This document shows positions 1 through 64,000 of a stretch of DNA of 64,000 bases, piece after piece. The translations under genes and the position numbers were made by a program. Each line of letters begins with the position of its first letter. Position 1 is the stretch's first letter. The notes beneath the pieces are model-generated. The model made no database searches and was not told where the DNA came from. It was given only the letters and a program-made list of their open reading frames with translations. The stretch spans positions 1,446 to 65,445 of the forward strand of contig JABACC010000007.1 in NCBI GenBank assembly GCA_014237915.1, read 5' to 3'. The stretch is from Candidatus Paceibacter sp. Lineage in GTDB: Bacteria > Patescibacteriota > Minisyncoccia > Phycocordibacterales > GCA-2747955.

Positions 1-500
1 TTTAGTTTTTTAACTTAAATTCTTCGCTGAGAAATTTCGTTTTTTGAGTGAAAAATTTTTGTTGGCAACAAAGAAGCTGTTGCAGGTTTTATTTTTCCAC
101 CCACACAGGAACTCCGTGGTTTAAAAGAAAATCTTCTTTTTCGTCTTAAAGGCAAGAACCCATTAATTTCTTTTAATAAAGTAATTTCTTTCAACATAAA
201 AAGCAACAATATTTTCATTTTACAAACTCCTTTCTTGATTTGAATTTTTAATTTTCTACCTATTTTTTTTAGATTTAAAAAAAATAGGAATATAAAAATA
301 TAAAAATAATACGAAAATAAGTGAATATAAATATACCCCTTCTTCGAGAGTATTAATTTGTTGTTCTATCATTTTAGACTCCTTTTGTTTAATTTTAATG
401 AGAGACTTAATCTAAATTTAATTTTAGTAAATTTTATTAAAAAGTCAAGATTTATTTTTTATTTTTAGTGAAAAAAAATGGCTCGTGATATAATTTTTCT

Positions 501-2348
501 ATGTTAAAAAAAGAATACAAAGTAGCCGTGGGAGGAAAAGAAATAATTTTTGAAACAAATGATTTAAATGTTTTTTCCGACTCCTCAATTTTAGTTTCTT
601 CAGAAGGAACAAAAGTTTTAATAAACATAACAATTTCAAAAGAAGAATCGCGGCTAGACTACTTGCCTTTAAAAGTGGAATATTTAGAAAAATTTTATGC
701 TCGGGGAGAAATTTTGGGCGGAAAATACAACAAAAGAGAGGGAAAGCCTTCAGAAGAAGCAAGCTTAACAGCAAGAGCTGTTGATAGATCAGTGAGACCT
801 TTTTTTCCTAAAAATTTTAGACACGATGTAAATATTTTTGTAACCACTCTTGCTTTGGGAAAAACTGATCCAGATATTTTAGCTTTAAACGGAGCTTCTG
901 TTGCACTTTTAAATTCTTCAATTTCTTGGAATGGCCCAGTTTTTTCTTTTAGAATTGCAAGAGATAAAGAAAATAATTTTGAGCTAAACCCAAATTATGA
1001 TTTTTATCAAAACGAAAAAAATTTATACGAAGCCACAATCTCTTTTAGAGAAAATAAAATTTGTATGGTGGAGCTTGAAGGGGAAGAAGTTTTGGAAGAT
1101 TTTTTAAAAGAAGATATTAAAAAAGCTGAGGCTGAAATTTTTACTTTAGAAAAAGTTTTTTCAGAAATTCATCAAGAAAATAAAAAAGATAAAATTAAAA
1201 CCGAAGAAGAGGAATTAAAAATTTCAAAAGACAAAATTGAAACTTTGGAGAAAAAAATTTTTGAAGCTTTTCCTCAAAATGGAAAAGAAGAATTTATTAA
1301 AAAATTTTATTTAGAAAATAAATCTTTGTTTCATGTTTTTGACGATGAATATTTGCCAGAAAAAAAAGCTTTAAATTTAATAGAAAAATTTGTTAAAAAA
1401 TCTTTAAGAAAAAATGTTTTGGAAAACAAAAAAAGAATTGACGGAAGGAGTTTGGGCGAGGTTAGAAAAATTTTTGCTCAAGCTGGAGGTTTTTCTGAAA
1501 ATTTGCACGGAAGCGGAATTTTTTACAGAGGAGACACAAGGGTTTTTTCTGTTTTAACTTTAGGCTCTTTAGACGATGCGCTTTTTATTGACGGAATGGA
1601 AATTCAGGCTGAGAAAAATTTTATTCATCATTATAATTTTTTGCCTTTTACTGTGGGAGAAACAGGAAGAGTGGGCTCGCCAAAAAGAAGAGAAATTGGC
1701 CACGGAGCTTTAGCAGAAAAAGCTTTTTTAAGAATGATTCCAAACAGAGACGAATTTCCTTACACAATGAGAGTTGTTTCAGAGGTAATGAGCTCGGCAG
1801 GATCCACCTCAATGGCCTCTGTGTGCGCCACAACACTTGCTCTTTTAAACGGAGGAGTTTCTCTTAAAAAACTTGTGGCAGGAGTGGGAATTGGCCTTGT
1901 GGAAGAGGGTGAAAATTACGAGCTTTTAACTGATATTTTAGGAACGGAAGATTTTTATGGAGATATGGATTTTAAAATAGCGGGAACAGACACAGGAATA
2001 AACGCTATTCAGCTTGATATAAAAAACTTGGGGCTTTCTTTTGAAATTTTCCAAAAAGCTTTGGAAAAAGCTAAAACTGCTCGAGAAGAAATTTTGGAAA
2101 AAATAAAAAATGAAATTTCAGAGCCTGCAGAAATTTCAGAAAAAGTTGAAAGAGTAGAAAAAATGGAAATTCCAAAAGAAAAAATTGGGCTTGTTATTGG
2201 CACTGGTGGTGCAACAATTAAAAAAATTACAAAAAACTCGGGAGCCAGAATAAATATAAAAAGAGACGGACAAGCTTTTTTTTACGGAAAGATAGAAAAT
2301 ATTAAAAAAGCCAAAGAAGAAATTGAAAAAATTTTAAATAGAGATTAG
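501..2348 (+). CDS. pnp: Polynucleotide phosphorylase (PNPase). Two RNase PH domains plus KH; no S1 domain visible at the C-terminus.
   Basis: 615-aa ORF. Duplicated RNase PH cores, central alpha-helical linker, C-terminal KH motif (IGLVIGTGGATIKKIT). The protein ends about 30 aa after the KH domain. Confidence 0.88.
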   Translation: MLKKEYKVAVGGKEIIFETNDLNVFSDSSILVSSEGTKVLINITISKEESRLDYLPLKVEYLEKFYARGEILGGKYNKREGKPSEEASLTARAVDRSVRPFFPKNFRHDVNIFVTTLALGKTDPDILALNGASVALLNSSISWNGPVFSFRIARDKENNFELNPNYDFYQNEKNLYEATISFRENKICMVELEGEEVLEDFLKEDIKKAEAEIFTLEKVFSEIHQENKKDKIKTEEEELKISKDKIETLEKKIFEAFPQNGKEEFIKKFYLENKSLFHVFDDEYLPEKKALNLIEKFVKKSLRKNVLENKKRIDGRSLGEVRKIFAQAGGFSENLHGSGIFYRGDTRVFSVLTLGSLDDALFIDGMEIQAEKNFIHHYNFLPFTVGETGRVGSPKRREIGHGALAEKAFLRMIPNRDEFPYTMRVVSEVMSSAGSTSMASVCATTLALLNGGVSLKKLVAGVGIGLVEEGENYELLTDILGTEDFYGDMDFKIAGTDTGINAIQLDIKNLGLSFEIFQKALEKAKTAREEILEKIKNEISEPAEISEKVERVEKMEIPKEKIGLVIGTGGATIKKITKNSGARINIKRDGQAFFYGKIENIKKAKEEIEKILNRD

Positions 2349-2377
2349 AAATAGTTTTAAATATTTTTAAAAATTAG

Positions 2378-2420
2378 GAGTCAAAAAAACAAAAGCGAAG
2401 CTTTTGTTTTTTTGACTCCT
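2378..2420 (+). terminator. Intrinsic terminator hairpin after pnp
   Basis: Perfect inverted repeat aggagtcaaaaaaacaaaag-cgaagc-ttttgtttttttgactcct followed by a T-rich run. Confidence 0.5.
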
Positions 2421-2537
2421 AATTTTTTGGTTTTTGGTTTTCTTTTTTGGCGGATTTTGCGAAGCAAAATCCGCCAAAAAATTTAATTATTTTTTAAATT
2501 TAAAAAATTTTAATACTTTGTGTTAAAATGTTGAACA

Positions 2538-4034
2538 ATGTCAAAAAACTCTACACAAGAAAATATAAAAAAAAGATCTCCCGTTGTTTCTGTTATGGGG
2601 CATGTTGATCACGGAAAATCTTCTCTTTTAGACTACATAAGAAAAACTAATATTGTAGAAAAAGAAGCAGGAGGAATTACTCAGCATTTATCAGCCTATG
2701 AAGTGGAGCACAAAGGAGAGAAAATAACTTTTTTAGATATTCCGGGGCACGAAGCTTTTTCTGCGGTTAAAAAAAGAGGAGCTTCTGTGGCCGACCTTGT
2801 TATTTTAATTGTTTCAGCCACTGAAGGAGTAAAAGACCAAACCGTTTCAGCTATTGAATTTATTAAAGAATCAAAAACTCCGTTTTTGGTAGCTTTTACA
2901 AAAATCGATCTTCCCAACAAAGATGTAGAAAAAGCCAAACTTTCACTTTTAGAAAAAGAAGTTTATTTAGAGGGAATGGGAGGAGACGTTTCTTATACAG
3001 AAATTTCTTCAAAAACAGGAGAAGGAATTGAAAATCTTTTAGAACTTGTTTCTTTAAAAGCTGAAGTTGAAAATTTTACGGCAAATTTTGAAAAAAAAGC
3101 CACAGGTTTTGTTTTAGAAGCTCACAAAAATCCAAAAGTTGGAATTTCAGCCACACTTTTAATAAAAGAAGGAACTTTAAATGTGGGAGATTATATTGTT
3201 TCTGGAAAAACTTTTGTTTCTGTAAAAAGAATTGAAAATTCTTTAAACGAATCGATAAAAGAAGCCTCTGCTTCTTCACCTGTTTTAATTTCTGGTTTTC
3301 AAGAATTACCGCTTTCAGGCTCAGAGTTTTATACTTTTTCTTCAAAAAAAGAAGCAGAAAAATTTATTGAAGAAATGGAAGAAGCCGGCCTTGTGGAAGA
3401 GGCAGAAGATTTTTCATTAAAAAATTCCAAAAACTTTTTCCCGCTCATTGTAAAAGCAGATGTTTCAGGATCTTTGGAAGCTATAAAATCAGAGCTTAAA
3501 AAAATTACCGACGAAAGATCAGAATTTAAAATAATAGAAGAAGGCACGGGAAATATTTCAGAGTCGGACTTAAAAAAAGCAGGAGCAAAATCTTCTGTTA
3601 CGGTGGTTGGCTTTGGAGTAAAAGAAGAATCTTCAGCAAAAAATTTAGCTGAGATATTTGATATAGAAATTAAAACTTTTAATATAATTTATGAGCTTTC
3701 AGAATATTTACAAAAAAGGTTAAAAGAGCTCACACCAAAAGAAAGAATTGAAAAAGAGGTTGCAAAAGCTAAAGTTTTAAAAATTTTTTCTTGGGACAAA
3801 AAAGGCGGAGTTGTGGGAGGAGAAGTTCTTTCTGGTGAAATTTTTAGCGATTCTTTTTTCAAAATAGAAAGAAGAGGGCAGTTTTTAGAAACTGGAAAAA
3901 TTTTACAATTACAATCTGGAAAGAAAAAAGCAAGCTCCGTAAAAGAAGGAGTGCAGTTTGGGGTGGAAATTTTAACAAAAAACGAGTTAATGGAAGGAGA
4001 TATTTTAGTGGCTTTTAAAATTGAAGAAATTTAA
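2538..4034 (+). CDS. infB: Translation initiation factor IF-2 (compact form lacking the long N-terminal domain)
   Basis: G-domain motifs VVSVMGHVDHGKSSLLD, DIPGHEAF and TKID near the N-terminus; C-terminal IF2 beta-barrel domains. Sits in the conserved pnp/infB/rbfA neighbourhood. Confidence 0.88.
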   Translation: MSKNSTQENIKKRSPVVSVMGHVDHGKSSLLDYIRKTNIVEKEAGGITQHLSAYEVEHKGEKITFLDIPGHEAFSAVKKRGASVADLVILIVSATEGVKDQTVSAIEFIKESKTPFLVAFTKIDLPNKDVEKAKLSLLEKEVYLEGMGGDVSYTEISSKTGEGIENLLELVSLKAEVENFTANFEKKATGFVLEAHKNPKVGISATLLIKEGTLNVGDYIVSGKTFVSVKRIENSLNESIKEASASSPVLISGFQELPLSGSEFYTFSSKKEAEKFIEEMEEAGLVEEAEDFSLKNSKNFFPLIVKADVSGSLEAIKSELKKITDERSEFKIIEEGTGNISESDLKKAGAKSSVTVVGFGVKEESSAKNLAEIFDIEIKTFNIIYELSEYLQKRLKELTPKERIEKEVAKAKVLKIFSWDKKGGVVGGEVLSGEIFSDSFFKIERRGQFLETGKILQLQSGKKKASSVKEGVQFGVEILTKNELMEGDILVAFKIEEI

Positions 4035-4037
4035 TTT

Positions 4038-4361
4038 ATGTCAGAAAGGTTAGATAAAGTTTCAAAACTTATTAAAAAAAATGCTGGGGATTTTATCTCT
4101 CAGCAAAACAATAAAACGAGTCTTATTAGCATTACTAGAGTTGATGTTTCAAAGGATTTAAAAAATTCAAATATTTATATTTCTGTTTTTCCTGAAAAAT
4201 CAGAAGAGTCTGCTCTAAATTTTTTAAAAAGAAAAAGAAAAGATTTTAGAGATTTTTTTAAAGCTAATTCAAAAATTAGAATTGTGCCATTTTTTGATTT
4301 TGTTGTAGATGCGGGAGAGAAAAACAGAATTTTAGTGGAAGAGATTTTAAGAAAAAAATAA
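4038..4361 (+). CDS. rbfA: Ribosome-binding factor A
   Basis: 107 aa. Starts 3 nt after the infB stop. RbfA-like pattern (V..V..S.DL..A..Y.S) and classic infB-rbfA synteny. Confidence 0.65.
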   Translation: MSERLDKVSKLIKKNAGDFISQQNNKTSLISITRVDVSKDLKNSNIYISVFPEKSEESALNFLKRKRKDFRDFFKANSKIRIVPFFDFVVDAGEKNRILVEEILRKK

Positions 4362-4426
4362 AAAAGCCCTAAAAGGCTTTTGCGAAGGCTCGAGGCAAAA
4401 CCCTCGAGCCAAAAATATTTTTTGAT

Positions 4427-4609
4427 TTAGGTTTTGAAAAAATATTGTTCAAGTTTTTTCAGAGCCTTCCAGAACGTCACTACAGCAAGGGTCCCAATAA
4501 TAACCCAGAACCATATAATAGACGCAAAGTGGGAAAAAGTTATCCCCACTAATAATTGAAACTCGGAACTAAAAAATGAAAATATTTCCATTTTTTTATC
4601 CTTTCTCAC
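4427..4609 (-). CDS. Small hydrophobic protein (hypothetical)
   Basis: 60-aa ORF with one or two predicted TM helices. No recognisable motif. Confidence 0.2.
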   Translation of the reverse strand: MRKDKKMEIFSFFSSEFQLLVGITFSHFASIIWFWVIIGTLAVVTFWKALKKLEQYFFKT

Positions 4610-4727
4610 AGTTTGTTCCCCGCTATTTTAATTATATTATTTTTTTTAAAAAAGTCAAAGAAAATATTTACTTTTTCCACAACTTTTCCAATTTTTATTT
4701 AAAAAAAAACCATCAAGTTTTGCAAGT

Positions 4728-4770
4728 TTTTTTGAGTGGATTTTGCTGAAGGCAAAATCCACTCAAAAAA
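4728..4770. terminator. Palindromic GNRA-loop hairpin (family member 2), probable bidirectional terminator
   Basis: tttttttgagtggattttgc-tgaag-gcaaaatccactcaaaaaa. T-run upstream and A-run downstream make the whole element palindromic. Confidence 0.45.
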
Positions 4771-4783
4771 TATAAAAATAAAT

Positions 4784-5047
4784 TTAATTTTTAAGAGAGT
4801 TTAAAAGATTTAATTTTTCTTCCCTTTCAAGATCTGTTAAAGTTTTTTTTTCTTCTTGTAAATTTTCCAAAACTTCTTTTTTTTCTGTTTTTGTTTTTGG
4901 AATAAAAACTTCTTCTGTTTTTTCAACCACCCCTTCGACAATTTCTTTTTTTTCTACCTTTAAATCAAAATTAATAAAAAAAATAGAAAGAACTATTAAT
5001 ATAAAAAGTATTATAAAAAAAATATAAATTATTTTTCTTCTATGCAT
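4784..5047 (-). CDS. Hypothetical membrane-anchored protein (C-terminal coiled-coil, charged)
   Basis: 87 aa. N-terminal TM helix followed by a K/E-rich segment. Confidence 0.3.
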   Translation of the reverse strand: MHRRKIIYIFFIILFILIVLSIFFINFDLKVEKKEIVEGVVEKTEEVFIPKTKTEKKEVLENLQEEKKTLTDLEREEKLNLLNSLKN

Positions 5048-5100
5048 AATTTTATTATATAGAAAAAATCTTTTTTTTAAAGCCGTGTTAAAATTAGTTT

Positions 5101-5580
5101 ATGAAAATAATTTCAATTGACCCTGGATATGAAAGAATGGGTGTGGCGGTTTTGGAAAAAAAAGATGGAGTTGAAAAACTTTTATTTTCAGAAACTTTAC
5201 AAACAGATCCAAAAAAAATTTTTCCAGAAAGGCTTTTTGAGCTTGCCGAAGAAGTTGAAAAAATTATTAAAAAATTTAAAGTAGAGGTTTTGGTTTTAGA
5301 AAAAGTTTTTTTTAATAAAAATACAAAAACTTCAGGAAATATTTCAGAAATTAAAGGGGTTTTAACATATTTAGCTTTTTCAAATAAATTAGATTTTTTT
5401 GAATACACTCCGCTTGAGATAAAAACTGCTGTTTGTGGATATGGAAGAGCCGACAAAAAACAAGTTATTTTTATGGTTGAAAAACTTATAAAAATTGAAA
5501 AAAAAATAAAATACGATGATGAGTACGATGCCGTAGCTTGTGGTTTGACTTTTTTTGCTCGAGAAAAAATAAAAAAATAA
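5101..5580 (+). CDS. ruvC: Crossover junction endodeoxyribonuclease RuvC (Holliday junction resolvase)
   Basis: MKIISIDPGYERMGVAVLE N-terminus (RNase H-fold catalytic Asp). Size 159 aa. Conserved acidic residues. Confidence 0.8.
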   Translation: MKIISIDPGYERMGVAVLEKKDGVEKLLFSETLQTDPKKIFPERLFELAEEVEKIIKKFKVEVLVLEKVFFNKNTKTSGNISEIKGVLTYLAFSNKLDFFEYTPLEIKTAVCGYGRADKKQVIFMVEKLIKIEKKIKYDDEYDAVACGLTFFAREKIKK

Positions 5581-5610
5581 GCCCAAATATGTTAAAATTT
5601 AATAAATTTT

Positions 5611-8187
5611 ATGTTAAGAATAGTCAAGAAAATTTTTAATAAAAGAAATCTTTTAAATATTGGTATTTTTGTTTTATTTTTAATCTTCCCTGTTTTTACA
5701 TTAAGCGCAGATTGGGTGATGAGTATTTTAATTGAACTTTTAGGTTTAATTAACTCTCTAACTAATTTAATACTATCTGCTTCTGCTTATATTTTTGACA
5801 ATCTCCTCGCTCTCTCTATAGGATCAACACTTTTTAGTGATGGTGCAGTACTTGAGGCTTGGGGAGAGGTTAGGGATTTGGCAAACATTCTTTTTATAGT
5901 TGGAATTATTCTGATTTCTTTTTCTTACTTAACAAATCATCAAATAGGAGTAAAAAAAAATATGATGGCTCATCTTATAATACTTGCCCTTGTTATAAAT
6001 TTCTCTTTTTTTATTTCAAGAGTAATTATTGATGCTGGAAATATTACAGCCCTTGTAATGTATGATGGAATTTCAGCCCCAATAAGCCAAACCCCTGAAG
6101 ATAGATATAGATTTTTTTCTGATGTTATAAGCGGAAACATTTTAGTAGATAAAGGTTCTAACTGTAGTAAAACAGAAAAAAACCCTAAAAGTTGTGCTAA
6201 GAGTATTTCTGGGGCATTTGTTAATTATTCTGGCTTAAATAAATTTTCTTCTGCAGCAGGGTTTTCTGCAGGGGAAGAGGGTGTCAAAATAGAGACAAGA
6301 CTTTTTCTTGTTTTGATGTCTAGCATTATCTTATCTATTATTTTAGCTAAATCTTTATTTATGGCAGGATTTATGTTTTTAAACAGGCTAATTTGGCTTG
6401 TAATTTATACAATAATTTCTCCTTTAGCTTTTATGTCTTGGCTGCTTCCGAGTATGGGTGGATATTTATCAAGCGGATCATTATCAAAATGGTTTCAAGG
6501 TTTTATTAATAAATCTTTTTGTATAACAATATACCTTTTATTATTGTGGATAGTTTTTAAAATCTTAGCATCTTTTAACAAAGCTCTTGCTAGCGCCAAT
6601 AACAACAAAGGTTTTTTGGAATTATTAATAGGATTTATTTTGCAGGTTATTGTCACATTTGTTCTTTTTGAGATTGTTAATAGGTATGGTTCTAAATTTT
6701 GCGAAGATGGAGAATCTACCTTTGGAAAAATTATAGGAGGAGTTACTAGTGTGGCAACCTCAGCACTACCAGTAGCAGGAGGAGCTGCAAGAATAGCTTC
6801 AGGAGCCTTAGGAAGGGGGCTTGCTGGAAAAGCTGCTGGAAGATTGGCTTCAAGCAATAACAGAGCTGCTAGATTTTTAGGTGAAAACGCTCTTTTGGGA
6901 AGTGATAAATTAAAAAATGTAAAAATAGCTGGAGCTTCTTATAATGACAAAATTACTGACGAGAAAAAAAGAGATGCAAAAATTGAAGAAATACTTTCTA
7001 AAGGAACAGGTGGTGATAAAAATGTTTTCAACAGAAGACTTGCAACCGGTGGAGGAATCGAAAAGTTTGCTTCAAATAGAGAAGGGGTAAAACTTCAAGA
7101 AATAAAAGAAGAAAAAACAAGAGAAGGTTTTGATAATCTTCAAAGTAGTAAAGATTTAGACAACAAGAAAAAAGATCAAAAGACTTTAAATACAAATATT
7201 TTAGGAATAGATGGAGATTTAAAATTATTTTCTGATTTAAGAGAAGCTGAGTCAGAAGTACAGACACAGAGAAATTTAGCTGGAGCAGACGCAACTATTA
7301 AGGGAACATCTGGTTATGAAAATGTTCAAAAAGCTGAAAATAAAAAAACAGATCTTGAGGATAAGATGACCAATCTAGGTATTGAAGAGGCAGATCTTGA
7401 AACTAAGAAAACAGAGCTTGAGAAGAAAAAATCATATATTGAGAAAGAAATTTCAAATCTGGAAAACATAAACACAGAAGAAAAAGAACAAACGAGAGAA
7501 AAAATAGAGGAAGAAGCTAAAGTATCAACAATAGAAGAAGCGGACGCAGAAGATCTTAAAGATGGAACAATCTTAGATGTTCCAAAAGATAACCCACTTA
7601 GCTTCCTTAGAGACAGGGCTGAAAGAGAAAGACTAAGAGACCTTAATAAGGAAAAAGAAAAAGGTGCTGATTTTCTTTTAGACACAGAATCAAGAAAAGG
7701 AGGAAGATATTTAGATAAGTTTAAAGATAGAATTTTAAATTCTGGAGAAGCAGGAATAGAAGGAGCCTTAAAATCTGCTTTAAATGATACAACCAAAGAA
7801 ATTGAAGATTTAACTTATATTTCAAGAGGAGAATCAGACCAAACTCAAAAAATTCTTCGAAGCATTTCTGATAAATTATCAAAAAGCCAAACAGAAGCTT
7901 TTGAAAATGTATCTAATTTTAGAGAAAATATTGAAGACAGAAAAGCTCAAAAAACACAAGCTTTAAGTGATGGAAAAATAGATAAGGCTAAAGATTTAGA
8001 TAAAGAAATTAAGGTTTATGAAAACAGTATTGACGACATTTGGAAAGATTCTGGGTTAGATAAAATTGTTTCCGAAACAATTAACCAAGCAAAAGATAAT
8101 TTAAAAGAATCATTTGAAAAAGCAAAAAAAGATATTAAAAATTCTGCAGATAAAAAAGCAAAAAAAGAAAAAGAAGCAAAAGATTAA
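5611..8187 (+). CDS. Polytopic membrane protein with a long C-terminal charged coiled-coil region; VirB6/TrbL-like candidate
   Basis: 858 aa. Signal/anchor then about 6 TM helices in the first roughly 350 aa. Gly/Ala-rich linker (GGAARIASGALGRGLAGKAAGRLAS). Roughly 450-aa K/E/D-rich coiled-coil tail. Architecture resembles TrbL/VirB6 proteins with hydrophilic C-terminal extensions. Confidence 0.4.
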   Translation: MLRIVKKIFNKRNLLNIGIFVLFLIFPVFTLSADWVMSILIELLGLINSLTNLILSASAYIFDNLLALSIGSTLFSDGAVLEAWGEVRDLANILFIVGIILISFSYLTNHQIGVKKNMMAHLIILALVINFSFFISRVIIDAGNITALVMYDGISAPISQTPEDRYRFFSDVISGNILVDKGSNCSKTEKNPKSCAKSISGAFVNYSGLNKFSSAAGFSAGEEGVKIETRLFLVLMSSIILSIILAKSLFMAGFMFLNRLIWLVIYTIISPLAFMSWLLPSMGGYLSSGSLSKWFQGFINKSFCITIYLLLLWIVFKILASFNKALASANNNKGFLELLIGFILQVIVTFVLFEIVNRYGSKFCEDGESTFGKIIGGVTSVATSALPVAGGAARIASGALGRGLAGKAAGRLASSNNRAARFLGENALLGSDKLKNVKIAGASYNDKITDEKKRDAKIEEILSKGTGGDKNVFNRRLATGGGIEKFASNREGVKLQEIKEEKTREGFDNLQSSKDLDNKKKDQKTLNTNILGIDGDLKLFSDLREAESEVQTQRNLAGADATIKGTSGYENVQKAENKKTDLEDKMTNLGIEEADLETKKTELEKKKSYIEKEISNLENINTEEKEQTREKIEEEAKVSTIEEADAEDLKDGTILDVPKDNPLSFLRDRAERERLRDLNKEKEKGADFLLDTESRKGGRYLDKFKDRILNSGEAGIEGALKSALNDTTKEIEDLTYISRGESDQTQKILRSISDKLSKSQTEAFENVSNFRENIEDRKAQKTQALSDGKIDKAKDLDKEIKVYENSIDDIWKDSGLDKIVSETINQAKDNLKESFEKAKKDIKNSADKKAKKEKEAKD

Positions 8188-8288
8188 AAATAAAATTATT
8201 TTAAAAAAAATAAAAAATTTTTTTAGAAAATTTTTAATAAAAACAAACAAAATACTTATAAAGTATTTTTTTTGTTATAATATTTTTA

Positions 8289-9821
8289 ATGAGCTTTTCA
8301 AAAATTTATTCAACAGGTTTTTCTTCTCTAAAATCTTTTATTATTGAAATTGAAACAGATATTTCAAAAAAAGGTTTACCTTCTTTTAAAATTGTTGGCC
8401 TTGCCGACAAAGCTGTGGAAGAGTCAAGAGAAAGAGTTTTAACCGCGTTAAAAAATATCGGGTATCCAGAATTTAAAAGATGGAAAATTGTAACCTCCTT
8501 TTCTCCGGCCGATTTGAAAAAAGAAGGCCCTATTTTTGATTTAGGGATAGCAGTTTCTCTTTTAATGTCTGGAGAAGAAATAGACTTTTTAAATGAAGGA
8601 AAAATTTTCTTAGGCGAACTTTCTCTTGACGGAAGGGTAAAAAAAATCAAAGGTGTTTTGCCGATGATACGAGAAGCTAAAAAAAGAAATTTTACATCTA
8701 TTTATTTGCCAGAAAAAAATGCTCTTGAAGCTTCTTATGTTGAAGGAGTTAAAATTTTTCCTGTAAAAAATCTTAAAGAGCTTTTAGAACATTTAAATCA
8801 AGAAAAAAAAGAAAAAAAAGATATCAAAAAAATTATTTTTCCTTATAAAAAAAATGAAAATGAAAAAGAAGAAGAGAAAAGTTTTTCTTCCGAAGTTGAT
8901 TTTGAAGATATTAAGGGAAATGAATTTTCGAAAAGGGCAATTTTAATTGCAGCTTCGGGCGGACACAATCTTTCAATGTATGGAAGAGCGGGGGTGGGAA
9001 AAACAATGATGGCAAGAGCAATGTGTGGAATTTTACCAGAGCTTTCAAATGAAGAAGCTTTGGAGGTTTCTGAAATTTATTCTGTTTCTGGTCTTTTGGA
9101 GAAAAATATTATTAAAACTCCTCCTTTTTTTGCCCCGCACCATACTTCTTCTTATGTTTCGATTATTGGCGGCGGGGCTGACTTAAAACCCGGAGCAGTG
9201 ACACTTGCCCACAGAGGAATTTTGTTTATGGATGAGTTTCCAGAATTTGATAGAAGAGTTTTAGAGTCACTCAGAGAGCCTTTGGAAGACGGTTTTGTAA
9301 ATATTTCAAGAGCAAAAGGAAGTGTTTGTTTTCCAGCAAATTTTATTTTAGTAACTGCCTTTAATCCGCCAAGTGAAGTTTCAAGAGGGCAATATATAAA
9401 ACCATCAGAAATTGCAAAATTTCAGAAAAAAATTTCTGGCCCAATAATGGACAGAATTGATCTTTGGTGTGAGGTGGAAAAAGTTTCAGAGGAAAAACTT
9501 AGAGAAAACAAAAAAGGAGAAAACTCAAAAAATATAAAAGAAAAAGTAAAAAAAGCTAGAAAAATTCAAGAAAAAAGATTTGGAAAAACTGGGAAAACAA
9601 ACGCAAGCGCTAAACCAAAAGAAATTCAAGAAAATTTTTTTATAACAGAAAAATCCTACGAGCTTTTGGATGAGGCTTCAAAAAAAATGGATTTTTCATC
9701 AAGGGTTTATCACAAAATATTAAAAATAGCACGAACTTTGGCAGATCTTGAAGAGAAAAAAAACGTTGAAGAAAAACATATTTTAGAAGCTTTACAGTTT
9801 AGACCAAAAGAAATAATTTAA
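8289..9821 (+). CDS. comM: Mg-chelatase-like AAA+ ATPase, YifB/ComM family
   Basis: N-terminal Lon-protease-like domain (FKIVGLADKAVEESRERV). Walker A GRAGVGKTMMARA, Walker B ILFMDEFPEF. C-terminal Mg-chelatase subunit ChlI-type helical domain. Confidence 0.85.
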   Translation: MSFSKIYSTGFSSLKSFIIEIETDISKKGLPSFKIVGLADKAVEESRERVLTALKNIGYPEFKRWKIVTSFSPADLKKEGPIFDLGIAVSLLMSGEEIDFLNEGKIFLGELSLDGRVKKIKGVLPMIREAKKRNFTSIYLPEKNALEASYVEGVKIFPVKNLKELLEHLNQEKKEKKDIKKIIFPYKKNENEKEEEKSFSSEVDFEDIKGNEFSKRAILIAASGGHNLSMYGRAGVGKTMMARAMCGILPELSNEEALEVSEIYSVSGLLEKNIIKTPPFFAPHHTSSYVSIIGGGADLKPGAVTLAHRGILFMDEFPEFDRRVLESLREPLEDGFVNISRAKGSVCFPANFILVTAFNPPSEVSRGQYIKPSEIAKFQKKISGPIMDRIDLWCEVEKVSEEKLRENKKGENSKNIKEKVKKARKIQEKRFGKTGKTNASAKPKEIQENFFITEKSYELLDEASKKMDFSSRVYHKILKIARTLADLEEKKNVEEKHILEALQFRPKEII

Positions 9822-9980
9822 TTTTTTCTTGCATTTTTTATTTTTTACATAGAATATAAAAAAATTTGATCTTTTTAAAAAAAACAAGAAAGTAATATTT
9901 TTTTCGACCCTATCCTGTAAAAATATTAAACTTTCTTGTTTAGACAAGAAATAGTTAAGTCCTTGTATTTCTTGTCAAAC

Positions 9981-10024
9981 TAGCCCCTCTACTGAATTAT
10001 GAGTTTGGTGGAGGGGTTTTTATT
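9981..10024 (+). terminator. GC-rich hairpin + T-run (terminator-like) in the comM/ATPase intergenic region
   Basis: cccctctactgaattatgagtttggtggaggggtttttatttt. The GC-rich stem is unusual against the AT-rich background. Confidence 0.4.
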
Positions 10025-10173
10025 TTAATTTAAAAATATTTTTGATTTTTAAATTTTTAGTACAAAATAGCTGTGAGCAGAACTTACTTGTTTTGTTTTG
10101 CTCGGCGAGATGGTTTGAGATAAGATACTCACTATACCCCCCAATCAGCATCTTGAGCTGTCTCGTCACTACC

Positions 10174-10200
10174 CTCTATTTAAACAATAGGGGTTTTTTA
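10174..10200 (+). terminator. Second GC-rich hairpin + T-run closing a GC-richer untranslated segment
   Basis: ccctctatttaaacaatagggg followed by ttttttatttt. Its stem sequence is related to the 9981-10024 hairpin. Confidence 0.4.
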
Positions 10201-10240
10201 TTTTAAAAAATTTTTCTTTATTTTTTGCTATAATTATTTT

Positions 10241-13200
10241 ATGGAAAAAGAATTTTTTGGTGAGAAAATAATAAAAACCCCCGAGCAAGATAAAGAATTT
10301 TTTAATACTAATTTAAATTTAAACTCTCAAGAAAAATATAATTCTTCTTTTGGAAACTTAAACGAAAAAAAAGCTGAAGCTGTTGCTCGCGATGTTTTGG
10401 AAAAATATCCAAAAGAGGCTATAAGTTTAGCTTCTCCTGAATATTTAAATAAAAAAAATAGTGCAGAAGCCATCGTTTTAAAACTTTCTCCAGATGAAGA
10501 TGATAAAAAAATGGAAGAATTTCTATCTTTAATTAATAAGGTTGGAATTTTAAACACAATTAATGCAATTGAAAAAACAGAATCTTTCCACATTAAAGAT
10601 GATTTTCACAGATTTTTAGTTCAGTATTTAAAATCTGGATATCAACCAAAAAAATTAAAAGAAAAAGAGCCGTTTTTTATTTCTTTAAAAAGAACTTTAT
10701 TTAAAATTCAAATCCCAAATTCTGCAGAAGAGGAAGATAAAAATAAAAATTTAAAAGAATTACTTTCTTCAATGGAACAATTTTTTTCTGGAATGTTTGC
10801 TGTTTCTTCTGCTGAGGAAGAAAATTATTTTTCTTTAGAAATCGCACTGGCGCAAAACTCAGACGAAGTTGATTTTTACTGTGCCATTCCAGACGGAAAA
10901 GAAAATATTTTTAAAAATCAGCTTTTAGCAGTTTTTCCAAAAGCCAAAATTTTAGAAGCCAGTGATGACTACAATATTTTCAATAAAAAAAAACTTGTAG
11001 CAGGGTCTTTTGCAAAATTAAAAAAAAATGATTTTTTTCCTCTAACAACTTATAAAAATTTAGACTATGATCCTTTAAATTTAATCATTCAAGCTTTTTC
11101 TAATTTAAAAAAAGAGGAAGGCGCTGCCATTCAGATTAATTTAAAAACTCCGAAAAAACCTTTTTCAGAAAAAGTTAGAAAAGCTATAAAACAAGTAGAC
11201 GAAGGAAAAGATGTAAACGAAATAGTCTCTAAAAAAACTTCTTTTTTAGTAGATTTAAATAATAAAATTTACAATACTTTTTTAGCCTCAAATAAAAATG
11301 AAGAAAAATCAGGCTCAAGTGAAGAAAAAAATTTTTTCTTAGAGCAATTAAAAGAAAAAAATTCTTCTTCTGTTTTTGAAGCCAATATAAATATTGTCTC
11401 GGCTGGAGAAACAGAGCGGGGAGCTTTGCAAATTCTTTCTGCCATTGAAGCTGCTTTTATGCAGTTTGAAAATCCTGCTGGGAACAGTCTTTTTTTTGAA
11501 AAAGTTGATGGAAAAAAATTACAAAAATTAATTAAAAATTTTACTTATAGAATTTTTGATAAAAAAAATATTTTAAATTTAAATATTTCTGAACTTTCAT
11601 CTTTTTTTCATTTTCCTAAAAAAACTTTGGAAGCAGGAGAAACCCTGTCTTCAGGAGCCAGTGTTTCTTCTGGAGTAGACTTAAAATTAAAGAAAATTTC
11701 AGAAGAAGCTTTGGAAGATTTTCAAGGCTCAAGTTTTTCTGCTCCAGAAAAAAAAGTAGAAAATGAAAAAGTAGAAGCAAAAAATTTTCCTTCGGAAAAT
11801 TTTTCATCTCAAAAAGACAATAATTTAAAAAATATTTCTGAAGATAATTTTCAAGAAAAAGAAAATGAACTTTCTTATAGTTTGGGGAAGGTTGATGATT
11901 TTGAAGAAAAAATTTCAAAAAAAAGTTTTGAGGAAGAGAAAAAAAGGAATGATAATTATGAAAAATTTCAAGAAAAAAAACCAGAAGAAAAAATAAACTT
12001 TGAGAGCGAAAAAATTGAAAAACCTGAAGAGGAATTTTTCCCACAAAAAAAATCAACAGGAAAAATTTTACTTGGAATAAACGAGCACCAAGGAGAAGAA
12101 ACAAAAATTTTTATGAATGAAATCGATAGAATGAGACACCTTTATGTTATTGGGCAAACAGGAACAGGAAAAACAACTCTTTTAAAAAATGCCATAATTC
12201 AAGATATTGAAAATGGAGAAGGGGTTTGCTTTATTGATCCTCACGGCTCAGATATTGAAGATATTTTGAAAAATATTCCGCCAGAACGAGCAAAAGATGT
12301 TGTTTATTTTGATCCATCTGATATGAAAAAAGTTGTTGGTTTAAATATGCTTGAATATGACAAAAATTTTCCCGAGCAAAAAACTTTTGTTGTTGACGAA
12401 ATGCTCTCTATTTTTAATAAACTTTTCGATATGAAAGCAACAGGAGGCCCAATGTTTGAACAATATTTTAGAAACGCTGTAATGCTCACCATTGAAGATC
12501 CAGAATCAGGCTCAACCCTTTTAGATGTTTCAAGGGTTTTGTCTGACTCTGAATTTAGAGAAATGAAATTATCAAAATCTAAAAATTTAATTACAAACCA
12601 ATTTTGGCAAAAAATTGCCCAACAGGCGCAAGGAGAGGCAAGCCTTGAAAATATTGTTCCCTACATAACTTCTAAATTTGATAATTTTTTATCAAATGAC
12701 ATTATGAGACCAATAATTGCTCAGCAAAAATCATCTTTAAATTTTAGAAAAATAATGGACGAGAAAAAAATTCTTCTTGTAAATTTATCAAAAGGAAGAT
12801 TGGGCGAGCTAAACGCTCATCTTTTAGGGCTTATTATTGTTGGAAAAATTTTAATGGCTGCTTTATCTAGGGTTGATTCTGATATAAAAAATCTCCCTCC
12901 TTTTTATCTTTATATAGACGAGTTTCAAAATATTACAACTGATTCAATTTCTCAAATTTTGTCTGAGGCAAGAAAATACAAACTTTCTTTAAATATTGCT
13001 CACCAATATATTTCTCAAATTGATGAAGATATAAAAAATGCTGTTTTTGGAAATGTGGGATCTTTGGCTGTTTTTCGTGTTGGCTCTGAGGATGCAGAAT
13101 TTTTGGAAAAACAATTTTTACCAACATTTTCTAGTAAAGATATTATTGGGCTTAAAAATCACAATGCTTATATAAAATTACTTGTTGGGGGAGAGCCAGT

Positions 13201-13348
13201 TAAACCTTTTAATATAAAAACTCTGGCACCAGAAGAAGGGTCAGAGCTTAATTTAATTAGAGCAAAAGAAATTTCTTCAGAAAAATATGGTAGAGAAAAA
13301 GCTCTCGTTGATAGAGAAATTGAAGAAAAATTTAGACAATTGATTTAA
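10241..13348 (+). CDS. Conjugation/T4SS-type P-loop ATPase (VirB4/TrbE- or VirD4/TraG-family) with a roughly 600-aa N-terminal non-ATPase region
   Basis: Walker A YVIGQTGTGKTT closely followed by CFIDPHGSD (the IDP(K/H)GE motif of the HerA/VirB4/TraG clade). Walker B FYLYIDEF, then EARKYKLSLNIAHQ and VFRVGSEDAEFL, reminiscent of TraG/TraD C-terminal motifs. No searches run. Confidence 0.55.
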   Translation: MEKEFFGEKIIKTPEQDKEFFNTNLNLNSQEKYNSSFGNLNEKKAEAVARDVLEKYPKEAISLASPEYLNKKNSAEAIVLKLSPDEDDKKMEEFLSLINKVGILNTINAIEKTESFHIKDDFHRFLVQYLKSGYQPKKLKEKEPFFISLKRTLFKIQIPNSAEEEDKNKNLKELLSSMEQFFSGMFAVSSAEEENYFSLEIALAQNSDEVDFYCAIPDGKENIFKNQLLAVFPKAKILEASDDYNIFNKKKLVAGSFAKLKKNDFFPLTTYKNLDYDPLNLIIQAFSNLKKEEGAAIQINLKTPKKPFSEKVRKAIKQVDEGKDVNEIVSKKTSFLVDLNNKIYNTFLASNKNEEKSGSSEEKNFFLEQLKEKNSSSVFEANINIVSAGETERGALQILSAIEAAFMQFENPAGNSLFFEKVDGKKLQKLIKNFTYRIFDKKNILNLNISELSSFFHFPKKTLEAGETLSSGASVSSGVDLKLKKISEEALEDFQGSSFSAPEKKVENEKVEAKNFPSENFSSQKDNNLKNISEDNFQEKENELSYSLGKVDDFEEKISKKSFEEEKKRNDNYEKFQEKKPEEKINFESEKIEKPEEEFFPQKKSTGKILLGINEHQGEETKIFMNEIDRMRHLYVIGQTGTGKTTLLKNAIIQDIENGEGVCFIDPHGSDIEDILKNIPPERAKDVVYFDPSDMKKVVGLNMLEYDKNFPEQKTFVVDEMLSIFNKLFDMKATGGPMFEQYFRNAVMLTIEDPESGSTLLDVSRVLSDSEFREMKLSKSKNLITNQFWQKIAQQAQGEASLENIVPYITSKFDNFLSNDIMRPIIAQQKSSLNFRKIMDEKKILLVNLSKGRLGELNAHLLGLIIVGKILMAALSRVDSDIKNLPPFYLYIDEFQNITTDSISQILSEARKYKLSLNIAHQYISQIDEDIKNAVFGNVGSLAVFRVGSEDAEFLEKQFLPTFSSKDIIGLKNHNAYIKLLVGGEPVKPFNIKTLAPEEGSELNLIRAKEISSEKYGREKALVDREIEEKFRQLI

Positions 13349-13352
13349 AGAT

Positions 13353-13928
13353 TTAATTTTTCTTTTTTAAAGATTTTAAGAAAAATAATACGTAGTTAAC
13401 AAGGATAGCAAACAAGAAAAGCCCGATAAACCTAGATATAACAACCAAAAAGTTTCCTGGAAAAGTTAAAGGTTGTGCCTGAGATACTCCGCCCATAAGA
13501 ACTTTTAGAGACCATAAAAAAGAACTCGGTATTGAAGAAAAGACTGCTATTTGTGAATTTTTCTCAAAAATAAAAATTAATATAGAAATAAAGACTGAAG
13601 ATATGAAAAGTATTGTAAGGTAAACTTCTATTGTTATTGAAAGTATTTTTTCTTTATTTTTTAGATTATTTTTTATTGTCCTTAGGAATTTTAATAATCT
13701 TAAACTTCTAAATATTTTTAAATAAGTCGTATTTGGTAAGTTTATAAAAGTCGGCACTACTGCGACAAGATCTATAAATCCCCATATAGAAAAAATATAT
13801 TTTAAGGGTTTTTCAGATCCAATTATTCTACCAATGTATTCTATTGAAAAAATAAAAACAAAAACATATTCAAAAATATCAAAAACTTTTTGGTATTTAA
13901 AAAACTCTGGAACGGTCGATAGAGCCAA
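13353..13928 (-). CDS. Voltage-sensor-containing ion transport protein (cation channel-like); possibly N-terminally truncated in the ATG-based ORF call
   Basis: S4-like segment with Arg/Lys every third residue (IFRSLRLLKFLRTIKN), then a pore-loop-like segment (SFLWSLKVLMGGVSQ) and a final TM helix. Resembles Ion_trans (NaChBac/Kv-like) architecture. Confidence 0.4.
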   Translation of the reverse strand: MALSTVPEFFKYQKVFDIFEYVFVFIFSIEYIGRIIGSEKPLKYIFSIWGFIDLVAVVPTFINLPNTTYLKIFRSLRLLKFLRTIKNNLKNKEKILSITIEVYLTILFISSVFISILIFIFEKNSQIAVFSSIPSSFLWSLKVLMGGVSQAQPLTFPGNFLVVISRFIGLFLFAILVNYVLFFLKSLKKKN

Positions 13929-14129
13929 ATTTAGTATAGATAATATTATTATTATATTTAAAAAATAATGTACTCTAAAAAATTTTTTTTATTTGATTGG
14001 TAGAAAATTTTTTTACAAAATTCTTTAATCATTTTTAAATAATACCATATTTTTCTAGCTTATAAGTATACAAGAATTATCTTTTTATAATTTTTAAAAC
14101 TTATTTATTATTTTGTTATACTATTTTTT

Positions 14130-14720
14130 ATGTATGAAGTTTATTCTGATGAAATTTTTGTTTTAAAAACTGAAGAAAAAAAAGAAAAAAGCTTGGAAGT
14201 TTTAGCTTTTTCAAAATTTTTTGGAATTATAAAAATAGAAGTAGTAGACGGAAGATCAGAAAAATCAAAATTAAAAAATGCTTTTTTAAAATACTCTTTT
14301 TCGGAAGTTGAAATTATAAAAGGAAAATATTCTTGGAGAGCCGTTGGTGGAAAAATGATTAAAAATTTTTATTTTGAAAATAAAAATCAAGAAAAAATAA
14401 TTTTTTTAGAAAAATTCTTTTTTTATTTAGAAAAATTTATGATTTTAGAAAAGAGCGAAGAGGAACTTTTTTCTTTTTGTAAAAATTTTTTCTTTTTCTA
14501 TTTTAAAGATAAAGATCAAGATTTTTCAAAAAAATTAGAAATTTTTTTTATGGCCTATTTTTTAACTTTTTTCGGGTACTTTTCTTTAAAAGGTTTTGAT
14601 TTTGTTAAGAAAGATTTTTCACAAAAAAAAGATTTTTATTTTCTAGAAAAAATTTCAAATGAAAAATTTGAAAAAATAGAAAAAGAAATTAAAATTTTTT
14701 TAGAAGGTTTTACTTTTTAA
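14130..14720 (+). CDS. Hypothetical protein (Phe/Lys-rich)
   Basis: 196-aa ORF with coding-like composition. No recognisable motifs. Confidence 0.25.
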   Translation: MYEVYSDEIFVLKTEEKKEKSLEVLAFSKFFGIIKIEVVDGRSEKSKLKNAFLKYSFSEVEIIKGKYSWRAVGGKMIKNFYFENKNQEKIIFLEKFFFYLEKFMILEKSEEELFSFCKNFFFFYFKDKDQDFSKKLEIFFMAYFLTFFGYFSLKGFDFVKKDFSQKKDFYFLEKISNEKFEKIEKEIKIFLEGFTF

Positions 14721-14723
14721 TTT

Positions 14724-15416
14724 CTATTTATGAGGTTTGTGAATAAACATTGAAAGTAAAAAAGCGGAAATTAAAAATAAAACAGGCTCAAGAGAATTTC
14801 CTAAATTCATACCTCCGTTTTTTCCAACCCATAAAGAAAAAAGCCAAAAAATAAAAAAAATAAAAAAAGAAACAAGCTTTTGAAAATTTTTTCTCCAGAA
14901 AAAAGAAGAAAGGAGAAAAACAATAATAATATCAATTAAAAAGTGAGTTAAAAATCCGACAGAAGCTAAAATTATCAAAAAATCTCCCGTTTGAAAATCT
15001 GAAATAATTTGATATCTAATAATACTTTCTGGAAATAGATGAAATATGAATGCAAGACTTGCTAAAAAGTGACCAATTTTTTCTTTATGAGTACAAACAG
15101 AATGAGAACATGGGACAAAATTTTTCATTTTTGGGTTATGCCAAACATTTACAAATAAACCTAAAATTAAAATTGCCAATAAGTTTTGAAGAGAAAAAAA
15201 ATCAACTATTATGCTAAAAAAATTGTCATGAGAATGATCGTGATCGTGAGAAAAACTTCCAAAAGATGAAAGAAAAATGTTTATTAGGTGTAGAGTTAAA
15301 AAAATAAATATTGGAACGGAAACTATCTCTAAATAATATCTTGTGTTTAATAAGTTTTTCATAATTTTTATTTTAAATATTAATATTTCTAATTTCTTGT
15401 TTTTCTTTTCTGACAA
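14724..15416 (-). CDS. Polytopic membrane protein with His-rich loop (HDHDHSHD); possible membrane-bound metal-dependent hydrolase or metal transporter-like
   Basis: 230 aa, about 6 TM segments. HDHDHSHD and CSHSVCTHKEK motifs suggest metal binding. Confidence 0.3.
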   Translation of the reverse strand: MSEKKNKKLEILIFKIKIMKNLLNTRYYLEIVSVPIFIFLTLHLINIFLSSFGSFSHDHDHSHDNFFSIIVDFFSLQNLLAILILGLFVNVWHNPKMKNFVPCSHSVCTHKEKIGHFLASLAFIFHLFPESIIRYQIISDFQTGDFLIILASVGFLTHFLIDIIIVFLLSSFFWRKNFQKLVSFFIFFIFWLFSLWVGKNGGMNLGNSLEPVLFLISAFLLSMFIHKPHK

Positions 15417-16122
15417 GATGTTCTTGCATTATCATAAAAAGATTTGAGCTTATCCAGTAAAGAGCAATGGCCGCATGAAGCCAAAAAGCAAGAAGCAGGA
15501 AAATAAAAACTGGCAGACCATATTTTATATTTGCAGAAAAGGAAGTTGCCATATCTTTTTTAAAATCTCCAGAAATATTTTTAAAATCTTTTAATTTTAC
15601 GTCTGGCATTGAAATATGGAAATGTACATATTGGCTGACTCCTGCAATTATAGCAAGCACTATTGAAGATTTTGTTAAATCAACAAAACCTAAAAAATTC
15701 ATAATAATATTTTCAGGAATCGAAATGAATGAATATAAAATTTCTGTATTAACTTCTGGCAAACCACCAGAATAAAAAACCCAGTACATTGCTAAAATTA
15801 TTGGAATTTGAATTATTAAAACAAAAAAAGAAATAAAAGGATTCATCTGATATTTTTTATATAAGTCCATTGTTTCAAAAGCCATTTTTTGTTTATTTTC
15901 TTTGTCCGTTTTTCCTTCGTATTTTTTTTTCAGATCATCAAGCTCTGGCTTCATTTTTTTTAGAGCAATTTGAGTTTTAATTTGTTTTTTGAAAAGAGGA
16001 TATAAAATTATTTTTATTAAAATTGTAGTTAAAATAATTGCAATTCCAGCATCCATCCAAGAAAAATTTAAGAAAAAAATTAAAAGATTGTAAATAGGGT
16101 TATAAAAAATTGTTGCAAACAT
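15373..16122 (-). CDS. yidC: Membrane protein insertase YidC/Oxa1 (short form)
   Basis: 249 aa. Conserved YidC core with LYPLFKKQIKTQIALKKMKPELDDLKKKY amphipathic region, MNPFISFFVLIIQIPIILAMYWVF and C-terminal TM helices. Confidence 0.85.
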   Translation of the reverse strand: MFATIFYNPIYNLLIFFLNFSWMDAGIAIILTTILIKIILYPLFKKQIKTQIALKKMKPELDDLKKKYEGKTDKENKQKMAFETMDLYKKYQMNPFISFFVLIIQIPIILAMYWVFYSGGLPEVNTEILYSFISIPENIIMNFLGFVDLTKSSIVLAIIAGVSQYVHFHISMPDVKLKDFKNISGDFKKDMATSFSANIKYGLPVFIFLLLAFWLHAAIALYWISSNLFMIMQEHLVRKEKQEIRNINI

Positions 16123-16202
16123 AATTAAATTTTTAAGTTATTTATATTTTCAGATTATAACAGAAAAAAAAGTAAATATTTAAATTTTTTGGATTTTTAT
16201 AT

Positions 16203-16247
16203 TTTTTTGTGGCGGATTTGCCGAAGGCAAATCCGCCACAAAAAAAT
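16203..16247. terminator. Palindromic GNRA-loop hairpin (family member 3)
   Basis: tttttttgtggcggatttgcc-gaag-gcaaatccgccacaaaaaaa, between divergent yidC (-) and pilB (+). Confidence 0.45.
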
Positions 16248-16289
16248 ATAAAAATAAAATTTTTTAAAAAAACATAGTATAATTAAATT

Positions 16290-17978
16290 ATGTTGGAATT
16301 TAAAGATTCAAAATCAATGCAAAGATTTAGAAAACTCAAGGCAAATAATGCAGAAAGAATTATTTCAGTCCTTGCTAAAAAATATGGAATTTCATATGTA
16401 AATTTAACAAATGTTTCTATAAATACAGACGCTTTAAGGCTTATTTCTGAGGAAACCGCAAGGGCTACAAAAATCGCAGGCTTTGAAATTAAAGGAAGAA
16501 AAATTTATTTAGCGGTAATTTCGCCATTTCCCGAAGAGATTCAAATGGAAATTGAAAAATTAAAAGCAAAAAAATATGAGGTTGTTTTATTTATGGCTTC
16601 AGAAAAATCTTTAGAAAAAGCTTGGTCTCGTTATGGAGATATTTCTTACGCTGTAAAAACTGAAAAAGGAGTTATCGATATTTCTTCTATTGAAATCGAA
16701 GATGTTTTAAATGATTTAAAAAATATTGACTCAGCTAAAAAAATTATTGATCAAGCTCTAGCTTCAACCAAATCTTATAGAATTTCAAAAGTTATAGAGC
16801 TTATTTTATATTCTGCAGATGCTCTTGGAGCTTCAGATATCCATATTGAGCCAGAAGAAAAAAATTGCAGGTTGAGGTTTAGAGTTGATGGAATTTTAAC
16901 AAATATAACTTTTTTAGACTTACAAACTTACAACAGAATTTTATCTAGAATAAAAATTACATCAGGAATGAAATTAAATATAAAACAATCAGCTCAAGAC
17001 GGGAGATTTTCTATAAAAATGAAAGAGTCAAAATTAGAAATTAGAGTCTCCTCAGTTCCAAATCCATACGGAGAATCTATTGTTTTAAGGCTTTTAGATC
17101 CAGATTCAATTTCAGTTTCAATTGAGCATTTAGGAATGTTTTCGTATTTTAGAGAAATAATGCAAGAACAAATAAAAAGGCCAAATGGAATGATTTTAAA
17201 TACCGGCCCAACTGGATCTGGAAAATCAACAACTCTTTTTGCTTTTTTGAAAAAAATTCAAAATCCAAGTATAAAAATAATGACAATTGAAAACCCAGTC
17301 GAATATCATGTTCCGGGGATTGTTCAAACTCAAGTAAACAGAGAAAAAGGTTACGGATTTTCAGAAGGGTTAAGAGCTGCCCTAAGACAAGACCCAGATG
17401 TGGTGATGATAGGTGAGATCAGAGACAAAGAAACAGCAAACGTTTCTGCAAACGCAGCGCTTACGGGGCATTTAGTTTTATCAACTTTACATACAAACTC
17501 AGCCGCAGCTTCTTTTTCTAGAATTTTAGATTTAGGAGTAAACCCAAAAATTTTATCAACAGCTGTTAATTTAATTATTGCTCAAAGACTTGTCAGGAGG
17601 CTCTGCACGCACTGCAAAAGAGAAACATCTTTTATAGAAATTGATGGAAAAACAAGAGAAATTTTAGAAAAAGTTTATGATGGAATTGGTGATATTGAGA
17701 AAAAAACAGGCGAAAAAATTTTAAAAGAAAAAATTTTTGAACCAGCTGGCTGTGAAAAATGTAACAACACAGGTTATAGGGGTAGAGTTGGAGTTTTTGA
17801 AGCAATTTTAATGGATAATAAATTAGAAGAGATTTTAAAAACTTCCCCAACGGAAAAAGAGATTAAAGAGGGCACCAAACATCAAAATATTTTATTTTTA
17901 AAAGAAGATGCAGTTTTAAAAGTTTTAAATGGAACAACAAGCACCGAAGAGATTTTTAGAGTAATTGATTTTTATTAA
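16290..17978 (+). CDS. pilB: Type IV pilus assembly / type II secretion ATPase, GspE/PilB family
   Basis: Walker A ILNTGPTGSGKSTT. Asp box and His box (VMIGEIRD ... LVLSTLHTNSAAASFSRI). Tetracysteine motif CTHCK...CEKCNNTGYRGRVGVFE. N-terminal GSPII_E_N-like domain. Confidence 0.9.
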   Translation: MLEFKDSKSMQRFRKLKANNAERIISVLAKKYGISYVNLTNVSINTDALRLISEETARATKIAGFEIKGRKIYLAVISPFPEEIQMEIEKLKAKKYEVVLFMASEKSLEKAWSRYGDISYAVKTEKGVIDISSIEIEDVLNDLKNIDSAKKIIDQALASTKSYRISKVIELILYSADALGASDIHIEPEEKNCRLRFRVDGILTNITFLDLQTYNRILSRIKITSGMKLNIKQSAQDGRFSIKMKESKLEIRVSSVPNPYGESIVLRLLDPDSISVSIEHLGMFSYFREIMQEQIKRPNGMILNTGPTGSGKSTTLFAFLKKIQNPSIKIMTIENPVEYHVPGIVQTQVNREKGYGFSEGLRAALRQDPDVVMIGEIRDKETANVSANAALTGHLVLSTLHTNSAAASFSRILDLGVNPKILSTAVNLIIAQRLVRRLCTHCKRETSFIEIDGKTREILEKVYDGIGDIEKKTGEKILKEKIFEPAGCEKCNNTGYRGRVGVFEAILMDNKLEEILKTSPTEKEIKEGTKHQNILFLKEDAVLKVLNGTTSTEEIFRVIDFY

Positions 17979-18045
17979 TTTTTTAATTTTTTGTTTTTTA
18001 GATATATTGATATATAATTTATATTATTAAATTTTAAAAATTTTT

Positions 18046-18525
18046 ATGTCAAAAAACACTATCACCACACTAACCGTTCTAATAATTTTAATTTTAGCTG
18101 GTTTTTTCTATTATTTTTTTATGGAAAAAACTGAAAATCAAAATTTAGAAGAAACACCTTCTGCAGAAGAATCAAGAAATGTTACAAAATTAGAAATTTC
18201 TGAGGAAGAATCTGATATTTTAGCCAAAGAAAATGAAATTTCCTTAATCGAATTTGAAGAAATTATGAATGAATACAAAGAAAGTGGAAATATTTCTGGC
18301 TGTGAAAAAGTTTCTCAGTTCGGCCTTAAAGATTCTTGCGTTTTTTCTTATCTTTTAACAGACGCTTTTTATAACAACAATATTGATTTTTGTGAAAGCT
18401 CACAAACAGTTCCAGAGTTTAAAGATGCCTGCCTCGATGTTTTTTCAAGAGAAAAAACCGAAGAGATAAAATTTTACAGAGTTGAAGATATTTTTATGAA
18501 AAGTTTTTTCGTAGAAAATAACTAA
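18046..18525 (+). CDS. Hypothetical membrane-anchored protein (4 Cys in ectodomain)
   Basis: 159 aa. N-terminal TM helix and an acidic extracytoplasmic domain with several Cys. Confidence 0.3.
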   Translation: MSKNTITTLTVLIILILAGFFYYFFMEKTENQNLEETPSAEESRNVTKLEISEEESDILAKENEISLIEFEEIMNEYKESGNISGCEKVSQFGLKDSCVFSYLLTDAFYNNNIDFCESSQTVPEFKDACLDVFSREKTEEIKFYRVEDIFMKSFFVENN

Positions 18526-18603
18526 AAAATTAAAACTAATTTTTTAAACAAAAATCCTTTCTATTTTTTGTTTATTTTTCTTTTATACAATATAATATAA
18601 TTA

Positions 18604-19134
18604 ATGTTTGTTGATCCTAAAAAAGTTTTAGAACAAATAGAAATTTTAGAAGGCACTAATGTGGCCGATTTTGGAGCAGGCTCTGGTTTTTATACAAAGC
18701 TTCTTTCAGAAAAAGTTGGACCAAGCGGAAATGTTTTTTCTGTTGAGTTAAACAAAGAGATAAGTCAAAAATTAGCACAAGAGCTGCAAGGAGAAAATTA
18801 TAGAAATATAAATTTTTTAATTTCTGATTTAGAGAAAAAAAATTCTTTAAAAATTGAAAATGAAAAAATTTCCCTGGTGGTTGCTTCTTTTATGTTGTTT
18901 CAAATAAACGATAAAAATTCTTTTGCTGAAGAGGTAAAGAGAGTTTTAATTTCAAAAGGCAGAATTTTGGTAATCGATTGGAAAGATTCTTTTTCTGGAA
19001 TTGGCCCAAACGAAAATCTTGTTTTTTCTGAAAATAAAGCCTTAAAGCTTTTTGAAACTTTTGATTTTAAAGTTGAAAAAAAACTTGATTTGGGAAAATA
19101 CGCTTACGGAATTTTATTTAGAAAAATTAATTAA
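18604..19134 (+). CDS. Class I SAM-dependent methyltransferase
   Basis: Motif I VADFGAGSGFYT. Post-I acidic residue (VFSVE). Motif IV-like LVVASFML. 176 aa. Confidence 0.6.
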   Translation: MFVDPKKVLEQIEILEGTNVADFGAGSGFYTKLLSEKVGPSGNVFSVELNKEISQKLAQELQGENYRNINFLISDLEKKNSLKIENEKISLVVASFMLFQINDKNSFAEEVKRVLISKGRILVIDWKDSFSGIGPNENLVFSENKALKLFETFDFKVEKKLDLGKYAYGILFRKIN

Positions 19135-19143
19135 AAATATAAA

Positions 19144-20448
19144 ATGAAAAAAAAAATAAGTATCTTTCAAATAATTCTTTTAATTTTTTTTGGGGTAACC
19201 GGACTTTTTGGATTTATTGCATTTACAAACTACAGCCCAAGCGGAAATACAGAAACAGAAAATTTAGGGCAAATGCAAATCTGGGGAACTTTAGATGAAG
19301 ATATTTTTAATGAAGGACTTTCTTTTTTGAAAAATTTAGATGAGGGATATTCAAAAGTTTCTTATGTTCAAAAAAGCGAAGAGAGTTTTAATCAAGAATT
19401 TTTAGAAGCGGTAGCTGAAGGAAATATTCCAGACCTTATTTTAGTTTCTAATTCCACAATTTTTAATAATATAAATAAAATTTACAAAATTCCAACTTCT
19501 AGTATTTCTGAAAGTGTTTTTTTTGGGACTTTTTTAGAATCTTTTTCTCCTTTTTTTGAAGAAGATGGATCTTTGGCTATTCCTTTTTTAGCTGATCCAA
19601 TTGTAATGTATTACAACAAAGACCTTTTTTTCTCAGCAGGAATTCCAATCCCTCCTCAAGAATGGAAAGATTTTTTAGAAATGGCTCCTAAGATAAATAA
19701 AATAGATGAAAATAAAAATATTATAAAATCTATTGTGGCTTTTGGAGACGGAGATAACGTGGAAAATTTAAAAGAAATTTTGGCAACACTTTTTTTTCAA
19801 AGCGGAAATCCAATTATAAAAAAAGAAAACGGAATTTATAAATCAACTCTTTATGAAAATTCTTCTTTTCAAACCCCTTACGACGCACTAGATTTTTTCT
19901 CTTCTTTTTCAAATCCAAATGCTCCACAATATTCTTGGAATACCGCTATGCCAAACTCTAAAGATTTTTTCATAGGAGGCTCTTTAGGGGTTTATTTTGG
20001 TTATGCTTCAGAAATTTCTGATATAAGGTTAAAAAATCCAAACTTAAATTTTGATGTAACAGAAATTCCAAGAACATCTTCTGACTTAAGAAATAATGTA
20101 ATGTTAAAAACTTTTGCTTTTGCTATTCCAAAAAGCGCTAAAAATATAGAAAATTCTTCAATTCTTGCCTTTAGAATTGCAAATAAAGATATTTTAGAAA
20201 AAATTGAAGAAAAAACACAACTTCCGCCAGTGCGAAAAGAAATGGTTGCGAATTTAAAAGGTGATAAATATTTGGATATTTTTTATAAAGAAGCAATTTA
20301 CGGAAGCTCTTTTATGGATCCAGACGAAGAAAAAACTGACAAAATTTTTTCTGACCTTGTAAATAATTATATTAGTGGAAGATTTTCCGCCAAAGAATCT
20401 TTTTCTTCTGCTTCAAGATCTATTGACTTACTTCTTCTTGGCAAGTAA
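19144..20448 (+). CDS. Hypothetical secreted/membrane-anchored protein
   Basis: 434 aa. N-terminal hydrophobic anchor and a large extracytoplasmic domain. Vaguely solute-binding-protein-like; no firm motif. Confidence 0.3.
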   Translation: MKKKISIFQIILLIFFGVTGLFGFIAFTNYSPSGNTETENLGQMQIWGTLDEDIFNEGLSFLKNLDEGYSKVSYVQKSEESFNQEFLEAVAEGNIPDLILVSNSTIFNNINKIYKIPTSSISESVFFGTFLESFSPFFEEDGSLAIPFLADPIVMYYNKDLFFSAGIPIPPQEWKDFLEMAPKINKIDENKNIIKSIVAFGDGDNVENLKEILATLFFQSGNPIIKKENGIYKSTLYENSSFQTPYDALDFFSSFSNPNAPQYSWNTAMPNSKDFFIGGSLGVYFGYASEISDIRLKNPNLNFDVTEIPRTSSDLRNNVMLKTFAFAIPKSAKNIENSSILAFRIANKDILEKIEEKTQLPPVRKEMVANLKGDKYLDIFYKEAIYGSSFMDPDEEKTDKIFSDLVNNYISGRFSAKESFSSASRSIDLLLLGK

Positions 20449-20454
20449 AATGTA

Positions 20455-21828
20455 TTGATAATGCATATTTTTTCTAATCTTAAAAAAATTTTAAAAATAT
20501 TTTTTCTTTCAGTTTTTTTTGTATTCAACTTTGTTTTTTCTGAAATTCCAGCAGAAGAAGTTTTTCAGTATTTTTTAGAAAACCCAGAAAAAATATTTGA
20601 AACTGAAGTTCAGGAAGTTTTTTATTCAGCTCAAAATTCTCGGTATGAAATTTCATCTTTAAGTAAAGACAACTCAAATATTTCTTATATTTTTTTTGCT
20701 GAAGAGCAAAGCGGAGAAATTTTTTTTCTTGATGGAGATGGAGAAAAAAAATACACAGGCTACACCGTCACAATTTTACAAGAAAATTCAGATAATGAAG
20801 ACGAAGATATTGAAGATAAAATTTTGGATAACTTAACAGATTTTGAAGGGGTTTACAACGATCAACTTGGGGGAAATAACAAAAGAAATAGTTTTGCTGA
20901 AAACGAAGATGAGGTTGAAAAAACTTTAACACCCTCAGAGCAATTAGAAGAAGCAAATAAAAGTTTGGAAGATACAGATGAAGATATTAAAGATTTAGCA
21001 ATTGAAACGTTAGAAAATTATAGTTCGCTAAAAGAATTTGTACAGTTTAAAGAAACTTTAGATGAGGACGAAGATGGACTTTCTCCTAACTCGGGTACTG
21101 ATCTTTACAGAGACATACTTGAAGATTATTTAGCAAGCGAAGACGGAAAAGAAAAAATCCAAGATCTTTTTGAAAAAAGTTCTGTAGAAGATATTGAAGA
21201 ATTTGTCGATAAGTTTTTTATAGAAAATCCAAATTTAACTAATACTGAAAAAGAAAATTGGATATTTTATCTAGAAGAGTTAAAAGAAGTTGATGAGCAA
21301 AGAGAAATAAGAAAAGCTGAAAATTTCAGCGCTCCAGAAATTAATGAAGATGGGCTAAGTAATTTTGTAGAAGCCGGCCTAAAGGCTGTTTTGAGTGATT
21401 CTCAAGAAGGACGAGGGTCAGAAGAAGGAGATGGCCAAGATCCTAACTGCTATAAATATGACGAAAAAGGGAATCCAGTAAATGATACCAGCAGGGGATA
21501 TGAAAGAGGGCTTGTGAAATATGATCCAGTATGTGATAAAAATACTAAAGGATTTGATGGTTTAATAATGACAATAAATGCGGTCACTAGTTTTGTTACA
21601 GGTATTGCTATTTTTTTATTTGTCGTTACCTTAATTTGGGCAGGAGGAATTTTAATGTTTCAAGGATCAAGTACCGGAGGAAGAGATAAAGCAAAAAAAA
21701 TGATAAACGGGGCAGTTATTGGAATATTTTTCATATTAGGAGCAACATTTATTGTAAGCTCGATTTTTTCTGTTTTCGGATTAGAAGATGAAGATTTAAT
21801 CGAAGGGAGTGTTGAAATATCTCAATAG
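20455..21828 (+). CDS. Secreted acidic protein with C-terminal VirB2/TrbC-like two-helix pilin module (long-form paralog)
   Basis: 457 aa. Signal peptide, roughly 330-aa D/E-rich region, then a C-terminal module (AVTSFVTGIAIFLFVVTLIWAGGILMFQGSSTGGRDKAKKMINGAVIGIFFILGATFIVSSIFSVFG) matching the downstream small paralogs. Confidence 0.4.
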   Translation: MIMHIFSNLKKILKIFFLSVFFVFNFVFSEIPAEEVFQYFLENPEKIFETEVQEVFYSAQNSRYEISSLSKDNSNISYIFFAEEQSGEIFFLDGDGEKKYTGYTVTILQENSDNEDEDIEDKILDNLTDFEGVYNDQLGGNNKRNSFAENEDEVEKTLTPSEQLEEANKSLEDTDEDIKDLAIETLENYSSLKEFVQFKETLDEDEDGLSPNSGTDLYRDILEDYLASEDGKEKIQDLFEKSSVEDIEEFVDKFFIENPNLTNTEKENWIFYLEELKEVDEQREIRKAENFSAPEINEDGLSNFVEAGLKAVLSDSQEGRGSEEGDGQDPNCYKYDEKGNPVNDTSRGYERGLVKYDPVCDKNTKGFDGLIMTINAVTSFVTGIAIFLFVVTLIWAGGILMFQGSSTGGRDKAKKMINGAVIGIFFILGATFIVSSIFSVFGLEDEDLIEGSVEISQ

Positions 21829-21873
21829 ATAAATTTGTTTTTTCTTTTTTTTAGCTTATAATATATTAATATC

Positions 21874-22314
21874 ATGAATCAAATTTTTTCAAAAAAATAT
21901 TTATTTTTTCTAATAATCCCTTTTTTATTTTCTATTTATTTTGTTACTTTTTCTTATAGTGCAGAATCTTGCGCTGGAGATTTTGAGTGTTTACAAAACC
22001 CATTAAAAGATAGCAATATTGGCTCAATTTCAGATTTAATTTCCACAATTTTAAATTTAATAATGATTTTAGCCGTTCCTTTTATAGTTATCGCTATAGT
22101 TTACTCAGGTTTTCTATTTATTCAAGCTCAAGGAAATCCAGAAAAAATAAAAACAGCTAGAAGTTTTTTACTTTGGTCCCTTGTTGGAGCTGGTATTGTT
22201 CTGGGTGCAAATGTTATTTATACCGTCATGGAAGATACATTTAAAAAATTTATTGCAGAAGAGGGTATAGAAAAAATAGAAGAAAAAAATTTAATAGAAG
22301 ATTATTATGTTTAA
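21874..22314 (+). CDS. VirB2/TrbC-like pilin candidate (paralog 2)
   Basis: 146 aa. Signal peptide, hydrophobic helix (LIMILAVPFIVIAIVYSGFLFI), short basic loop (QAQGNPEKIKTARS), second helix (FLLWSLVGAGIVLGANVIY). Confidence 0.45.
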   Translation: MNQIFSKKYLFFLIIPFLFSIYFVTFSYSAESCAGDFECLQNPLKDSNIGSISDLISTILNLIMILAVPFIVIAIVYSGFLFIQAQGNPEKIKTARSFLLWSLVGAGIVLGANVIYTVMEDTFKKFIAEEGIEKIEEKNLIEDYYV

Positions 22315-22663
22315 AAAAAAACAATTTAAAATATTTTTTTTGTTTTTATTAATTCCCTTTTTTTCTTTTTCAGCCAGCTTTTCAGAATTAGTAGACACAA
22401 TTTTTGTCGGAAGTTTAATTAAAGGTTTTGTTGGTTTAATTTTTTCTCTTTCTTTTCTATTTTTTTTATGGAAAGCCTTGCAGGTTATTTTAAACTTTGC
22501 TTCTTCAAAAAGAGGAGAATATTTAAAAGGGCTTTTTTTCAGTATTTTTCTTTTATTTGTAATGTTTTCAATTTGGTCTTTGGTAAACATTGTTTTAAGC
22601 ACTAATTTAAAAACAGGAACAGGATCTTCCGAAGATGTTATTTTTGATAAAATTAAATTTTAA
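22307..22663 (+). CDS. VirB2/TrbC-like pilin candidate (paralog 3)
   Basis: 118 aa. Same signal, helix, K/R loop, helix layout (…FLFFLWKALQVILNFASSKRGEYLKGLFFSIFLLFVMFSIWSLVN). Confidence 0.45.
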   Translation: MFKKKQFKIFFLFLLIPFFSFSASFSELVDTIFVGSLIKGFVGLIFSLSFLFFLWKALQVILNFASSKRGEYLKGLFFSIFLLFVMFSIWSLVNIVLSTNLKTGTGSSEDVIFDKIKF

Positions 22664-22771
22664 ATAAATTTTAAATAAATTTTTAACCCTTCAAATTCTT
22701 TAATCTTTAATTTTGACTTTATTTATTTTTTTTGATATAAAGGTATTATTAATAAGTAAATTTATTTTAAT

Positions 22772-23116
22772 ATGAAAAAAATTTTATTAACTTTGTCAGG
22801 GATTTCAGTTTTACCTGTTTTAGCTTTAGCTGATAATGGAATTGAAGAACTTATAAACACATTAGGAGAATTAATTCAAAGCGCTTCTACTGTTATTTTT
22901 GCTCTTGCAGCTCTTGTTTTCTTTTGGTCTTTAATTACCTACTTATGGGGAGCTGAAGAAAAAAAAGAAGGTGCTACAAAAGGAATTACTTTAAGTATCG
23001 TAGTTTTGTTTATAATGTTTTCAATTTGGGGAATTATTCAAATCCTTCAAGAAACAGTAGATGTTGATGGAGACGACTCAATAGATGTTCCAGAGTTTCC
23101 TGCTTTAAAATCTTAA
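22772..23116 (+). CDS. VirB2/TrbC-like pilin candidate (paralog 4)
   Basis: 114 aa. Cleavable signal (…LPVLALA). Helix 1 STVIFALAALVFFWSLITYLWGA, loop EEKKEGATKG, helix 2 ITLSIVVLFIMFSIWGIIQIL. Confidence 0.5.
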   Translation: MKKILLTLSGISVLPVLALADNGIEELINTLGELIQSASTVIFALAALVFFWSLITYLWGAEEKKEGATKGITLSIVVLFIMFSIWGIIQILQETVDVDGDDSIDVPEFPALKS

Positions 23117-23139
23117 AATAAAATAGTTTTAATTTAACT

Positions 23140-23421
23140 ATGGATAAAGTTGCCAAAATAATTCAAATTTTTGTTACAGAAATTTTAAATCCAATTATTG
23201 TAATTTTGATTTCTCTTTCTGTTGTTTATTTTTTTTGGGGAATGATGGTTTTTATTTTAAATTCTGACGATGAAACAAAAAGAACAGAAGCTAAATCTCA
23301 CATTTTTTGGAGCATTATAGGATTTGTTATTATTTTTGGAGTTTGGGGGATATTAAATTTTGTTGTTTTCAGTATTTATGATTTAACAAACCCAACCTCT
23401 GTTTCAGCAGCAGAAGCTTAA
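23140..23421 (+). CDS. VirB2/TrbC-like pilin candidate (paralog 5)
   Basis: 93 aa. Helix 1 …VVYFFWGMMVFILNS, loop DDETKRTEAKS, helix 2 HIFWSIIGFVIIFGVWGILNFVVF. A terminator hairpin (aaaaagcccgaagggctttttt) follows at about 23445-23470. Confidence 0.45.
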   Translation: MDKVAKIIQIFVTEILNPIIVILISLSVVYFFWGMMVFILNSDDETKRTEAKSHIFWSIIGFVIIFGVWGILNFVVFSIYDLTNPTSVSAAEA

Positions 23422-23534
23422 ATTTAAAAAATTAAATTTAAATAAAAAAGCCCGAAGGGCTTTTTTATTTAAATAACTTAAGATAAATTTGACAGGCATG
23501 TTATAATTTTAAAATCCTAAAATTTAGGATAAAA

Positions 23535-24089
23535 ATGAAAGTTATGAAAAAAAATAAAATTGATAAAAAAAATTCAGAAGAAGAAAATTCTTCTGAAAAT
23601 GAAACAAAAAAAGAAAACGAAAGCACGGAAGAAATTTCAGATCTGGAAAAATTAAAAAAAGAAAACGATGAGTATTTAGGAGGTTGGCAAAGAGCTTTGG
23701 CTGATATTGCTAACTTAAAAAAAAATCACGAAGAAGAAAAAAAACTTTTTACTTCTTTGGGAAAAGAAAATATTGTTTTAGAAATTATCCCTGTTTTGGA
23801 TAATTTTGATGCCGCTTTTTCTAACAAAGAAGTTTGGAATTCTGCTCCAGAAAATTGGAGAGTGGGAGTTGAATATATTTATAAACAACTTTTGGGAATT
23901 TTAGAAAATGAAAAAATAGAAAGTTTTGGATCTTCCGGAGAAATTTTTGACCCTAAAATTCATTTTTCTTTAGAAAAAATAAAATCAGAAAAAAAGGAAG
24001 ATTCTGGAAAAATTTCTGATGTTATTCAAAAAGGATATAAAAAAGAAGAAAAAATTTTAAGAGAAGCAAAAGTAAAAATTTTTGAATAA
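23535..24089 (+). CDS. grpE: Nucleotide exchange factor GrpE
   Basis: 184 aa. Coiled-coil N-terminal region then a GrpE core (WQRALADIANLKKN… IIPVLDNFD…). Directly upstream of dnaK. Confidence 0.85.
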   Translation: MKVMKKNKIDKKNSEEENSSENETKKENESTEEISDLEKLKKENDEYLGGWQRALADIANLKKNHEEEKKLFTSLGKENIVLEIIPVLDNFDAAFSNKEVWNSAPENWRVGVEYIYKQLLGILENEKIESFGSSGEIFDPKIHFSLEKIKSEKKEDSGKISDVIQKGYKKEEKILREAKVKIFE

Positions 24090-24168
24090 TTTAAAATTAT
24101 CTAAAAATTTTTCTTTATTTTCTTTATTTTTTCTATTAAAAATTATTATTAATTAATTTACAAAAAAT

Positions 24169-26109
24169 ATGAGTAAAATTATAGGAATAGATTTAGGAAC
24201 TACAAACTCTGCTGTTTCTGTGATGGAAGGAGGAGAGCCTAAAATTTTGGAAAATGCTGAAGGCTCCAGAACCTCACCTTCTGTTGTTGCAAAAACAAAA
24301 GCAGGAGAAAGAGTTGTTGGAATGCTCGCAAGACGCCAAGCAGTTACAAACCCAGAAAATACAGTTGTAGGAATTAAAAGATTTATTGGTCATTCTTTTG
24401 ACGAAAACGAAGTTCAGGAAAATATAAAAAAAGTTCCTTTTCAAACAAGAAAATCTAAAAACGGAGGAGTTGAAATAAAAATGGGAGAAGATTGGCATAG
24501 GCCAGAGGAAATTTCCGCTTTTATTTTACAAAAACTTAAAGCGGATGCAGAAGAAAAATTAGGTTCTGAAGTTAAAGAAGCTGTTATAACAGTTCCAGCT
24601 TATTTTAACGATTCTCAAAGACAAGCCACAAAAGACGCAGGAAAAATCGCAGGCCTTGAAGTAAAAAGAATTATAAACGAACCAACAGCAGCAGCCCTTG
24701 CTTATGGTTTTAACAAAAACACAGATCAAAAAATAGTTGTGTTTGATTTTGGAGGAGGAACATTTGATGTTTCTGTTTTAGAAGTTGGAGACGGAGTTGT
24801 GGAAGTTAGATCAACAGCAGGAGATCATAATATGGGAGGTCGAGATATTGATTATAAAATTATCGATTGGATTGCAGATGAATTTAAAAAAGAAAGTGGA
24901 ATTGATCTTAAGAAAGATCCACTTGCTCTGCAAAGATTAGATGAAGCGGCTGAAAAAGCAAAACTTGAACTTTCAACTTCAAACGAATCTAACATAAACA
25001 TTCCCTTTGTTACTTCTACAGACGAAGGTCCAAAACATTTAGACTTAACTTTATCGAGAGCAAAGCTTGAAGAAATTGCAGATAAATATATTTCAAAATC
25101 AATAGAAATTACAAAAAAAGCTATCGCAGATTCACCTTTTGAAATTTCTGACATAAATGAAATTATTTTAGTTGGAGGACAAACAAGAATGCCAAAAATT
25201 ACCGAAGAGGTAAAAAATCTTTTTGGAAAAGAGCCAAATAAATCGATTAACCCCGATGAAGTTGTGGCAAATGGAGCCGCTATTCAGGCGGGAATTTTGC
25301 AAGGAGATGTGAAAGATGTTCTTCTTCTAGATGTCACACCGCTTTCTCTTGGAATCGAAACACTTGGAGGAGTTTCCACAAAATTAATTGAAAAAAACAC
25401 AACAATTCCAGCTTCAAAATCTCAAGTTTTTTCAACAGCGGCAGAAAACCAAACTTCAACAGAAATTCATGTTGTGCAAGGTGAAAGATCAATGGCATCT
25501 GACAATAAATCTTTAGGAAGATTTGTTTTGGAAGGAATTCCACCAGCTCCAAGAGGTGTACCTCAAATTGAAGTTACCTTTGATTTAGACGCTAACGGAA
25601 TTTTAAACGTTAAAGCAAAAGACAAAACTTCAGGAAAAGAAAATTCTATTAAAATTGAAGGGTCGTCAGGTCTTTCAGAAGATGAAATAAACAAAATGAA
25701 AGCAGATGCTGAAACTAATGCAGAAGAAGATAAAAAGAAAAAAGAAGTTGTGGATGTAAAAAACCAAGCTGAACAAATAATTTTTCTTGCAGAAAAATCT
25801 TTAAAAGATGCTGAAGGAAAAATTTCAGAAGAAACGAAAAAAGAAATTGAAGAAAAAATAGCTTCTTTGAAAACAGTTAAAGAAGGAGAAGATTTAGAGG
25901 CAATTAAAAAATTTTCCGACGAGCTAAATCTTTCTTTGCAAAAAATTATGGCAGAGATGCAAAAAGCAGGAGAAGAAAAAAAAGAGGAAGGAGAAAAATC
26001 GGAAGATGAAAATTCTTCAGAAGAACAAGAAGCAGAAGTTGTTGAAGACGAAAACAAAAACGAGGAAGAAGAAAAAAAAGATTCTGAAAGCGAAGAAGAA
26101 AAAAAATAA
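24169..26109 (+). CDS. dnaK: Molecular chaperone DnaK (Hsp70)
   Basis: Hsp70 signatures [27 protein letters not shown]-terminal acidic/EEKK tail. Confidence 0.95.
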
Positions 26110-26131
26110 AAAATTTTATTTCAATTCTAAA

Positions 26132-26160
26132 AAAAATCACCCGAAAGGGTGATTATTTTT
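26132..26160 (+). terminator. Intrinsic terminator after dnaK
   Basis: aaaaaaatcacccgaaagggtgattatttttttg: GAAA-loop hairpin plus T-run. Confidence 0.5.
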
Positions 26161-26250
26161 TTGAAATAAAAAACTTATCCCCAGAAATTTTTTTTGAAAT
26201 TTTTTTATGTGTTAATATAAATTTAAATTAGTAACTTTAACAATATAAAA

Positions 26251-29200
26251 ATGGCAAATCGATCTTTTAAAATTTTTTTAACTTTAGTATTTTTTTTAAC
26301 ACCTTTTATTTCTTTTGGGGCTGATATTTATCTTCAAAAAGATAATGCTTTATGGTCTGATCCCACAGCTTGGAGTGGAGGAGTTTTACCAACAAGTTCC
26401 GATAATGTTTATTTAAAAAAAGAGGACGGAACGGAGTTTGATAAAATTACAATTGATTCTGTCGCAACCTATTTATCTATGGATGCTTCAAACATTAAAG
26501 AAATTGATGTAAAGTATAATTTATATAGATCAATAGAAGCGCCAAATTCCATTGTAAATTTTTACAATGGAAGCAACCAAATAGCATCATCTAATTTTAA
26601 AATAAAAGCCAAAGAAATATATTTTAAAGAAGGCACCGTAGAAATTATTCGCTATCCTTATTTTGAGGCAGATAAAATAGTAGTAGAGGAGAATGCTAGT
26701 ATTTATATTTCTATAACCGCGTTAGGTTATTATAATTCTATAGAAATAAAAGGAGACTTAATTCATAATGGAAAATTTTTTGGAGTAAGGGATTTTGATA
26801 TAAATCTCGATGGAAGTTTTATTAATAATGGAGAGATGGAAGATGTTCATCACTTTTATATTTCAAAAAATATTGAAAACAATTCAGTTTTACCAGATGA
26901 TTTTTATTTTCGGTATAAAACAAGCACATCAAAAAATCACCCAGTTGAAATAAAAGGTTCTGAAAAAGTTTCCTTAATTGTGACAAATGATTCAAACAAT
27001 ATTTTTTATTTTCATGATTCCGTTGATCTTAAAAATTTTTATTCTTATTATGATTCATCAGTTATAGACACAGAAAATAGTTTAAGTATTTATCTTGAAG
27101 ATGGAAAAAGTTTTAAAGCAGAAAAAGTTTATGGTCATAACGTATATTTTTTAAACAATAATAATTTTCATTTAGAATCATACGGCTCTATTACTTTTTC
27201 TCCGTATCGACTTCCAAATATTTATGCAGAAAAATCAACTGTGATTATTGAGGGAGATGGTATTTTTAAGGAAATAAAAGCAAAAGAAATATATTTTTTG
27301 GAAGGGATTCATGAGTATCCCTATAAAGGAAATACAATCACAGCGGATAATATAGTTTTAGAAGAGGGCTCATATATTCGTAATAATCAAGACCCGTACC
27401 AAAGTGGGGTAGAACCACTGACCATAAATGGAGATGTGAAAAACATGGGTTCCTTAGGAGATGATAACTTTATTATAAATGGAAACCTAGAAAATAATGG
27501 GAATGTAACAAACTTCAAGACAATTAAGGTGTATGGAGATGTATATAATAATGGTACATTTCAAGAAAACTCAAGAGGCGATTCTCCAACAATTTTTGCA
27601 TATGGAGATTTCTATAATTTTGGAACATACACATCACGAAACTTTTATTCCTATGGAAATATAGATTCAAGTGATATATTAGAAACAAGTATTAATCTAT
27701 ATGAAAACGTTGATGGAATCCATAAAAAGCTATCTTTTTCTGGAGATTATTTAAATTCAAATCTTATTATTAGGGAAAATATAACCTTAGATAAATCAGT
27801 AAGAGAAATTCCTTTTGATATTGAAGATGCAGAAATTATTGTAAATTCTAACTTCCTAGAGGTTCCAACTTTAAAGAATTCTAAACTTGAAGGAGATTTT
27901 GTTTTAGAAGTAAGAAATATTATAGACACTGAAGCTTTAAACGTAAAAGTTAGTGTAAGTAACGATATCGGAGGAAATATTTCGGTGAAAAATATAGTGC
28001 TCACTTCAGGAGATTTAGAAAATGGAGTAAACAGAGTAAGTGATGACGTGGTAAGGTTTGAAACGCTCGAGATAGAAGAGAATGTCTCTCTAGAGGTTTA
28101 CAAAAGGGCACCAAAACTTTATGGAAAAATTCTAAACAAGGGAACAATTTATGGCCTCGACAACTATCAAGAATTGTTATTCATTTTTGAGGATTTCAAC
28201 AATCAAGGAATAATTGAAAATGAAATATCTGTGTATTTTTATTTTAACAAAGAAATTAACCAAACCAATCAATATTTCATAAAAGAAGGAACTTCTTTTT
28301 CAGAACCATCAGTTGATGAAATAAAAACAGGATATTCAGCTAGGGTTGAGGACTATCTAAACCAAACAGACAAAGAATTTTCAATTTGGTATAAACTTCC
28401 AGAAGAATCCGAATGGAAAGTAAATTATTTTAATGTTGATTTTGAAATTCCAGAAATTGTTGTTCCTCCTCCAGAACCTGAAACTTTAGAATTTTCTTTT
28501 TCTAACATCGAAGATCATTTAAAAAACGAAGAAGTAGAAATTACACTAAGCGCTGCAAGGAATTTGCAAGATAGGGATTCTAAAGTAAGAAGAAAAGAAA
28601 TGTATTTTTATCTTTCTACAAACAAAGGAGATATTGTTTATCCTTCTGTTGTAACTTTTGCAGAAGATGGAGATTATTATGAAAAAGAAAAAACTTTTTC
28701 TATGAAAATAGATGAAGCAGAAAGTGATATTGAAATATATATTAAAGATAGTGAGGGAAATCTTTTAGGAACTTCAAAACCTTTTTCTGTAGTAGAGTCG
28801 GGAAAAGCTTATTTTAAATTTAGAGAGGATCATTATCATAGGTATGATTTGGACATAAAATTAGGAACAAAAGACTACTCTTTTGAATCCACAAAATCTA
28901 TAAATTTAATGGTTTTACCTTGCGATGAAAATCTCTCTGTTATACCAAAAGGTAATATTTTTATTCCAAGCGACACAGGCCTTATACATCAAGAATTTTT
29001 TTATCTACCAATACAAGTTAACATATCTTGCGACACAACAGATACGATAGAAATAGCAAAATCTATTCCCTACGAAAATTGGGTTTGTGAAGACTCAGAC
29101 AAAACCCCAGTTTTACTTTTACCGGGGATTATGGGCTCTGATACAAAATTTAACCTTTCTGTTTACCCTCAAATACCAAAAGATTCCCCTGCTTGGGATT

Positions 29201-30201
29201 CTGAAAAACTTGTTTTACATGATCCAGGACCAGCTAATTTTTCAGTAGGTTGGGAAAATCTTAAAGATGAGCTTAGGAGCGAAGGTTACAGAGGAGGTTG
29301 CAATATTATAGATGTTCCCTACGATTGGAGGTTAGAAATTCCAGAAATTAGAGATTTATACCTAATCCCTTGGATCGAAGAAGCAAAAAGACTAACAGGT
29401 AAAGATGAAGTTGATATTGTAGCTCATTCAATGGGCGGGCTTGTGGCCAGATCTTTTATTCAATCTTCAAAACATTTAAACGAAGTGAGAAATTTTGTAA
29501 TGGTAGGAACTCCAAACTCTGGCTCAGCCTCAACTTATCCTATCTGGGAAGGAGGGGATCCAATTTTAGTAGATAAAAATACTCAAGATTTATCAACTAT
29601 TGGAGGATATGTATCAAAGTATTTTTACACCAACACTATAAATAAAAATTATAAAAAAGTTATCGAAGATAAAGATTTATGCATTTGGGAATCAGGATTT
29701 TTACCTGCTCCAATTTATTGCAACAAAGAAAAAGTTTATGATTTTTTACATACATACTCTCCTTCTGTTGGAAACTTAATGCCAACATACCCCGGAGCTT
29801 TAAAAGATCATCTTAGCGAAGCAGATTTAAATATATCAGCTGAGCCAAATAATTTTCTTCTTGCTTTAAATAGTGGAGGAGATTACGGCAGAGATACATA
29901 TATTCACCCAGACGATATTAATAATAAAATATCAGGAGAGAGTATTCTTTTTTATGGAGATAATTTTGATACAATAGAAAATATAAAGGTAGATCAAAGC
30001 TTTTCTCATCAATTTTTGTATCAAGATGGAAAACCTTCTGGCCTAGATTTTATAATTAAAAATCAAGGAGACAAGACAGTTCCTAAAGTCTCAATACCGA
30101 TAGGTAATATTAATTTATCTTCTGATGTTTCAGATCAGGAACACGGGCGACTTATAAATGATTTAAAAGAAGAAATTGTTGAGTTTATTAATAATAATTA
30201 A
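26251..30201 (+). CDS. Giant secreted surface protein with C-terminal LCAT-like alpha/beta-hydrolase (phospholipase/acyltransferase) domain
   Basis: 1316 aa. N-terminal signal peptide (FLTPFISFGADIY). Roughly 900 aa of Asn/Gly/Tyr-rich repetitive beta-type sequence. C-terminal domain with PYDWR (the LCAT/PDAT-family YDWR motif), nucleophile elbow VAHSMGGLVAR (GxSxG), and downstream Asp/His candidates. Confidence 0.6.
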   Translation: MANRSFKIFLTLVFFLTPFISFGADIYLQKDNALWSDPTAWSGGVLPTSSDNVYLKKEDGTEFDKITIDSVATYLSMDASNIKEIDVKYNLYRSIEAPNSIVNFYNGSNQIASSNFKIKAKEIYFKEGTVEIIRYPYFEADKIVVEENASIYISITALGYYNSIEIKGDLIHNGKFFGVRDFDINLDGSFINNGEMEDVHHFYISKNIENNSVLPDDFYFRYKTSTSKNHPVEIKGSEKVSLIVTNDSNNIFYFHDSVDLKNFYSYYDSSVIDTENSLSIYLEDGKSFKAEKVYGHNVYFLNNNNFHLESYGSITFSPYRLPNIYAEKSTVIIEGDGIFKEIKAKEIYFLEGIHEYPYKGNTITADNIVLEEGSYIRNNQDPYQSGVEPLTINGDVKNMGSLGDDNFIINGNLENNGNVTNFKTIKVYGDVYNNGTFQENSRGDSPTIFAYGDFYNFGTYTSRNFYSYGNIDSSDILETSINLYENVDGIHKKLSFSGDYLNSNLIIRENITLDKSVREIPFDIEDAEIIVNSNFLEVPTLKNSKLEGDFVLEVRNIIDTEALNVKVSVSNDIGGNISVKNIVLTSGDLENGVNRVSDDVVRFETLEIEENVSLEVYKRAPKLYGKILNKGTIYGLDNYQELLFIFEDFNNQGIIENEISVYFYFNKEINQTNQYFIKEGTSFSEPSVDEIKTGYSARVEDYLNQTDKEFSIWYKLPEESEWKVNYFNVDFEIPEIVVPPPEPETLEFSFSNIEDHLKNEEVEITLSAARNLQDRDSKVRRKEMYFYLSTNKGDIVYPSVVTFAEDGDYYEKEKTFSMKIDEAESDIEIYIKDSEGNLLGTSKPFSVVESGKAYFKFREDHYHRYDLDIKLGTKDYSFESTKSINLMVLPCDENLSVIPKGNIFIPSDTGLIHQEFFYLPIQVNISCDTTDTIEIAKSIPYENWVCEDSDKTPVLLLPGIMGSDTKFNLSVYPQIPKDSPAWDSEKLVLHDPGPANFSVGWENLKDELRSEGYRGGCNIIDVPYDWRLEIPEIRDLYLIPWIEEAKRLTGKDEVDIVAHSMGGLVARSFIQSSKHLNEVRNFVMVGTPNSGSASTYPIWEGGDPILVDKNTQDLSTIGGYVSKYFYTNTINKNYKKVIEDKDLCIWESGFLPAPIYCNKEKVYDFLHTYSPSVGNLMPTYPGALKDHLSEADLNISAEPNNFLLALNSGGDYGRDTYIHPDDINNKISGESILFYGDNFDTIENIKVDQSFSHQFLYQDGKPSGLDFIIKNQGDKTVPKVSIPIGNINLSSDVSDQEHGRLINDLKEEIVEFINNN

Positions 30202-30203
30202 AT
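30141..30203 (+). repeat. Junction repeat copy 1 (3' end of giant-protein CDS + RBS/start of downstream gene)
   Basis: …aatgatttaaaagaagaaattgttgagtttattaataataattaaatATG…, repeated nearly identically at 30541 and 30921. Confidence 0.8.
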
Positions 30204-30539
30204 ATGAATATTATAGAAAAAATAAATATAAAATTAATATTGTTAACAATATATATATATATATATATAAATTTAGGCGGAGCTTATTTGGTATTTCAAT
30301 TTTCTAGAAGTTCTATGTGGGGTCAAGATTTTGACAATATTTTAAGTCATTTATTAGAAGTTCTAAATACTCTTTTTAACTTAATGTATTCTAACTTTTT
30401 AATATTTTTATTATTATTTACTTTTTCTTTTTTTCTTTCCAAGTTTTTCTTAAAAAAAGAAAATAAATTATATTATATTTTATTCCACATTTTAGCCTTA
30501 CCTGCATCTTTTTTTGGGTATTTTATTTTAGTTGTATAG
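30204..30539 (+). CDS. Small polytopic membrane protein (cassette paralog A); immunity-protein-like position
   Basis: 111 aa. Conserved N-terminus MNIIEKINIKLILLTIYIYIYI and C-terminus YILFHILALPASFFGYFILVV shared with the next ORF; middle diverged. Contains (AT)10 at 30249-30269. Confidence 0.4.
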   Translation: MNIIEKINIKLILLTIYIYIYINLGGAYLVFQFSRSSMWGQDFDNILSHLLEVLNTLFNLMYSNFLIFLLLFTFSFFLSKFFLKKENKLYYILFHILALPASFFGYFILVV

Positions 30540-30540
30540 G

Positions 30541-30600
30541 TTAGTAAATGACTTAAAAGAAGAAATTGTTGAGTTTATTAATAATAATTAAATATGAATA
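30541..30600 (+). repeat. Junction repeat copy 2
   Basis: gttagtaaatgacttaaaagaagaaattgttgagtttattaataataattaaatatgaatattatag: duplicates the last roughly 50 nt of the giant CDS plus the start of the small gene. Confidence 0.8.
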
Positions 30601-30920
30601 TTATAGAAAAAATAAATATAAAATTAATATTATTAACAATATATATATATATATATATTAGTCTGGGGGGAGTTTTTGCAACAATGATATTTTCAGATTT
30701 TCGTATAGATGAATTAGTTACCGCTTTTTTTTATTCTTTTATTCCTTTTTTTATTTATATTTGGAGTAAACACTTTGTTATTTCTTTGATTTCGGTGATC
30801 ATCTCTTTTTCACTTGTTAAATTTAATATGATAAAAAAAATAAAAAAAATCTACATAATACTATTTCATATTTTAATTTTACCCCTTTCTTTTTTTGGGT
30901 ATTTTATTTTATTTGTATAG
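30594..30920 (+). CDS. Small polytopic membrane protein (cassette paralog B)
   Basis: 108 aa. Same conserved termini as paralog A with a different central segment. (AT)10 tract at 30639-30658. Confidence 0.4.
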   Translation: MNIIEKINIKLILLTIYIYIYISLGGVFATMIFSDFRIDELVTAFFYSFIPFFIYIWSKHFVISLISVIISFSLVKFNMIKKIKKIYIILFHILILPLSFFGYFILFV

Positions 30921-30980
30921 GTTAGTAAATGACTTAAAAGAAGAAATTGTTGAGTTTATAATTAATAATAATTAAATATG
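30921..30980 (+). repeat. Junction repeat copy 3 (with 5-nt insertion)
   Basis: gttagtaaatgacttaaaagaagaaattgttgagtttataattaataataattaaatATGaaaaatc… The ATG at 30976 opens a 21-codon frame that stops inside an (AT)6 tract, 1 nt out of frame with the 31010 ORF. Confidence 0.75.
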
Positions 30981-31009
30981 AAAAATCTAAAAGAATTTAT
31001 TAAAAAAGA

Positions 31010-31627
31010 TTGGTGGAGATTAATATTAATATATATATATTAATATTAGTAATTTTCCCTAATATTTTAATAGGATTATCATTTAGTATAACATATTTTG
31101 AATTTATTACATATTACCTTGAAGAAACAAAAACAATCTTTCTTACACTAGGTATAGCTTTTGGTTTTTTCTTATTTTTTCTATCAATATTTAAATTTAT
31201 TTTTGTAGAAAAATATTTTCTAGCATTTAACACATTTTTCGCAATCTCCCTGCCTACGATATACAGCGTTTTACGTATAGGAGAAGTATCAAGTCTTTTT
31301 TACGCAATACTTATGATGTTTATTTTTTTCGTAATTGTCCCTTTGGTATTTGAAAGTATATTTAAAGAAAAATATTTTTTATTTTTTAATGCGTTTATAC
31401 TCTTATTAGCAATTTTTATTTTTTCTTTTTTAAATTCGATAGTTTTATATTTTTTTTTAGCTCTTGCTGTATACATAATTTTACTTTTATTTTTTCTATC
31501 AATATTTAAATTTTCTCTTAATGAAAAAGTTAGAAATTACATAACAATATCTTTATTTTTTTTCTATATATTTTTCTTCGTAGCTCTATATTTTTATTTT
31601 TATAATATTTTTATACCCAGTCTTTAA
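31010..31627 (+). CDS. Polytopic membrane protein (cassette-associated); N-terminus possibly phase-variable via (AT)n
   Basis: 205 aa, roughly 6 TM helices. An internal near-repeat (FFLFFLSIFKFIFVEKYFL ... LLLFFLSIFKFSLNEK) suggests internal duplication. Confidence 0.35.
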   Translation: MVEININIYILILVIFPNILIGLSFSITYFEFITYYLEETKTIFLTLGIAFGFFLFFLSIFKFIFVEKYFLAFNTFFAISLPTIYSVLRIGEVSSLFYAILMMFIFFVIVPLVFESIFKEKYFLFFNAFILLLAIFIFSFLNSIVLYFFLALAVYIILLLFFLSIFKFSLNEKVRNYITISLFFFYIFFFVALYFYFYNIFIPSL

Positions 31628-31637
31628 TTTTTAAAAA

Positions 31638-32219
31638 ATGCAAAGTTTAGAAAAATTAAAAAAAAATATTCAAAAAAACTTTTATGTAATTTTAGCTTTT
31701 TTAATTCCATTAATTCTTATTATTTCAGTAGCTTTAAATATTTATTTTTCTGCACTTTCTGTTAATTCCAGCCATGAATTTATCTACACTTCTTGCATGA
31801 AAAAAAATACAGATTGCGATAATAGTTATAGAGAAAATTATAAAGAAAATTTTTATTCTGTTTCTAATAAAAAAATAATTAAAAATTTTGAAGAAGGCCA
31901 AGTTGTAGATGAAAAAGAGATTGAAAAAAGAGATATTCCAAATCTTTTTATATACAATCCTGAAAATAATTCTAGCAGAGAGGTTCTCTTTGAAGAGATA
32001 GAAAATCTAAAAATTAGAGAACAAATCACTTCCCCAGAAGGAGTTATACTTTTATATGATTTTGACAGAAATCCTGGAGGTTTTTTATTGTTTGAGGGAG
32101 GTGGTTATGACTATGAATTTTTTTTAGCAAAAGAAAATAAAAAAAGAAAAATAAATCTAATTTCAAATGGAACAAGGTGGGAAAAACCAATCCATTTTAT
32201 TGGTTGGATAGAAAATTAA
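31638..32219 (+). CDS. Hypothetical membrane-anchored/secreted protein
   Basis: 193 aa. N-terminal TM and a soluble domain with two Cys. No motif recognised. Confidence 0.3.
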   Translation: MQSLEKLKKNIQKNFYVILAFLIPLILIISVALNIYFSALSVNSSHEFIYTSCMKKNTDCDNSYRENYKENFYSVSNKKIIKNFEEGQVVDEKEIEKRDIPNLFIYNPENNSSREVLFEEIENLKIREQITSPEGVILLYDFDRNPGGFLLFEGGGYDYEFFLAKENKKRKINLISNGTRWEKPIHFIGWIEN

Positions 32220-32236
32220 TTAAATAATCAAAAAAT

Positions 32237-32770
32237 ATGAAAAAAGAAAAAATATTAGAAGAGCTTGCTTTAAAAATTATAAAAAAAGAAATAAGTAAAG
32301 ATGAAGTTGATATAGTGGCTCATTCAATGGGCGGGCTTGTGGCCAGATCTTTTATTCAATCTTCAAAACATTTAAACGAAGTGAGAAATTTTGTAATGGT
32401 AGGAACTCCAAACTCTGGCTCAGCCTCAACTTATCCTATCTGGGAAGGAGGGGATCCTATGGAAGTAGATATTTTACTAGGCGGAACTTTCGCTATCATT
32501 TTTTTTAACGAAGGAGATATATCGATGCTCAAATGGAATATTTTATATTTTTTGTTTACCATCTTTTGTGTTTTTCTATCTGTTAAAATGAAGAGTACTT
32601 CCATTTTATCTATTAATACATTATTTTTACTTTTATATATTTCTTATAATGTTAATGAATATTTTTCAAACTCCGTCAGCTTTCCTTTTTTGATCATCGT
32701 TTTAGGTTTTATTTTTTTACTTTTCGGATATCTTGCATTTCATTTTAATAAAAAATATATTAAAAACTAG
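32237..32770 (+). CDS. Orphan fragment: duplicated lipase active-site segment fused to a hydrophobic C-terminal region (possible pseudogene or recombination cassette)
   Basis: nt 32300-32460 are near-identical (one or two mismatches over about 160 nt) to nt 29401-29560 of the giant CDS. These encode EVDIVAHSMGGLVARSFIQSSKHLNEVRNFVMVGTPNSGSASTYPIWEGGDP. Flanks are unrelated; the C-terminal 100 aa are TM-rich. Confidence 0.35.
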   Translation: MKKEKILEELALKIIKKEISKDEVDIVAHSMGGLVARSFIQSSKHLNEVRNFVMVGTPNSGSASTYPIWEGGDPMEVDILLGGTFAIIFFNEGDISMLKWNILYFLFTIFCVFLSVKMKSTSILSINTLFLLLYISYNVNEYFSNSVSFPFLIIVLGFIFLLFGYLAFHFNKKYIKN

Positions 32771-32879
32771 AACTTAAAAATATCTGGGGATAAGTTTTTT
32801 ATTTTTTTAAAAAAGTGTGCTTTAATGTATTTAAGCGAAAATAACTTTTTTCTGCTCTTTGTAATATAATTAATTCGAT

Positions 32880-33761
32880 ATGATAAATTTTAAAAATAAT
32901 TTTAAAAAAATATTTTATATATTTTTTTGTTTACCGGCAATGTCTTTTGCTTCTGACTTTTCTTTTTCTTTCCCTGGATTTGTTAACGGATATGTGGAAA
33001 ACCAAAATGGAGAAAAAGCCGGAATTTTTGATTTGGATATTTGGGAAGAAATTGAAGGATATGATTTATATTTAAGCACTGAAAACGGAAGCAGAATAAC
33101 CTTGAATGAAATTGAAGACGGAAATTATAAAATATTTTTACAAGCATATGAAGAAATTGGAGAATATGAAACAAGTATTTTATTTGTTAATGATTTAGGC
33201 GATGTAAATTATTATTCACAAAATCATTATTTAAAGACTGGAAGAAACATAGATCTTCTAAATTTTTCTATAGAAAACGGAGAACTTGTTCTAGGTAAAG
33301 AATTTTCTCCAGTTGACGGAGTGAAGATAGATTATAGAAGTGGCCAAGAATTTTTACTTTGGAATGAAGTAGCTGGAGCCATAGCTTATGATATTTTTAA
33401 AAAAATGCCCGGAGAGGAAATACAAAATTTATATTCTATATCTGGAACGGAAACCCAGCTTATGGTCACAACTCCAAAAAGTTCAGAGTTTTATATTTCT
33501 GCAGTTTTTTCTAGAGAAAGTGGAGTTAAAGAAAAATCAGTCTTACATTATGGATCTTTAGGAACTTATGCTCCTGGGAAAGATGACGACGAAGATTCTA
33601 TCTCTGATTACTGGGAAGATGTTATTGGAACAGACAAAAACAATCCAGACTCAGATGGAGACGGAGTGGGAGATTTGGAAGAGATTTTAGGGGGGACAGA
33701 CCCAACCGTTGCAGATGTTTGGGAAGAAATCGTTTTATTTTTTAAGAGACTTTTTAGTTAA
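32880..33761 (+). CDS. Secreted protein with C-terminal thrombospondin type-3-like Ca-binding repeats
   Basis: 293 aa. Signal peptide (…CLPAMSFASDF). C-terminal D-rich DxDxDG-type motifs (DDDEDSISDYWEDVIGTDKNNPDSDGDGVGDLEEILGGTDP). Confidence 0.4.
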   Translation: MINFKNNFKKIFYIFFCLPAMSFASDFSFSFPGFVNGYVENQNGEKAGIFDLDIWEEIEGYDLYLSTENGSRITLNEIEDGNYKIFLQAYEEIGEYETSILFVNDLGDVNYYSQNHYLKTGRNIDLLNFSIENGELVLGKEFSPVDGVKIDYRSGQEFLLWNEVAGAIAYDIFKKMPGEEIQNLYSISGTETQLMVTTPKSSEFYISAVFSRESGVKEKSVLHYGSLGTYAPGKDDDEDSISDYWEDVIGTDKNNPDSDGDGVGDLEEILGGTDPTVADVWEEIVLFFKRLFS

Positions 33762-33797
33762 TTTATAAAATTTATTTTTTTGTTAAAATAGCTTTAA

Positions 33798-34103
33798 ATG
33801 AAAAAAAATTTTCAACAAAAAGTTTTGGAAAAAATAGAAAAAATTCCTAAAGGAAAAATAGTTACTTATAAAATTTTAGCTAAAAGTTTAAACTCAGATG
33901 CTTATCGCGCCGTAGGATCTTGTTTGGCAAAAAATAAAAATCCTGAAAAATTTCCTTGCCACCGAGTTGTTCGTTCGGATGGAAAAATTGGTGATTATGC
34001 TTTTGGAGGAGAAAAAAATAAAAGTAAGATTTTAAAAAAAGAGGGGATAAATATAAAAAATAATAAAATTGTAGAAATGGAAAAATTTTTATATAAATTA
34101 TAA
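33798..34103 (+). CDS. Methylated-DNA-protein-cysteine methyltransferase DNA-binding/active-site domain protein (Ogt/MGMT-like, stand-alone C-terminal domain)
   Basis: 101 aa with a PCHRVV active-site motif and the helix-turn-helix of the MGMT C-domain. Confidence 0.65.
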   Translation: MKKNFQQKVLEKIEKIPKGKIVTYKILAKSLNSDAYRAVGSCLAKNKNPEKFPCHRVVRSDGKIGDYAFGGEKNKSKILKKEGINIKNNKIVEMEKFLYKL

Positions 34104-34128
34104 AAAATATTAATTTAATTAATTTATT

Positions 34129-34410
34129 ATGAAAGCAATTTGGAAAGACAAGATTTTAGCAGAAAGTGACAAAACTATTGTTATTGAAAATAATCATTAT
34201 TTTCCAGCAGAATCTTTAAATATGGAATTTTTTGAAGAAAGTTCACACACCTCTGACTGCCCTTGGAAAGGACATGCAAAATATTATTCGGTTGTTGTTG
34301 ACGGAGAAAAAAAATCTGACTCAGCTTGGTATTACCCAGAACCTTTTGATGCAGCTCAAGAAATAAAAGGAATGGTTGCTTTTTGGAAAGGAATTGAGAT
34401 TATTCAATAA
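34129..34410 (+). CDS. DUF427-family small protein
   Basis: 93 aa. Pattern …HYFPAESL…CPWKGHAKYYSVVVDG…AWYYPEP… recalled as typical of DUF427. Confidence 0.45.
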   Translation: MKAIWKDKILAESDKTIVIENNHYFPAESLNMEFFEESSHTSDCPWKGHAKYYSVVVDGEKKSDSAWYYPEPFDAAQEIKGMVAFWKGIEIIQ

Positions 34411-34453
34411 TTTTTTTTAATTTTTCTAATTTGGAAATTTAAATAAATTTGGG

Positions 34454-34487
34454 GGCGGAAAAATTGGCGAAGCCAATTTTTCCGCCG
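34454..34487. terminator. Palindromic GNRA-loop hairpin (family member 4)
   Basis: ggcggaaaaattggc-gaag-ccaatttttccgcc between the DUF427 gene and tyrS. Confidence 0.4.
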
Positions 34488-34539
34488 CACTTATTTCTAT
34501 TTTAAAAATTTTATAAAAAAAATTTGCTATAATTTAAAA

Positions 34540-35760
34540 ATGTTAAAAAATTTTTTTGAAAAAAAAATAAAAATAAATACTGATGAGAAAAAAATTTCGG
34601 AAGTTGTTTCCAGAGGCGTTGTGAAAAATTTTCCCTCTGATGAATTTTTAAGAAAAAAACTTTCTTCAGGAGTTGCTCAAAAAATTTATTTAGGAATCGA
34701 TCCGACTGGCCCAACTTTGCATATGGGGCACGCCGTTTCTTTAAAAAAATTACAAGCTCTTCAAAAAATGGGCCATAAAATTATTTTATTGATTGGGGAT
34801 TTTACTGCCCGAATTGGTGATCCTGACAAAAAAAATGTCAGATCTCAACTTTCACATAAAGAGGTTTTAGAAAACTCTAAACTTTATAAAAAACAAGCAG
34901 AAGTTTTTTTGAATTTTTCTGGAAAAAATCCAGCTTCTTTAAAATATAATCACAATTGGCTTTCTAAATTAAATTTTGAAGATGTTATAAAACTTTGTTC
35001 GAAGGTGACAGTTCAAAGAATGCTTGATAGAGATATGTTTAGAAAAAGAATGACAGAAGAAAAACCAATTTATCTTCATGAATTTTTATATCCATTAATG
35101 CAAGGTTATGACGCAGTTGCAATGGATGTAGATGGAGAAATCGGAGGAAACGACCAAACTTTTAATATGCTCACAGGGCGAGATTTAATGAAAGAATATT
35201 CAGGAAAAGAAAAATTTGTTATTCCTATGAAACTTTTAGTTGATAATTCTGGTTCCAAAATGGGAAAAACAACAGGAAACATGCTTTCTTTTTTAGATTC
35301 AGCAGACGAAATGTTTGGAAAAATTATGTCTTGGAATGATGAAATGATTGTTTTAGGATTTGAGCTTTTAACAGACAAAAATTTAGAAGAAATTACAAAA
35401 AGATTAGAAAGTGGAGAAAACCCAAAAAATTTAAAAACAGAACTTGCTTTAGAAATTATTGAAATTTTTTACAACAAAGAAAAAGCACAAAAAGCACAGA
35501 AAAATTGGCAAGCTCAGTTTTCAGAAAGAGGAATTCCGGAAAATTTAGAAGAGATAGAAATTTTAAATGGCGAGAAAATTTTAGAGGTTTTGAAAAAAGC
35601 AGAATTTATTTTTTCCAACAAAGAAGGAAAAAGAAAAATTGACGAAAAGGCAGTGCAAATTGATGGAGAAAAAATTTTAGATTATGATTTTTCTTTTAAT
35701 AAAAACGGGGAAAAAATTTTAAAACTTGGAAAAAAAATGAAAAAAATTATTATTAAATAA
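34540..35760 (+). CDS. tyrS: Tyrosyl-tRNA synthetase
   Basis: Class I signatures GIDPTGPTLHMGHAV (HIGH) and KMGKT (KMSKS). C-terminal S4-like domain. 406 aa. Confidence 0.85.
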   Translation: MLKNFFEKKIKINTDEKKISEVVSRGVVKNFPSDEFLRKKLSSGVAQKIYLGIDPTGPTLHMGHAVSLKKLQALQKMGHKIILLIGDFTARIGDPDKKNVRSQLSHKEVLENSKLYKKQAEVFLNFSGKNPASLKYNHNWLSKLNFEDVIKLCSKVTVQRMLDRDMFRKRMTEEKPIYLHEFLYPLMQGYDAVAMDVDGEIGGNDQTFNMLTGRDLMKEYSGKEKFVIPMKLLVDNSGSKMGKTTGNMLSFLDSADEMFGKIMSWNDEMIVLGFELLTDKNLEEITKRLESGENPKNLKTELALEIIEIFYNKEKAQKAQKNWQAQFSERGIPENLEEIEILNGEKILEVLKKAEFIFSNKEGKRKIDEKAVQIDGEKILDYDFSFNKNGEKILKLGKKMKKIIIK

Positions 35761-35768
35761 TTAAAAAA

Positions 35769-36212
35769 ATGGACGATAAATATTTTTTAAAAAAAGCATA
35801 TGAGCAAGCAAAAAAAAGTTACGACGAGGGAGGAATTCCTATCGGTTCTGTTATTGTAAATAATGGAGAAATTATAGGGGCAGGGCATAATCAAAGAATT
35901 CAAAAAGGCAGTCCTATTTTACACGGAGAAATGGATGCTTTTGAAAATGCAGGAAGAGTAAAAGCTTCAGTTTATAAAAACTCAGTTTTGTACACAACAC
36001 TTTCTCCTTGTCCGATGTGTTCTGGAACAATTTTGCTTTATGGAATAAAAAAAGTTGTTATTGGTGAAAATAAAAATTTTTTAGGAAGTGAAGAGCTTTT
36101 AAAAAAAAACGGAGTGGAAGTTTTAGTTTTGGACGATAAAAATTGTATTTTTTTGATGGAAAAATTTATTAAAGAAAAACCAGAAATTTGGAATGAAGAT
36201 ATTGGAGTTTAG
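35769..36212 (+). CDS. Cytidine/deoxycytidylate-type zinc deaminase (nucleoside/nucleotide or tRNA-adenosine deaminase family)
   Basis: CDA-fold Zn motifs HGEMDAF (H-x-E) and SPCPMCSG (PCxxC). 147 aa. Confidence 0.7.
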   Translation: MDDKYFLKKAYEQAKKSYDEGGIPIGSVIVNNGEIIGAGHNQRIQKGSPILHGEMDAFENAGRVKASVYKNSVLYTTLSPCPMCSGTILLYGIKKVVIGENKNFLGSEELLKKNGVEVLVLDDKNCIFLMEKFIKEKPEIWNEDIGV

Positions 36213-36242
36213 CCTCAGAAATATTATAAATTAGAATAAAAA

Positions 36243-36287
36243 TTTTTTTGAGTGAAAATTGCTGAAAGCAATTTTCACTCAAAAAAA
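36243..36287. terminator. Palindromic GNRA-loop hairpin (family member 5)
   Basis: tttttttgagtgaaaattgc-tgaaag-caattttcactcaaaaaaa. A second canonical terminator (aaagcccgaaagggcttttt) lies at about 36348-36368. Confidence 0.45.
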
Positions 36288-36401
36288 TTTCCATTCTTTA
36301 CTTTTCTTGCTTTTTTTAAAAAAAAATATAAAATAGAGATATTAGAAAAGCCCGAAAGGGCTTTTTAAAATAAATTATTAAATATAAAATTAAATAAAAT
36401 T

Positions 36402-36569
36402 ATGGAATATCTTAAAGGCGTACGCGAAGAGTTTGGAAAAATTACTTGGCCAACTCAAAAAACAACTTTATATTTTACAATCGCAGTTGTTTGTATATCT
36501 TTATTTTTTGCAGCTTATTTAGGAATTTTAGATTATTTGTTTTCAATGTTTACAAATAGTTTGATATAA
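36402..36569 (+). CDS. secE: Preprotein translocase subunit SecE (short form). Not in the supplied ORF track (<60 aa).
   Basis: 55-aa ORF MEYLKGVREEFGKITWPTQKTTLYFTIAVVCISLFFAAYLGILDYLFSMF… with the conserved (V/T)-x-W-P-T motif before a single TM helix. Sits immediately upstream of nusG-rplK (classic secE-nusG-rplK order). Confidence 0.6.
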   Translation: MEYLKGVREEFGKITWPTQKTTLYFTIAVVCISLFFAAYLGILDYLFSMFTNSLI

Positions 36570-36594
36570 AATTATTAATTAAATAAATAAAATT

Positions 36595-37143
36595 ATGGCA
36601 AAACAAGGAGATGAGGCAGTAAGAAATTGGTATGCAGTGCATACATATTCAGGTTACGAAAAAGCTGTGGTAAAAAATATTAAACAAAGAATTGAATCAC
36701 TCGGAATGGATCATTTAATTTTTGATGTAGTTTTACCAACAGAAAAAGTTATAAAAATTAAAGGAAAAAATAGAGTGGAAGAAGAAAAAACTATCTACCC
36801 CGGATATCTTTTAGTAGACATGAAAGTAACAGATGAATCTTGGCACGTTATTAGAAATACTCCAAGAGTAACAGGTTTTGTTGGTGCTGGAGTTCATCCT
36901 GTTCCTATTTCTGAAACCGAAATGGCGTTTTTAATAGAAAGTATGAGAGAAGACAAAAAAGCAGATTACAAAATAGATTTTGCATCAGGAGATCTTGTAA
37001 AAATTATCGACGGCCCGTTTAAAGGCACAGAAGGAAAAATTATTTCTTTAGATCCTCAAGCTGGGCAAGTAAAAGTTTCAGTTTCAATGTTTGGAAGAGA
37101 CACAGAATTAGAATTAGATTATTTGCAAATTCAAAGAATATAA
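36595..37143 (+). CDS. nusG: Transcription termination/antitermination factor NusG
   Basis: NGN domain (WYAVHTYSGYEKAV…) and C-terminal KOW motif (GDLVKIIDGPFKGTEGKI). Confidence 0.9.
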   Translation: MAKQGDEAVRNWYAVHTYSGYEKAVVKNIKQRIESLGMDHLIFDVVLPTEKVIKIKGKNRVEEEKTIYPGYLLVDMKVTDESWHVIRNTPRVTGFVGAGVHPVPISETEMAFLIESMREDKKADYKIDFASGDLVKIIDGPFKGTEGKIISLDPQAGQVKVSVSMFGRDTELELDYLQIQRI

Positions 37144-37205
37144 AATTTCTAAAAATTTTATATTATTCTTAAAATTGTTATAATAATAAAAAATAAATTA
37201 AAAAT

Positions 37206-37631
37206 ATGGCTAAAGAAATCATAAATACATTAAAATTACAAATTCCAGCAGGAGGAGCATCACCCGCGCCACCAGTGGGGCCAGCTTTAGGGCAAGCCGG
37301 AATAAATATTGGGGAATTTACAACTCAATTTAACGAAACGACAAAAGAAAAAGCAGGAGACATTATTCCAGTTGTTATTTCTGTTTTTGACGACAGAACT
37401 TTTGAAATAAAATATAAAACTCCGCCAGCATCTTCACTTATTTTAAAAGCTATTAATCAAAAAAAAGGTTCTGGAAAAAATTTGGTTAAAAAAGTTGGAA
37501 AAATAACAAAATCTCAGATTAAAGAAATCGCCGAAAAGAAAATGGAAGATCTTTCTGCTACAGATTTAGACGCTGCTTGTAAAATTATCGAAGGAACTTG
37601 TAGATCAATGGGAGTTGAAGTTGAAGCTTAA
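37206..37631 (+). CDS. rplK: 50S ribosomal protein L11
   Basis: LQIPAGGASPAPPVGPALGQAGINIGEF signature. 141 aa. Confidence 0.95.
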   Translation: MAKEIINTLKLQIPAGGASPAPPVGPALGQAGINIGEFTTQFNETTKEKAGDIIPVVISVFDDRTFEIKYKTPPASSLILKAINQKKGSGKNLVKKVGKITKSQIKEIAEKKMEDLSATDLDAACKIIEGTCRSMGVEVEA

Positions 37632-37680
37632 AATTTTTACATAAAAAGTAAAATAAAAAATGCCAATTTTTTGGCGTTTT

Positions 37681-39012
37681 TTATTTTAATTCAACCCAAG
37701 ATTTTCCCATATTTTTTTCAACTTTTAGAGAAATAGGAATTTTGGAAATTTTTCTATTTTCTTTTAAATATTTTTTAACTTCTTTTTCTTCAAAAACATT
37801 TTCCATTATGTTTTCAATTTCTTCAATATTTTTTTTTGAAACAGAATCTTTGATTTCAAAAATTAGCTCATCGTGAACTTGAACTAAAATTTTTATATCA
37901 TTTAGTAAATTTTCTTTTTCTAAAAACTCGTAAACAGAACCCATTGCTATTTTTACAACGTCAGCCGCACTTCCTTGAACAGGAGCATTAATAGCGGTTC
38001 TTTCAGCCATAGCTTTTAGAAAAGGAATTTTAGAATTTATTTCTGGAAAAAACCTAACTCTTCCAAAAAAAGTTTCAGAATAACCTTTTTCTGTAACTTT
38101 TTTTTTAGTTTCTTCTAAAAAATTTGCAAGTCCTGAAAATTTTTCAAAATAATTATCTAAATATTTTCGAGCTTCGTCTAAAGAAATTTCTCCACCTAAA
38201 TTTTTTCTTAAAGCAGACGGCCCCATTCCATACAAAATTCCAAAATTTATAACCTTAGCTTTTCTTCTTGTTTCTTGGTTTTCTTCTCCGAAAACTTCTT
38301 TTGCAACCTCAGAATGAAAATCAGCCCCAGAAGAAAAAGCTTTTATCATTTTTTTATCTTTTGATAAAATTGCCGCAAGGCGTAGTTCGATTTGAGAATA
38401 GTCAAAAGAATAAAGAGAAAAATTTTTTTCAGTTACAAAAAATTCTCTAATTTTTTTCCCATAATTTCCTCCAACGGGAATATTTTGAAGATTAGGGTCT
38501 CTTGAAGACATTCTTCCTGTGGATGTTCCATTTTGTAAAAATCTTGCAAAAATTCTTTCTGTTTTTTTATCAATCATTTTTTTTAAATTGTCGGTGTAAG
38601 TAGTGGTTAGTTTTGTTAGTTCCCGGTATTCTAAAATTAGTGGAATAATTTTATGTTCGTTTTTTATTTTTTCCAGCTCTGGTTCTGCTGTGGAAATTAC
38701 CCCTTTTGGTGTTTTTTTTAAGCCTTTTGTTGGAATTAATAATTTCTCAAAAAGAATTTTTGAAAGTTGCTGAGTTGATTTTATGTTAAAAACCTCATCT
38801 GAAATTTCAAAAATCTTACTTTCAAGTGAAGAAATTTTTTTAGCAAAATCACGAGAAATTTTTTCTAAAAGTTTTTTGTCAATTTTGAAACCATTCTTTT
38901 CCATTTCTGAAGTTGCTTTTAAACATCTTTTTTCAACATAATTTAAAACAAAATCTAATTTGAATTTTTTAATTTCTTTTTTTATATTTTTTTCAATTTT
39001 TTTGAAATCCAT
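37681..39012 (-). CDS. polA: DNA polymerase I, polymerase (family A) domain only. No 5'-3' or 3'-5' exonuclease domains in this ORF.
   Basis: Motif A (…SFDYSQIELR), motif B (RRKAKVINFGILYGMGPSAL) and motif C (VQVHDELIFE). The ORF begins at the thumb/palm boundary (EMEKNGFKIDKKLL). The upstream DNA on that strand carries a divergent + strand gene. Confidence 0.85.
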   Translation of the reverse strand: MDFKKIEKNIKKEIKKFKLDFVLNYVEKRCLKATSEMEKNGFKIDKKLLEKISRDFAKKISSLESKIFEISDEVFNIKSTQQLSKILFEKLLIPTKGLKKTPKGVISTAEPELEKIKNEHKIIPLILEYRELTKLTTTYTDNLKKMIDKKTERIFARFLQNGTSTGRMSSRDPNLQNIPVGGNYGKKIREFFVTEKNFSLYSFDYSQIELRLAAILSKDKKMIKAFSSGADFHSEVAKEVFGEENQETRRKAKVINFGILYGMGPSALRKNLGGEISLDEARKYLDNYFEKFSGLANFLEETKKKVTEKGYSETFFGRVRFFPEINSKIPFLKAMAERTAINAPVQGSAADVVKIAMGSVYEFLEKENLLNDIKILVQVHDELIFEIKDSVSKKNIEEIENIMENVFEEKEVKKYLKENRKISKIPISLKVEKNMGKSWVELK

Positions 39013-39131
39013 TTTATTAATTTGATTATAACAAAAAATATTTTAAATTTTATTTAACTTTTTTATTTAAAAATTTTTATTATTGATTTTGTTTAAGTTT
39101 AAAGCTATAATTGAAGAATATTTAATTTAAA

Positions 39132-39797
39132 ATGACTGTTATTAAACACAAAGATCAGCGAGTGGCTGTTTTAATAGATACGCAAAATATTTACCACTCA
39201 GCAAAAAATTTATATAAAAAAAACGTTAATTTTCCAAAAATTGTCGATGACATGGTTGGAGACAGACTTTTAGTTAGGTCTATTGCTTATGCAATTACAA
39301 CAGAATCAGGAGAGGAAAAAACTTTTTTAGAAGCTTTAGAAAAAGGAGGAATTGAAACTAAATTAAAAGATTTACAGATTTTTTTAGGTGGAGCAAAAAA
39401 AGGTGATTGGGATGTTGGCCTTGCGGTTGATGCTATAAAACTTGCTCCAAAAGTGGACGCCCTTATTTTAATAGCTGGAGACGGGGACTTTGTTCCAATG
39501 GTTGAATACATAAAAGCTAAAGATTTTTGCCAAATTGAAGTTGTTTCTTTTTTAAAATCTTCATCTGCAAAATTAGTTGAAATTTCAGATGATTTTACAG
39601 ATTTATCGGAAAATCCGAGAAAATATTTAATGGGGAAATTTTCAAAAAGAGTTAGGATTGAAAAAAAAACTCCAGAAAAAATCTCTAAAACAAAAATCAG
39701 TAAAACTTCTAAAAAAATAGCTCCTACAAAGAAAAAAGGAAGCTCAGATGTTTTAGACAGACTCAATGAAGAGATTAAAAAAATAGAAAATGGATAA
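39132..39797 (+). CDS. NYN-domain (LabA-like, PIN-fold) protein
   Basis: VAVLIDTQNIYH… DVGLAVDAI… LILIAGDGDF motifs typical of NYN/LabA nucleases. K-rich C-terminal tail. Confidence 0.65.
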   Translation: MTVIKHKDQRVAVLIDTQNIYHSAKNLYKKNVNFPKIVDDMVGDRLLVRSIAYAITTESGEEKTFLEALEKGGIETKLKDLQIFLGGAKKGDWDVGLAVDAIKLAPKVDALILIAGDGDFVPMVEYIKAKDFCQIEVVSFLKSSSAKLVEISDDFTDLSENPRKYLMGKFSKRVRIEKKTPEKISKTKISKTSKKIAPTKKKGSSDVLDRLNEEIKKIENG

Positions 39798-40701
39798 TGA
39801 AAATGATTTAAATAAAAATAATAATTCTCAAAAAGTATCTCAAAAAAAAACACCTTCCAAAAAAAGAAGCGCAATTAAAACTTATAGGGATTATGCCGCA
39901 GAGTCTTTAAAAGGAGACACAAAATCTTTAGCTGAGCTAATCATTCAAGAAAAAAGAAAAAAAGAAGAAAAACAAAGGAATTCTCCAAAAAGAGGAAAAA
40001 ATGTTTTACTTATTTTCCTCTCTTCGGTTTTTGTTATTATTGGAGTTGTTACAATTTTTATAATTATTTATTTTGTTCAAATAAAAAACCAGCAAGACGA
40101 AATAGACAGTGCTCCTGTGCAAGCAGAGCTTTTAATTGATGTAGAATTTAGATCAGAAATAGACCTTGAAAATATAAATGTTAGGGAGCTAACCTCTATT
40201 TTTAGAAGTGAAATCGAAGGAGCCACTGTGCCAGTTAGTGAAATAAAATTACTTTATTTTACAAATAAAAATCAATTTGGAAGAAAAGTTTTATCAACAG
40301 CTGGAGATTTTTTAGAAAAAATAACTTCAAGGCAAATTGGTCCACTCATAAGATCTTTAGGGCCACATTTTAATACTGGAATTTATTCTGGAATTGATAA
40401 CTATCCTTTTCTAATTTTTGAAGTAGATGTTTATAGCACATTTTTTCCAGAAATTTTAAATCTTGAAGAGCATCTTCTCTCAACCTTAGGTGTTGCAATG
40501 GGGGTTCCGTTTGACCACAGCGGAAAAGGTTTCTCTGACTTGGTACTTTTTAATCAAGACACAAGAGTTGTTTTAAACGAAGAAGCTAAAATTGTTTTTG
40601 GATATAGTTTTATAGGTAAAGACAAAGTAGTTTTTTTCACTGACGAGCAAGCCCTTAGAGAAGTTTTAAATAGATTAGAAGATTTCCACATTAGACATTA
40701 A
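39790..40701 (+). CDS. Hypothetical membrane-anchored protein (basic N-terminus, single TM, extracytoplasmic domain)
   Basis: 303 aa. No motif recognised. Confidence 0.3.
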   Translation: MDNENDLNKNNNSQKVSQKKTPSKKRSAIKTYRDYAAESLKGDTKSLAELIIQEKRKKEEKQRNSPKRGKNVLLIFLSSVFVIIGVVTIFIIIYFVQIKNQQDEIDSAPVQAELLIDVEFRSEIDLENINVRELTSIFRSEIEGATVPVSEIKLLYFTNKNQFGRKVLSTAGDFLEKITSRQIGPLIRSLGPHFNTGIYSGIDNYPFLIFEVDVYSTFFPEILNLEEHLLSTLGVAMGVPFDHSGKGFSDLVLFNQDTRVVLNEEAKIVFGYSFIGKDKVVFFTDEQALREVLNRLEDFHIRH

Positions 40702-40785
40702 AAGTAAATAAAAAATCAAAAATCATTTTTTTATTTTTTTCTAAAATTTCTTATATTAATTTTTTTATGTTAAAATTTTCTCACT

Positions 40786-41364
40786 ATGAATAAAAATAGT
40801 ATTTATGAAGTTGGGTTTTTATTAAACCCAGAAATGTCACAACAGGAGGCTGATGAAAAAGTTTTAGAAATTGAAAAATTTTTAACTGAATCTGGCGCTT
40901 CTGTTATATCCAAAGGTGAGAACGTTTTTATAGATCTCGCTTACCAAATTATTACTAAAATAGGGCCAAAAAACGAAAGATTTGATAAGGCTTATTTTTC
41001 TTGGATTAAATTTAACTTATCTCCTGAAAAAATTTCAGATTTTAAGAAAAAGGTCGAAGAAAATAAAGATTTTGTTTTTAGATTTTTAATCACCAAAACA
41101 AAAGAAGACGATTCTTTAACTGATTTTTCAGTTTTAGACATCGAAGAAGAGGAAGCTGAAAAAAAAGAAGACAAGAAATTAACAGAAAATATTGATAAAA
41201 ATATAAAAGAAGTTGAAAAAGAAGATTCAGAAAAGAAGGTAGAAGAAAATTCTGAAAATGAAGAAAAAACCGATGACAATCAAGAACCAAAAGAAGTAGA
41301 AGAAAATTCTGAAAATGAAGAAAAAACAGAAGAAAAGAAAGGAAAAATGTTTGGTCTTTTTTAA
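40786..41364 (+). CDS. rpsF: 30S ribosomal protein S6 with long acidic C-terminal extension
   Basis: YEVGFLLNPEMSQQEADEKV… S6 fold at the N-terminus. E/K-rich tail with an internal direct repeat (VEENSENEEKT twice). rpsF-ssb-rpsR synteny. Confidence 0.8.
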   Translation: MNKNSIYEVGFLLNPEMSQQEADEKVLEIEKFLTESGASVISKGENVFIDLAYQIITKIGPKNERFDKAYFSWIKFNLSPEKISDFKKKVEENKDFVFRFLITKTKEDDSLTDFSVLDIEEEEAEKKEDKKLTENIDKNIKEVEKEDSEKKVEENSENEEKTDDNQEPKEVEENSENEEKTEEKKGKMFGLF

Positions 41365-41387
41365 AATCTTTTTAAGATAATAAATTT

Positions 41388-41849
41388 ATGAATGTAAATA
41401 AAGCAACAATAGTCGGAAGAATCACAAATGATTTAGAACTTAAGACAACACCAACAGGGCGATCCGTTCTTTCTTTTGGAGTTGCCACAAATTTTGTTTA
41501 CAAAGATCAAAACGGAGAAAAACAAGAAAAAACTTCTTTTCATAATATAGTTGCTTGGGGAAAACAAGGAGAAGTAATCGCACAATATTGTGTAAAAGGA
41601 CAAGAAATTTTTGTTGAAGGAAGATTAGAAACAAGATCTTGGGACGATCAAGAAAGTGGTAAAAAAATGTATAGAACTGAAATTATTTTAGAAAATTTTC
41701 AATTCGGTCAAAAGCCAAATGGATCTGGGAATTTTTCTCAAGATTCACAAAACAATCAAAGTGCTAAAAACGAAGAAAGTAAAGCTCCTGAAAAAAATAA
41801 TGTAGATTATCCAGAAGAGGAAATTAACCCAGAAGATATTCCTTTTTAA
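41388..41849 (+). CDS. ssb: Single-stranded DNA-binding protein
   Basis: OB-fold (ATIVGRITNDLELKTTPTGRSV…NIVAWGKQGE…) and C-terminal acidic tip ending DIPF. Confidence 0.9.
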   Translation: MNVNKATIVGRITNDLELKTTPTGRSVLSFGVATNFVYKDQNGEKQEKTSFHNIVAWGKQGEVIAQYCVKGQEIFVEGRLETRSWDDQESGKKMYRTEIILENFQFGQKPNGSGNFSQDSQNNQSAKNEESKAPEKNNVDYPEEEINPEDIPF

Positions 41850-41859
41850 AATTAGAATT

Positions 41860-42063
41860 ATGCAAATAAAAAAAGATAAGAAAAAAATTAGTTTAAAATT
41901 TGTTGATTATAAAGATATTAAAACTTTAAAAAAATACACAAATCAACACGGAAGAATTTTAGCTAGAAAATATACAGGGCTTGATAGAAAATCTCAAAAA
42001 AACTTTAGCCAAGCGGTTAAAAGAGCAAGATTTTTATCTTTAATTCCTTACGTTTCAGAATAA
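41860..42063 (+). CDS. rpsR: 30S ribosomal protein S18
   Basis: 67 aa. …KYTNQHGRILARKYTGLDRKSQKNFSQAVKRARFLSLIPY. Confidence 0.85.
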   Translation: MQIKKDKKKISLKFVDYKDIKTLKKYTNQHGRILARKYTGLDRKSQKNFSQAVKRARFLSLIPYVSE

Positions 42064-42120
42064 AATTAATTTTTTAAAAATAAAAACTCAATATAAAATA
42101 TTGAGTTTTTATTTTTTAAT

Positions 42121-42161
42121 TTTTTTTGATGGATTTTGCCTTCGGCAAAATCCATCAAAAA
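42121..42161. terminator. Palindromic hairpin (family member 6, UUCG-type loop)
   Basis: tttttttgatggattttgcc-ttcg-gcaaaatccatcaaaaaa, downstream of rpsR (+) and tRNA-Pro (-). Confidence 0.45.
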
Positions 42162-42186
42162 ACAAATAACTAAACTTTCAAATTTG

Positions 42187-42260
42187 TCGGAGCGCCGAGA
42201 TTCGAACTCGGTCTACATGATCCCAAATCATGCGTGCTAGCCGTTAACACTACGCTCCGA
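42187..42260 (-). tRNA. tRNA-Pro (anticodon UGG)
   Basis: Reverse complement TCGGAGCGTAGTGTTAACGGCTAGCACGCATGATTTGGGATCATGTAGACCGAGTTCGAATCTCGGCGCTCCGA. 7-bp acceptor stem, anticodon stem CATGA/TCATG with loop TTTGGGA, T-arm GAGTTCGAATCTC. CCA not encoded. Confidence 0.75.
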
Positions 42261-42286
42261 ATTTAAAAATAATAGCAAAAAAGATT

Positions 42287-42769
42287 CTAAAAACCAATAA
42301 TTTTTTGCATAAAAATTTCAACTTTTGGAATTTCCAGATCTTCATCTTTGCTTATTTCTTTTTCAGCGAGAAGCTCCTCAATTTTTTCAAGAGGAGAATT
42401 TTCATCAATAGGAATTTTTTTTAAAAAATCAGTTTTTGATTTTGTTTTTAAGAGAAGTTTTTGGTTTTGTTTATCAAAGTTAAAAGTTTCTAAATCTTCT
42501 ATTTTGATTTTTCCTTCTCCGTTTTCGATAATTTTTTTCTCTGTTATTTCAAAAAAATAATTTTGAGGCTTTTTTGTTGATCCTATGGAAATTGCAATCG
42601 TTATGAAAAATATTAAAAAAGCGAAGCTTGCGTCATCAAACACAAAATAAATAAATAAAATTAAGAAAATAGAAATTGTCCACAAAAACCAATACCACTC
42701 GGTGCTTTTTTTTTGAAATTTATATTCAGGAGCAACCCAGTTAACTAAAGCTTCTTTTTTTTCTGACAT
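42287..42769 (-). CDS. Hypothetical membrane protein
   Basis: 160 aa. Two TM helices near the N-terminus and a charged C-terminal domain. Confidence 0.3.
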   Translation of the reverse strand: MSEKKEALVNWVAPEYKFQKKSTEWYWFLWTISIFLILFIYFVFDDASFAFLIFFITIAISIGSTKKPQNYFFEITEKKIIENGEGKIKIEDLETFNFDKQNQKLLLKTKSKTDFLKKIPIDENSPLEKIEELLAEKEISKDEDLEIPKVEIFMQKIIGF

Positions 42770-42839
42770 ATTATAAATAAGTATACAGAAAAAATTTGAA
42801 AAAAAAACCTCTTTGTTTTAAAATTTAATTTATATTTTT

Positions 42840-44231
42840 ATGATTGAGGTTAATTCACTAAAAAAAGAATATGGTGAAAATTTTTTATTTAAGGAGCTAT
42901 CCTTTAATTTGCTTAAAAATGAAAACCTAGCTCTTGTTGGGAAAAACGGATCAGGTAAATCGACTTTATTTAAAATTTTAAATAGTGAAGATGAGGATTT
43001 TTCTGGAAATTTTAATATTTTGAGTAAAAATATTTTTTACGTAAATCAAGATATTAATATTTTTTTAAAAAAACAAAATATTGAGAATATTCTATTTTCA
43101 GACTTTTTAGAAAGAAATAGAAAAGTTTTTAAATTTTTTGATTTTAGTAATTTTAATCATAATTTAATTATTAAAAATTTAAGTTTAGGGCAAAAAACAA
43201 AACTTGCTCTAGCATACATATATTCAAAAGACCCAGATATTGTTTTTTTAGATGAGCCAACAAATAATTTAGATTTTTCAGCAATAGAAAATTTAAAAAA
43301 AAACATTAAAAAAAACACTAAATATATTAACTGGAGAGATGAAAAGAAAAAAGAATATTATAAAAAGATGAATATTTATAAAAATGAAATTGAAAAATCT
43401 AAAAAAATAAAAGAACAGGCAAGAAAGTTTCATCAAAACAGCATCAAAGGTGTTAAAAAAAAACTCATGGATGAAAAAGACCACCTTATAAGATCCTACA
43501 AAAAACAAGGTTTTGTAAATATAAAATCTAGATCAGGGTTATTGAAAAAAAAAACTTTAGAAATTAAGGAAAATGCTGAGAAACCAGAAAAAGAATTTGA
43601 GACAAAATTTTTTACTGAAAATGTTTCTTTTTTTGAAAATAAACCAACATTGAAAATCAAAAATGGAAATATCGGATATGAAAGAATACTGGTAGAAAAT
43701 ATTTTTATAGAAATTTTTTTTGGAGATAAGATAGCTATTGTTGGAAACAACGGAGAGGGGAAATCTACGCTTTTAAAAACAATAACAAGAGAAATCCCTA
43801 TTTTTTCAGGAGAAATAGAAGTTGGGAAGAACATAGTTTTTGGAAATTTGATCCAAGATAGATCTTTGGTAGGGGATGAAAATTTATATAATTTTTTTAA
43901 GTTAGAAACAGGAGAGAGTGATGGTATTATTTTTCATTACCTTAAAAAAGCTGGAATCTCAGAAGAAAAAATAAAAAAAGATATAAAATATTTATCCCAT
44001 GGGGAAAGAACAAGAGCTCTCCTTAGTTTTTTTTCCCTAAAGAAAGTAAACACTTTAATTTTAGACGAACCAACAAATCATTTGGATATTGACGGAATAT
44101 TCTCTCTTGAAGAATTTGTTAAAGATTTTAAAGGAAGTGTTATTTTAGTTTCCCATAATAAATATTTTTTAGAAAATTGTCAGATAGATAGGATTTATGA
44201 AGTAAAAGATAAGAAATTAAAACTAATTTAA
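42840..44231 (+). CDS. ABC-F family ATPase (tandem ABC domains, no TMD; translation-associated)
   Basis: Two sets of Walker A (LVGKNGSGKST / IVGNNGEGKST), signature (LSLGQKTK / LSHGERTR) and Walker B (VFLDEPTNNLD / LILDEPTNHLD), with a K/E-rich inter-domain linker. Confidence 0.75.
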   Translation: MIEVNSLKKEYGENFLFKELSFNLLKNENLALVGKNGSGKSTLFKILNSEDEDFSGNFNILSKNIFYVNQDINIFLKKQNIENILFSDFLERNRKVFKFFDFSNFNHNLIIKNLSLGQKTKLALAYIYSKDPDIVFLDEPTNNLDFSAIENLKKNIKKNTKYINWRDEKKKEYYKKMNIYKNEIEKSKKIKEQARKFHQNSIKGVKKKLMDEKDHLIRSYKKQGFVNIKSRSGLLKKKTLEIKENAEKPEKEFETKFFTENVSFFENKPTLKIKNGNIGYERILVENIFIEIFFGDKIAIVGNNGEGKSTLLKTITREIPIFSGEIEVGKNIVFGNLIQDRSLVGDENLYNFFKLETGESDGIIFHYLKKAGISEEKIKKDIKYLSHGERTRALLSFFSLKKVNTLILDEPTNHLDIDGIFSLEEFVKDFKGSVILVSHNKYFLENCQIDRIYEVKDKKLKLI

Positions 44232-44319
44232 TTTTTATAAAAAAATTTGAAAAAAAAACCTTTTTAGTTTAAAATTTTAGGACTTTTTAAATTTTATCTA
44301 AATTTAATTTAAAAAACTC

Positions 44320-44405
44320 GGAGGTGTGGCAGAGTGGTCGAATGCACCGGTCTTGAAAACCGGAGTGCGGCAACGTACCGGGGGTTCGAATCCCTCCACC
44401 TCCGC
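44320..44405 (+). tRNA. tRNA-Ser (anticodon UGA), long variable arm
   Basis: GGAGGTGTGGCAGAGTGGTCGAATGCACCGGTCTTGAAAACCGGAGTGCGGCAACGTACCGGGGGTTCGAATCCCTCCACCTCCG. Anticodon loop CTTGAAA, class II variable arm, T-loop GGTTCGAATCC. Followed by a hairpin terminator. Confidence 0.8.
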
Positions 44406-44460
44406 AACAAAATTTAAAATCTTGTTTTGAAAACTTGGAAAAACAAGTTTTTTTATTTTT

Positions 44461-44576
44461 GTAGGAAGTGTGAAGATTCGAAAAGTCGGGGCAGCGAGTA
44501 CTTAAATTTTTGAGCCACGAAGTGGTGATAAAAATTTTAGTATTGGCGCCGAATCCCTCCACCTCCGCAACAAAAT
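44461..44576 (+). pseudogene. Degenerate tandem copy of tRNA-Ser (5' half decayed, 3' end + terminator intact)
   Basis: 44550-44622 repeats 44386-44459 (T-arm 3' half + acceptor 3' strand + terminator) with 1 mismatch. The preceding roughly 90 nt (GTAGGAAGTGTGAAGATTCGAAAAG…) is a recognisable but mutated version of the tRNA 5' half and cannot form an acceptor stem. Confidence 0.4.
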
Positions 44577-44795
44577 TTAAAATCTTGTTTTAAAAACTTG
44601 GAAAAACAAGTTTTTTTATTTTTTAAAATTTAAATACAACTTCTGGACAACCCTAAGTTTCGTAACTTATTTTTTAAGAGGTTTTTTCCAGAATTAAAAA
44701 TTTGCTAAATAGAAAGCCAATCTTGTCTGTGGATAAGTCAAGAGTGTCAAATAAACTTTACTATTTTATTTAAAAAAATATGATATAATCTTTCT

Positions 44796-45422
44796 ATGCA
44801 CTTAACACAAAAAAAAATAATAGAGGTTATTTCAGAACAAACAGGTGCAGGAAAATTAAGTTTAAGAAAAATGGCAGATTTAATTGAAGTATCTGGAAAA
44901 CCACAAATAGTTAAACATCATTTAACCCAACTTGTTAAAAAAGGTTTTTTGAGGTTTACAGAAGCTGGGTACCAGCTCGTTAAAAACGAAAGTGGAAAAA
45001 GCACTTCTTCTTTAATAGCTATTCCGATAGTGGGAGCTACTAACTATGGCTCTCCCACGATCTTTGCAAAAGAAAATATAGAAAAATACTTAAGAGTCTC
45101 ATCCAAACTTCTTCCAAAAAAGAAAAAATTATTTGGATTAGTGGCAAATGGAGTCTCTATGAACAAAAGCCTTGTTAATGGAAAAAATATAGAAAATGGA
45201 GATTTTGTTATTGTAGACTCAGAAGCTAAAAATTTTAAAAATGAAGATATAGTGGTGGCAATTATAGACGGCATGGCAACTGCTAAAAAAATTATTAAAG
45301 AAAAAGCGAAAAAAAGAATTGTTTTACTTTCAGAATCAACGGATGATTTTTTACCTATTTATTTAGATGAATCTGATGATTTTATTATTAATGGAAAAGT
45401 TGTCGATGTTATTAAAAGATAA
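44796..45422 (+). CDS. lexA: LexA-like repressor (S24 peptidase family)
   Basis: N-terminal winged HTH. Ala-Gly-like cleavage region (VGATNYG). Catalytic Ser in GVSM and Lys in ATAKKI. 208 aa. Confidence 0.7.
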   Translation: MHLTQKKIIEVISEQTGAGKLSLRKMADLIEVSGKPQIVKHHLTQLVKKGFLRFTEAGYQLVKNESGKSTSSLIAIPIVGATNYGSPTIFAKENIEKYLRVSSKLLPKKKKLFGLVANGVSMNKSLVNGKNIENGDFVIVDSEAKNFKNEDIVVAIIDGMATAKKIIKEKAKKRIVLLSESTDDFLPIYLDESDDFIINGKVVDVIKR

Positions 45423-45515
45423 TTTATATCTATTTTTTGTTAAAAATGTTATAATATAAAAAATAAATAAAAAAATGAGCGGAGTGAACCTGTGGTGTGA
45501 TTAATTTAAGCACCG

Positions 45516-46406
45516 TTGGTATTCCGCTCATTTTTTATAATAATATGGTTTATGGTGAAAAAGAAAAGAAATAACAAGACAAAACAAGAATTAGTACGAA
45601 AAATGCAAAAAAAAGAATCGGATAAATATTTTTATGAAAATAAATATAAAAACTTAGGTTATAAAGAAATCCCGTATTCTAAAATAAAGGAAAAATTAAC
45701 AAAAAAAGAATTACATCTTTTTTTGTCTTTAAATTTAATAAAAAATCATTTTATAACCTTAGGGGACTTAAACATAAATTTGGAAAAATCATTAGAAGAC
45801 GAAAGCAAAGATGACGTCTTTGATGGATTAAAGAATGAAAGACAGCTTTTTATGCTCAGGTTGTTATCATCTCAAATTTATGAATCCCTAATATTTTTTA
45901 GAAATTATAAAAAGCAAATATGGACAATAAAAAATCTTGATGAAATAAAAGAAATTGGCGGAAGTAAGGATGCTACGAAATTTTTTCCGTTTATATTGAA
46001 AGTAATAGATATTAAAGACAGTGAATGGAAAGAAAGAAGTAATGAATTATTAGAAATAGATAAAACATTTGGAAATAAAGCTGTAAGGTTTTTTGAATTT
46101 ATATATCATTCAAGAAATGCTACTTTTCACTTTGGAAACAAACTTGATTGTGGATTTGAAAAGTTTTTTAATGATAAAAAAATAAAAAAAAAAGTAAATA
46201 ATCCTTGTTTTATTAAGATAGATGAAATGTCAGAGAAAAATCAACCTCTGTTTATAAATAATGTTTTTTATCATCAATATCATGAAAAATTTACTACAGA
46301 AAAAGAGCAAGAAAATTTAAATATGGAAATAAGTTTTTTTTTTATTTTAATGTCTAAGGTTTGTGATATTTTGATTGAAGAATTATTTAAGAAGATAGAT
46401 GGTTAA
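45516..46406 (+). CDS. Hypothetical protein
   Basis: 296-aa ORF. The start is uncertain: the first roughly 10 codons overlap a long hairpin, so the start may be the internal MVKKK. No motif recognised. Confidence 0.3.
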   Translation: MVFRSFFIIIWFMVKKKRNNKTKQELVRKMQKKESDKYFYENKYKNLGYKEIPYSKIKEKLTKKELHLFLSLNLIKNHFITLGDLNINLEKSLEDESKDDVFDGLKNERQLFMLRLLSSQIYESLIFFRNYKKQIWTIKNLDEIKEIGGSKDATKFFPFILKVIDIKDSEWKERSNELLEIDKTFGNKAVRFFEFIYHSRNATFHFGNKLDCGFEKFFNDKKIKKKVNNPCFIKIDEMSEKNQPLFINNVFYHQYHEKFTTEKEQENLNMEISFFFILMSKVCDILIEELFKKIDG

Positions 46407-46465
46407 CTTTTGTTTTAAAAATATGTATATAAATTTTTGAAATTAAATGTTATAATTTTTGGATT

Positions 46466-46945
46466 ATGGAAGAAAATACAAATAAAACAAAAAAAATAAT
46501 AATTACTGTTGTTGTAATTTTAGTTATTATCTTACTAATTTTTATTTTTTCAAAAGATAAAAATGAAGAAGTAGATAATAGTGAAATTTCAGAAACAGCT
46601 TCAGAAGTAAGTTCTGTTGAAGAAGTTGAGTCTGAAAAAGATATTGAAAATAATATTGCAGAAGAAGATATTTCTGAAATTTTTATAAATGAAAACGAAG
46701 ATGGAAACTTAGAAAATCTTTCAGAAGAAAAAAAACCAAGTCTTTCTTTTTCTTTTAAACAAAAATTTGAAGTTGTTTCAAATGAAAACAGAAAAATTTC
46801 TCTGCTACCGAAAATAAAACAAACTCTAATTTACGTAGATGAAAAACTTGAAAATTTAAAAGGAGTGGTTAAAGATGGAAATCCTATTTTGACAAAAATT
46901 GGCGGAATTTTAAATTCATTTGAAGAATTTATTTCTAGTATTTAA
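46466..46945 (+). CDS. Hypothetical membrane-anchored acidic protein
   Basis: 159 aa. One TM helix then an E/S-rich segment. Confidence 0.3.
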   Translation: MEENTNKTKKIIITVVVILVIILLIFIFSKDKNEEVDNSEISETASEVSSVEEVESEKDIENNIAEEDISEIFINENEDGNLENLSEEKKPSLSFSFKQKFEVVSNENRKISLLPKIKQTLIYVDEKLENLKGVVKDGNPILTKIGGILNSFEEFISSI

Positions 46946-47002
46946 TTTTTAAAAAATAAAAAATTTAGTTTTTATTTTTTATAAAAATGTTAAAATTATT
47001 TT

Positions 47003-48031
47003 ATGATTTTTGAGCATACTCTTTGGGAATATTTTTTATTTTTAATAGTTTTCCTGATTTTAATTTTTGTCTTTGGTATTTTTAGAGATTTTTTGGCAAA
47101 ATATTTAAAAAAAATTTTCTCTAAAACATCTAATAAATATGATGATTTTATAGTTGAACAAATTGGAAAAAGCAGAAAAATTTTTTATTATTTTATTTCC
47201 TTTTATTTACCATTTATTTCTTTTTTTAGTTTTGAAAAAGCAGAAGAATTTTTGAAATATATTTTTATTTTGGTAGTTGTAATTGAAGTTGCAAAAATAT
47301 TTTCATCTTTAATTAATTTTGTGGAGAGCCTTCTACAGAAAAAAAATCAAAAAGATAAACACGCTAAAACCGCTTATAATGCAATTTCTAAAGTTCTGAA
47401 AATTCTTGTTTGGATTTTTGCATTTTTATTTTTATTTTCAAATTGGGGAATTGACATCACTGCTCTTGTCGCTGGGCTGGGAATAGGAGGTATTGCAATA
47501 GCTTTTGCTTTTCAATCTATTTTAAAAGATTTATTTGCCTACCTTTCAATTTTATTAGATGCGCCAATTGATATTGGTGATTACGTTGAAGTTGAAAATT
47601 CTGGGGGCTGGGTTAAAAAAATCGGAATTAAAACGACAAGACTTTTAGGCGCAGGTGGAGAGGAACTTATTATTTCAAATGATAAATTGGTTTCTGGTAT
47701 TTTAGATAATTCTGGAAAAAGAAGTCACAGAAGATTTAGTTTTAAAGTTGGGGCAGCTTATGGGACAAAAACTGAAAAATTAAAAAAAATAAGAACTGGA
47801 ATTGAAGAAATTATAAAATCAGAAAAAGATGTTGAATTTATAAGATGCCATTTAAAAGATATGTCAGATTTTTCTTTAGATTTTCATGCAACTTATAAAG
47901 TTGAAGACCAAGGATATAATCATTATATGGATATTAGAGAAAGAATTAATCTTTCAATTTTAGAACTTTTTGAAAAAGAAGGAGTGGAAATTCCTTTTCC
48001 AACCCAAACTCAATACAACAGAGAAGGATAA
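47003..48031 (+). CDS. mscS: Small-conductance mechanosensitive channel (MscS family)
   Basis: TM3 pore-helix pattern ITALVAGLGIGGIAIAFAFQSILKDLFA followed by a beta-domain (IDIGDYVEV…GWVKKIGIKTTRL). Confidence 0.8.
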   Translation: MIFEHTLWEYFLFLIVFLILIFVFGIFRDFLAKYLKKIFSKTSNKYDDFIVEQIGKSRKIFYYFISFYLPFISFFSFEKAEEFLKYIFILVVVIEVAKIFSSLINFVESLLQKKNQKDKHAKTAYNAISKVLKILVWIFAFLFLFSNWGIDITALVAGLGIGGIAIAFAFQSILKDLFAYLSILLDAPIDIGDYVEVENSGGWVKKIGIKTTRLLGAGGEELIISNDKLVSGILDNSGKRSHRRFSFKVGAAYGTKTEKLKKIRTGIEEIIKSEKDVEFIRCHLKDMSDFSLDFHATYKVEDQGYNHYMDIRERINLSILELFEKEGVEIPFPTQTQYNREG

Positions 48032-48088
48032 AAATTGTTTTTTCTTTTTTAAAATTTATTTTGTGTTAAAATATTTTTATAAATTTTT

Positions 48089-48676
48089 ATGTTAATTCCT
48101 ACTGTAATAGAAAAAACAAATATGGGAGAAAGAGCCTATGATATTTACTCAAGGCTTTTAAAAGATAGAATTATTTTTGTCTATGGTCCGATTAGAGACG
48201 AAAGCATAAATTTAATAATTGCTCAACTGCTTTACCTAGAAGCAGAAGATTCTGAAAAAGATATAACTCTTTACGTAAACTCTCCTGGAGGATCTGTTAT
48301 GGCGGGACTTGCCCTTATAGACACCATGAATAATATAAAACCTGATATCTCCACCGTTTGTGTAGGAATGGCAGCATCTATGGGCGCTATGATACTCTCT
48401 TCCGGAGCTAAGGGAAAAAGATTTTCTCTGCCAAATTCTGAGGTTATGATTCATCAGCCTTGGGGTGGATTTGAGGGTCAAGTATCTGATTTAGAAATTA
48501 CAACAAAACAATTTGTAAAACATAAAAAATTGTTAACAGAAATGCTTTCAAAAAACACTAAACAAAAATTTTCTAAACTAGAAGAAGATATGGATAGGGA
48601 TTTTTGGCTCTCAGCTGACGAGGCTAAAAAATATGGAATTATCGACAAAGTCTTGGAAAATAAAAAGAAAAAATAA
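48089..48676 (+). CDS. clpP: ATP-dependent Clp protease proteolytic subunit
   Basis: Ser-His-Asp triad context: [18 protein letters not shown], …D. 195 aa. Confidence 0.95.
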
Positions 48677-48683
48677 TTATAAT

Positions 48684-48712
48684 TTATGCGGGCCCCTACG
48701 GTGCCCGCATTT
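48684..48712 (+). terminator. Intrinsic terminator after clpP
   Basis: atgcgggcccctacggtgcccgcattttt: GC-rich hairpin plus T-run. Confidence 0.55.
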
Positions 48713-48732
48713 TTAAAAAATAAAAAATAAAA

Positions 48733-49428
48733 ATGAAAAGAATCTTAATAAAATTATCAGGAGGAGCACTTGCAGAAGGTGAGGAAAAATTTTCACATTC
48801 TGTTTTGGAAAATACTGCAAAAAAAATTAAAAATATTCAAAAAAAAGGAGTTGAAATTGCAGTCGTTGTTGGCGGTGGAAATTTATTTAGAGGAAGGGAT
48901 TTGGAATCAGGAGATAAATTAAAAAGACCAACAGCTGATTATGTTGGAATGCTTGGAACTATTCAGAATGCCCTTATTGTGCGAGACTTTTTTATTTCAC
49001 AAGAAATTCCAACCATTGTTTCTTCTGCAATTTCAATGCCGCAAGTTTGCGAGCCATATATGCCAAGAAAAGTAACCAGTAATTTAAAAAAAGAAAGAGT
49101 TGTAATTTTAGCTGGAGGATTAGGACAGCCATATTTTTCTACAGATTCAGCAGCAGTCCAGAGAACTTTAGAGCTCGGTTGTGAAAAACTTATTTTAGCT
49201 AAAGACGGAGTTGATGGAGTTTATGATTCAGATCCAAAAGAAAACCCAGAGGCTAAAAAAATTGACAGATTAACTTGTTCTGAGATTTTAGAAAAAAATT
49301 TAAAAGTAGCTGACTCTTCAGCGGTTTCTCTTGCCAGAGAAAACGGACTTTCTATGAAAGTTGTTTCAATGGAAAATATTGAAGATTTTGATAATAAAAA
49401 TATTGGAACAGAAATTTTCCCAGAGTAA
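48733..49428 (+). CDS. pyrH: Uridylate (UMP) kinase
   Basis: ILIKLSGGAL… VVGGGNLFRG… amino-acid-kinase-fold motifs. 231 aa. Confidence 0.88.
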   Translation: MKRILIKLSGGALAEGEEKFSHSVLENTAKKIKNIQKKGVEIAVVVGGGNLFRGRDLESGDKLKRPTADYVGMLGTIQNALIVRDFFISQEIPTIVSSAISMPQVCEPYMPRKVTSNLKKERVVILAGGLGQPYFSTDSAAVQRTLELGCEKLILAKDGVDGVYDSDPKENPEAKKIDRLTCSEILEKNLKVADSSAVSLARENGLSMKVVSMENIEDFDNKNIGTEIFPE

Positions 49429-49441
49429 ATCACAATAAAAA

Positions 49442-50569
49442 ATGAAAAAAGAAAAATTTTCGTTAAAAGACCATCTTTTTAATAAGGAAAAAGTTATATA
49501 TTTTTCAAAACTTTTAAAAAAAGCTGACAAGAATTTTCCAGAGAAAAAATTTACAAAAGAAGTTTTAGAAAATTTTCCGCAATTGGAATTAAAAGAGAGG
49601 ATTTTTTTAATGAGGCAAAAACTCGAAGAGTTTTTGCCTCAAAAGTTTGAAAAATCAGCAGAAATTATTTTAAAAGCACTGCCTCCAGAATTTGATTCTA
49701 AAAAAACAGATGATGATTTTGGAGATTTTATTTTAGCTCCTTTTCAATATTTTGTAGCTAAAAATGGAAATAATAAAAAAGATTTAAAACTTTCACTAAA
49801 AACTCTTTCTGAAATTACAAAAAGATTTACGACAGAAGACGGAATAAGATATTTTATAAATTCATACCCAAAAGAAACTTTTTCTTTTTTACAAAAAATG
49901 TCTAAATCAAAAAACTATCACCAAAGAAGACTTTCCTCAGAAGGATTAAGACCAAATCTTCCTTGGTGTATTTCCATAAATTTTTCATACAAAAAAGGAG
50001 CTGAGATTTTGGATAATTTATATTTTGATAAAACTCGCTATGTTGTACGTTCAGTGGCAAATCATTTAAACGACATTTCAAAAATAGATTCAGATTTTGT
50101 TATAGAAAAATTAATTTTTTGGCAAAAAGAAAATAAGCAAAATGAAGATGAGTTCCGGTATTTAAAAACACATTCGCTAAGAACCCTCTTAAAAGATGGA
50201 AACGATAGCGCGCTTAATTTTTTAGGTTATAAGAAAAATATAAAAATAAAAAATTTTAAGTTTTTTTTGAAGAAAAAAAAAATATTTTTGGGAGAAAATT
50301 TGGATTTTCAAATTTCTTTTGAAAATTTTGAAAAAGAGAATATTTTATTAAATTATAAAATATATTTTTTGAAAAAAAATAGAAATTTAATTTCCAAAAC
50401 TTTTAGAATTAAAAAATTTTCTTCAGAAAAAAATAAAAAATATATTTTTGATAAAAAACATTCTTTTGCTGAAATTTCTACAAAAAAATATTATTCTGGT
50501 AAACACAAAATAGAAATTATTTTAAATGGAAAGATTTTAGCTTCAGAAAATTTTGATTTAAAGATTTAG
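49442..50569 (+). CDS. HEAT-repeat protein, possibly DNA alkylation repair enzyme (AlkD/AlkC-like)
   Basis: 375 aa, helical-repeat composition. The …RRLSSEGLRPNLPW…VRSVANHLNDISK… segment recalls the DNA_alkylation family. Weak, from memory. Confidence 0.3.
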   Translation: MKKEKFSLKDHLFNKEKVIYFSKLLKKADKNFPEKKFTKEVLENFPQLELKERIFLMRQKLEEFLPQKFEKSAEIILKALPPEFDSKKTDDDFGDFILAPFQYFVAKNGNNKKDLKLSLKTLSEITKRFTTEDGIRYFINSYPKETFSFLQKMSKSKNYHQRRLSSEGLRPNLPWCISINFSYKKGAEILDNLYFDKTRYVVRSVANHLNDISKIDSDFVIEKLIFWQKENKQNEDEFRYLKTHSLRTLLKDGNDSALNFLGYKKNIKIKNFKFFLKKKKIFLGENLDFQISFENFEKENILLNYKIYFLKKNRNLISKTFRIKKFSSEKNKKYIFDKKHSFAEISTKKYYSGKHKIEIILNGKILASENFDLKI

Positions 50570-50590
50570 TTTTTGAGGATTTTGTTTTTT

Positions 50591-50634
50591 GTTTTGGCGG
50601 AAAAATTGGCTCCGCCAATTTTTCCGCCAAAACC
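50591..50634. terminator. Palindromic hairpin (family member 7)
   Basis: ttttggcggaaaaattggc-tccg-ccaatttttccgccaaaa. The stem is almost identical to member 4 (34454-34487) but with a different loop. Confidence 0.45.
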
Positions 50635-50673
50635 CAAAGATTTAAAAAAAATTAAATTTGTTATAATAATTTT

Positions 50674-51135
50674 ATGTTTAATAAAGAAAAAATTACTATA
50701 AATTTAGCCACAGATCATGCTGGATTTTCTCATAAAGAAAAAGTCAGAAAAATTTTAGAAGAGAAAAATTTTAAAGTTTATGATTTTGGCGCTTTTGAAA
50801 ATAATCCAGATGATGATTATCCAGATTTTATTTCACCCTTAGCTTCCAAAATTTCAGAAAACTCAGAAGAAAACATAGGGATAATTTTTGGAGGATCTGG
50901 GCAAGGTGAAGCAATGTGTGCAAATAGATTTAAAAATGTAAGAGCAGTTATTTTTTATGGAAATTTTGAAGAAAAAAAGGAAATTTTAGAACTTTCAAGA
51001 AAACACAATAATGCAAATATTTTATCAATCGGAGCAAGGTTTGTAGCAGAAGGGGATTTAGAAAAAATCTTGAATTTTTGGCTTGAAACTAAATTTGAGG
51101 GTGGAAGACACTTAAGAAGAATTGAAAAATTTTAA
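50674..51135 (+). CDS. rpiB: Ribose-5-phosphate isomerase B (RpiB/LacAB family)
   Basis: …INLATDHAGF… GIIFGGSGQGEAMCANR… motifs. 153 aa. Confidence 0.85.
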   Translation: MFNKEKITINLATDHAGFSHKEKVRKILEEKNFKVYDFGAFENNPDDDYPDFISPLASKISENSEENIGIIFGGSGQGEAMCANRFKNVRAVIFYGNFEEKKEILELSRKHNNANILSIGARFVAEGDLEKILNFWLETKFEGGRHLRRIEKF

Positions 51136-51168
51136 AAAAATATTTTTTGAAAATGTTATAATTTTAAA

Positions 51169-52227
51169 ATGTTAGAGTTAAGTATTTTTAAAGTATTAAT
51201 TCCCGCACTTTTTTCTTTTTTATTAGGAATTTTAATGGCTCCAAAAATCTTAAATTTTTTATACAAAAAAGAAGTTTGGAAAAAAAAAGCTGGAAATGAA
51301 AAAGGCCTAGGAGACAACAAAGGAACTCCAATTTTTAATAAACTACATAAAGAAAAAGATGTTAAAACTCCTAGAATGGGGGGCCTTGTAATTGTTTTTT
51401 CTGTTTTTTTAACAATCGTTGTTTTTTGGTCTTTATCATTTTTTTTAACAGGAGGCCCTTCTGGAAAAACTGACTTTTTATCTCGTGATCAAACTTGGCT
51501 TATTTTTGCTACTTTTTTATTTGGAGCAATTATTGGTTTTTTTGATGATTTTTTTACTATTAAAAAAGAAGGATTGTTTGCGGGAGGAATTTCTATAAAA
51601 TACAGACTTTTAGCCGTTGCCTTTTTTTCTTTTTTTATTTCTTTGTGGTTTTATTTTAATTTAGAAATGACCTCCATAAAAATTCCTTTTTATGGAGATT
51701 TCTTTTTGGGAATATTTTTTATTCCATTTTTTATTTTAGTTTTTGTATCTCTTTTTGCCACATCAAATATTGACGGACTAGATGGTCTAGCAGGAGGAAT
51801 AATGGCAATTATTTACGGAGCGTATGGATTTATTTCTTTTTTTTATGATCAAATAAATATCTCAGCTTTTTGTTTTACTATTTGCGGATCGGTTTTAGCT
51901 TTTTTATGGTTTAACATTCCGCCAGCAAAATTTTATATGACAGAAGTTGGCTATACTGCACTTTCTCTCACGTTAGGAGTAATTGCTTTTTTAACAGATA
52001 CAGTTATTTTGCTTCCAATAATTGCCTTTATGCTTTTTTTCACAGAGATCACAACAATTTTACAAGTTTTATCAAAGAAATTTAGAGGAAAAAAAATATT
52101 TCTCTCAGCGCCAATTCACCATCATTTTGAAGCTTTAGGAATGAAACATCACACAATTGTTATGAAATATTGGATTATAAGCGCAATTTTTGCCATTTTT
52201 GGAGCTATTTTGGCTGTAATGGGATAA
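51169..52227 (+). CDS. mraY: Phospho-N-acetylmuramoyl-pentapeptide transferase
   Basis: DGLDGLAGG and PIHHHFE motifs. Roughly 10 TM segments. Confidence 0.9.
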   Translation: MLELSIFKVLIPALFSFLLGILMAPKILNFLYKKEVWKKKAGNEKGLGDNKGTPIFNKLHKEKDVKTPRMGGLVIVFSVFLTIVVFWSLSFFLTGGPSGKTDFLSRDQTWLIFATFLFGAIIGFFDDFFTIKKEGLFAGGISIKYRLLAVAFFSFFISLWFYFNLEMTSIKIPFYGDFFLGIFFIPFFILVFVSLFATSNIDGLDGLAGGIMAIIYGAYGFISFFYDQINISAFCFTICGSVLAFLWFNIPPAKFYMTEVGYTALSLTLGVIAFLTDTVILLPIIAFMLFFTEITTILQVLSKKFRGKKIFLSAPIHHHFEALGMKHHTIVMKYWIISAIFAIFGAILAVMG

Positions 52228-52231
52228 TTTT

Positions 52232-53812
52232 ATGGATGAAGTTTTTAACCAAAAAAAAATATTAAATACAAATATTAAAATAATTTCTTTTTTTACAGCC
52301 ATTTCCTTACTTTTAGCAATTTTTAGAGACAAAATTTTTTCAATTTTTATAGGATCTGGCCCAGAATTAGATATTTATTACACAGCTTTTAAAATTCCAG
52401 ATTTAATTTTTTTACTTATAGCTACTACTTTTGGACCTTTTGTCTTAATCCCATATTTAAAAAAAATAAAAGAAAGTGGAAAAAATATCGAAGAAAGTTT
52501 GGCAAAAATTTTTTCTCTTTTTTTTCTAATAATTTTTTTTGTTTCAGCTTTGGTCTATTTTTTATTACCTTATTTTTTAAATTATTTTTTTCCAGATTTT
52601 GTAGGAGAGAATTATAAAAATTTATTAAATTTAACGAGATTTTTTCTTCTCTCCCCAATCTTAATTGGGCTTGGAAATATTTTTCTTTCTTTAAATAACT
52701 TTTCTGAGAAATTTTTCGTAAGTTCTATTACAGGAATTTTATACAATCTTTCAATAATATTTTCTGTTTTTATTTTTTTCCCATTTTTTGGAGTTTATGG
52801 GCTTGGTCTAGGGGTTGTTTTAGGAGCGTTTTTTTATTTTTTAGCAAGTTTTTTTTCAGTAAACAAAAAACAAATAAAAATTTTTTTTCTTTTTTTGAAA
52901 AATTCCGCAACCTCAATAAAAAAAGAAGAGTTTTTGTATTTTTTTAAAAAAGGAATACCGCGATCGCTTTCCGTTTTTGTTTATTCTTTGGGGGTTTTTT
53001 TAATTTTCTCTAAAATTTCTCGTTTAGGTTCTGGTTCAGTTACGATTTTTTCATTTGCTTCAGGTTTATTTGCCGTTCCAGTTTCTGTTTTTTCTGGAGC
53101 ATTTTCTTCAGCTATTTTTCCTAGACTTTCAGAAAATTTTATAAAAAATAAAATTGATAAGTTTAGAGAAAATATAAAAAAGATTTTAAACCAGATTTTG
53201 TTCTTCACTCTACCAACGTCTGCAGTTTTTTTCCTTCTTTCTCACGAGATTTCAAGTATTATTTTTGCCTCGAACCTTTACGGCCCAGAAGAGGTTTATA
53301 AAACAAGCATTTTGTTAAAAATTTTTTCAGTGGCGATTATTTTTCAAAGCCTAATTATTTTTATAACAAGAGCTATTTATTCAACAGGTAAAAATTTAAT
53401 TGTTTTTTTACTTTCATTTTTATTTTTTCTTTTTATTTTAATTTCGTATTTTTTTATAAAAGAGGGTGATTTATTTTTTTGGACTGCGCTTTATTCTTTT
53501 TCCATAATTTTAATTTCACTTTTATTTTATTTTATTTTCAAAAAAGTTTTTTTTAAAAATTTTAAATTGTTAGATAAAAATTCTTTCAAAATTATCGGAG
53601 CAAACATTCTAACTTTTATTTTTATATATTTTTTGAAATTTTCTTTTCTAAAAAATATTCAAAATTTTATTTTAGAAAATATTTTTTTAAACTTTATTTT
53701 TTTTGGTTTTTTGTTTTCGATTTTTTTGTTGGTAGTACTTATTTTTTTGAAAGAAGAAAATATTCTCTCTTACAAAAATTTTGTTTTCAATTTTTTTAAA
53801 AAACAGACTTAA
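52232..53812 (+). CDS. murJ: Probable lipid II flippase MurJ (MOP/MATE-superfamily polytopic membrane protein)
   Basis: 526 aa, roughly 14 TM. N-terminal R…IF…G…LD.YY.AFKIPDL pattern similar to MurJ. Located between mraY and the ftsW-murG region. Confidence 0.5.
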   Translation: MDEVFNQKKILNTNIKIISFFTAISLLLAIFRDKIFSIFIGSGPELDIYYTAFKIPDLIFLLIATTFGPFVLIPYLKKIKESGKNIEESLAKIFSLFFLIIFFVSALVYFLLPYFLNYFFPDFVGENYKNLLNLTRFFLLSPILIGLGNIFLSLNNFSEKFFVSSITGILYNLSIIFSVFIFFPFFGVYGLGLGVVLGAFFYFLASFFSVNKKQIKIFFLFLKNSATSIKKEEFLYFFKKGIPRSLSVFVYSLGVFLIFSKISRLGSGSVTIFSFASGLFAVPVSVFSGAFSSAIFPRLSENFIKNKIDKFRENIKKILNQILFFTLPTSAVFFLLSHEISSIIFASNLYGPEEVYKTSILLKIFSVAIIFQSLIIFITRAIYSTGKNLIVFLLSFLFFLFILISYFFIKEGDLFFWTALYSFSIILISLLFYFIFKKVFFKNFKLLDKNSFKIIGANILTFIFIYFLKFSFLKNIQNFILENIFLNFIFFGFLFSIFLLVVLIFLKEENILSYKNFVFNFFKKQT

Positions 53813-53842
53813 ATATGGCTTTGTTTTTGCTATAATTTCAAA

Positions 53843-55360
53843 ATGTTAAAAAAGTTTCTAATTTTTTTAGATAATACAACAATGTATCGATTAACTTTAG
53901 TCTGTCTTTTTTTAATTTCCATATTTTCTCTATTTTTTTCTTTTTTTGGTTTAATTTATTATCCAATATTTAATTTATTTTTCTCTCTCGGAGTTATTTT
54001 GCTTTCTTGTGTTTTTTTTCATTATCTTTTTTCTTTTTTAAAAAAAGCTCCTTCAAACATTGAATCAACTTTAATTTCAGCTTTTTTAATTTTTTTAATT
54101 TTTGACCCGTTTTTTAACTCAGAAGGTTTGTTTTCTTTAGTTTTAATTTCATTTTTAACAATCGCCTCAAAATATTTAATCGTTTATAGAAAAAATCATT
54201 TTATAAATCCTGTTATTTTTGGAGCAGTTTTAATTTCTCTCTTGGGTTTAAATTATGCAACTTGGTGGGTGGCAAACCCATATCTTTTTTTACCAGTTTT
54301 AATTTTAGGTTTTTTATTAATTTACAAAATTAGAAAAATTGAAATGGCAGTAACATTTATTTTAAGTTCATTTATTTTTTCTTTTTTAGTTTTATTTTTT
54401 GAAAATTCTTTAGATTTTTCTTTTTTTTATACTTTTTTCTTAGCTTGGCCTATTTTATTTTTTTCTTTTTTCATGCTTACAGAACCTATAGGAATTCCCT
54501 CGGAAAGAAAAAATCAGATTTTTTATGCAATTTTAGTGGGAGCCCTCTCTTCTGTATCTTTTTCTTTTTTATTTTTTAATTCTTCTTTTGAAATGTCACT
54601 TTTTTTAGCCAATCTTTTGTTTTTTTTCTTTTTTCAAAAATCAGGAAAATTTATTTTGAAGTTAAAAGAAATTAAAAAAGTTTCTGAAAATAGTTTTTTA
54701 TATATTTTTTCTCGTCCAAAAAATTTAAACTTCAAAGCAGGACAATATTTAGAAGCGGTTTTGCCACACAAAGAGCAAGATTCTCGGGGAGTTTCTAGAT
54801 ATTTTAGTTTAGCCTCATCTCCCACAGAAAAAGATTTGGCTTTTTTAATAAAAATGGAAAATAAAAAAAGCTCTTTTAAAGAAAAATTAAAAAATATGAA
54901 AAAAGAAGATATTCTTTTTGCTAAAAATATTTCTGGAGATTTTATTTTGAAAAAAAATGAAAAAAAGGAAATAGTTTTTGTTGCAGGAGGTGTTGGGATA
55001 ACTCCTTTTTTTTCGATGATTAAATATATTATTGATAAAAAACAGGAAAGTCAGATTAAACTTTTTTTATGTGCTCAAAACCATAATTCTATTACAAACA
55101 TTTCTCTTTTGAAAAAATGGCAAAAAGAAAACAAAAATTTAAAAATAATTTATGTTCTAGATGAAAAAACCGATTTATTAAATTGCAAAAAAGGAAGGTT
55201 AAACAAGAAAATTTTAGATGAAGAAAATGTTTCTTTTAAAGATTCTATTTTTTATATTTCAGGCCCTACGGCCATGGTTAAATCGGTAGAAAGTCTACTT
55301 AGAAATTCACAAACGCCAAAAGAAAATATTAAAACAGATTATTTTCCAGGATTTTCTTAA
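53843..55360 (+). CDS. Membrane-embedded FAD/NAD(P)-binding oxidoreductase (ferredoxin-NADP-reductase-type C-terminal domain fused to a roughly 300-aa polytopic N-terminal domain)
   Basis: C-terminal FAD_binding_6/NAD_binding_1 motifs: FKAGQYLEAVLP…RYFSLASSP (RxYS), VFVAGGVGITPFFSMI (GGxGxxP), …YISGP. The N-terminal roughly 8 TM segments are His-poor, so not a ferric-reductase heme domain. Confidence 0.55.
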   Translation: MLKKFLIFLDNTTMYRLTLVCLFLISIFSLFFSFFGLIYYPIFNLFFSLGVILLSCVFFHYLFSFLKKAPSNIESTLISAFLIFLIFDPFFNSEGLFSLVLISFLTIASKYLIVYRKNHFINPVIFGAVLISLLGLNYATWWVANPYLFLPVLILGFLLIYKIRKIEMAVTFILSSFIFSFLVLFFENSLDFSFFYTFFLAWPILFFSFFMLTEPIGIPSERKNQIFYAILVGALSSVSFSFLFFNSSFEMSLFLANLLFFFFFQKSGKFILKLKEIKKVSENSFLYIFSRPKNLNFKAGQYLEAVLPHKEQDSRGVSRYFSLASSPTEKDLAFLIKMENKKSSFKEKLKNMKKEDILFAKNISGDFILKKNEKKEIVFVAGGVGITPFFSMIKYIIDKKQESQIKLFLCAQNHNSITNISLLKKWQKENKNLKIIYVLDEKTDLLNCKKGRLNKKILDEENVSFKDSIFYISGPTAMVKSVESLLRNSQTPKENIKTDYFPGFS

Positions 55361-55380
55361 TTTAATGTTATAATTTTTTT

Positions 55381-55803
55381 ATGAAATATTTTTTAATTAT
55401 TTTGATTATAATTTTTTTAGGAGCTTTTTCTATTTTTTACTGGAGAGGAAACGAAGAAGAAAGTCTTAGTGAAAATTTTCAAGATCAAGAGATTTTAGAT
55501 TATAAAAATGGAAATTACCAAGCATCTTCCTCCTACAGAGTTCCAAACGGAAATTCTCATAATATTGATGTAGATTTAGAAATTAAAGAAGACAAAATTA
55601 TTGAAATGAAACTTTCTTTTGACGGCCAAGAAGGCGCAGGAGCTTCCACTTTAAGCAACCAAAGATTTTCTTCAGAAATAGATTTTTATGTTTTAGATAA
55701 AGATATTGACGAGCTTTCACTTTCAAGAATTGGCGGGGCTTCTTTAACAACAAATTCTTTTAACGAGGCTTTAAAAGTTATAAAAAATACAGCCTCTAAC
55801 TAA
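55381..55803 (+). CDS. Membrane-anchored FMN-binding domain protein (ApbE substrate candidate)
   Basis: 140 aa. N-terminal TM. A C-terminal segment …DIDELSLSRIGGASLTTNSFNEAL… resembles the FMN_bind flavinylation motif (D-x-x-SGAT-x-T/S). Confidence 0.5.
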   Translation: MKYFLIILIIIFLGAFSIFYWRGNEEESLSENFQDQEILDYKNGNYQASSSYRVPNGNSHNIDVDLEIKEDKIIEMKLSFDGQEGAGASTLSNQRFSSEIDFYVLDKDIDELSLSRIGGASLTTNSFNEALKVIKNTASN

Positions 55804-55816
55804 TTTGTAATAATTT

Positions 55817-56629
55817 ATGATAAAAATTGGGCCAATTGAAAAACTTGGAACAATTTGGTTTTTTGAGTTTTTTGATTTAGAAAAAAAAGATTTAGATAAA
55901 ATTGAAAATAAAATTTTTCAAATTATGGATAATTTTGAAAATGATTATTCTCGTTTTTTAGAAAATTCAAAATTAAACATTTTAAATAAAAATAAAATTT
56001 TTGAAAATCCAGATAAAGAATTTTTAGAACTTTTGAGCCTTGCAGAAAAATCTTTTTTCCAAACAAATGGAGCTTTTAATATTTTAGTCGGAGATTTTTT
56101 AGAAAAATCAGGTTATGATAAAAAATATTCTTTTAAAGCCCAAAAAAAATTGCCAAAAATTCCAGATTTTCAAGAAGCTATTTTTTTCGATAAAAATAAA
56201 ATTATTTTAAAAGGGGATTTCAAAATTGATTTTGGAGGTTTTGGGAAAGGTTATTTAATCGACAAGTTAGCATTTTTTTTAAAAGAAAATAAAATAAAAC
56301 ATTTTTTAATAAATGGCGGAGGAGATATTTATGCTACAGAAAATAAAAAAAAAAAAGGTTTTGAGATTTTTTTAAAAAATCCTCAAGATGAGAAAAAAAT
56401 TTTTGCAAAAATTATTTTAAAAAATGAAGCTCTTTGCGTTTCATCTTCTTTTTATAGAAAATGGCAGTCTGAAAATAAAGAATTTTCGCATCTTGTAGGA
56501 TCTGAAAACCCAGAAAATTCTTTTGTTATTTCAAAAAAAGCAGTTGATGCAGATATTTGGGCAACAGCACTTTCCATAAATTCTAAAATCAAAAACCCAA
56601 AAAATATAAATTTTTTAAAAAATTTTTAA
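55817..56629 (+). CDS. apbE: FAD:protein FMN transferase (ApbE/Ftp family)
   Basis: …IDFGGFGKGYLIDKLA… and …INGGGDIYA… ApbE signatures. 270 aa. Confidence 0.75.
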   Translation: MIKIGPIEKLGTIWFFEFFDLEKKDLDKIENKIFQIMDNFENDYSRFLENSKLNILNKNKIFENPDKEFLELLSLAEKSFFQTNGAFNILVGDFLEKSGYDKKYSFKAQKKLPKIPDFQEAIFFDKNKIILKGDFKIDFGGFGKGYLIDKLAFFLKENKIKHFLINGGGDIYATENKKKKGFEIFLKNPQDEKKIFAKIILKNEALCVSSSFYRKWQSENKEFSHLVGSENPENSFVISKKAVDADIWATALSINSKIKNPKNINFLKNF

Positions 56630-56684
56630 AAACAAAACGGCGGATATTGAAGCTTTTTACAAAACTTTCAACATCCGCCAACAA

Positions 56685-57053
56685 CTAAGCAGCGAGAGAA
56701 TCTTCTTGCAAAAAAGTAATTATTAATATTATACTTTTTCCCCCATCTTTATTTTTTCTGCCCTTTGCTCGCACAGCACACATAGTTCCTTCTTCAGGAC
56801 AGCCCTTTTTTCTCGGGGCACATATTTTTATTTTAAGAAGTTTTTCAGACCCTTTAATGTTTTTGAGAACAGCTGGAAGACCTTCCATGTCTTGACGGAG
56901 AGTTGTTGACTTCTTTTTTTCCTCAAGTGCTTTTTTCAATAAATTGTATATTTTCTCCAGAACATGCGTCTGAAGGACGGTGGTTTGTTTGATATTCAAA
57001 ACAATTCTCCTGATTGAAAATTTGCCACTATCAGCAAACTTATAATATTTTAT
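56685..57053 (-). CDS. Hypothetical Cys-containing small protein; start uncertain
   Basis: The ATG-based ORF (to 57344) overlaps tRNA-Gln and is therefore over-extended. An in-frame TTG at 57053 or the internal Met (MEGLPAVLK…) are more plausible starts. C-terminal CAPRKKGCPEEGTMC. Confidence 0.2.
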   Translation of the reverse strand: MKYYKFADSGKFSIRRIVLNIKQTTVLQTHVLEKIYNLLKKALEEKKKSTTLRQDMEGLPAVLKNIKGSEKLLKIKICAPRKKGCPEEGTMCAVRAKGRKNKDGGKSIILIITFLQEDSLAA

Positions 57054-57134
57054 ATTAACAATTTTTTTTGTCAAACATTTTTTAATTAAAAAATTTAAAA
57101 AACCAAGAAAAATCTTGGTTTTTAATTTTCTAGT

Positions 57135-57203
57135 TGCCAGACAGGGACTCGAACCCCGATTAACCGGACCAGAACCGATTGTCCTACCGTTAGACGATCT
57201 GGC
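57135..57203 (-). tRNA. tRNA-Gln (anticodon CUG), compact D-loop
   Basis: Reverse complement GCCAGATCGTCTAACGGTAGGACAATCGGTTCTGGTCCGGTTAATCGGGGTTCGAGTCCCTGTCTGGCA. Anticodon loop TTCTGGT, T-loop GGTTCGAGTCC, 7-bp acceptor stem with one G·U pair. Confidence 0.6.
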
Positions 57204-57360
57204 AAAAATTATGAAAGCTGAAAGCTTGATAAAATTTTTAATGCCAGTCGTCGGGCGATTTCTGGCAAAAACGCTGGTTAAAAATTTCACTGCGGTTTTT
57301 TGTGGAAAAATTTTCCACAAAAAACCGCAATGAAATTTTAGCAAAAATAAATATTTAAAA

Positions 57361-57413
57361 AAGGCGAAAAGAAATTTAAAAAATATTTTTTAAATTTTTT
57401 TTCGCCTTTTTTA
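57361..57413. terminator. Long AT-loop palindrome (bidirectional terminator candidate) at the 3' side of rnpB
   Basis: aaggcgaaaagaaatttaaaaaatattttttaaattttttttcgcctttttt. Confidence 0.4.
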
Positions 57414-57416
57414 AAA

Positions 57417-57707
57417 CCTTTTACAATAAGCCGAGTTCTGTCTCAAAAATGAGTGATGATATTTATCTACTTTTTTTGTTGCCAAAAAAATTTAGCGACT
57501 CTCCCCAAACGGGGCGCGGTCTTGCATACAGGCAAGGATTTAGCCGTTTCATTTTTTAGTTTCCTAAAAATTTATCCCGAAGGATAGTTTTTGATTACTC
57601 AAAAAACCGTCACTGCTCGCACCTCTTTAAGATGGCCGTTAGCCACTACCAAATTATATGCTCGGACTTTCCTCTTTGTAAAAACAAAGCATCAGCATAG
57701 TAAAAGG
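57417..57707 (-). ncRNA. rnpB: RNase P RNA (bacterial type, reduced, roughly 290 nt)
   Basis: On the minus strand: P4 5' strand GAGGAAAGTCCGAGC (canonical GGAAAGUCCGGGCUCC). P4 3' strand ACAGAACTCGGCTTA (canonical ACAGAACCCGGCUUA). P1 pairing CCTTTTAC (57417-57424) with GTAAAAGG (57700-57707). GC-rich island with no ORF. Confidence 0.7.
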
Positions 57708-57741
57708 TTTATTTATTTTAACAAAAAAAATATAAATAGCA

Positions 57742-58890
57742 TTGAAAAGAAAAAAAATTTTATATAATAAGAAAATGTTAAAAGTTTTTAAAATTGCTGA
57801 CAAAATTTTTCTAAGTAGTTTTTTTATTCTTGTTGTTTTAGGATTTTTTATTTTTCTCTCTGCTTCTTTTGGAAGCTTACACGATATGAAATTTTTTTTA
57901 AGTTTAACCTTAAAACAATTAATTTCTATTTTTTTAGGAATATTAGTTTTTTATTTTTTAGCTTATTCTAAAAAAATAAATGAAAAATGTTTTCGAAAAT
58001 ATTCTGTTTGGATTTTTTTTATAACTCTTATTATTCAGCTTTTAGTTTTTTTTCCGGGTCTTGGAATTGAAATAAAAGGAGCCACAAGGTGGCTTGATCT
58101 TGGGTTTTTAACAATTCAGCCATCTGAAATTTTAAAATTAGGAATTGTAGTTTTTGCTCCAGCTCTCGTTTTAGCTTTTGTGGAAAATTTTTATAAAAAT
58201 AAATTTTTTAATTTACTGCTTTTTTTAACAATTTTCACAATTCCTCTTTTTTTAATATTTTTTTTTATTAAAGATTTCGGAACTCTAACTACAATTTTAT
58301 TTTCTATCTTTTCGGTAATTTTAGTTTCGAAAGTTAAATTTACGCACACACTTTTTTCTGCTTTTTTGGGAATTTTATTTTTATTTATTTTAATCTTTTT
58401 CTTGGTTCCACACGGAAAAGAGAGAATTGAAAATTTTTTAGGCTCCGAAGAAGATCCTCTCGGAAGTTCTTTTCACACAAACCAATCTATAATGACAATC
58501 GGCTCGGGGGAAATTTTAGGAATTGGTTTTGGAAAATCATTGCAAAAATTTGATTACCTACCAGAGCCTTTAGGAGACTCAATTTTTGCCGTCTACGCGG
58601 AAGAAAAAGGTTTTTTAGGCTCTGTCTTCTTTCTTTTAGTTTTTATGGTTTTTACAGGAAGAGGTCTTTACCTTTCTTATAAAAATAAAAATAAATATTC
58701 AAGACTTGTTTCTGTTGGAATAATTTCATTAATAGTTTTTCCTGTTTTTTTAAATATCGCTTCGGTTTTAAAACTTTTTCCACTTTCTGGGCTCCCTATA
58801 AATTTTGTCTCAAAAGGAGGGTCTGCAATTTTAATTTCTATAATTTTAGTAGGAATTTTTATTAATTTAAATCGAAAAATAAGAGTTTAA
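57742..58890 (+). CDS. ftsW: SEDS-family peptidoglycan glycosyltransferase FtsW/RodA
   Basis: 382 aa, roughly 10 TM. Conserved periplasmic loop (…RWLDLGFLTIQPSE…) and C-terminal …PLSGLPINFVSKGGSA…. Confidence 0.8.
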   Translation: MKRKKILYNKKMLKVFKIADKIFLSSFFILVVLGFFIFLSASFGSLHDMKFFLSLTLKQLISIFLGILVFYFLAYSKKINEKCFRKYSVWIFFITLIIQLLVFFPGLGIEIKGATRWLDLGFLTIQPSEILKLGIVVFAPALVLAFVENFYKNKFFNLLLFLTIFTIPLFLIFFFIKDFGTLTTILFSIFSVILVSKVKFTHTLFSAFLGILFLFILIFFLVPHGKERIENFLGSEEDPLGSSFHTNQSIMTIGSGEILGIGFGKSLQKFDYLPEPLGDSIFAVYAEEKGFLGSVFFLLVFMVFTGRGLYLSYKNKNKYSRLVSVGIISLIVFPVFLNIASVLKLFPLSGLPINFVSKGGSAILISIILVGIFINLNRKIRV

Positions 58891-58938
58891 TTTTTAATTC
58901 TTATTTTTTCTCCTTTAAAAATTTAGTATAATCTAAGT

Positions 58939-60069
58939 ATGAAAATAGTATTAACAGCGGGAGGCTCTGGGGGGCATTTTTATCCACTTATTTCCGTGGC
59001 AGATAAAATAAGAGAAATTTCTGAAAAAGAAAAAATGGTTTCTCCTGATATTTATTATTTAGCCAACGATCCTTATGACAGGGATATTTTATTTAAAAAT
59101 GATATTCAGTTTGTAAAAATTTATGCTGGAAAAATGAGAACATATTTTTCTGTTAGAAATTTTTTTGGTTTATTTAAAACTTTTTTTGGAACATTAAAAT
59201 CTATTTATATAATTTTTAAAATTTTTCCAGATGTTGTTTTTACAAATGGATCTTATGTAGCTTTTCCTGTTTTGGTGGCTGCAAGAATTTTTGGAATTCC
59301 TGTGGTTTTGCATTCTTCAGACACGATTCCCTCAAGAGTAATTTTATTTGCTTCAAAATATGCTAAAAAAATTTCGGTTGCTTTTTCTGAATCGGCCGAT
59401 TATTTACCAAAAGAAAAAATTGTCCTTTTGGGGAATCCTGTTCGTGATGAGATAAAAAATAAAGAAGTTGGGGATTCAAAATCTTTTTTAGGTTTAGAAT
59501 ACGGAATAAAGACAATTTTTGTTTTGGGAGGTTCGCAAGGAGCAAAAGCCATAAATGATGTTATTTTAGGATCATTACCAGAGCTTTTAAAAGAATATCA
59601 AATTATTCACCAAGTTGGTAAAAAAAATATTGAAGAGGTTTATGGAAGATCGGGAGTGATTTTATATGACAATCCTTTAAAAAAAAGATACAAAATTTTT
59701 GATTATATGGATGATTTAAATTTAAGAATGGCGGCAGGAGCGGCTGATTTAATAATTTCAAGAGCGGGCGCTGGATCTATTTATGAAATTGCAAACTGGG
59801 GCGTGCCGAGCATTTTAATTCCTATTGATGGAAAAGTTTCAAGAGACCAAGAGACAAACGCTTTTTCTTATGCTCGAGATGGAGGCGGAATTTTTATAAA
59901 AGAGAAAAATCTTAGTTCAGGAATTTTACGTTTAGAAATTAAGAGAATTTTAGAAAATGAAAAAATTTATAACGATATGAAATTAAAATCAAAAGCTTTT
60001 TCAAAACCAGAAGCTTCAGAAAAAATTGCAGAACAAATTATAAAAATTGGAATTTCTCATAAAAAATAA
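58939..60069 (+). CDS. murG: Undecaprenyldiphospho-muramoylpentapeptide beta-N-acetylglucosaminyltransferase
   Basis: N-terminal GGSGGHFYP (G-loop). GT-B fold. C-terminal …GAGSIYEIANWGVPSILIP… motif. Confidence 0.9.
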   Translation: MKIVLTAGGSGGHFYPLISVADKIREISEKEKMVSPDIYYLANDPYDRDILFKNDIQFVKIYAGKMRTYFSVRNFFGLFKTFFGTLKSIYIIFKIFPDVVFTNGSYVAFPVLVAARIFGIPVVLHSSDTIPSRVILFASKYAKKISVAFSESADYLPKEKIVLLGNPVRDEIKNKEVGDSKSFLGLEYGIKTIFVLGGSQGAKAINDVILGSLPELLKEYQIIHQVGKKNIEEVYGRSGVILYDNPLKKRYKIFDYMDDLNLRMAAGAADLIISRAGAGSIYEIANWGVPSILIPIDGKVSRDQETNAFSYARDGGGIFIKEKNLSSGILRLEIKRILENEKIYNDMKLKSKAFSKPEASEKIAEQIIKIGISHKK

Positions 60070-60078
60070 TTTTTTAAA

Positions 60079-60411
60079 ATGAATGTAGTTAAAAAATTTC
60101 AAAAGAAAAAAGAAGATTTTTCTTGCTCCAATTGCGGTTTTTTGGTTAAAGGTGATGGTTTTACAAATCATTGCTCGCAATGTTTTTTTTCTAAACATGT
60201 TGATATTTTTCCGGGAGATAGACTTGAAAATTGTGGTGGAAAAATGGAAGTTACTGATATTGTTTCTTCAAAAAGAGGAAAATATATTATAGAGCATAAG
60301 TGTTTAAAATGCGGAGAAATTTCAAAAGATAAGTTTAGAGACGGGCTGGATAATTTTGAAAATTTTTTAGAATTAGTAAAAAAAATTAATAAAAAGAAAG
60401 GTTTGAATTAA
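60079..60411 (+). CDS. RNHCP-domain zinc-ribbon protein
   Basis: CSNCG…TNHCSQCFFSKH… matches the RNHCP (C-x2-C…RNHCP-x-C) pattern. Second CLKCG ribbon. 110 aa. Confidence 0.4.
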   Translation: MNVVKKFQKKKEDFSCSNCGFLVKGDGFTNHCSQCFFSKHVDIFPGDRLENCGGKMEVTDIVSSKRGKYIIEHKCLKCGEISKDKFRDGLDNFENFLELVKKINKKKGLN

Positions 60412-60461
60412 TTTTTTTTGAAAAATTGTGTTAAGATATTAATATATTTTAATAAATAAAA

Positions 60462-61670
60462 ATGCTTTTTAAATATAAGGTTTTAGATAGAAATTCTGGT
60501 ACAGAAAAAAATGGAGTTATCGAAGCGCATTCAAAAGATGTTGCAATTTCATCTCTTCAAGATAGAGGTTTTTATGTTATTTCTGTTGTTGATGGAGATA
60601 AAAAATCTTTTTTAGAGCAAAATGTTTTTTTAGGGAAGGTAAAAAACAAAGATATTGTTATTTTATCTAAACAACTAGCTACACTTTTTGACGCTCAAGT
60701 TTCAGCTTTAAAAATTTTCGAATTAATTTCAGTTGAGACAAAAAATGAAAATTTAAAAAATGCTCTTGTTGAAATTGCAGCCGACATTGCTGATGGATCT
60801 TCTGTAAATAAAGCTTTAGCCAAGCAGTCGCATATTTTTTCATCTTTTTATATAAATATGGTTGCAGCAGGAGAAGAGTCGGGTAAGTTATCAGAAACTT
60901 TTATTTATCTTTCAGATTATTTAGATAGATCTTACGAAATTTCTTCAAAAGCAAAAACGGCTTTTATTTACCCTGCTTTTGTTATTTCTGTTTTCATCAT
61001 CGTTATTTATTTAATGCTTACTATGGTTATTCCAAATATTGCTGGAATTTTAATTGATTCTGGACAGGATCTTCCACTTCCAACAGTTATTATTTTAGCT
61101 CTTTCTTCTTTTATGACTGATTACGGAATTTATTTAATTATTATTTTAATTATTGGAGCAATATCTTTATTTAGATACTCAAAAAGTGCTGCTGGAAAAT
61201 ATATTTTTGATGAGTTTAAAATAAAAATTCCATACATAGGGAGTTTGTATAAAAATCTTTATTATTCAAGAATTTCTGGAAATCTAAATTTAATGCTTTC
61301 TTCAGGGGTTGCGATGGTTAAATCTCTTGAAAATACAGCAAAAATTGTTGATAATAAAATTTATGAAGATATGTTGATGGAAATAGCGGAAGATGTTAGA
61401 GGAGGAGCTTCTGTTTCAAATTCTTTTATGAAAGGCGAAAAATATATTCCGTCACTTTTAATACAAATGATTAAAGTTGGAGAGGAAACTGGAAAATTAT
61501 CTGACATTTTAAAAACAATGAGTAAATTTTATGAAAGAGAGGTTTTAAACTCTGTAAATAGTTTGGTCAGTTTGATAGAACCAGCTTTAATTGTAGCTTT
61601 GGGAGTTGGAGTTGGAGGAATGCTTTCAGCTGTTTTAATCCCGATTTACAGCATCACAGGAACTGTTTAA
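60462..61670 (+). CDS. pilC: Type IV pilus assembly / T2SS platform protein, GspF/PilC family
   Basis: Two T2SSF repeats (…MVAAGEESGKLSETF… and …MIKVGEETGKLSDIL…), each followed by TM helices. 402 aa. Confidence 0.85.
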   Translation: MLFKYKVLDRNSGTEKNGVIEAHSKDVAISSLQDRGFYVISVVDGDKKSFLEQNVFLGKVKNKDIVILSKQLATLFDAQVSALKIFELISVETKNENLKNALVEIAADIADGSSVNKALAKQSHIFSSFYINMVAAGEESGKLSETFIYLSDYLDRSYEISSKAKTAFIYPAFVISVFIIVIYLMLTMVIPNIAGILIDSGQDLPLPTVIILALSSFMTDYGIYLIIILIIGAISLFRYSKSAAGKYIFDEFKIKIPYIGSLYKNLYYSRISGNLNLMLSSGVAMVKSLENTAKIVDNKIYEDMLMEIAEDVRGGASVSNSFMKGEKYIPSLLIQMIKVGEETGKLSDILKTMSKFYEREVLNSVNSLVSLIEPALIVALGVGVGGMLSAVLIPIYSITGTV

Positions 61671-61742
61671 AAAACTTTAAATTTAAAAAATAAAAAAGTG
61701 GAAAATTTTCCACTTTTTTATTTTTATAAATTTTTTATAAAT

Positions 61743-62090
61743 TTATTTTTTCACTTGCTCTACAATTCTTGCAAAAGTCTCAGGGTTTTCTTTAGCGATT
61801 TCTGAAAGCATTTTTCTATTTATACTAAAATCTTTTTTGTGAACAAGGTCCATAAATTTAGAATAAGAAATTTCGTACTCTTTTAGGGCACCAGATATTT
61901 TTATTTGCCAAAATTTTCTAAATTCTCTTTTTTTCTTTCTTCTGTGAGCAAAAGCGTGTTGCCCAGCTCTTAACACTGCTTGTTTGGCTTGTTTGTATTT
62001 CGAGTTTCTGGCATTTGTAAAACCTTTTGCTAAAGCTAAAATTTTACTTTTTCTCTTATTTTTTAATGTTCCTCTTTTTACTCTTGTCAT
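61743..62090 (-). CDS. rplT: 50S ribosomal protein L20
   Basis: MTRVKRGTLKNKRKSKILALAKGF…AFAHRRKKKREFRKFWQ. 115 aa. Confidence 0.9.
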   Translation of the reverse strand: MTRVKRGTLKNKRKSKILALAKGFTNARNSKYKQAKQAVLRAGQHAFAHRRKKKREFRKFWQIKISGALKEYEISYSKFMDLVHKKDFSINRKMLSEIAKENPETFARIVEQVKK

Positions 62091-62153
62091 AATTATTTTT
62101 TAGTTACCCGGACATCTTAATTTTTCAAATTAAGGAAACCAGAGCTTTTAATT

Positions 62154-62342
62154 TTATTTTTTTGGAAGAAATCTTGCTTTAATTTTATTTGTTAAAAGAT
62201 TAAAATTCATCAATTTTTTCTTACCCATTTTTGTACTATTTGATTCTTTAGCATTGTAATGGTTTCTTCCTTTTTTTCTCATTTTTACCTTATTATTTTT
62301 AGATATTTTAAGTCTTTTGGTAAATGATTTATTTGTTTTCAT
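62154..62342 (-). CDS. rpmI: 50S ribosomal protein L35 (start at internal Met of the tracked ORF)
   Basis: MKTNKSFTKRLKISKNNKVKMRKKGRNHYNAK… fits the L35 basic pattern (K..K…KRfK.t..GK…R.GK.H). Immediately upstream of rplT as in infC-rpmI-rplT operons. Confidence 0.55.
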   Translation of the reverse strand: MKTNKSFTKRLKISKNNKVKMRKKGRNHYNAKESNSTKMGKKKLMNFNLLTNKIKARFLPKK

Positions 62343-62411
62343 AGCGGGGGTATTATAGCACAAATGAAAATAAAAAAACAATTTTTACTTTTTTTGATAT
62401 AATTTAAAAAT

Positions 62412-63134
62412 ATGATTAATTTTCAATCCGAATTTAAAATAAAAAACTCAAATTTCGAAGGCCCGTTTGAGGTTTTATTAAAGATGATTGATAAAAAAAA
62501 AATTTTTATCAATGAAATTAACCTCTCAAAAATAACAGATGAATTTATTTTATTTGTGAAAGAAAATGAAAATACTCTAAAAGATATTTCCTATTTCATC
62601 TCAACAGCCTCAACTCTTCTTTTATTAAAATCAAAAAACCTTTTGCCTAAAATGAGTCTCTCAGACGAAGAAGAGCAAGAAGTTAAAAATCTTTCTGAAA
62701 AGTTATTACTTTACAAAAAATTTGTTGAAATTTCAGAAAAAATCAAAGAAAAATATGGTAAAAAAATTCTTCCTTTAAAAAAGAAAAATTTTAAAAGAAA
62801 AATTGTTTTCTCCCCCCATGAAAGTATAAATAAAGAAAATATTTCTGCATCAATTGAAAATCTATTTTTCGTTTCACCAATTTTTATTCCAAAGCCAGAA
62901 AAAAAAGTTGAAAAAATAATTTCTTTAAAAGATGTAATTGAAAAAATATCTTCTAGAATAAAAGTTTTAACAAAAATGTCTCTTTCTGAAATTTTTAGCG
63001 GTCAGGATAAAAAAAACAAAGCAGTTTCTTTTTTAGCTTGTTTGGAGCTTTTTCGAGAAGGGAAAATTGACATGTCTCAATCTGAATCTTTTTGTGATAT
63101 TATTATTGAAAATAAAGATGAGAAAAAAAATTAA
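62412..63134 (+). CDS. scpA: Segregation and condensation protein A (kleisin)
   Basis: N-terminal F-x-GPFEVLLKMI motif. 240 aa. Followed by scpB. Confidence 0.7.
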   Translation: MINFQSEFKIKNSNFEGPFEVLLKMIDKKKIFINEINLSKITDEFILFVKENENTLKDISYFISTASTLLLLKSKNLLPKMSLSDEEEQEVKNLSEKLLLYKKFVEISEKIKEKYGKKILPLKKKNFKRKIVFSPHESINKENISASIENLFFVSPIFIPKPEKKVEKIISLKDVIEKISSRIKVLTKMSLSEIFSGQDKKNKAVSFLACLELFREGKIDMSQSESFCDIIIENKDEKKN

Positions 63135-63150
63135 AGTTAGAAAATAAAAA

Positions 63151-63765
63151 ATGGAAGAAAAAGAGTTAGAAAATTTTGAAGATCAAAAACCAGAAGCTTT
63201 AATAGAAAGCTATCTTTTTTATAAAGGAAGTGAAATTTCATTTTCTGAGCTTTCAAAAAAAATGGGGTTTTTAGCAAGAGATATTGAAAATTTTTGTAAA
63301 ATTTTAGTAGAAAAATATGAAGAAGATGAAAAATCTTCACTAAATTTAGTTTTAACAGAAAACTCAGCCACGCTTTCTTTAAAAAAAGATTTTTTAAAAA
63401 TTTTAGACAATGCAAATCAAGAAGAAATTTCTGGCGAACTTTCAAAACCAGCCCTTGAAACACTTTCTATTATTTTATACAAATCTCCAATTTCTCGTTT
63501 TGAAATTGATTCTGTCAGAGGAGTAAATTCAACATATATTTTAAGAAACTTATCTATTAGAGGATTAATTTCAATACAAAAAAAAGACGGAAAAATTTTT
63601 TATGTTCCCACAACTGATCTATATCGTTTTTTAGGAATTAGTAAAAAAGATGAATTACCTGATTATGAAAAATTTTTAAAAAAAATTGAAATGATAGAAA
63701 AGGGCGATGAAGAGAATTTAGAAAAATCAGACCAAAATAAAGATGAGAAAAATAATGAAAATTAA
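63151..63765 (+). CDS. scpB: Segregation and condensation protein B
   Basis: Tandem winged helix: …ALIESYLFYKGSEISFSEL… and …SKPALETLSIILYKSPISRFEIDSVRGVN…. Confidence 0.8.
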   Translation: MEEKELENFEDQKPEALIESYLFYKGSEISFSELSKKMGFLARDIENFCKILVEKYEEDEKSSLNLVLTENSATLSLKKDFLKILDNANQEEISGELSKPALETLSIILYKSPISRFEIDSVRGVNSTYILRNLSIRGLISIQKKDGKIFYVPTTDLYRFLGISKKDELPDYEKFLKKIEMIEKGDEENLEKSDQNKDEKNNEN

Positions 63766-63780
63766 AAATAATTTTATTTT

Positions 63781-64000
63781 ATGGAAAATACTTTTTTAAA
63801 AAAAGAAAAAAATAATAATAAAATTTTTGTAAATATAGTTTTTTTGTTTTTAGGTTTTTTAATTTTTTACTCTTACAATTATTATGTTGAAAAAAAAGTT
63901 TTAGATGAAGATTTAGAGAAAAAAACACAGCAAAACACAAAAGAACAGGAAATTCTAAAAATAAAGGCTGAGAATGAAAAAATTTTGGAAAATATTTTTG
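63781..64000 (+). CDS. Hypothetical membrane-anchored protein (5' partial; runs off window end)
   Basis: MENTFLKKEKNNNKIFVNIVFLFLGFLIFY… TM anchor then coiled-coil. No stop before the window end. Confidence 0.3.
   Translation, partial: MENTFLKKEKNNNKIFVNIVFLFLGFLIFYSYNYYVEKKVLDEDLEKKTQQNTKEQEILKIKAENEKILENIF

Follow-up and report, generated by a model that had tools for sequence, protein, structure and literature searches.

NQR/RNF-like systems were defined as a class by Méheust et al. (2021, eLife, PMC8238504) and modelled by Huang et al. (2024, mSystems, PMC11334425), with a published range that is mainly Actinobacteria and CPR and extends to Chloroflexi. The literature covered here reports no experiments on any member. 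Méheust et al. (2021) looked for an ApbE and/or FMN-binding-domain gene in the same cluster and for an NqrF-like PF00175 domain, located C-terminally in the same polypeptide. Both are found in the 64-kb stretch of DNA analysed here (the window), the PF00175 domain matching at 7.2e-17 over residues 379-483 of a 505-aa fusion protein. As in the described systems, an NqrB/RnfD-like domain is fused to PF00175, an NqrC/RnfG-like anchored subunit and an adjoining ApbE accompany it, and the Thr that is flavinylated in NqrB/RnfD is missing. The trio belongs to this already defined and modelled class, of which it is an ordinary member except for an ApbE without an export signal, and it is predicted to carry electrons from NAD(P)H on the inside to a flavin-bearing protein on the outside. 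The original prediction had placed a three-gene module at 53843-56629 and likened it to minimal NQR/RNF-type modules; all three ORFs and their assignments hold and, since the trio equals a published system (PMC8238504, PMC11334425), that reading is supported and the class is known.

The three ORFs are intact and run in the same direction (Table 1), separated by 20 nt between fusion and partner and by 13 nt between partner and ApbE; the ApbE start lies 457 nt beyond the fusion stop, with the partner gene in between. The neighbours of the module are MraY, MurJ, tRNA-Gln, FtsW and MurG. A Pfam scan of the 52 window proteins detected no NqrA/D/E or RnfA/B/C/E, and no electron-acceptor gene was found within the 64-kb window. 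The TG.TATAAT-type pattern seen before the fusion and partner genes is spread across the window (26 of 51 genes versus 3-5 expected), and a promoter scan gave no excess over shuffled sequence (36 versus 33.4).

Table 1. Coordinates of the genes, domains and candidate elements of the module in the window.
Feature	Position	Strand	Basis or remark
Possible leaderless-mRNA promoter, TGcTATAAT	53828..53836	+	6 nt 5' of fusion ATG; conjectural
Fusion protein, NqrB/RnfD-like membrane domain plus FNR-type FAD/NAD(P)H domains, 505 aa	53843..55360	+	ORF; Pfam, NCBIfam
Membrane domain, residues 1-262, ~10 TM helices	53843..54628	+	PF03116 family matches; helices from AF2 model
H119-F-I-N122-P123 motif	54197..54211	+	counterpart of NqrB N200..N203-P204 by HMMER alignment
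Short predicted outer loop, residues 133-145, LLGLNYATWWVAN	54239..54277	+	in place of the NqrB/RnfD flavinylated-Thr loop
M211-L-T213-E214-P215 motif	54473..54487	+	counterpart of NqrB M343-A-T345-D346-P347 by HMMER alignment
FNR-type FAD/NAD(P)H module, residues 270-505	54650..55357	+	RYFSLAS, AGGVGITPF, YISGP, C-terminal DYFPGFS
Possible internal promoter, TGtTATAAT	55366..55374	+	6 nt 5' of partner ATG; conjectural
Partner, membrane anchor plus divergent FMN_bind domain, NqrC/RnfG counterpart, 140 aa	55381..55803	+	family-level FMN_bind evidence
Hydrophobic anchor, residues 3-21, YFLIILIIIFLGAFSIFYW	55387..55443	+	19-residue N-terminal segment
Predicted flavinylation motif, S115-R-I-G-G-A-S121-L-T-T-N125	55723..55755	+	aligned to SGAT sites
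ApbE-type FAD:protein FMN transferase, 270 aa, without signal peptide	55817..56629	+	Pfam ApbE 3.4e-35
Weak terminator-like hairpin	56802..56819	+	~170 nt past ApbE stop; consensus scan; not evidence of function

A fusion protein related to NqrB and RnfD

The proposed fusion of a polytopic membrane domain to an FAD/NAD(P) module is borne out at both ends of the protein, whose AF2 model is confident over the folded domains (pLDDT 86.8, pTM 0.76). PF03116 (NQR2_RnfD_RnfE) matches the window copy at E 1.9e-5 to 4.5e-5 (23.4-24.6 bits), slightly short of its cutoff of 27.7 bits, and matches 22 of 23 N-domains of the fusion family, with a best value of 3.8e-14. Searched against the PDB, the family profile of the membrane domain matches only RnfD (8ahx_D, 1.3e-5) and NqrB (9lrr_B/7xk3_B, 3-4e-5), which rules out the unrelated transporter that had been envisaged as a way for the prediction to fail. 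In the C-terminal part, NAD_binding_1 (7.2e-17), FAD_binding_6 (1.2e-3) and, weakly, NAD_binding_6 (2.8e-5) are detected by Pfam, and flavin reductase and flavohemoprotein reductase domains by NCBIfam (~1e-28). The best Foldseek matches of this module are flavohemoglobin, the NqrF FAD domain and the SpNOX dehydrogenase domain (E 1e-13 to 1e-16).

The two membrane-domain motifs in Table 1 are essentially fixed, H119, N122 and P123 as well as M211, T213, E214 and P215 being unchanged in 23/23 fusion-family members. Their counterparts include the NqrB riboflavin ligands N200..N203-P204 (PMC10643135, Extended Data Fig. 6) and D346, which binds riboflavin and whose mutation impairs function (PMC10643135). 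In these alignments, the positions of the NqrB riboflavin ligands are thus conserved and near-invariant in the family. The NqrB segment 215-273 (59 aa), which contains Thr236, faces only 11 profile positions in the fusion family, the covalent-FMN loop being deleted, and the [ST] preceding WW is variable, with I, F or R in some members. This deletion agrees with the published loss of the flavinylated Thr in NQR/RNF-like systems (PMC11334425 Fig. 4F-G). Judged from the K/R-rich inner loops, the N and C termini of the membrane domain are probably both cytoplasmic. Two counterparts of the NqrB ion path are retained, E157 corresponding to E74 (21/23) and the gate F338 to an invariant F206.

The FMN_bind-like partner and its leaderless ApbE

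The small middle protein had been described as FMN_bind-like, a description that fails on the single sequence but stands at profile level. The 140-aa partner alone gave no FMN_bind match at E<=1 in Pfam (PF04205) or NCBIfam, the very outcome that had been named as refuting the prediction, but stronger tests overturn this result: PF04205 matches its relatives in 5/9 and 8/40 cases and is the only Pfam family that recurs among them. The partner-family profile matches the solved FMN-binding domain 8p2a (1.5e-5), which the canonical SGAT partners of the NQR/RNF-like system match at 5.9e-22, and hhalign of the two families returned 98.7% probability (E 2.6e-16). The AF2 model of the partner, with domain pLDDT above 90, has a beta-sheet-plus-helix fold whose best PDB match in Foldseek, 3o6u (prob 1.00), is modest (E 1.3e-3, TM ~0.5). 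IscU/SufU matches ranking below it were put down to fold noise, and a weak PLCC match (0.025), not seen again in relatives, was discarded. At profile level, gene 2 thus encodes a divergent FMN_bind domain.

The peptide SRIGGASLTTNS was confirmed at partner residues 115-126. Its GGAS121 lies in register with the SGAT of the canonical partners and of PDB 8p2a, and R116, G119, A120, S121, L122 and T123 are unchanged in 40 partner sequences. Ser121 (codon 55741-55743), within SRIGGASLTT, is accordingly our predicted FMN attachment site, supplying the flavinylation residue that the original prediction had left to be identified. The window motif has neither the canonical Asp nor the first [ST], and its acceptor is Ser. 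The ApbEs examined to date use Ser less well than Thr, and Asp-to-Ala in a tested substrate had only minor effects (PMC12052999).

The third gene was correctly identified as ApbE. Its Pfam match (PF02424) spans profile positions 2-249 of 266, and the protein aligns full-length to 7esa, 4xgw and 1vrm. It retains DFGGFGKGY, NGGGD, SSxYR and DADIWATA, corresponding to GGxxKGY, GGD, SxxYR and DxDxxxTA, the motifs of the FAD/Mg2+ site. The accompanying assumption that it works on the extracytoplasmic side fared less well: lacking a leader sequence, the window ApbE is not an extracytoplasmic lipoprotein. Its fold begins at ~residue 10 and an upstream in-frame start is impossible, 150/150 of the nearest ApbE cluster representatives likewise begin at the fold, and 63 of 72 locus ApbEs have <=13 residues before it. 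The cognate ApbEs of the window and of almost every relative examined thus have no leader, though the partner is membrane-anchored or exported as a lipoprotein. This does not fit flavinylation at the outer face, and the mismatch is not discussed in the literature covered here.

Leaderless ApbEs would be expected if the system faced inward, with the FMN domain of the partner and the ApbE both in the cytoplasm. The module would then export no electrons and would be an NAD(P)H oxidoreductase of the cytoplasmic side, which might drive Na+/H+ movement through the NqrB-like domain. The only characterised leaderless bacterial ApbE acts on a cytoplasmic substrate (PMC12052999), and the conserved E74 and F206 would suit ion coupling. 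We nevertheless consider this arrangement unlikely. Net charge flanking the partner anchor is higher on the N side than on the C side in 67 of 93 family members, equal in 19 and reversed in 7, suggesting an N-in/C-out orientation, and the linker that follows is T/S/P/A-rich. Actinobacterial partner homologs bear lipoprotein (lipobox) signals and are therefore exported. In addition, the positive-inside rule, applied to the fusion, places the deleted NqrB/RnfD FMN loop, where the flavin of the partner would fit, on the outer face, and the AlphaFold-multimer model in PMC11334425 puts the partner outside.

With an outward-facing partner as the preferred reading, a leaderless ApbE beside an exported substrate poses a concrete and testable problem for the model of extracytosolic flavinylation. 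Tat export, which would allow an ApbE in the cytoplasm to serve a partner destined for export, was rejected as a general answer, twin-arginine motifs occurring in only 1-2 actinobacterial and in 0 CPR or alphaproteobacterial partners among those scored. Tentatively, and with more doubt than conviction, we suggest that in NQR/RNF-like systems generally the leaderless ApbE may flavinylate the still-unfolded partner in the cytoplasm, at its short C-terminal motif, the flavinylated pre-protein then being exported by Sec. Were this true, FAD export would no longer be needed, and the position of the partner gene, always directly before apbE, would be explained. We know of no described route in which a covalent cofactor is loaded before Sec translocation.

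Gene linkage, acceptor residue and distribution

Linkage was counted in 65 related loci with adequate flanks, within a neighbourhood of 2.5 kb from the fusion. ApbE is present in 58 of these loci and an FMN_bind-type partner is detected by HMM in 51; in 10 further loci inspected by eye, a DxxSGAT ORF lies directly 5' of ApbE in all. The association of the three genes is far beyond chance. The partner is upstream of ApbE in 48/48 loci with both ApbE and an HMM-detected partner within 2.5 kb, while the position of the fusion varies, the order being partner-ApbE-fusion in 44 of the 48 and the window order, fusion-partner-ApbE, in only 2. The ApbE clade covaries with the acceptor residue of the partner. 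Clade A is associated with Ser in 16/16 scorable loci, with VSGSSLTP in ~10 more, and clade B with Thr in 37 loci and Ser in 6. The window module belongs to a subtype, defined by a Ser acceptor and a distinct ApbE clade, whose partner is mostly missed by Pfam FMN_bind.

These observations bear on a further alternative, that the ApbE homolog is not the transferase of the partner and has instead a cytoplasmic flavin-trafficking, FAD-hydrolysing or other target-directed role. It is suggested by the conflicting topologies of the leaderless ApbE and the exported partner and by a motif without the canonical Asp, but it stands against the fixed partner-ApbE order, the covariation of clade and acceptor, the intact transferase motifs, the invariant G-[AS]-S/T of the partner and the minor effect of Asp-to-Ala in a tested substrate (PMC12052999); we regard it as quite improbable. 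Its corollary, a partner that binds flavin non-covalently or receives it from another exported ApbE encoded elsewhere, is equally improbable. The adjoining ApbE remains our preferred transferase.

Clustering the neighbours of ~80 loci yielded no universal accessory or acceptor gene. In other genomes, some nearby genes suggest a possible tie to metal uptake or methionine-sulfoxide repair; none of these genes is present in the window. A link to cell-wall synthesis, raised by the site between MurJ and FtsW, was rejected, as the closest relative lacks MurJ adjacency and other neighbourhoods differ.

The module had been thought notable for a reduced genome, a view that does not survive its distribution. 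More than 1015 full-length relatives of the fusion and >1000 protein clusters exist, many of the clusters named as CPR, and the two-protein architecture with intact motifs occurs in at least 415 species genomes of five phyla. To be counted in the published census, a cluster needed a predicted signal peptide either in ApbE or in a recognised flavinylated domain (PMC8238504 section 23), so that clusters of the window subtype are probably missing from it; the partner itself might fall outside the published signal-peptide rule, since PF04205 does not recognise it. The published count is 127 clusters, and the escape of the dominant CPR-type partner from PF04205, together with the leaderless ApbE, both of which concern the census criteria, suggests that the system is much commoner in CPR than this.

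The present analysis adds to the description of the class the retention of riboflavin ligands with deletion of the FMN loop, the subtype defined by Ser and ApbE clade, and the leaderless cognate ApbEs. As far as we know, membrane redox systems are very scarce in CPR/Patescibacteria and a respiratory chain is lacking, so that a widespread path from NAD(P)H to the outside is of relevance to their NAD(P)+ regeneration, metal uptake or surface repair.

Proposed electron path and comparison with known systems

The top Foldseek match of the full fusion model is the Streptococcus pneumoniae NADPH oxidase (8qta, 8qt6), which, with the weak NAD_binding_6 match, would suit a heme-based NOX/ferric-reductase-type enzyme composed of a transmembrane cytochrome and an FAD/NAD domain. 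However, it is the dehydrogenase domain that produces these structural matches (TM-score ~0.39 across the full query), and PF03116 is detected rather than any ferric-reductase-domain Pfam family. Ferric-reductase domains ligate heme through two His pairs, whereas the membrane-domain alignment contains a single invariant His (H119) and no bis-His set, making such an enzyme highly improbable. Just as improbable is that the trio is what is left of a complete RNF or NQR operon in decay, as the homologs of just 3/6 subunits might suggest, given the same architecture and intact motifs across the >1000 clusters, at least 415 species genomes and five phyla, the absence of RnfA/B/C/E and NqrA/D/E from the window, three intact ORFs and two structure models that are confident over their folded domains.

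We therefore return to the NQR/RNF-like reading, and consider it probable that the trio is a complete flavinylation system of this class, a pared-down relative of the NADH-to-outer-flavin half of RNF/NQR. We infer the following path, including the cofactors bound, the direction of flow, the side of the membrane on which the partner lies and the acceptor. Electrons would pass from NAD(P)H to the FAD of the cytoplasmic FNR-type domain, then to a non-covalent flavin in the riboflavin-type pocket of the NqrB/RnfD-like domain (S79, H119, N122, E214), then to FMN held covalently on Ser121 of the anchored partner and finally to an extracytoplasmic acceptor. The partner would dock on the outer face, where NqrB/RnfD would have its own covalent FMN loop, and the adjoining ApbE would load FMN onto Ser121 with FAD as donor. 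The published model of the class agrees (PMC8238504 section 13, PMC11334425 section 9), and in it the partner docks on the membrane domain so that its flavinylation site comes close to the pocket for the non-covalent flavin (Huang et al. 2024, PMC11334425). Less likely than the cytoplasmic flavinylation suggested above is its extension that the NqrB-like domain might still move Na+ or H+, which would make a two-protein redox-driven ion pump in these fermentative bacteria.

Compared with the NQR/RNF-like system as described, the window differs in a partner under the Pfam FMN_bind threshold, an Asp-less motif with a Ser acceptor, an ApbE of a separate clade and a rare gene order. It shares with Na+-NQR (NqrB/NqrC/NqrF of Vibrio cholerae; PMC10643135) a homologous membrane domain with its riboflavin pocket kept, an anchored FMN_bind subunit, flavinylated by ApbE in NQR and predicted to be so in the window, and an FNR-type NADH-oxidising module. 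In contrast to Na+-NQR, it has no NqrA, NqrD, NqrE or Fe-S centres, the covalent-FMN loop of NqrB is deleted, the FNR module is fused straight to the NqrB-like domain, and the proposed flow is one-way outward whereas that of NQR is semicircular, to quinone. The closest functional analogue is the NADH-side half of RNF (RnfC to RnfD to RnfG), RnfD being the best PDB sequence match of the membrane domain; here, an FNR domain takes the place of RnfC, and RnfA, RnfB, RnfE and the ferredoxin site are absent.

In Listeria flavin-based EET, FmnB is an exported lipoprotein and a quinone intermediate is used, whereas the path proposed here includes no quinone, an exporter gene is absent and the ApbE is leaderless. 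Listeria EET (Ndh2, EetA/B, PplA, FmnB) resembles our proposal in having a flavinylated extracytoplasmic FMN_bind protein fed with electrons from cytosolic NADH, and the ApbE-like FmnB flavinylates extracytosolically with flavin supplied by an ECF transporter (PMC9973259). The cytoplasmic ApbE of Klebsiella pneumoniae (PMC12052999) is, like that of the window, without a signal peptide, but acts on a fumarate reductase that is soluble and cytoplasmic, whereas the predicted substrate in the window has an export anchor and its relatives a lipoprotein signal.

The trio and its surroundings

The window, with a G+C content of ~27%, has the gene content usual for a small CPR/Patescibacteria genome, with genes for housekeeping, the cell envelope and pili. 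The trio is co-directional, with intergenic gaps of 20 nt (genes 1 and 2) and 13 nt (genes 2 and 3), and is flanked by MraY-MurJ upstream and by tRNA-Gln (minus strand), FtsW and MurG downstream. The ORFs are read at exactly the coordinates originally predicted for a three-gene flavin module, and the peptide quoted with that prediction, SRIGGASLTTNS, is likewise right.

Features of the trio and of the gap that follows it (window positions)
Feature	Position	Strand	Description
Gene 1, fusion	53843-55360	+	ORF, 505 aa
Gene 2, small partner	55381-55803	+	ORF, 140 aa
Gene 3, ApbE	55817-56629	+	ORF, 270 aa
Post-ApbE gap	56630-57741		1.1 kb, non-coding
Bidirectional hairpin	57098-57123	both	post-ApbE gap
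tRNA-Gln(CTG)	57133-57204	-	inside post-ApbE gap
Long hairpin	57287-57333	-	reported 20-pair stem, post-ApbE gap
Long hairpin	57362-57407	+	reported 20-pair stem, post-ApbE gap

A TATAAT-like hexamer, often as TGnTATAAT, is found at 26 of the 51 plus-strand window genes, ~3-5 being expected, and ends 4-9 nt (mostly 6) 5' of the start codon (examples at 53828-53836, 55366-55374, 51169, 50674 and 58939). A Shine-Dalgarno-like sequence is observed at 1 of the 51 genes, compared with ~4.5 at random positions. The hexamers abutting start codons and the scarcity of Shine-Dalgarno-like sequences suggest that most window genes give rise to leaderless mRNAs, each from its own promoter.

Elsewhere in the window, a 1316-aa protein (26251-30201) has an LCAT/PGAP1-type lipase domain near residues 1000-1150, the remainder lacking a Pfam match, and a separate 177-aa ORF (32237-32770) matches the same domain families as this lipase domain. 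Secretion and pilus genes are scattered (10241-13348, 16290-17978, 20455-21828 and 60462-61670), encoding a 1035-aa protein with weak AAA_22 and TraG-D_C matches, a PilB/T2SSE ATPase, a T4SS-pilin-domain protein and a T2SSF platform protein. At E<=1e-5, Pfam offers no match to the 858-aa ORF at 5611-8187.

The fusion protein

The C-terminal half of the fusion matches Pfam NAD_binding_1 (7.2e-17) and FAD_binding_6 (1.2e-3), and NCBIfam flavin-reductase-type models at ~1e-28; it is assigned by homology as an FNR-type FAD/NAD(P)H module. The AF2 model of the fusion is confident (pLDDT 86.8, pTM 0.76) and in Foldseek retrieves flavohemoglobin reductase domains, NqrF FAD domains and a bacterial NOX dehydrogenase domain. 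Residues 1-262 form ~ten helices in this model and score 23-25 bits against PF03116 (NQR2_RnfD_RnfE), just under the threshold of 27.7. PF03116 is matched by 22 of the 23 aligned family N-domains (best 3.8e-14), and the N-domain family profile, compared with the whole PDB, finds only RnfD (8ahx_D, 1.3e-5) and NqrB (9lrr_B and 7xk3_B, 3-4e-5), which identifies the membrane domain, on sequence grounds, as an NqrB/RnfD homolog and excludes an unrelated transporter. A heme-type ferric-reductase domain is excluded by the single invariant His. The predicted fusion of a polytopic membrane domain to a ferredoxin-NADP-reductase-type module is thus borne out by Pfam, NCBIfam, PF03116 and Foldseek.

NqrB carries a covalent FMN near the periplasmic face and, nearer the cytoplasm, a riboflavin (Hau et al. 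2023, PMC10643135, Extended Data Fig. 6) whose ligands are T162, N200, N203, A205, the F342 backbone and D346 (PMC10643135). When the family N-domain profile is aligned to NqrB, the counterparts in the window fusion are, in the same order, S79, H119, N122, V124, F210 and E214. H119, N122, T213, E214 and P215 are invariant in all 23 family N-domains, and at position 79 they have T (19) or S (4). New here is that a predicted inner, non-covalent flavin pocket is kept in the membrane domain. NqrB residues 215-273, the loop that carries the flavinylated Thr236, lie opposite just 11 family positions in the fusion (window LLGLNYATWWVAN), and the Ser/Thr preceding WW in this short loop is not conserved across the family. 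As aligned, the loop deletion arrives independently at what Huang et al. 2024 (PMC11334425) state, that the NqrB/RnfD-like subunit is without the flavinylation Thr. Because counterparts of the NqrB ion path are conserved (E157 as E74, F338 as F206), the fusion might also couple to ion movement.

The small partner and the adjacent ApbE

Pfam and NCBIfam gave no FMN_bind match to the window partner at E<=1; thus the direct match sought by the original prediction was not obtained, but homology was recovered through family profiles, the missing match being a sensitivity problem rather than evidence against homology. A near-invariant C-terminal motif, SR[IV]xG[AS]SLT[TS]NAF, is common to the partner relatives identified by sequence and synteny, and FMN_bind is their sole recurring Pfam family (5/9, best 3.2e-7; 8/40). 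The partner family profile reaches 8p2a, an FMN-binding domain of solved structure, at 1.5e-5, GGAS standing in register with SGAT. Canonical DxxSGAT partners, those adjoining the same fusion in other genomes, match 8p2a at 5.9e-22, and profile-profile comparison aligns window-type with canonical partners over the whole domain (98.7% probability, E 2.6e-16). AF2 models the domain confidently (pLDDT above 90) as three strands plus two helices, with Ser121 opening the last helix; the best PDB match, 3o6u, is also found by sequence profiles. We conclude that in the partner an N-terminal anchor carries an FMN_bind domain of divergent sequence. Ser121, from the GGAS-SGAT alignment, is the predicted FMN acceptor, supplying the residue that remained to be named. 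The motif departs from canonical D-x-x-[ST]-G-A-[ST] at the Asp and the first [ST]; Asp-to-Ala exchange has minor effects only, and ApbE can use Ser, though less well (PMC12052999). A group of ~270-330-aa proteins (P0131-P0158) also scores highly with the small-partner profile (E 1e-37 to 1e-48), many of them with PF04205; at about double the length of the partner, these may represent two-domain or tandem versions.

Assignment of gene 3 as ApbE is upheld by Pfam (3.4e-35) and by lengthwise alignment to solved FAD:protein FMN transferases, with GGxxKGY, GGD, SxxYR and DxDxxxTA kept. Two subtypes are distinguished: clade A, including the window, in which ApbE (~270-310 aa) starts FEAIGTxW, and clade B, in which it (~247 aa) starts MGMPITVE. 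The partner acceptor is Ser in 16/16 scorable clade A loci, ~10 further loci having VSGSSLTP, and in clade B Thr in 37 and Ser in 6. This covariation argues that the adjacent ApbE would be the partner's own transferase.

The window ApbE fold begins at ~residue 10, its N-terminus (MIKIGPIEKLGT...) is hydrophilic and no alternative start exists upstream, leaving no room for a signal peptide. The nearest ApbE cluster representatives all align from their first 1-14 residues (150/150), and in 63 of the 72 cognate ApbEs the fold is preceded by <=13 residues, the remaining 9 being longest-ORF extensions, most overlapping the upstream partner gene. The partner, conversely, looks exported, as net-charge bias favours N-in/C-out in 67/93 and opposes it in 7, the linker is T/S/P/A-rich and six actinobacterial partners have lipobox signals. 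By a positive-inside reading of the fusion, the FMN loop that is deleted falls on its outer side. In the ApbE review (PMC12052999), a leaderless bacterial ApbE is known only for a cytoplasmic fumarate reductase, and the mismatch is undiscussed in both class papers (PMC8238504, PMC11334425). The simplest reconciliation would be flavinylation of the partner precursor before export, which is plausible since a seven-residue motif suffices for ApbE (PMC12052999). Alternatively, the partner could face inward, contrary to its exported look, or the window ApbE could have a role different from that argued for by the covariation. Tat export was dropped as a general answer, twin-arginine motifs being rare among partners.

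Occurrence and relation to the NQR/RNF-like class

More than 1015 full-length fusion relatives are found at E<=1e-5, many of them bearing CPR lineage names, and at least 415 species-level genomes encode the fusion, those among the matches listed including CPR, Chloroflexota, Actinomycetota, Alphaproteobacteria and Spirochaetota. The best 80 loci, the window and contigs of three relatives were surveyed, a best-scoring rather than random sample with ORFs called by the longest-ORF rule. Among the 65 loci flanked on each side by >=2.5 kb, ApbE lies <=2.5 kb from the fusion in 58 and the partner is detected by HMM in 51; all 10 inspected loci with ApbE and no HMM-detected partner have a DxxSGAT ORF directly upstream of ApbE. 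The order partner-ApbE-fusion occurs in 44 loci and a divergent arrangement in 2, whereas fusion-partner-ApbE is confined, among surveyed loci, to the window and its closest relative. In every one of the 48 loci where ApbE and an HMM-detected partner both lie within 2.5 kb, the partner is the upstream gene of the two.

Recurrent neighbours are a histidine kinase (18 loci), ABC ATPase (17), OmpR-type response regulator (15), HlyD-type adaptor (8), P-type ATPase (6), MsrA and MsrB (4 each), NRAMP (3) and VIT1 (3). The kinase and response regulator adjoin the module in CPR and Alphaproteobacteria alike; loci with these two, or with NRAMP, VIT1 or a P-type ATPase, include L013, L016, L023, L026, L035, L039, L041, L042, L055 and L056. 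In a CPR relative (L002; 1183-2577, 9563-10479), flavokinase, riboflavin synthase (Lum_binding) and lumazine synthase lie directly upstream of the module, itself ~3 kb upstream of MsrA and MsrB. For VIT1 neighbours, Méheust et al. suggested a link to metal reduction/uptake (PMC8238504). Across loci, these families are consistent with a regulated role in reducing and taking up metals or in oxidative repair, but do not identify the acceptor of the window module; the window encodes no acceptor gene and no histidine kinase, OmpR-type response regulator, NRAMP, VIT1 or P-type ATPase.

Méheust et al. 2021 defined the NQR/RNF-like class as an NqrB/RnfD-like membrane domain fused to a PF00175 domain within a flavinylation gene cluster, and reported 127 clusters, mainly in Actinobacteria and CPR (PMC8238504); Huang et al. 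2024 modelled the two-subunit complex of Ktedonobacter racemifer (PMC11334425). No experimental characterisation of the class was found in the papers examined. To be counted in the census, a cluster needed a signal peptide predicted either in its ApbE or in a recognised flavinylated domain (PMC8238504, section 23). Because of the signal-peptide requirement, and because subtype-A partners are mostly without a precomputed Pfam match, subtype-A clusters were probably missed, which would be one contribution to flavinylation being reported as under-represented in CPR. The window trio fits the published definition feature by feature, supporting the NQR/RNF-type redox reading of the original prediction, and is thus a further member of a known, computationally defined kind of module, to which are added here the recognition of the partner as a cryptic FMN_bind domain, the mapping of flavin ligands, the covariation of the two subtypes and the paradox, seen generally, of the leaderless ApbE.
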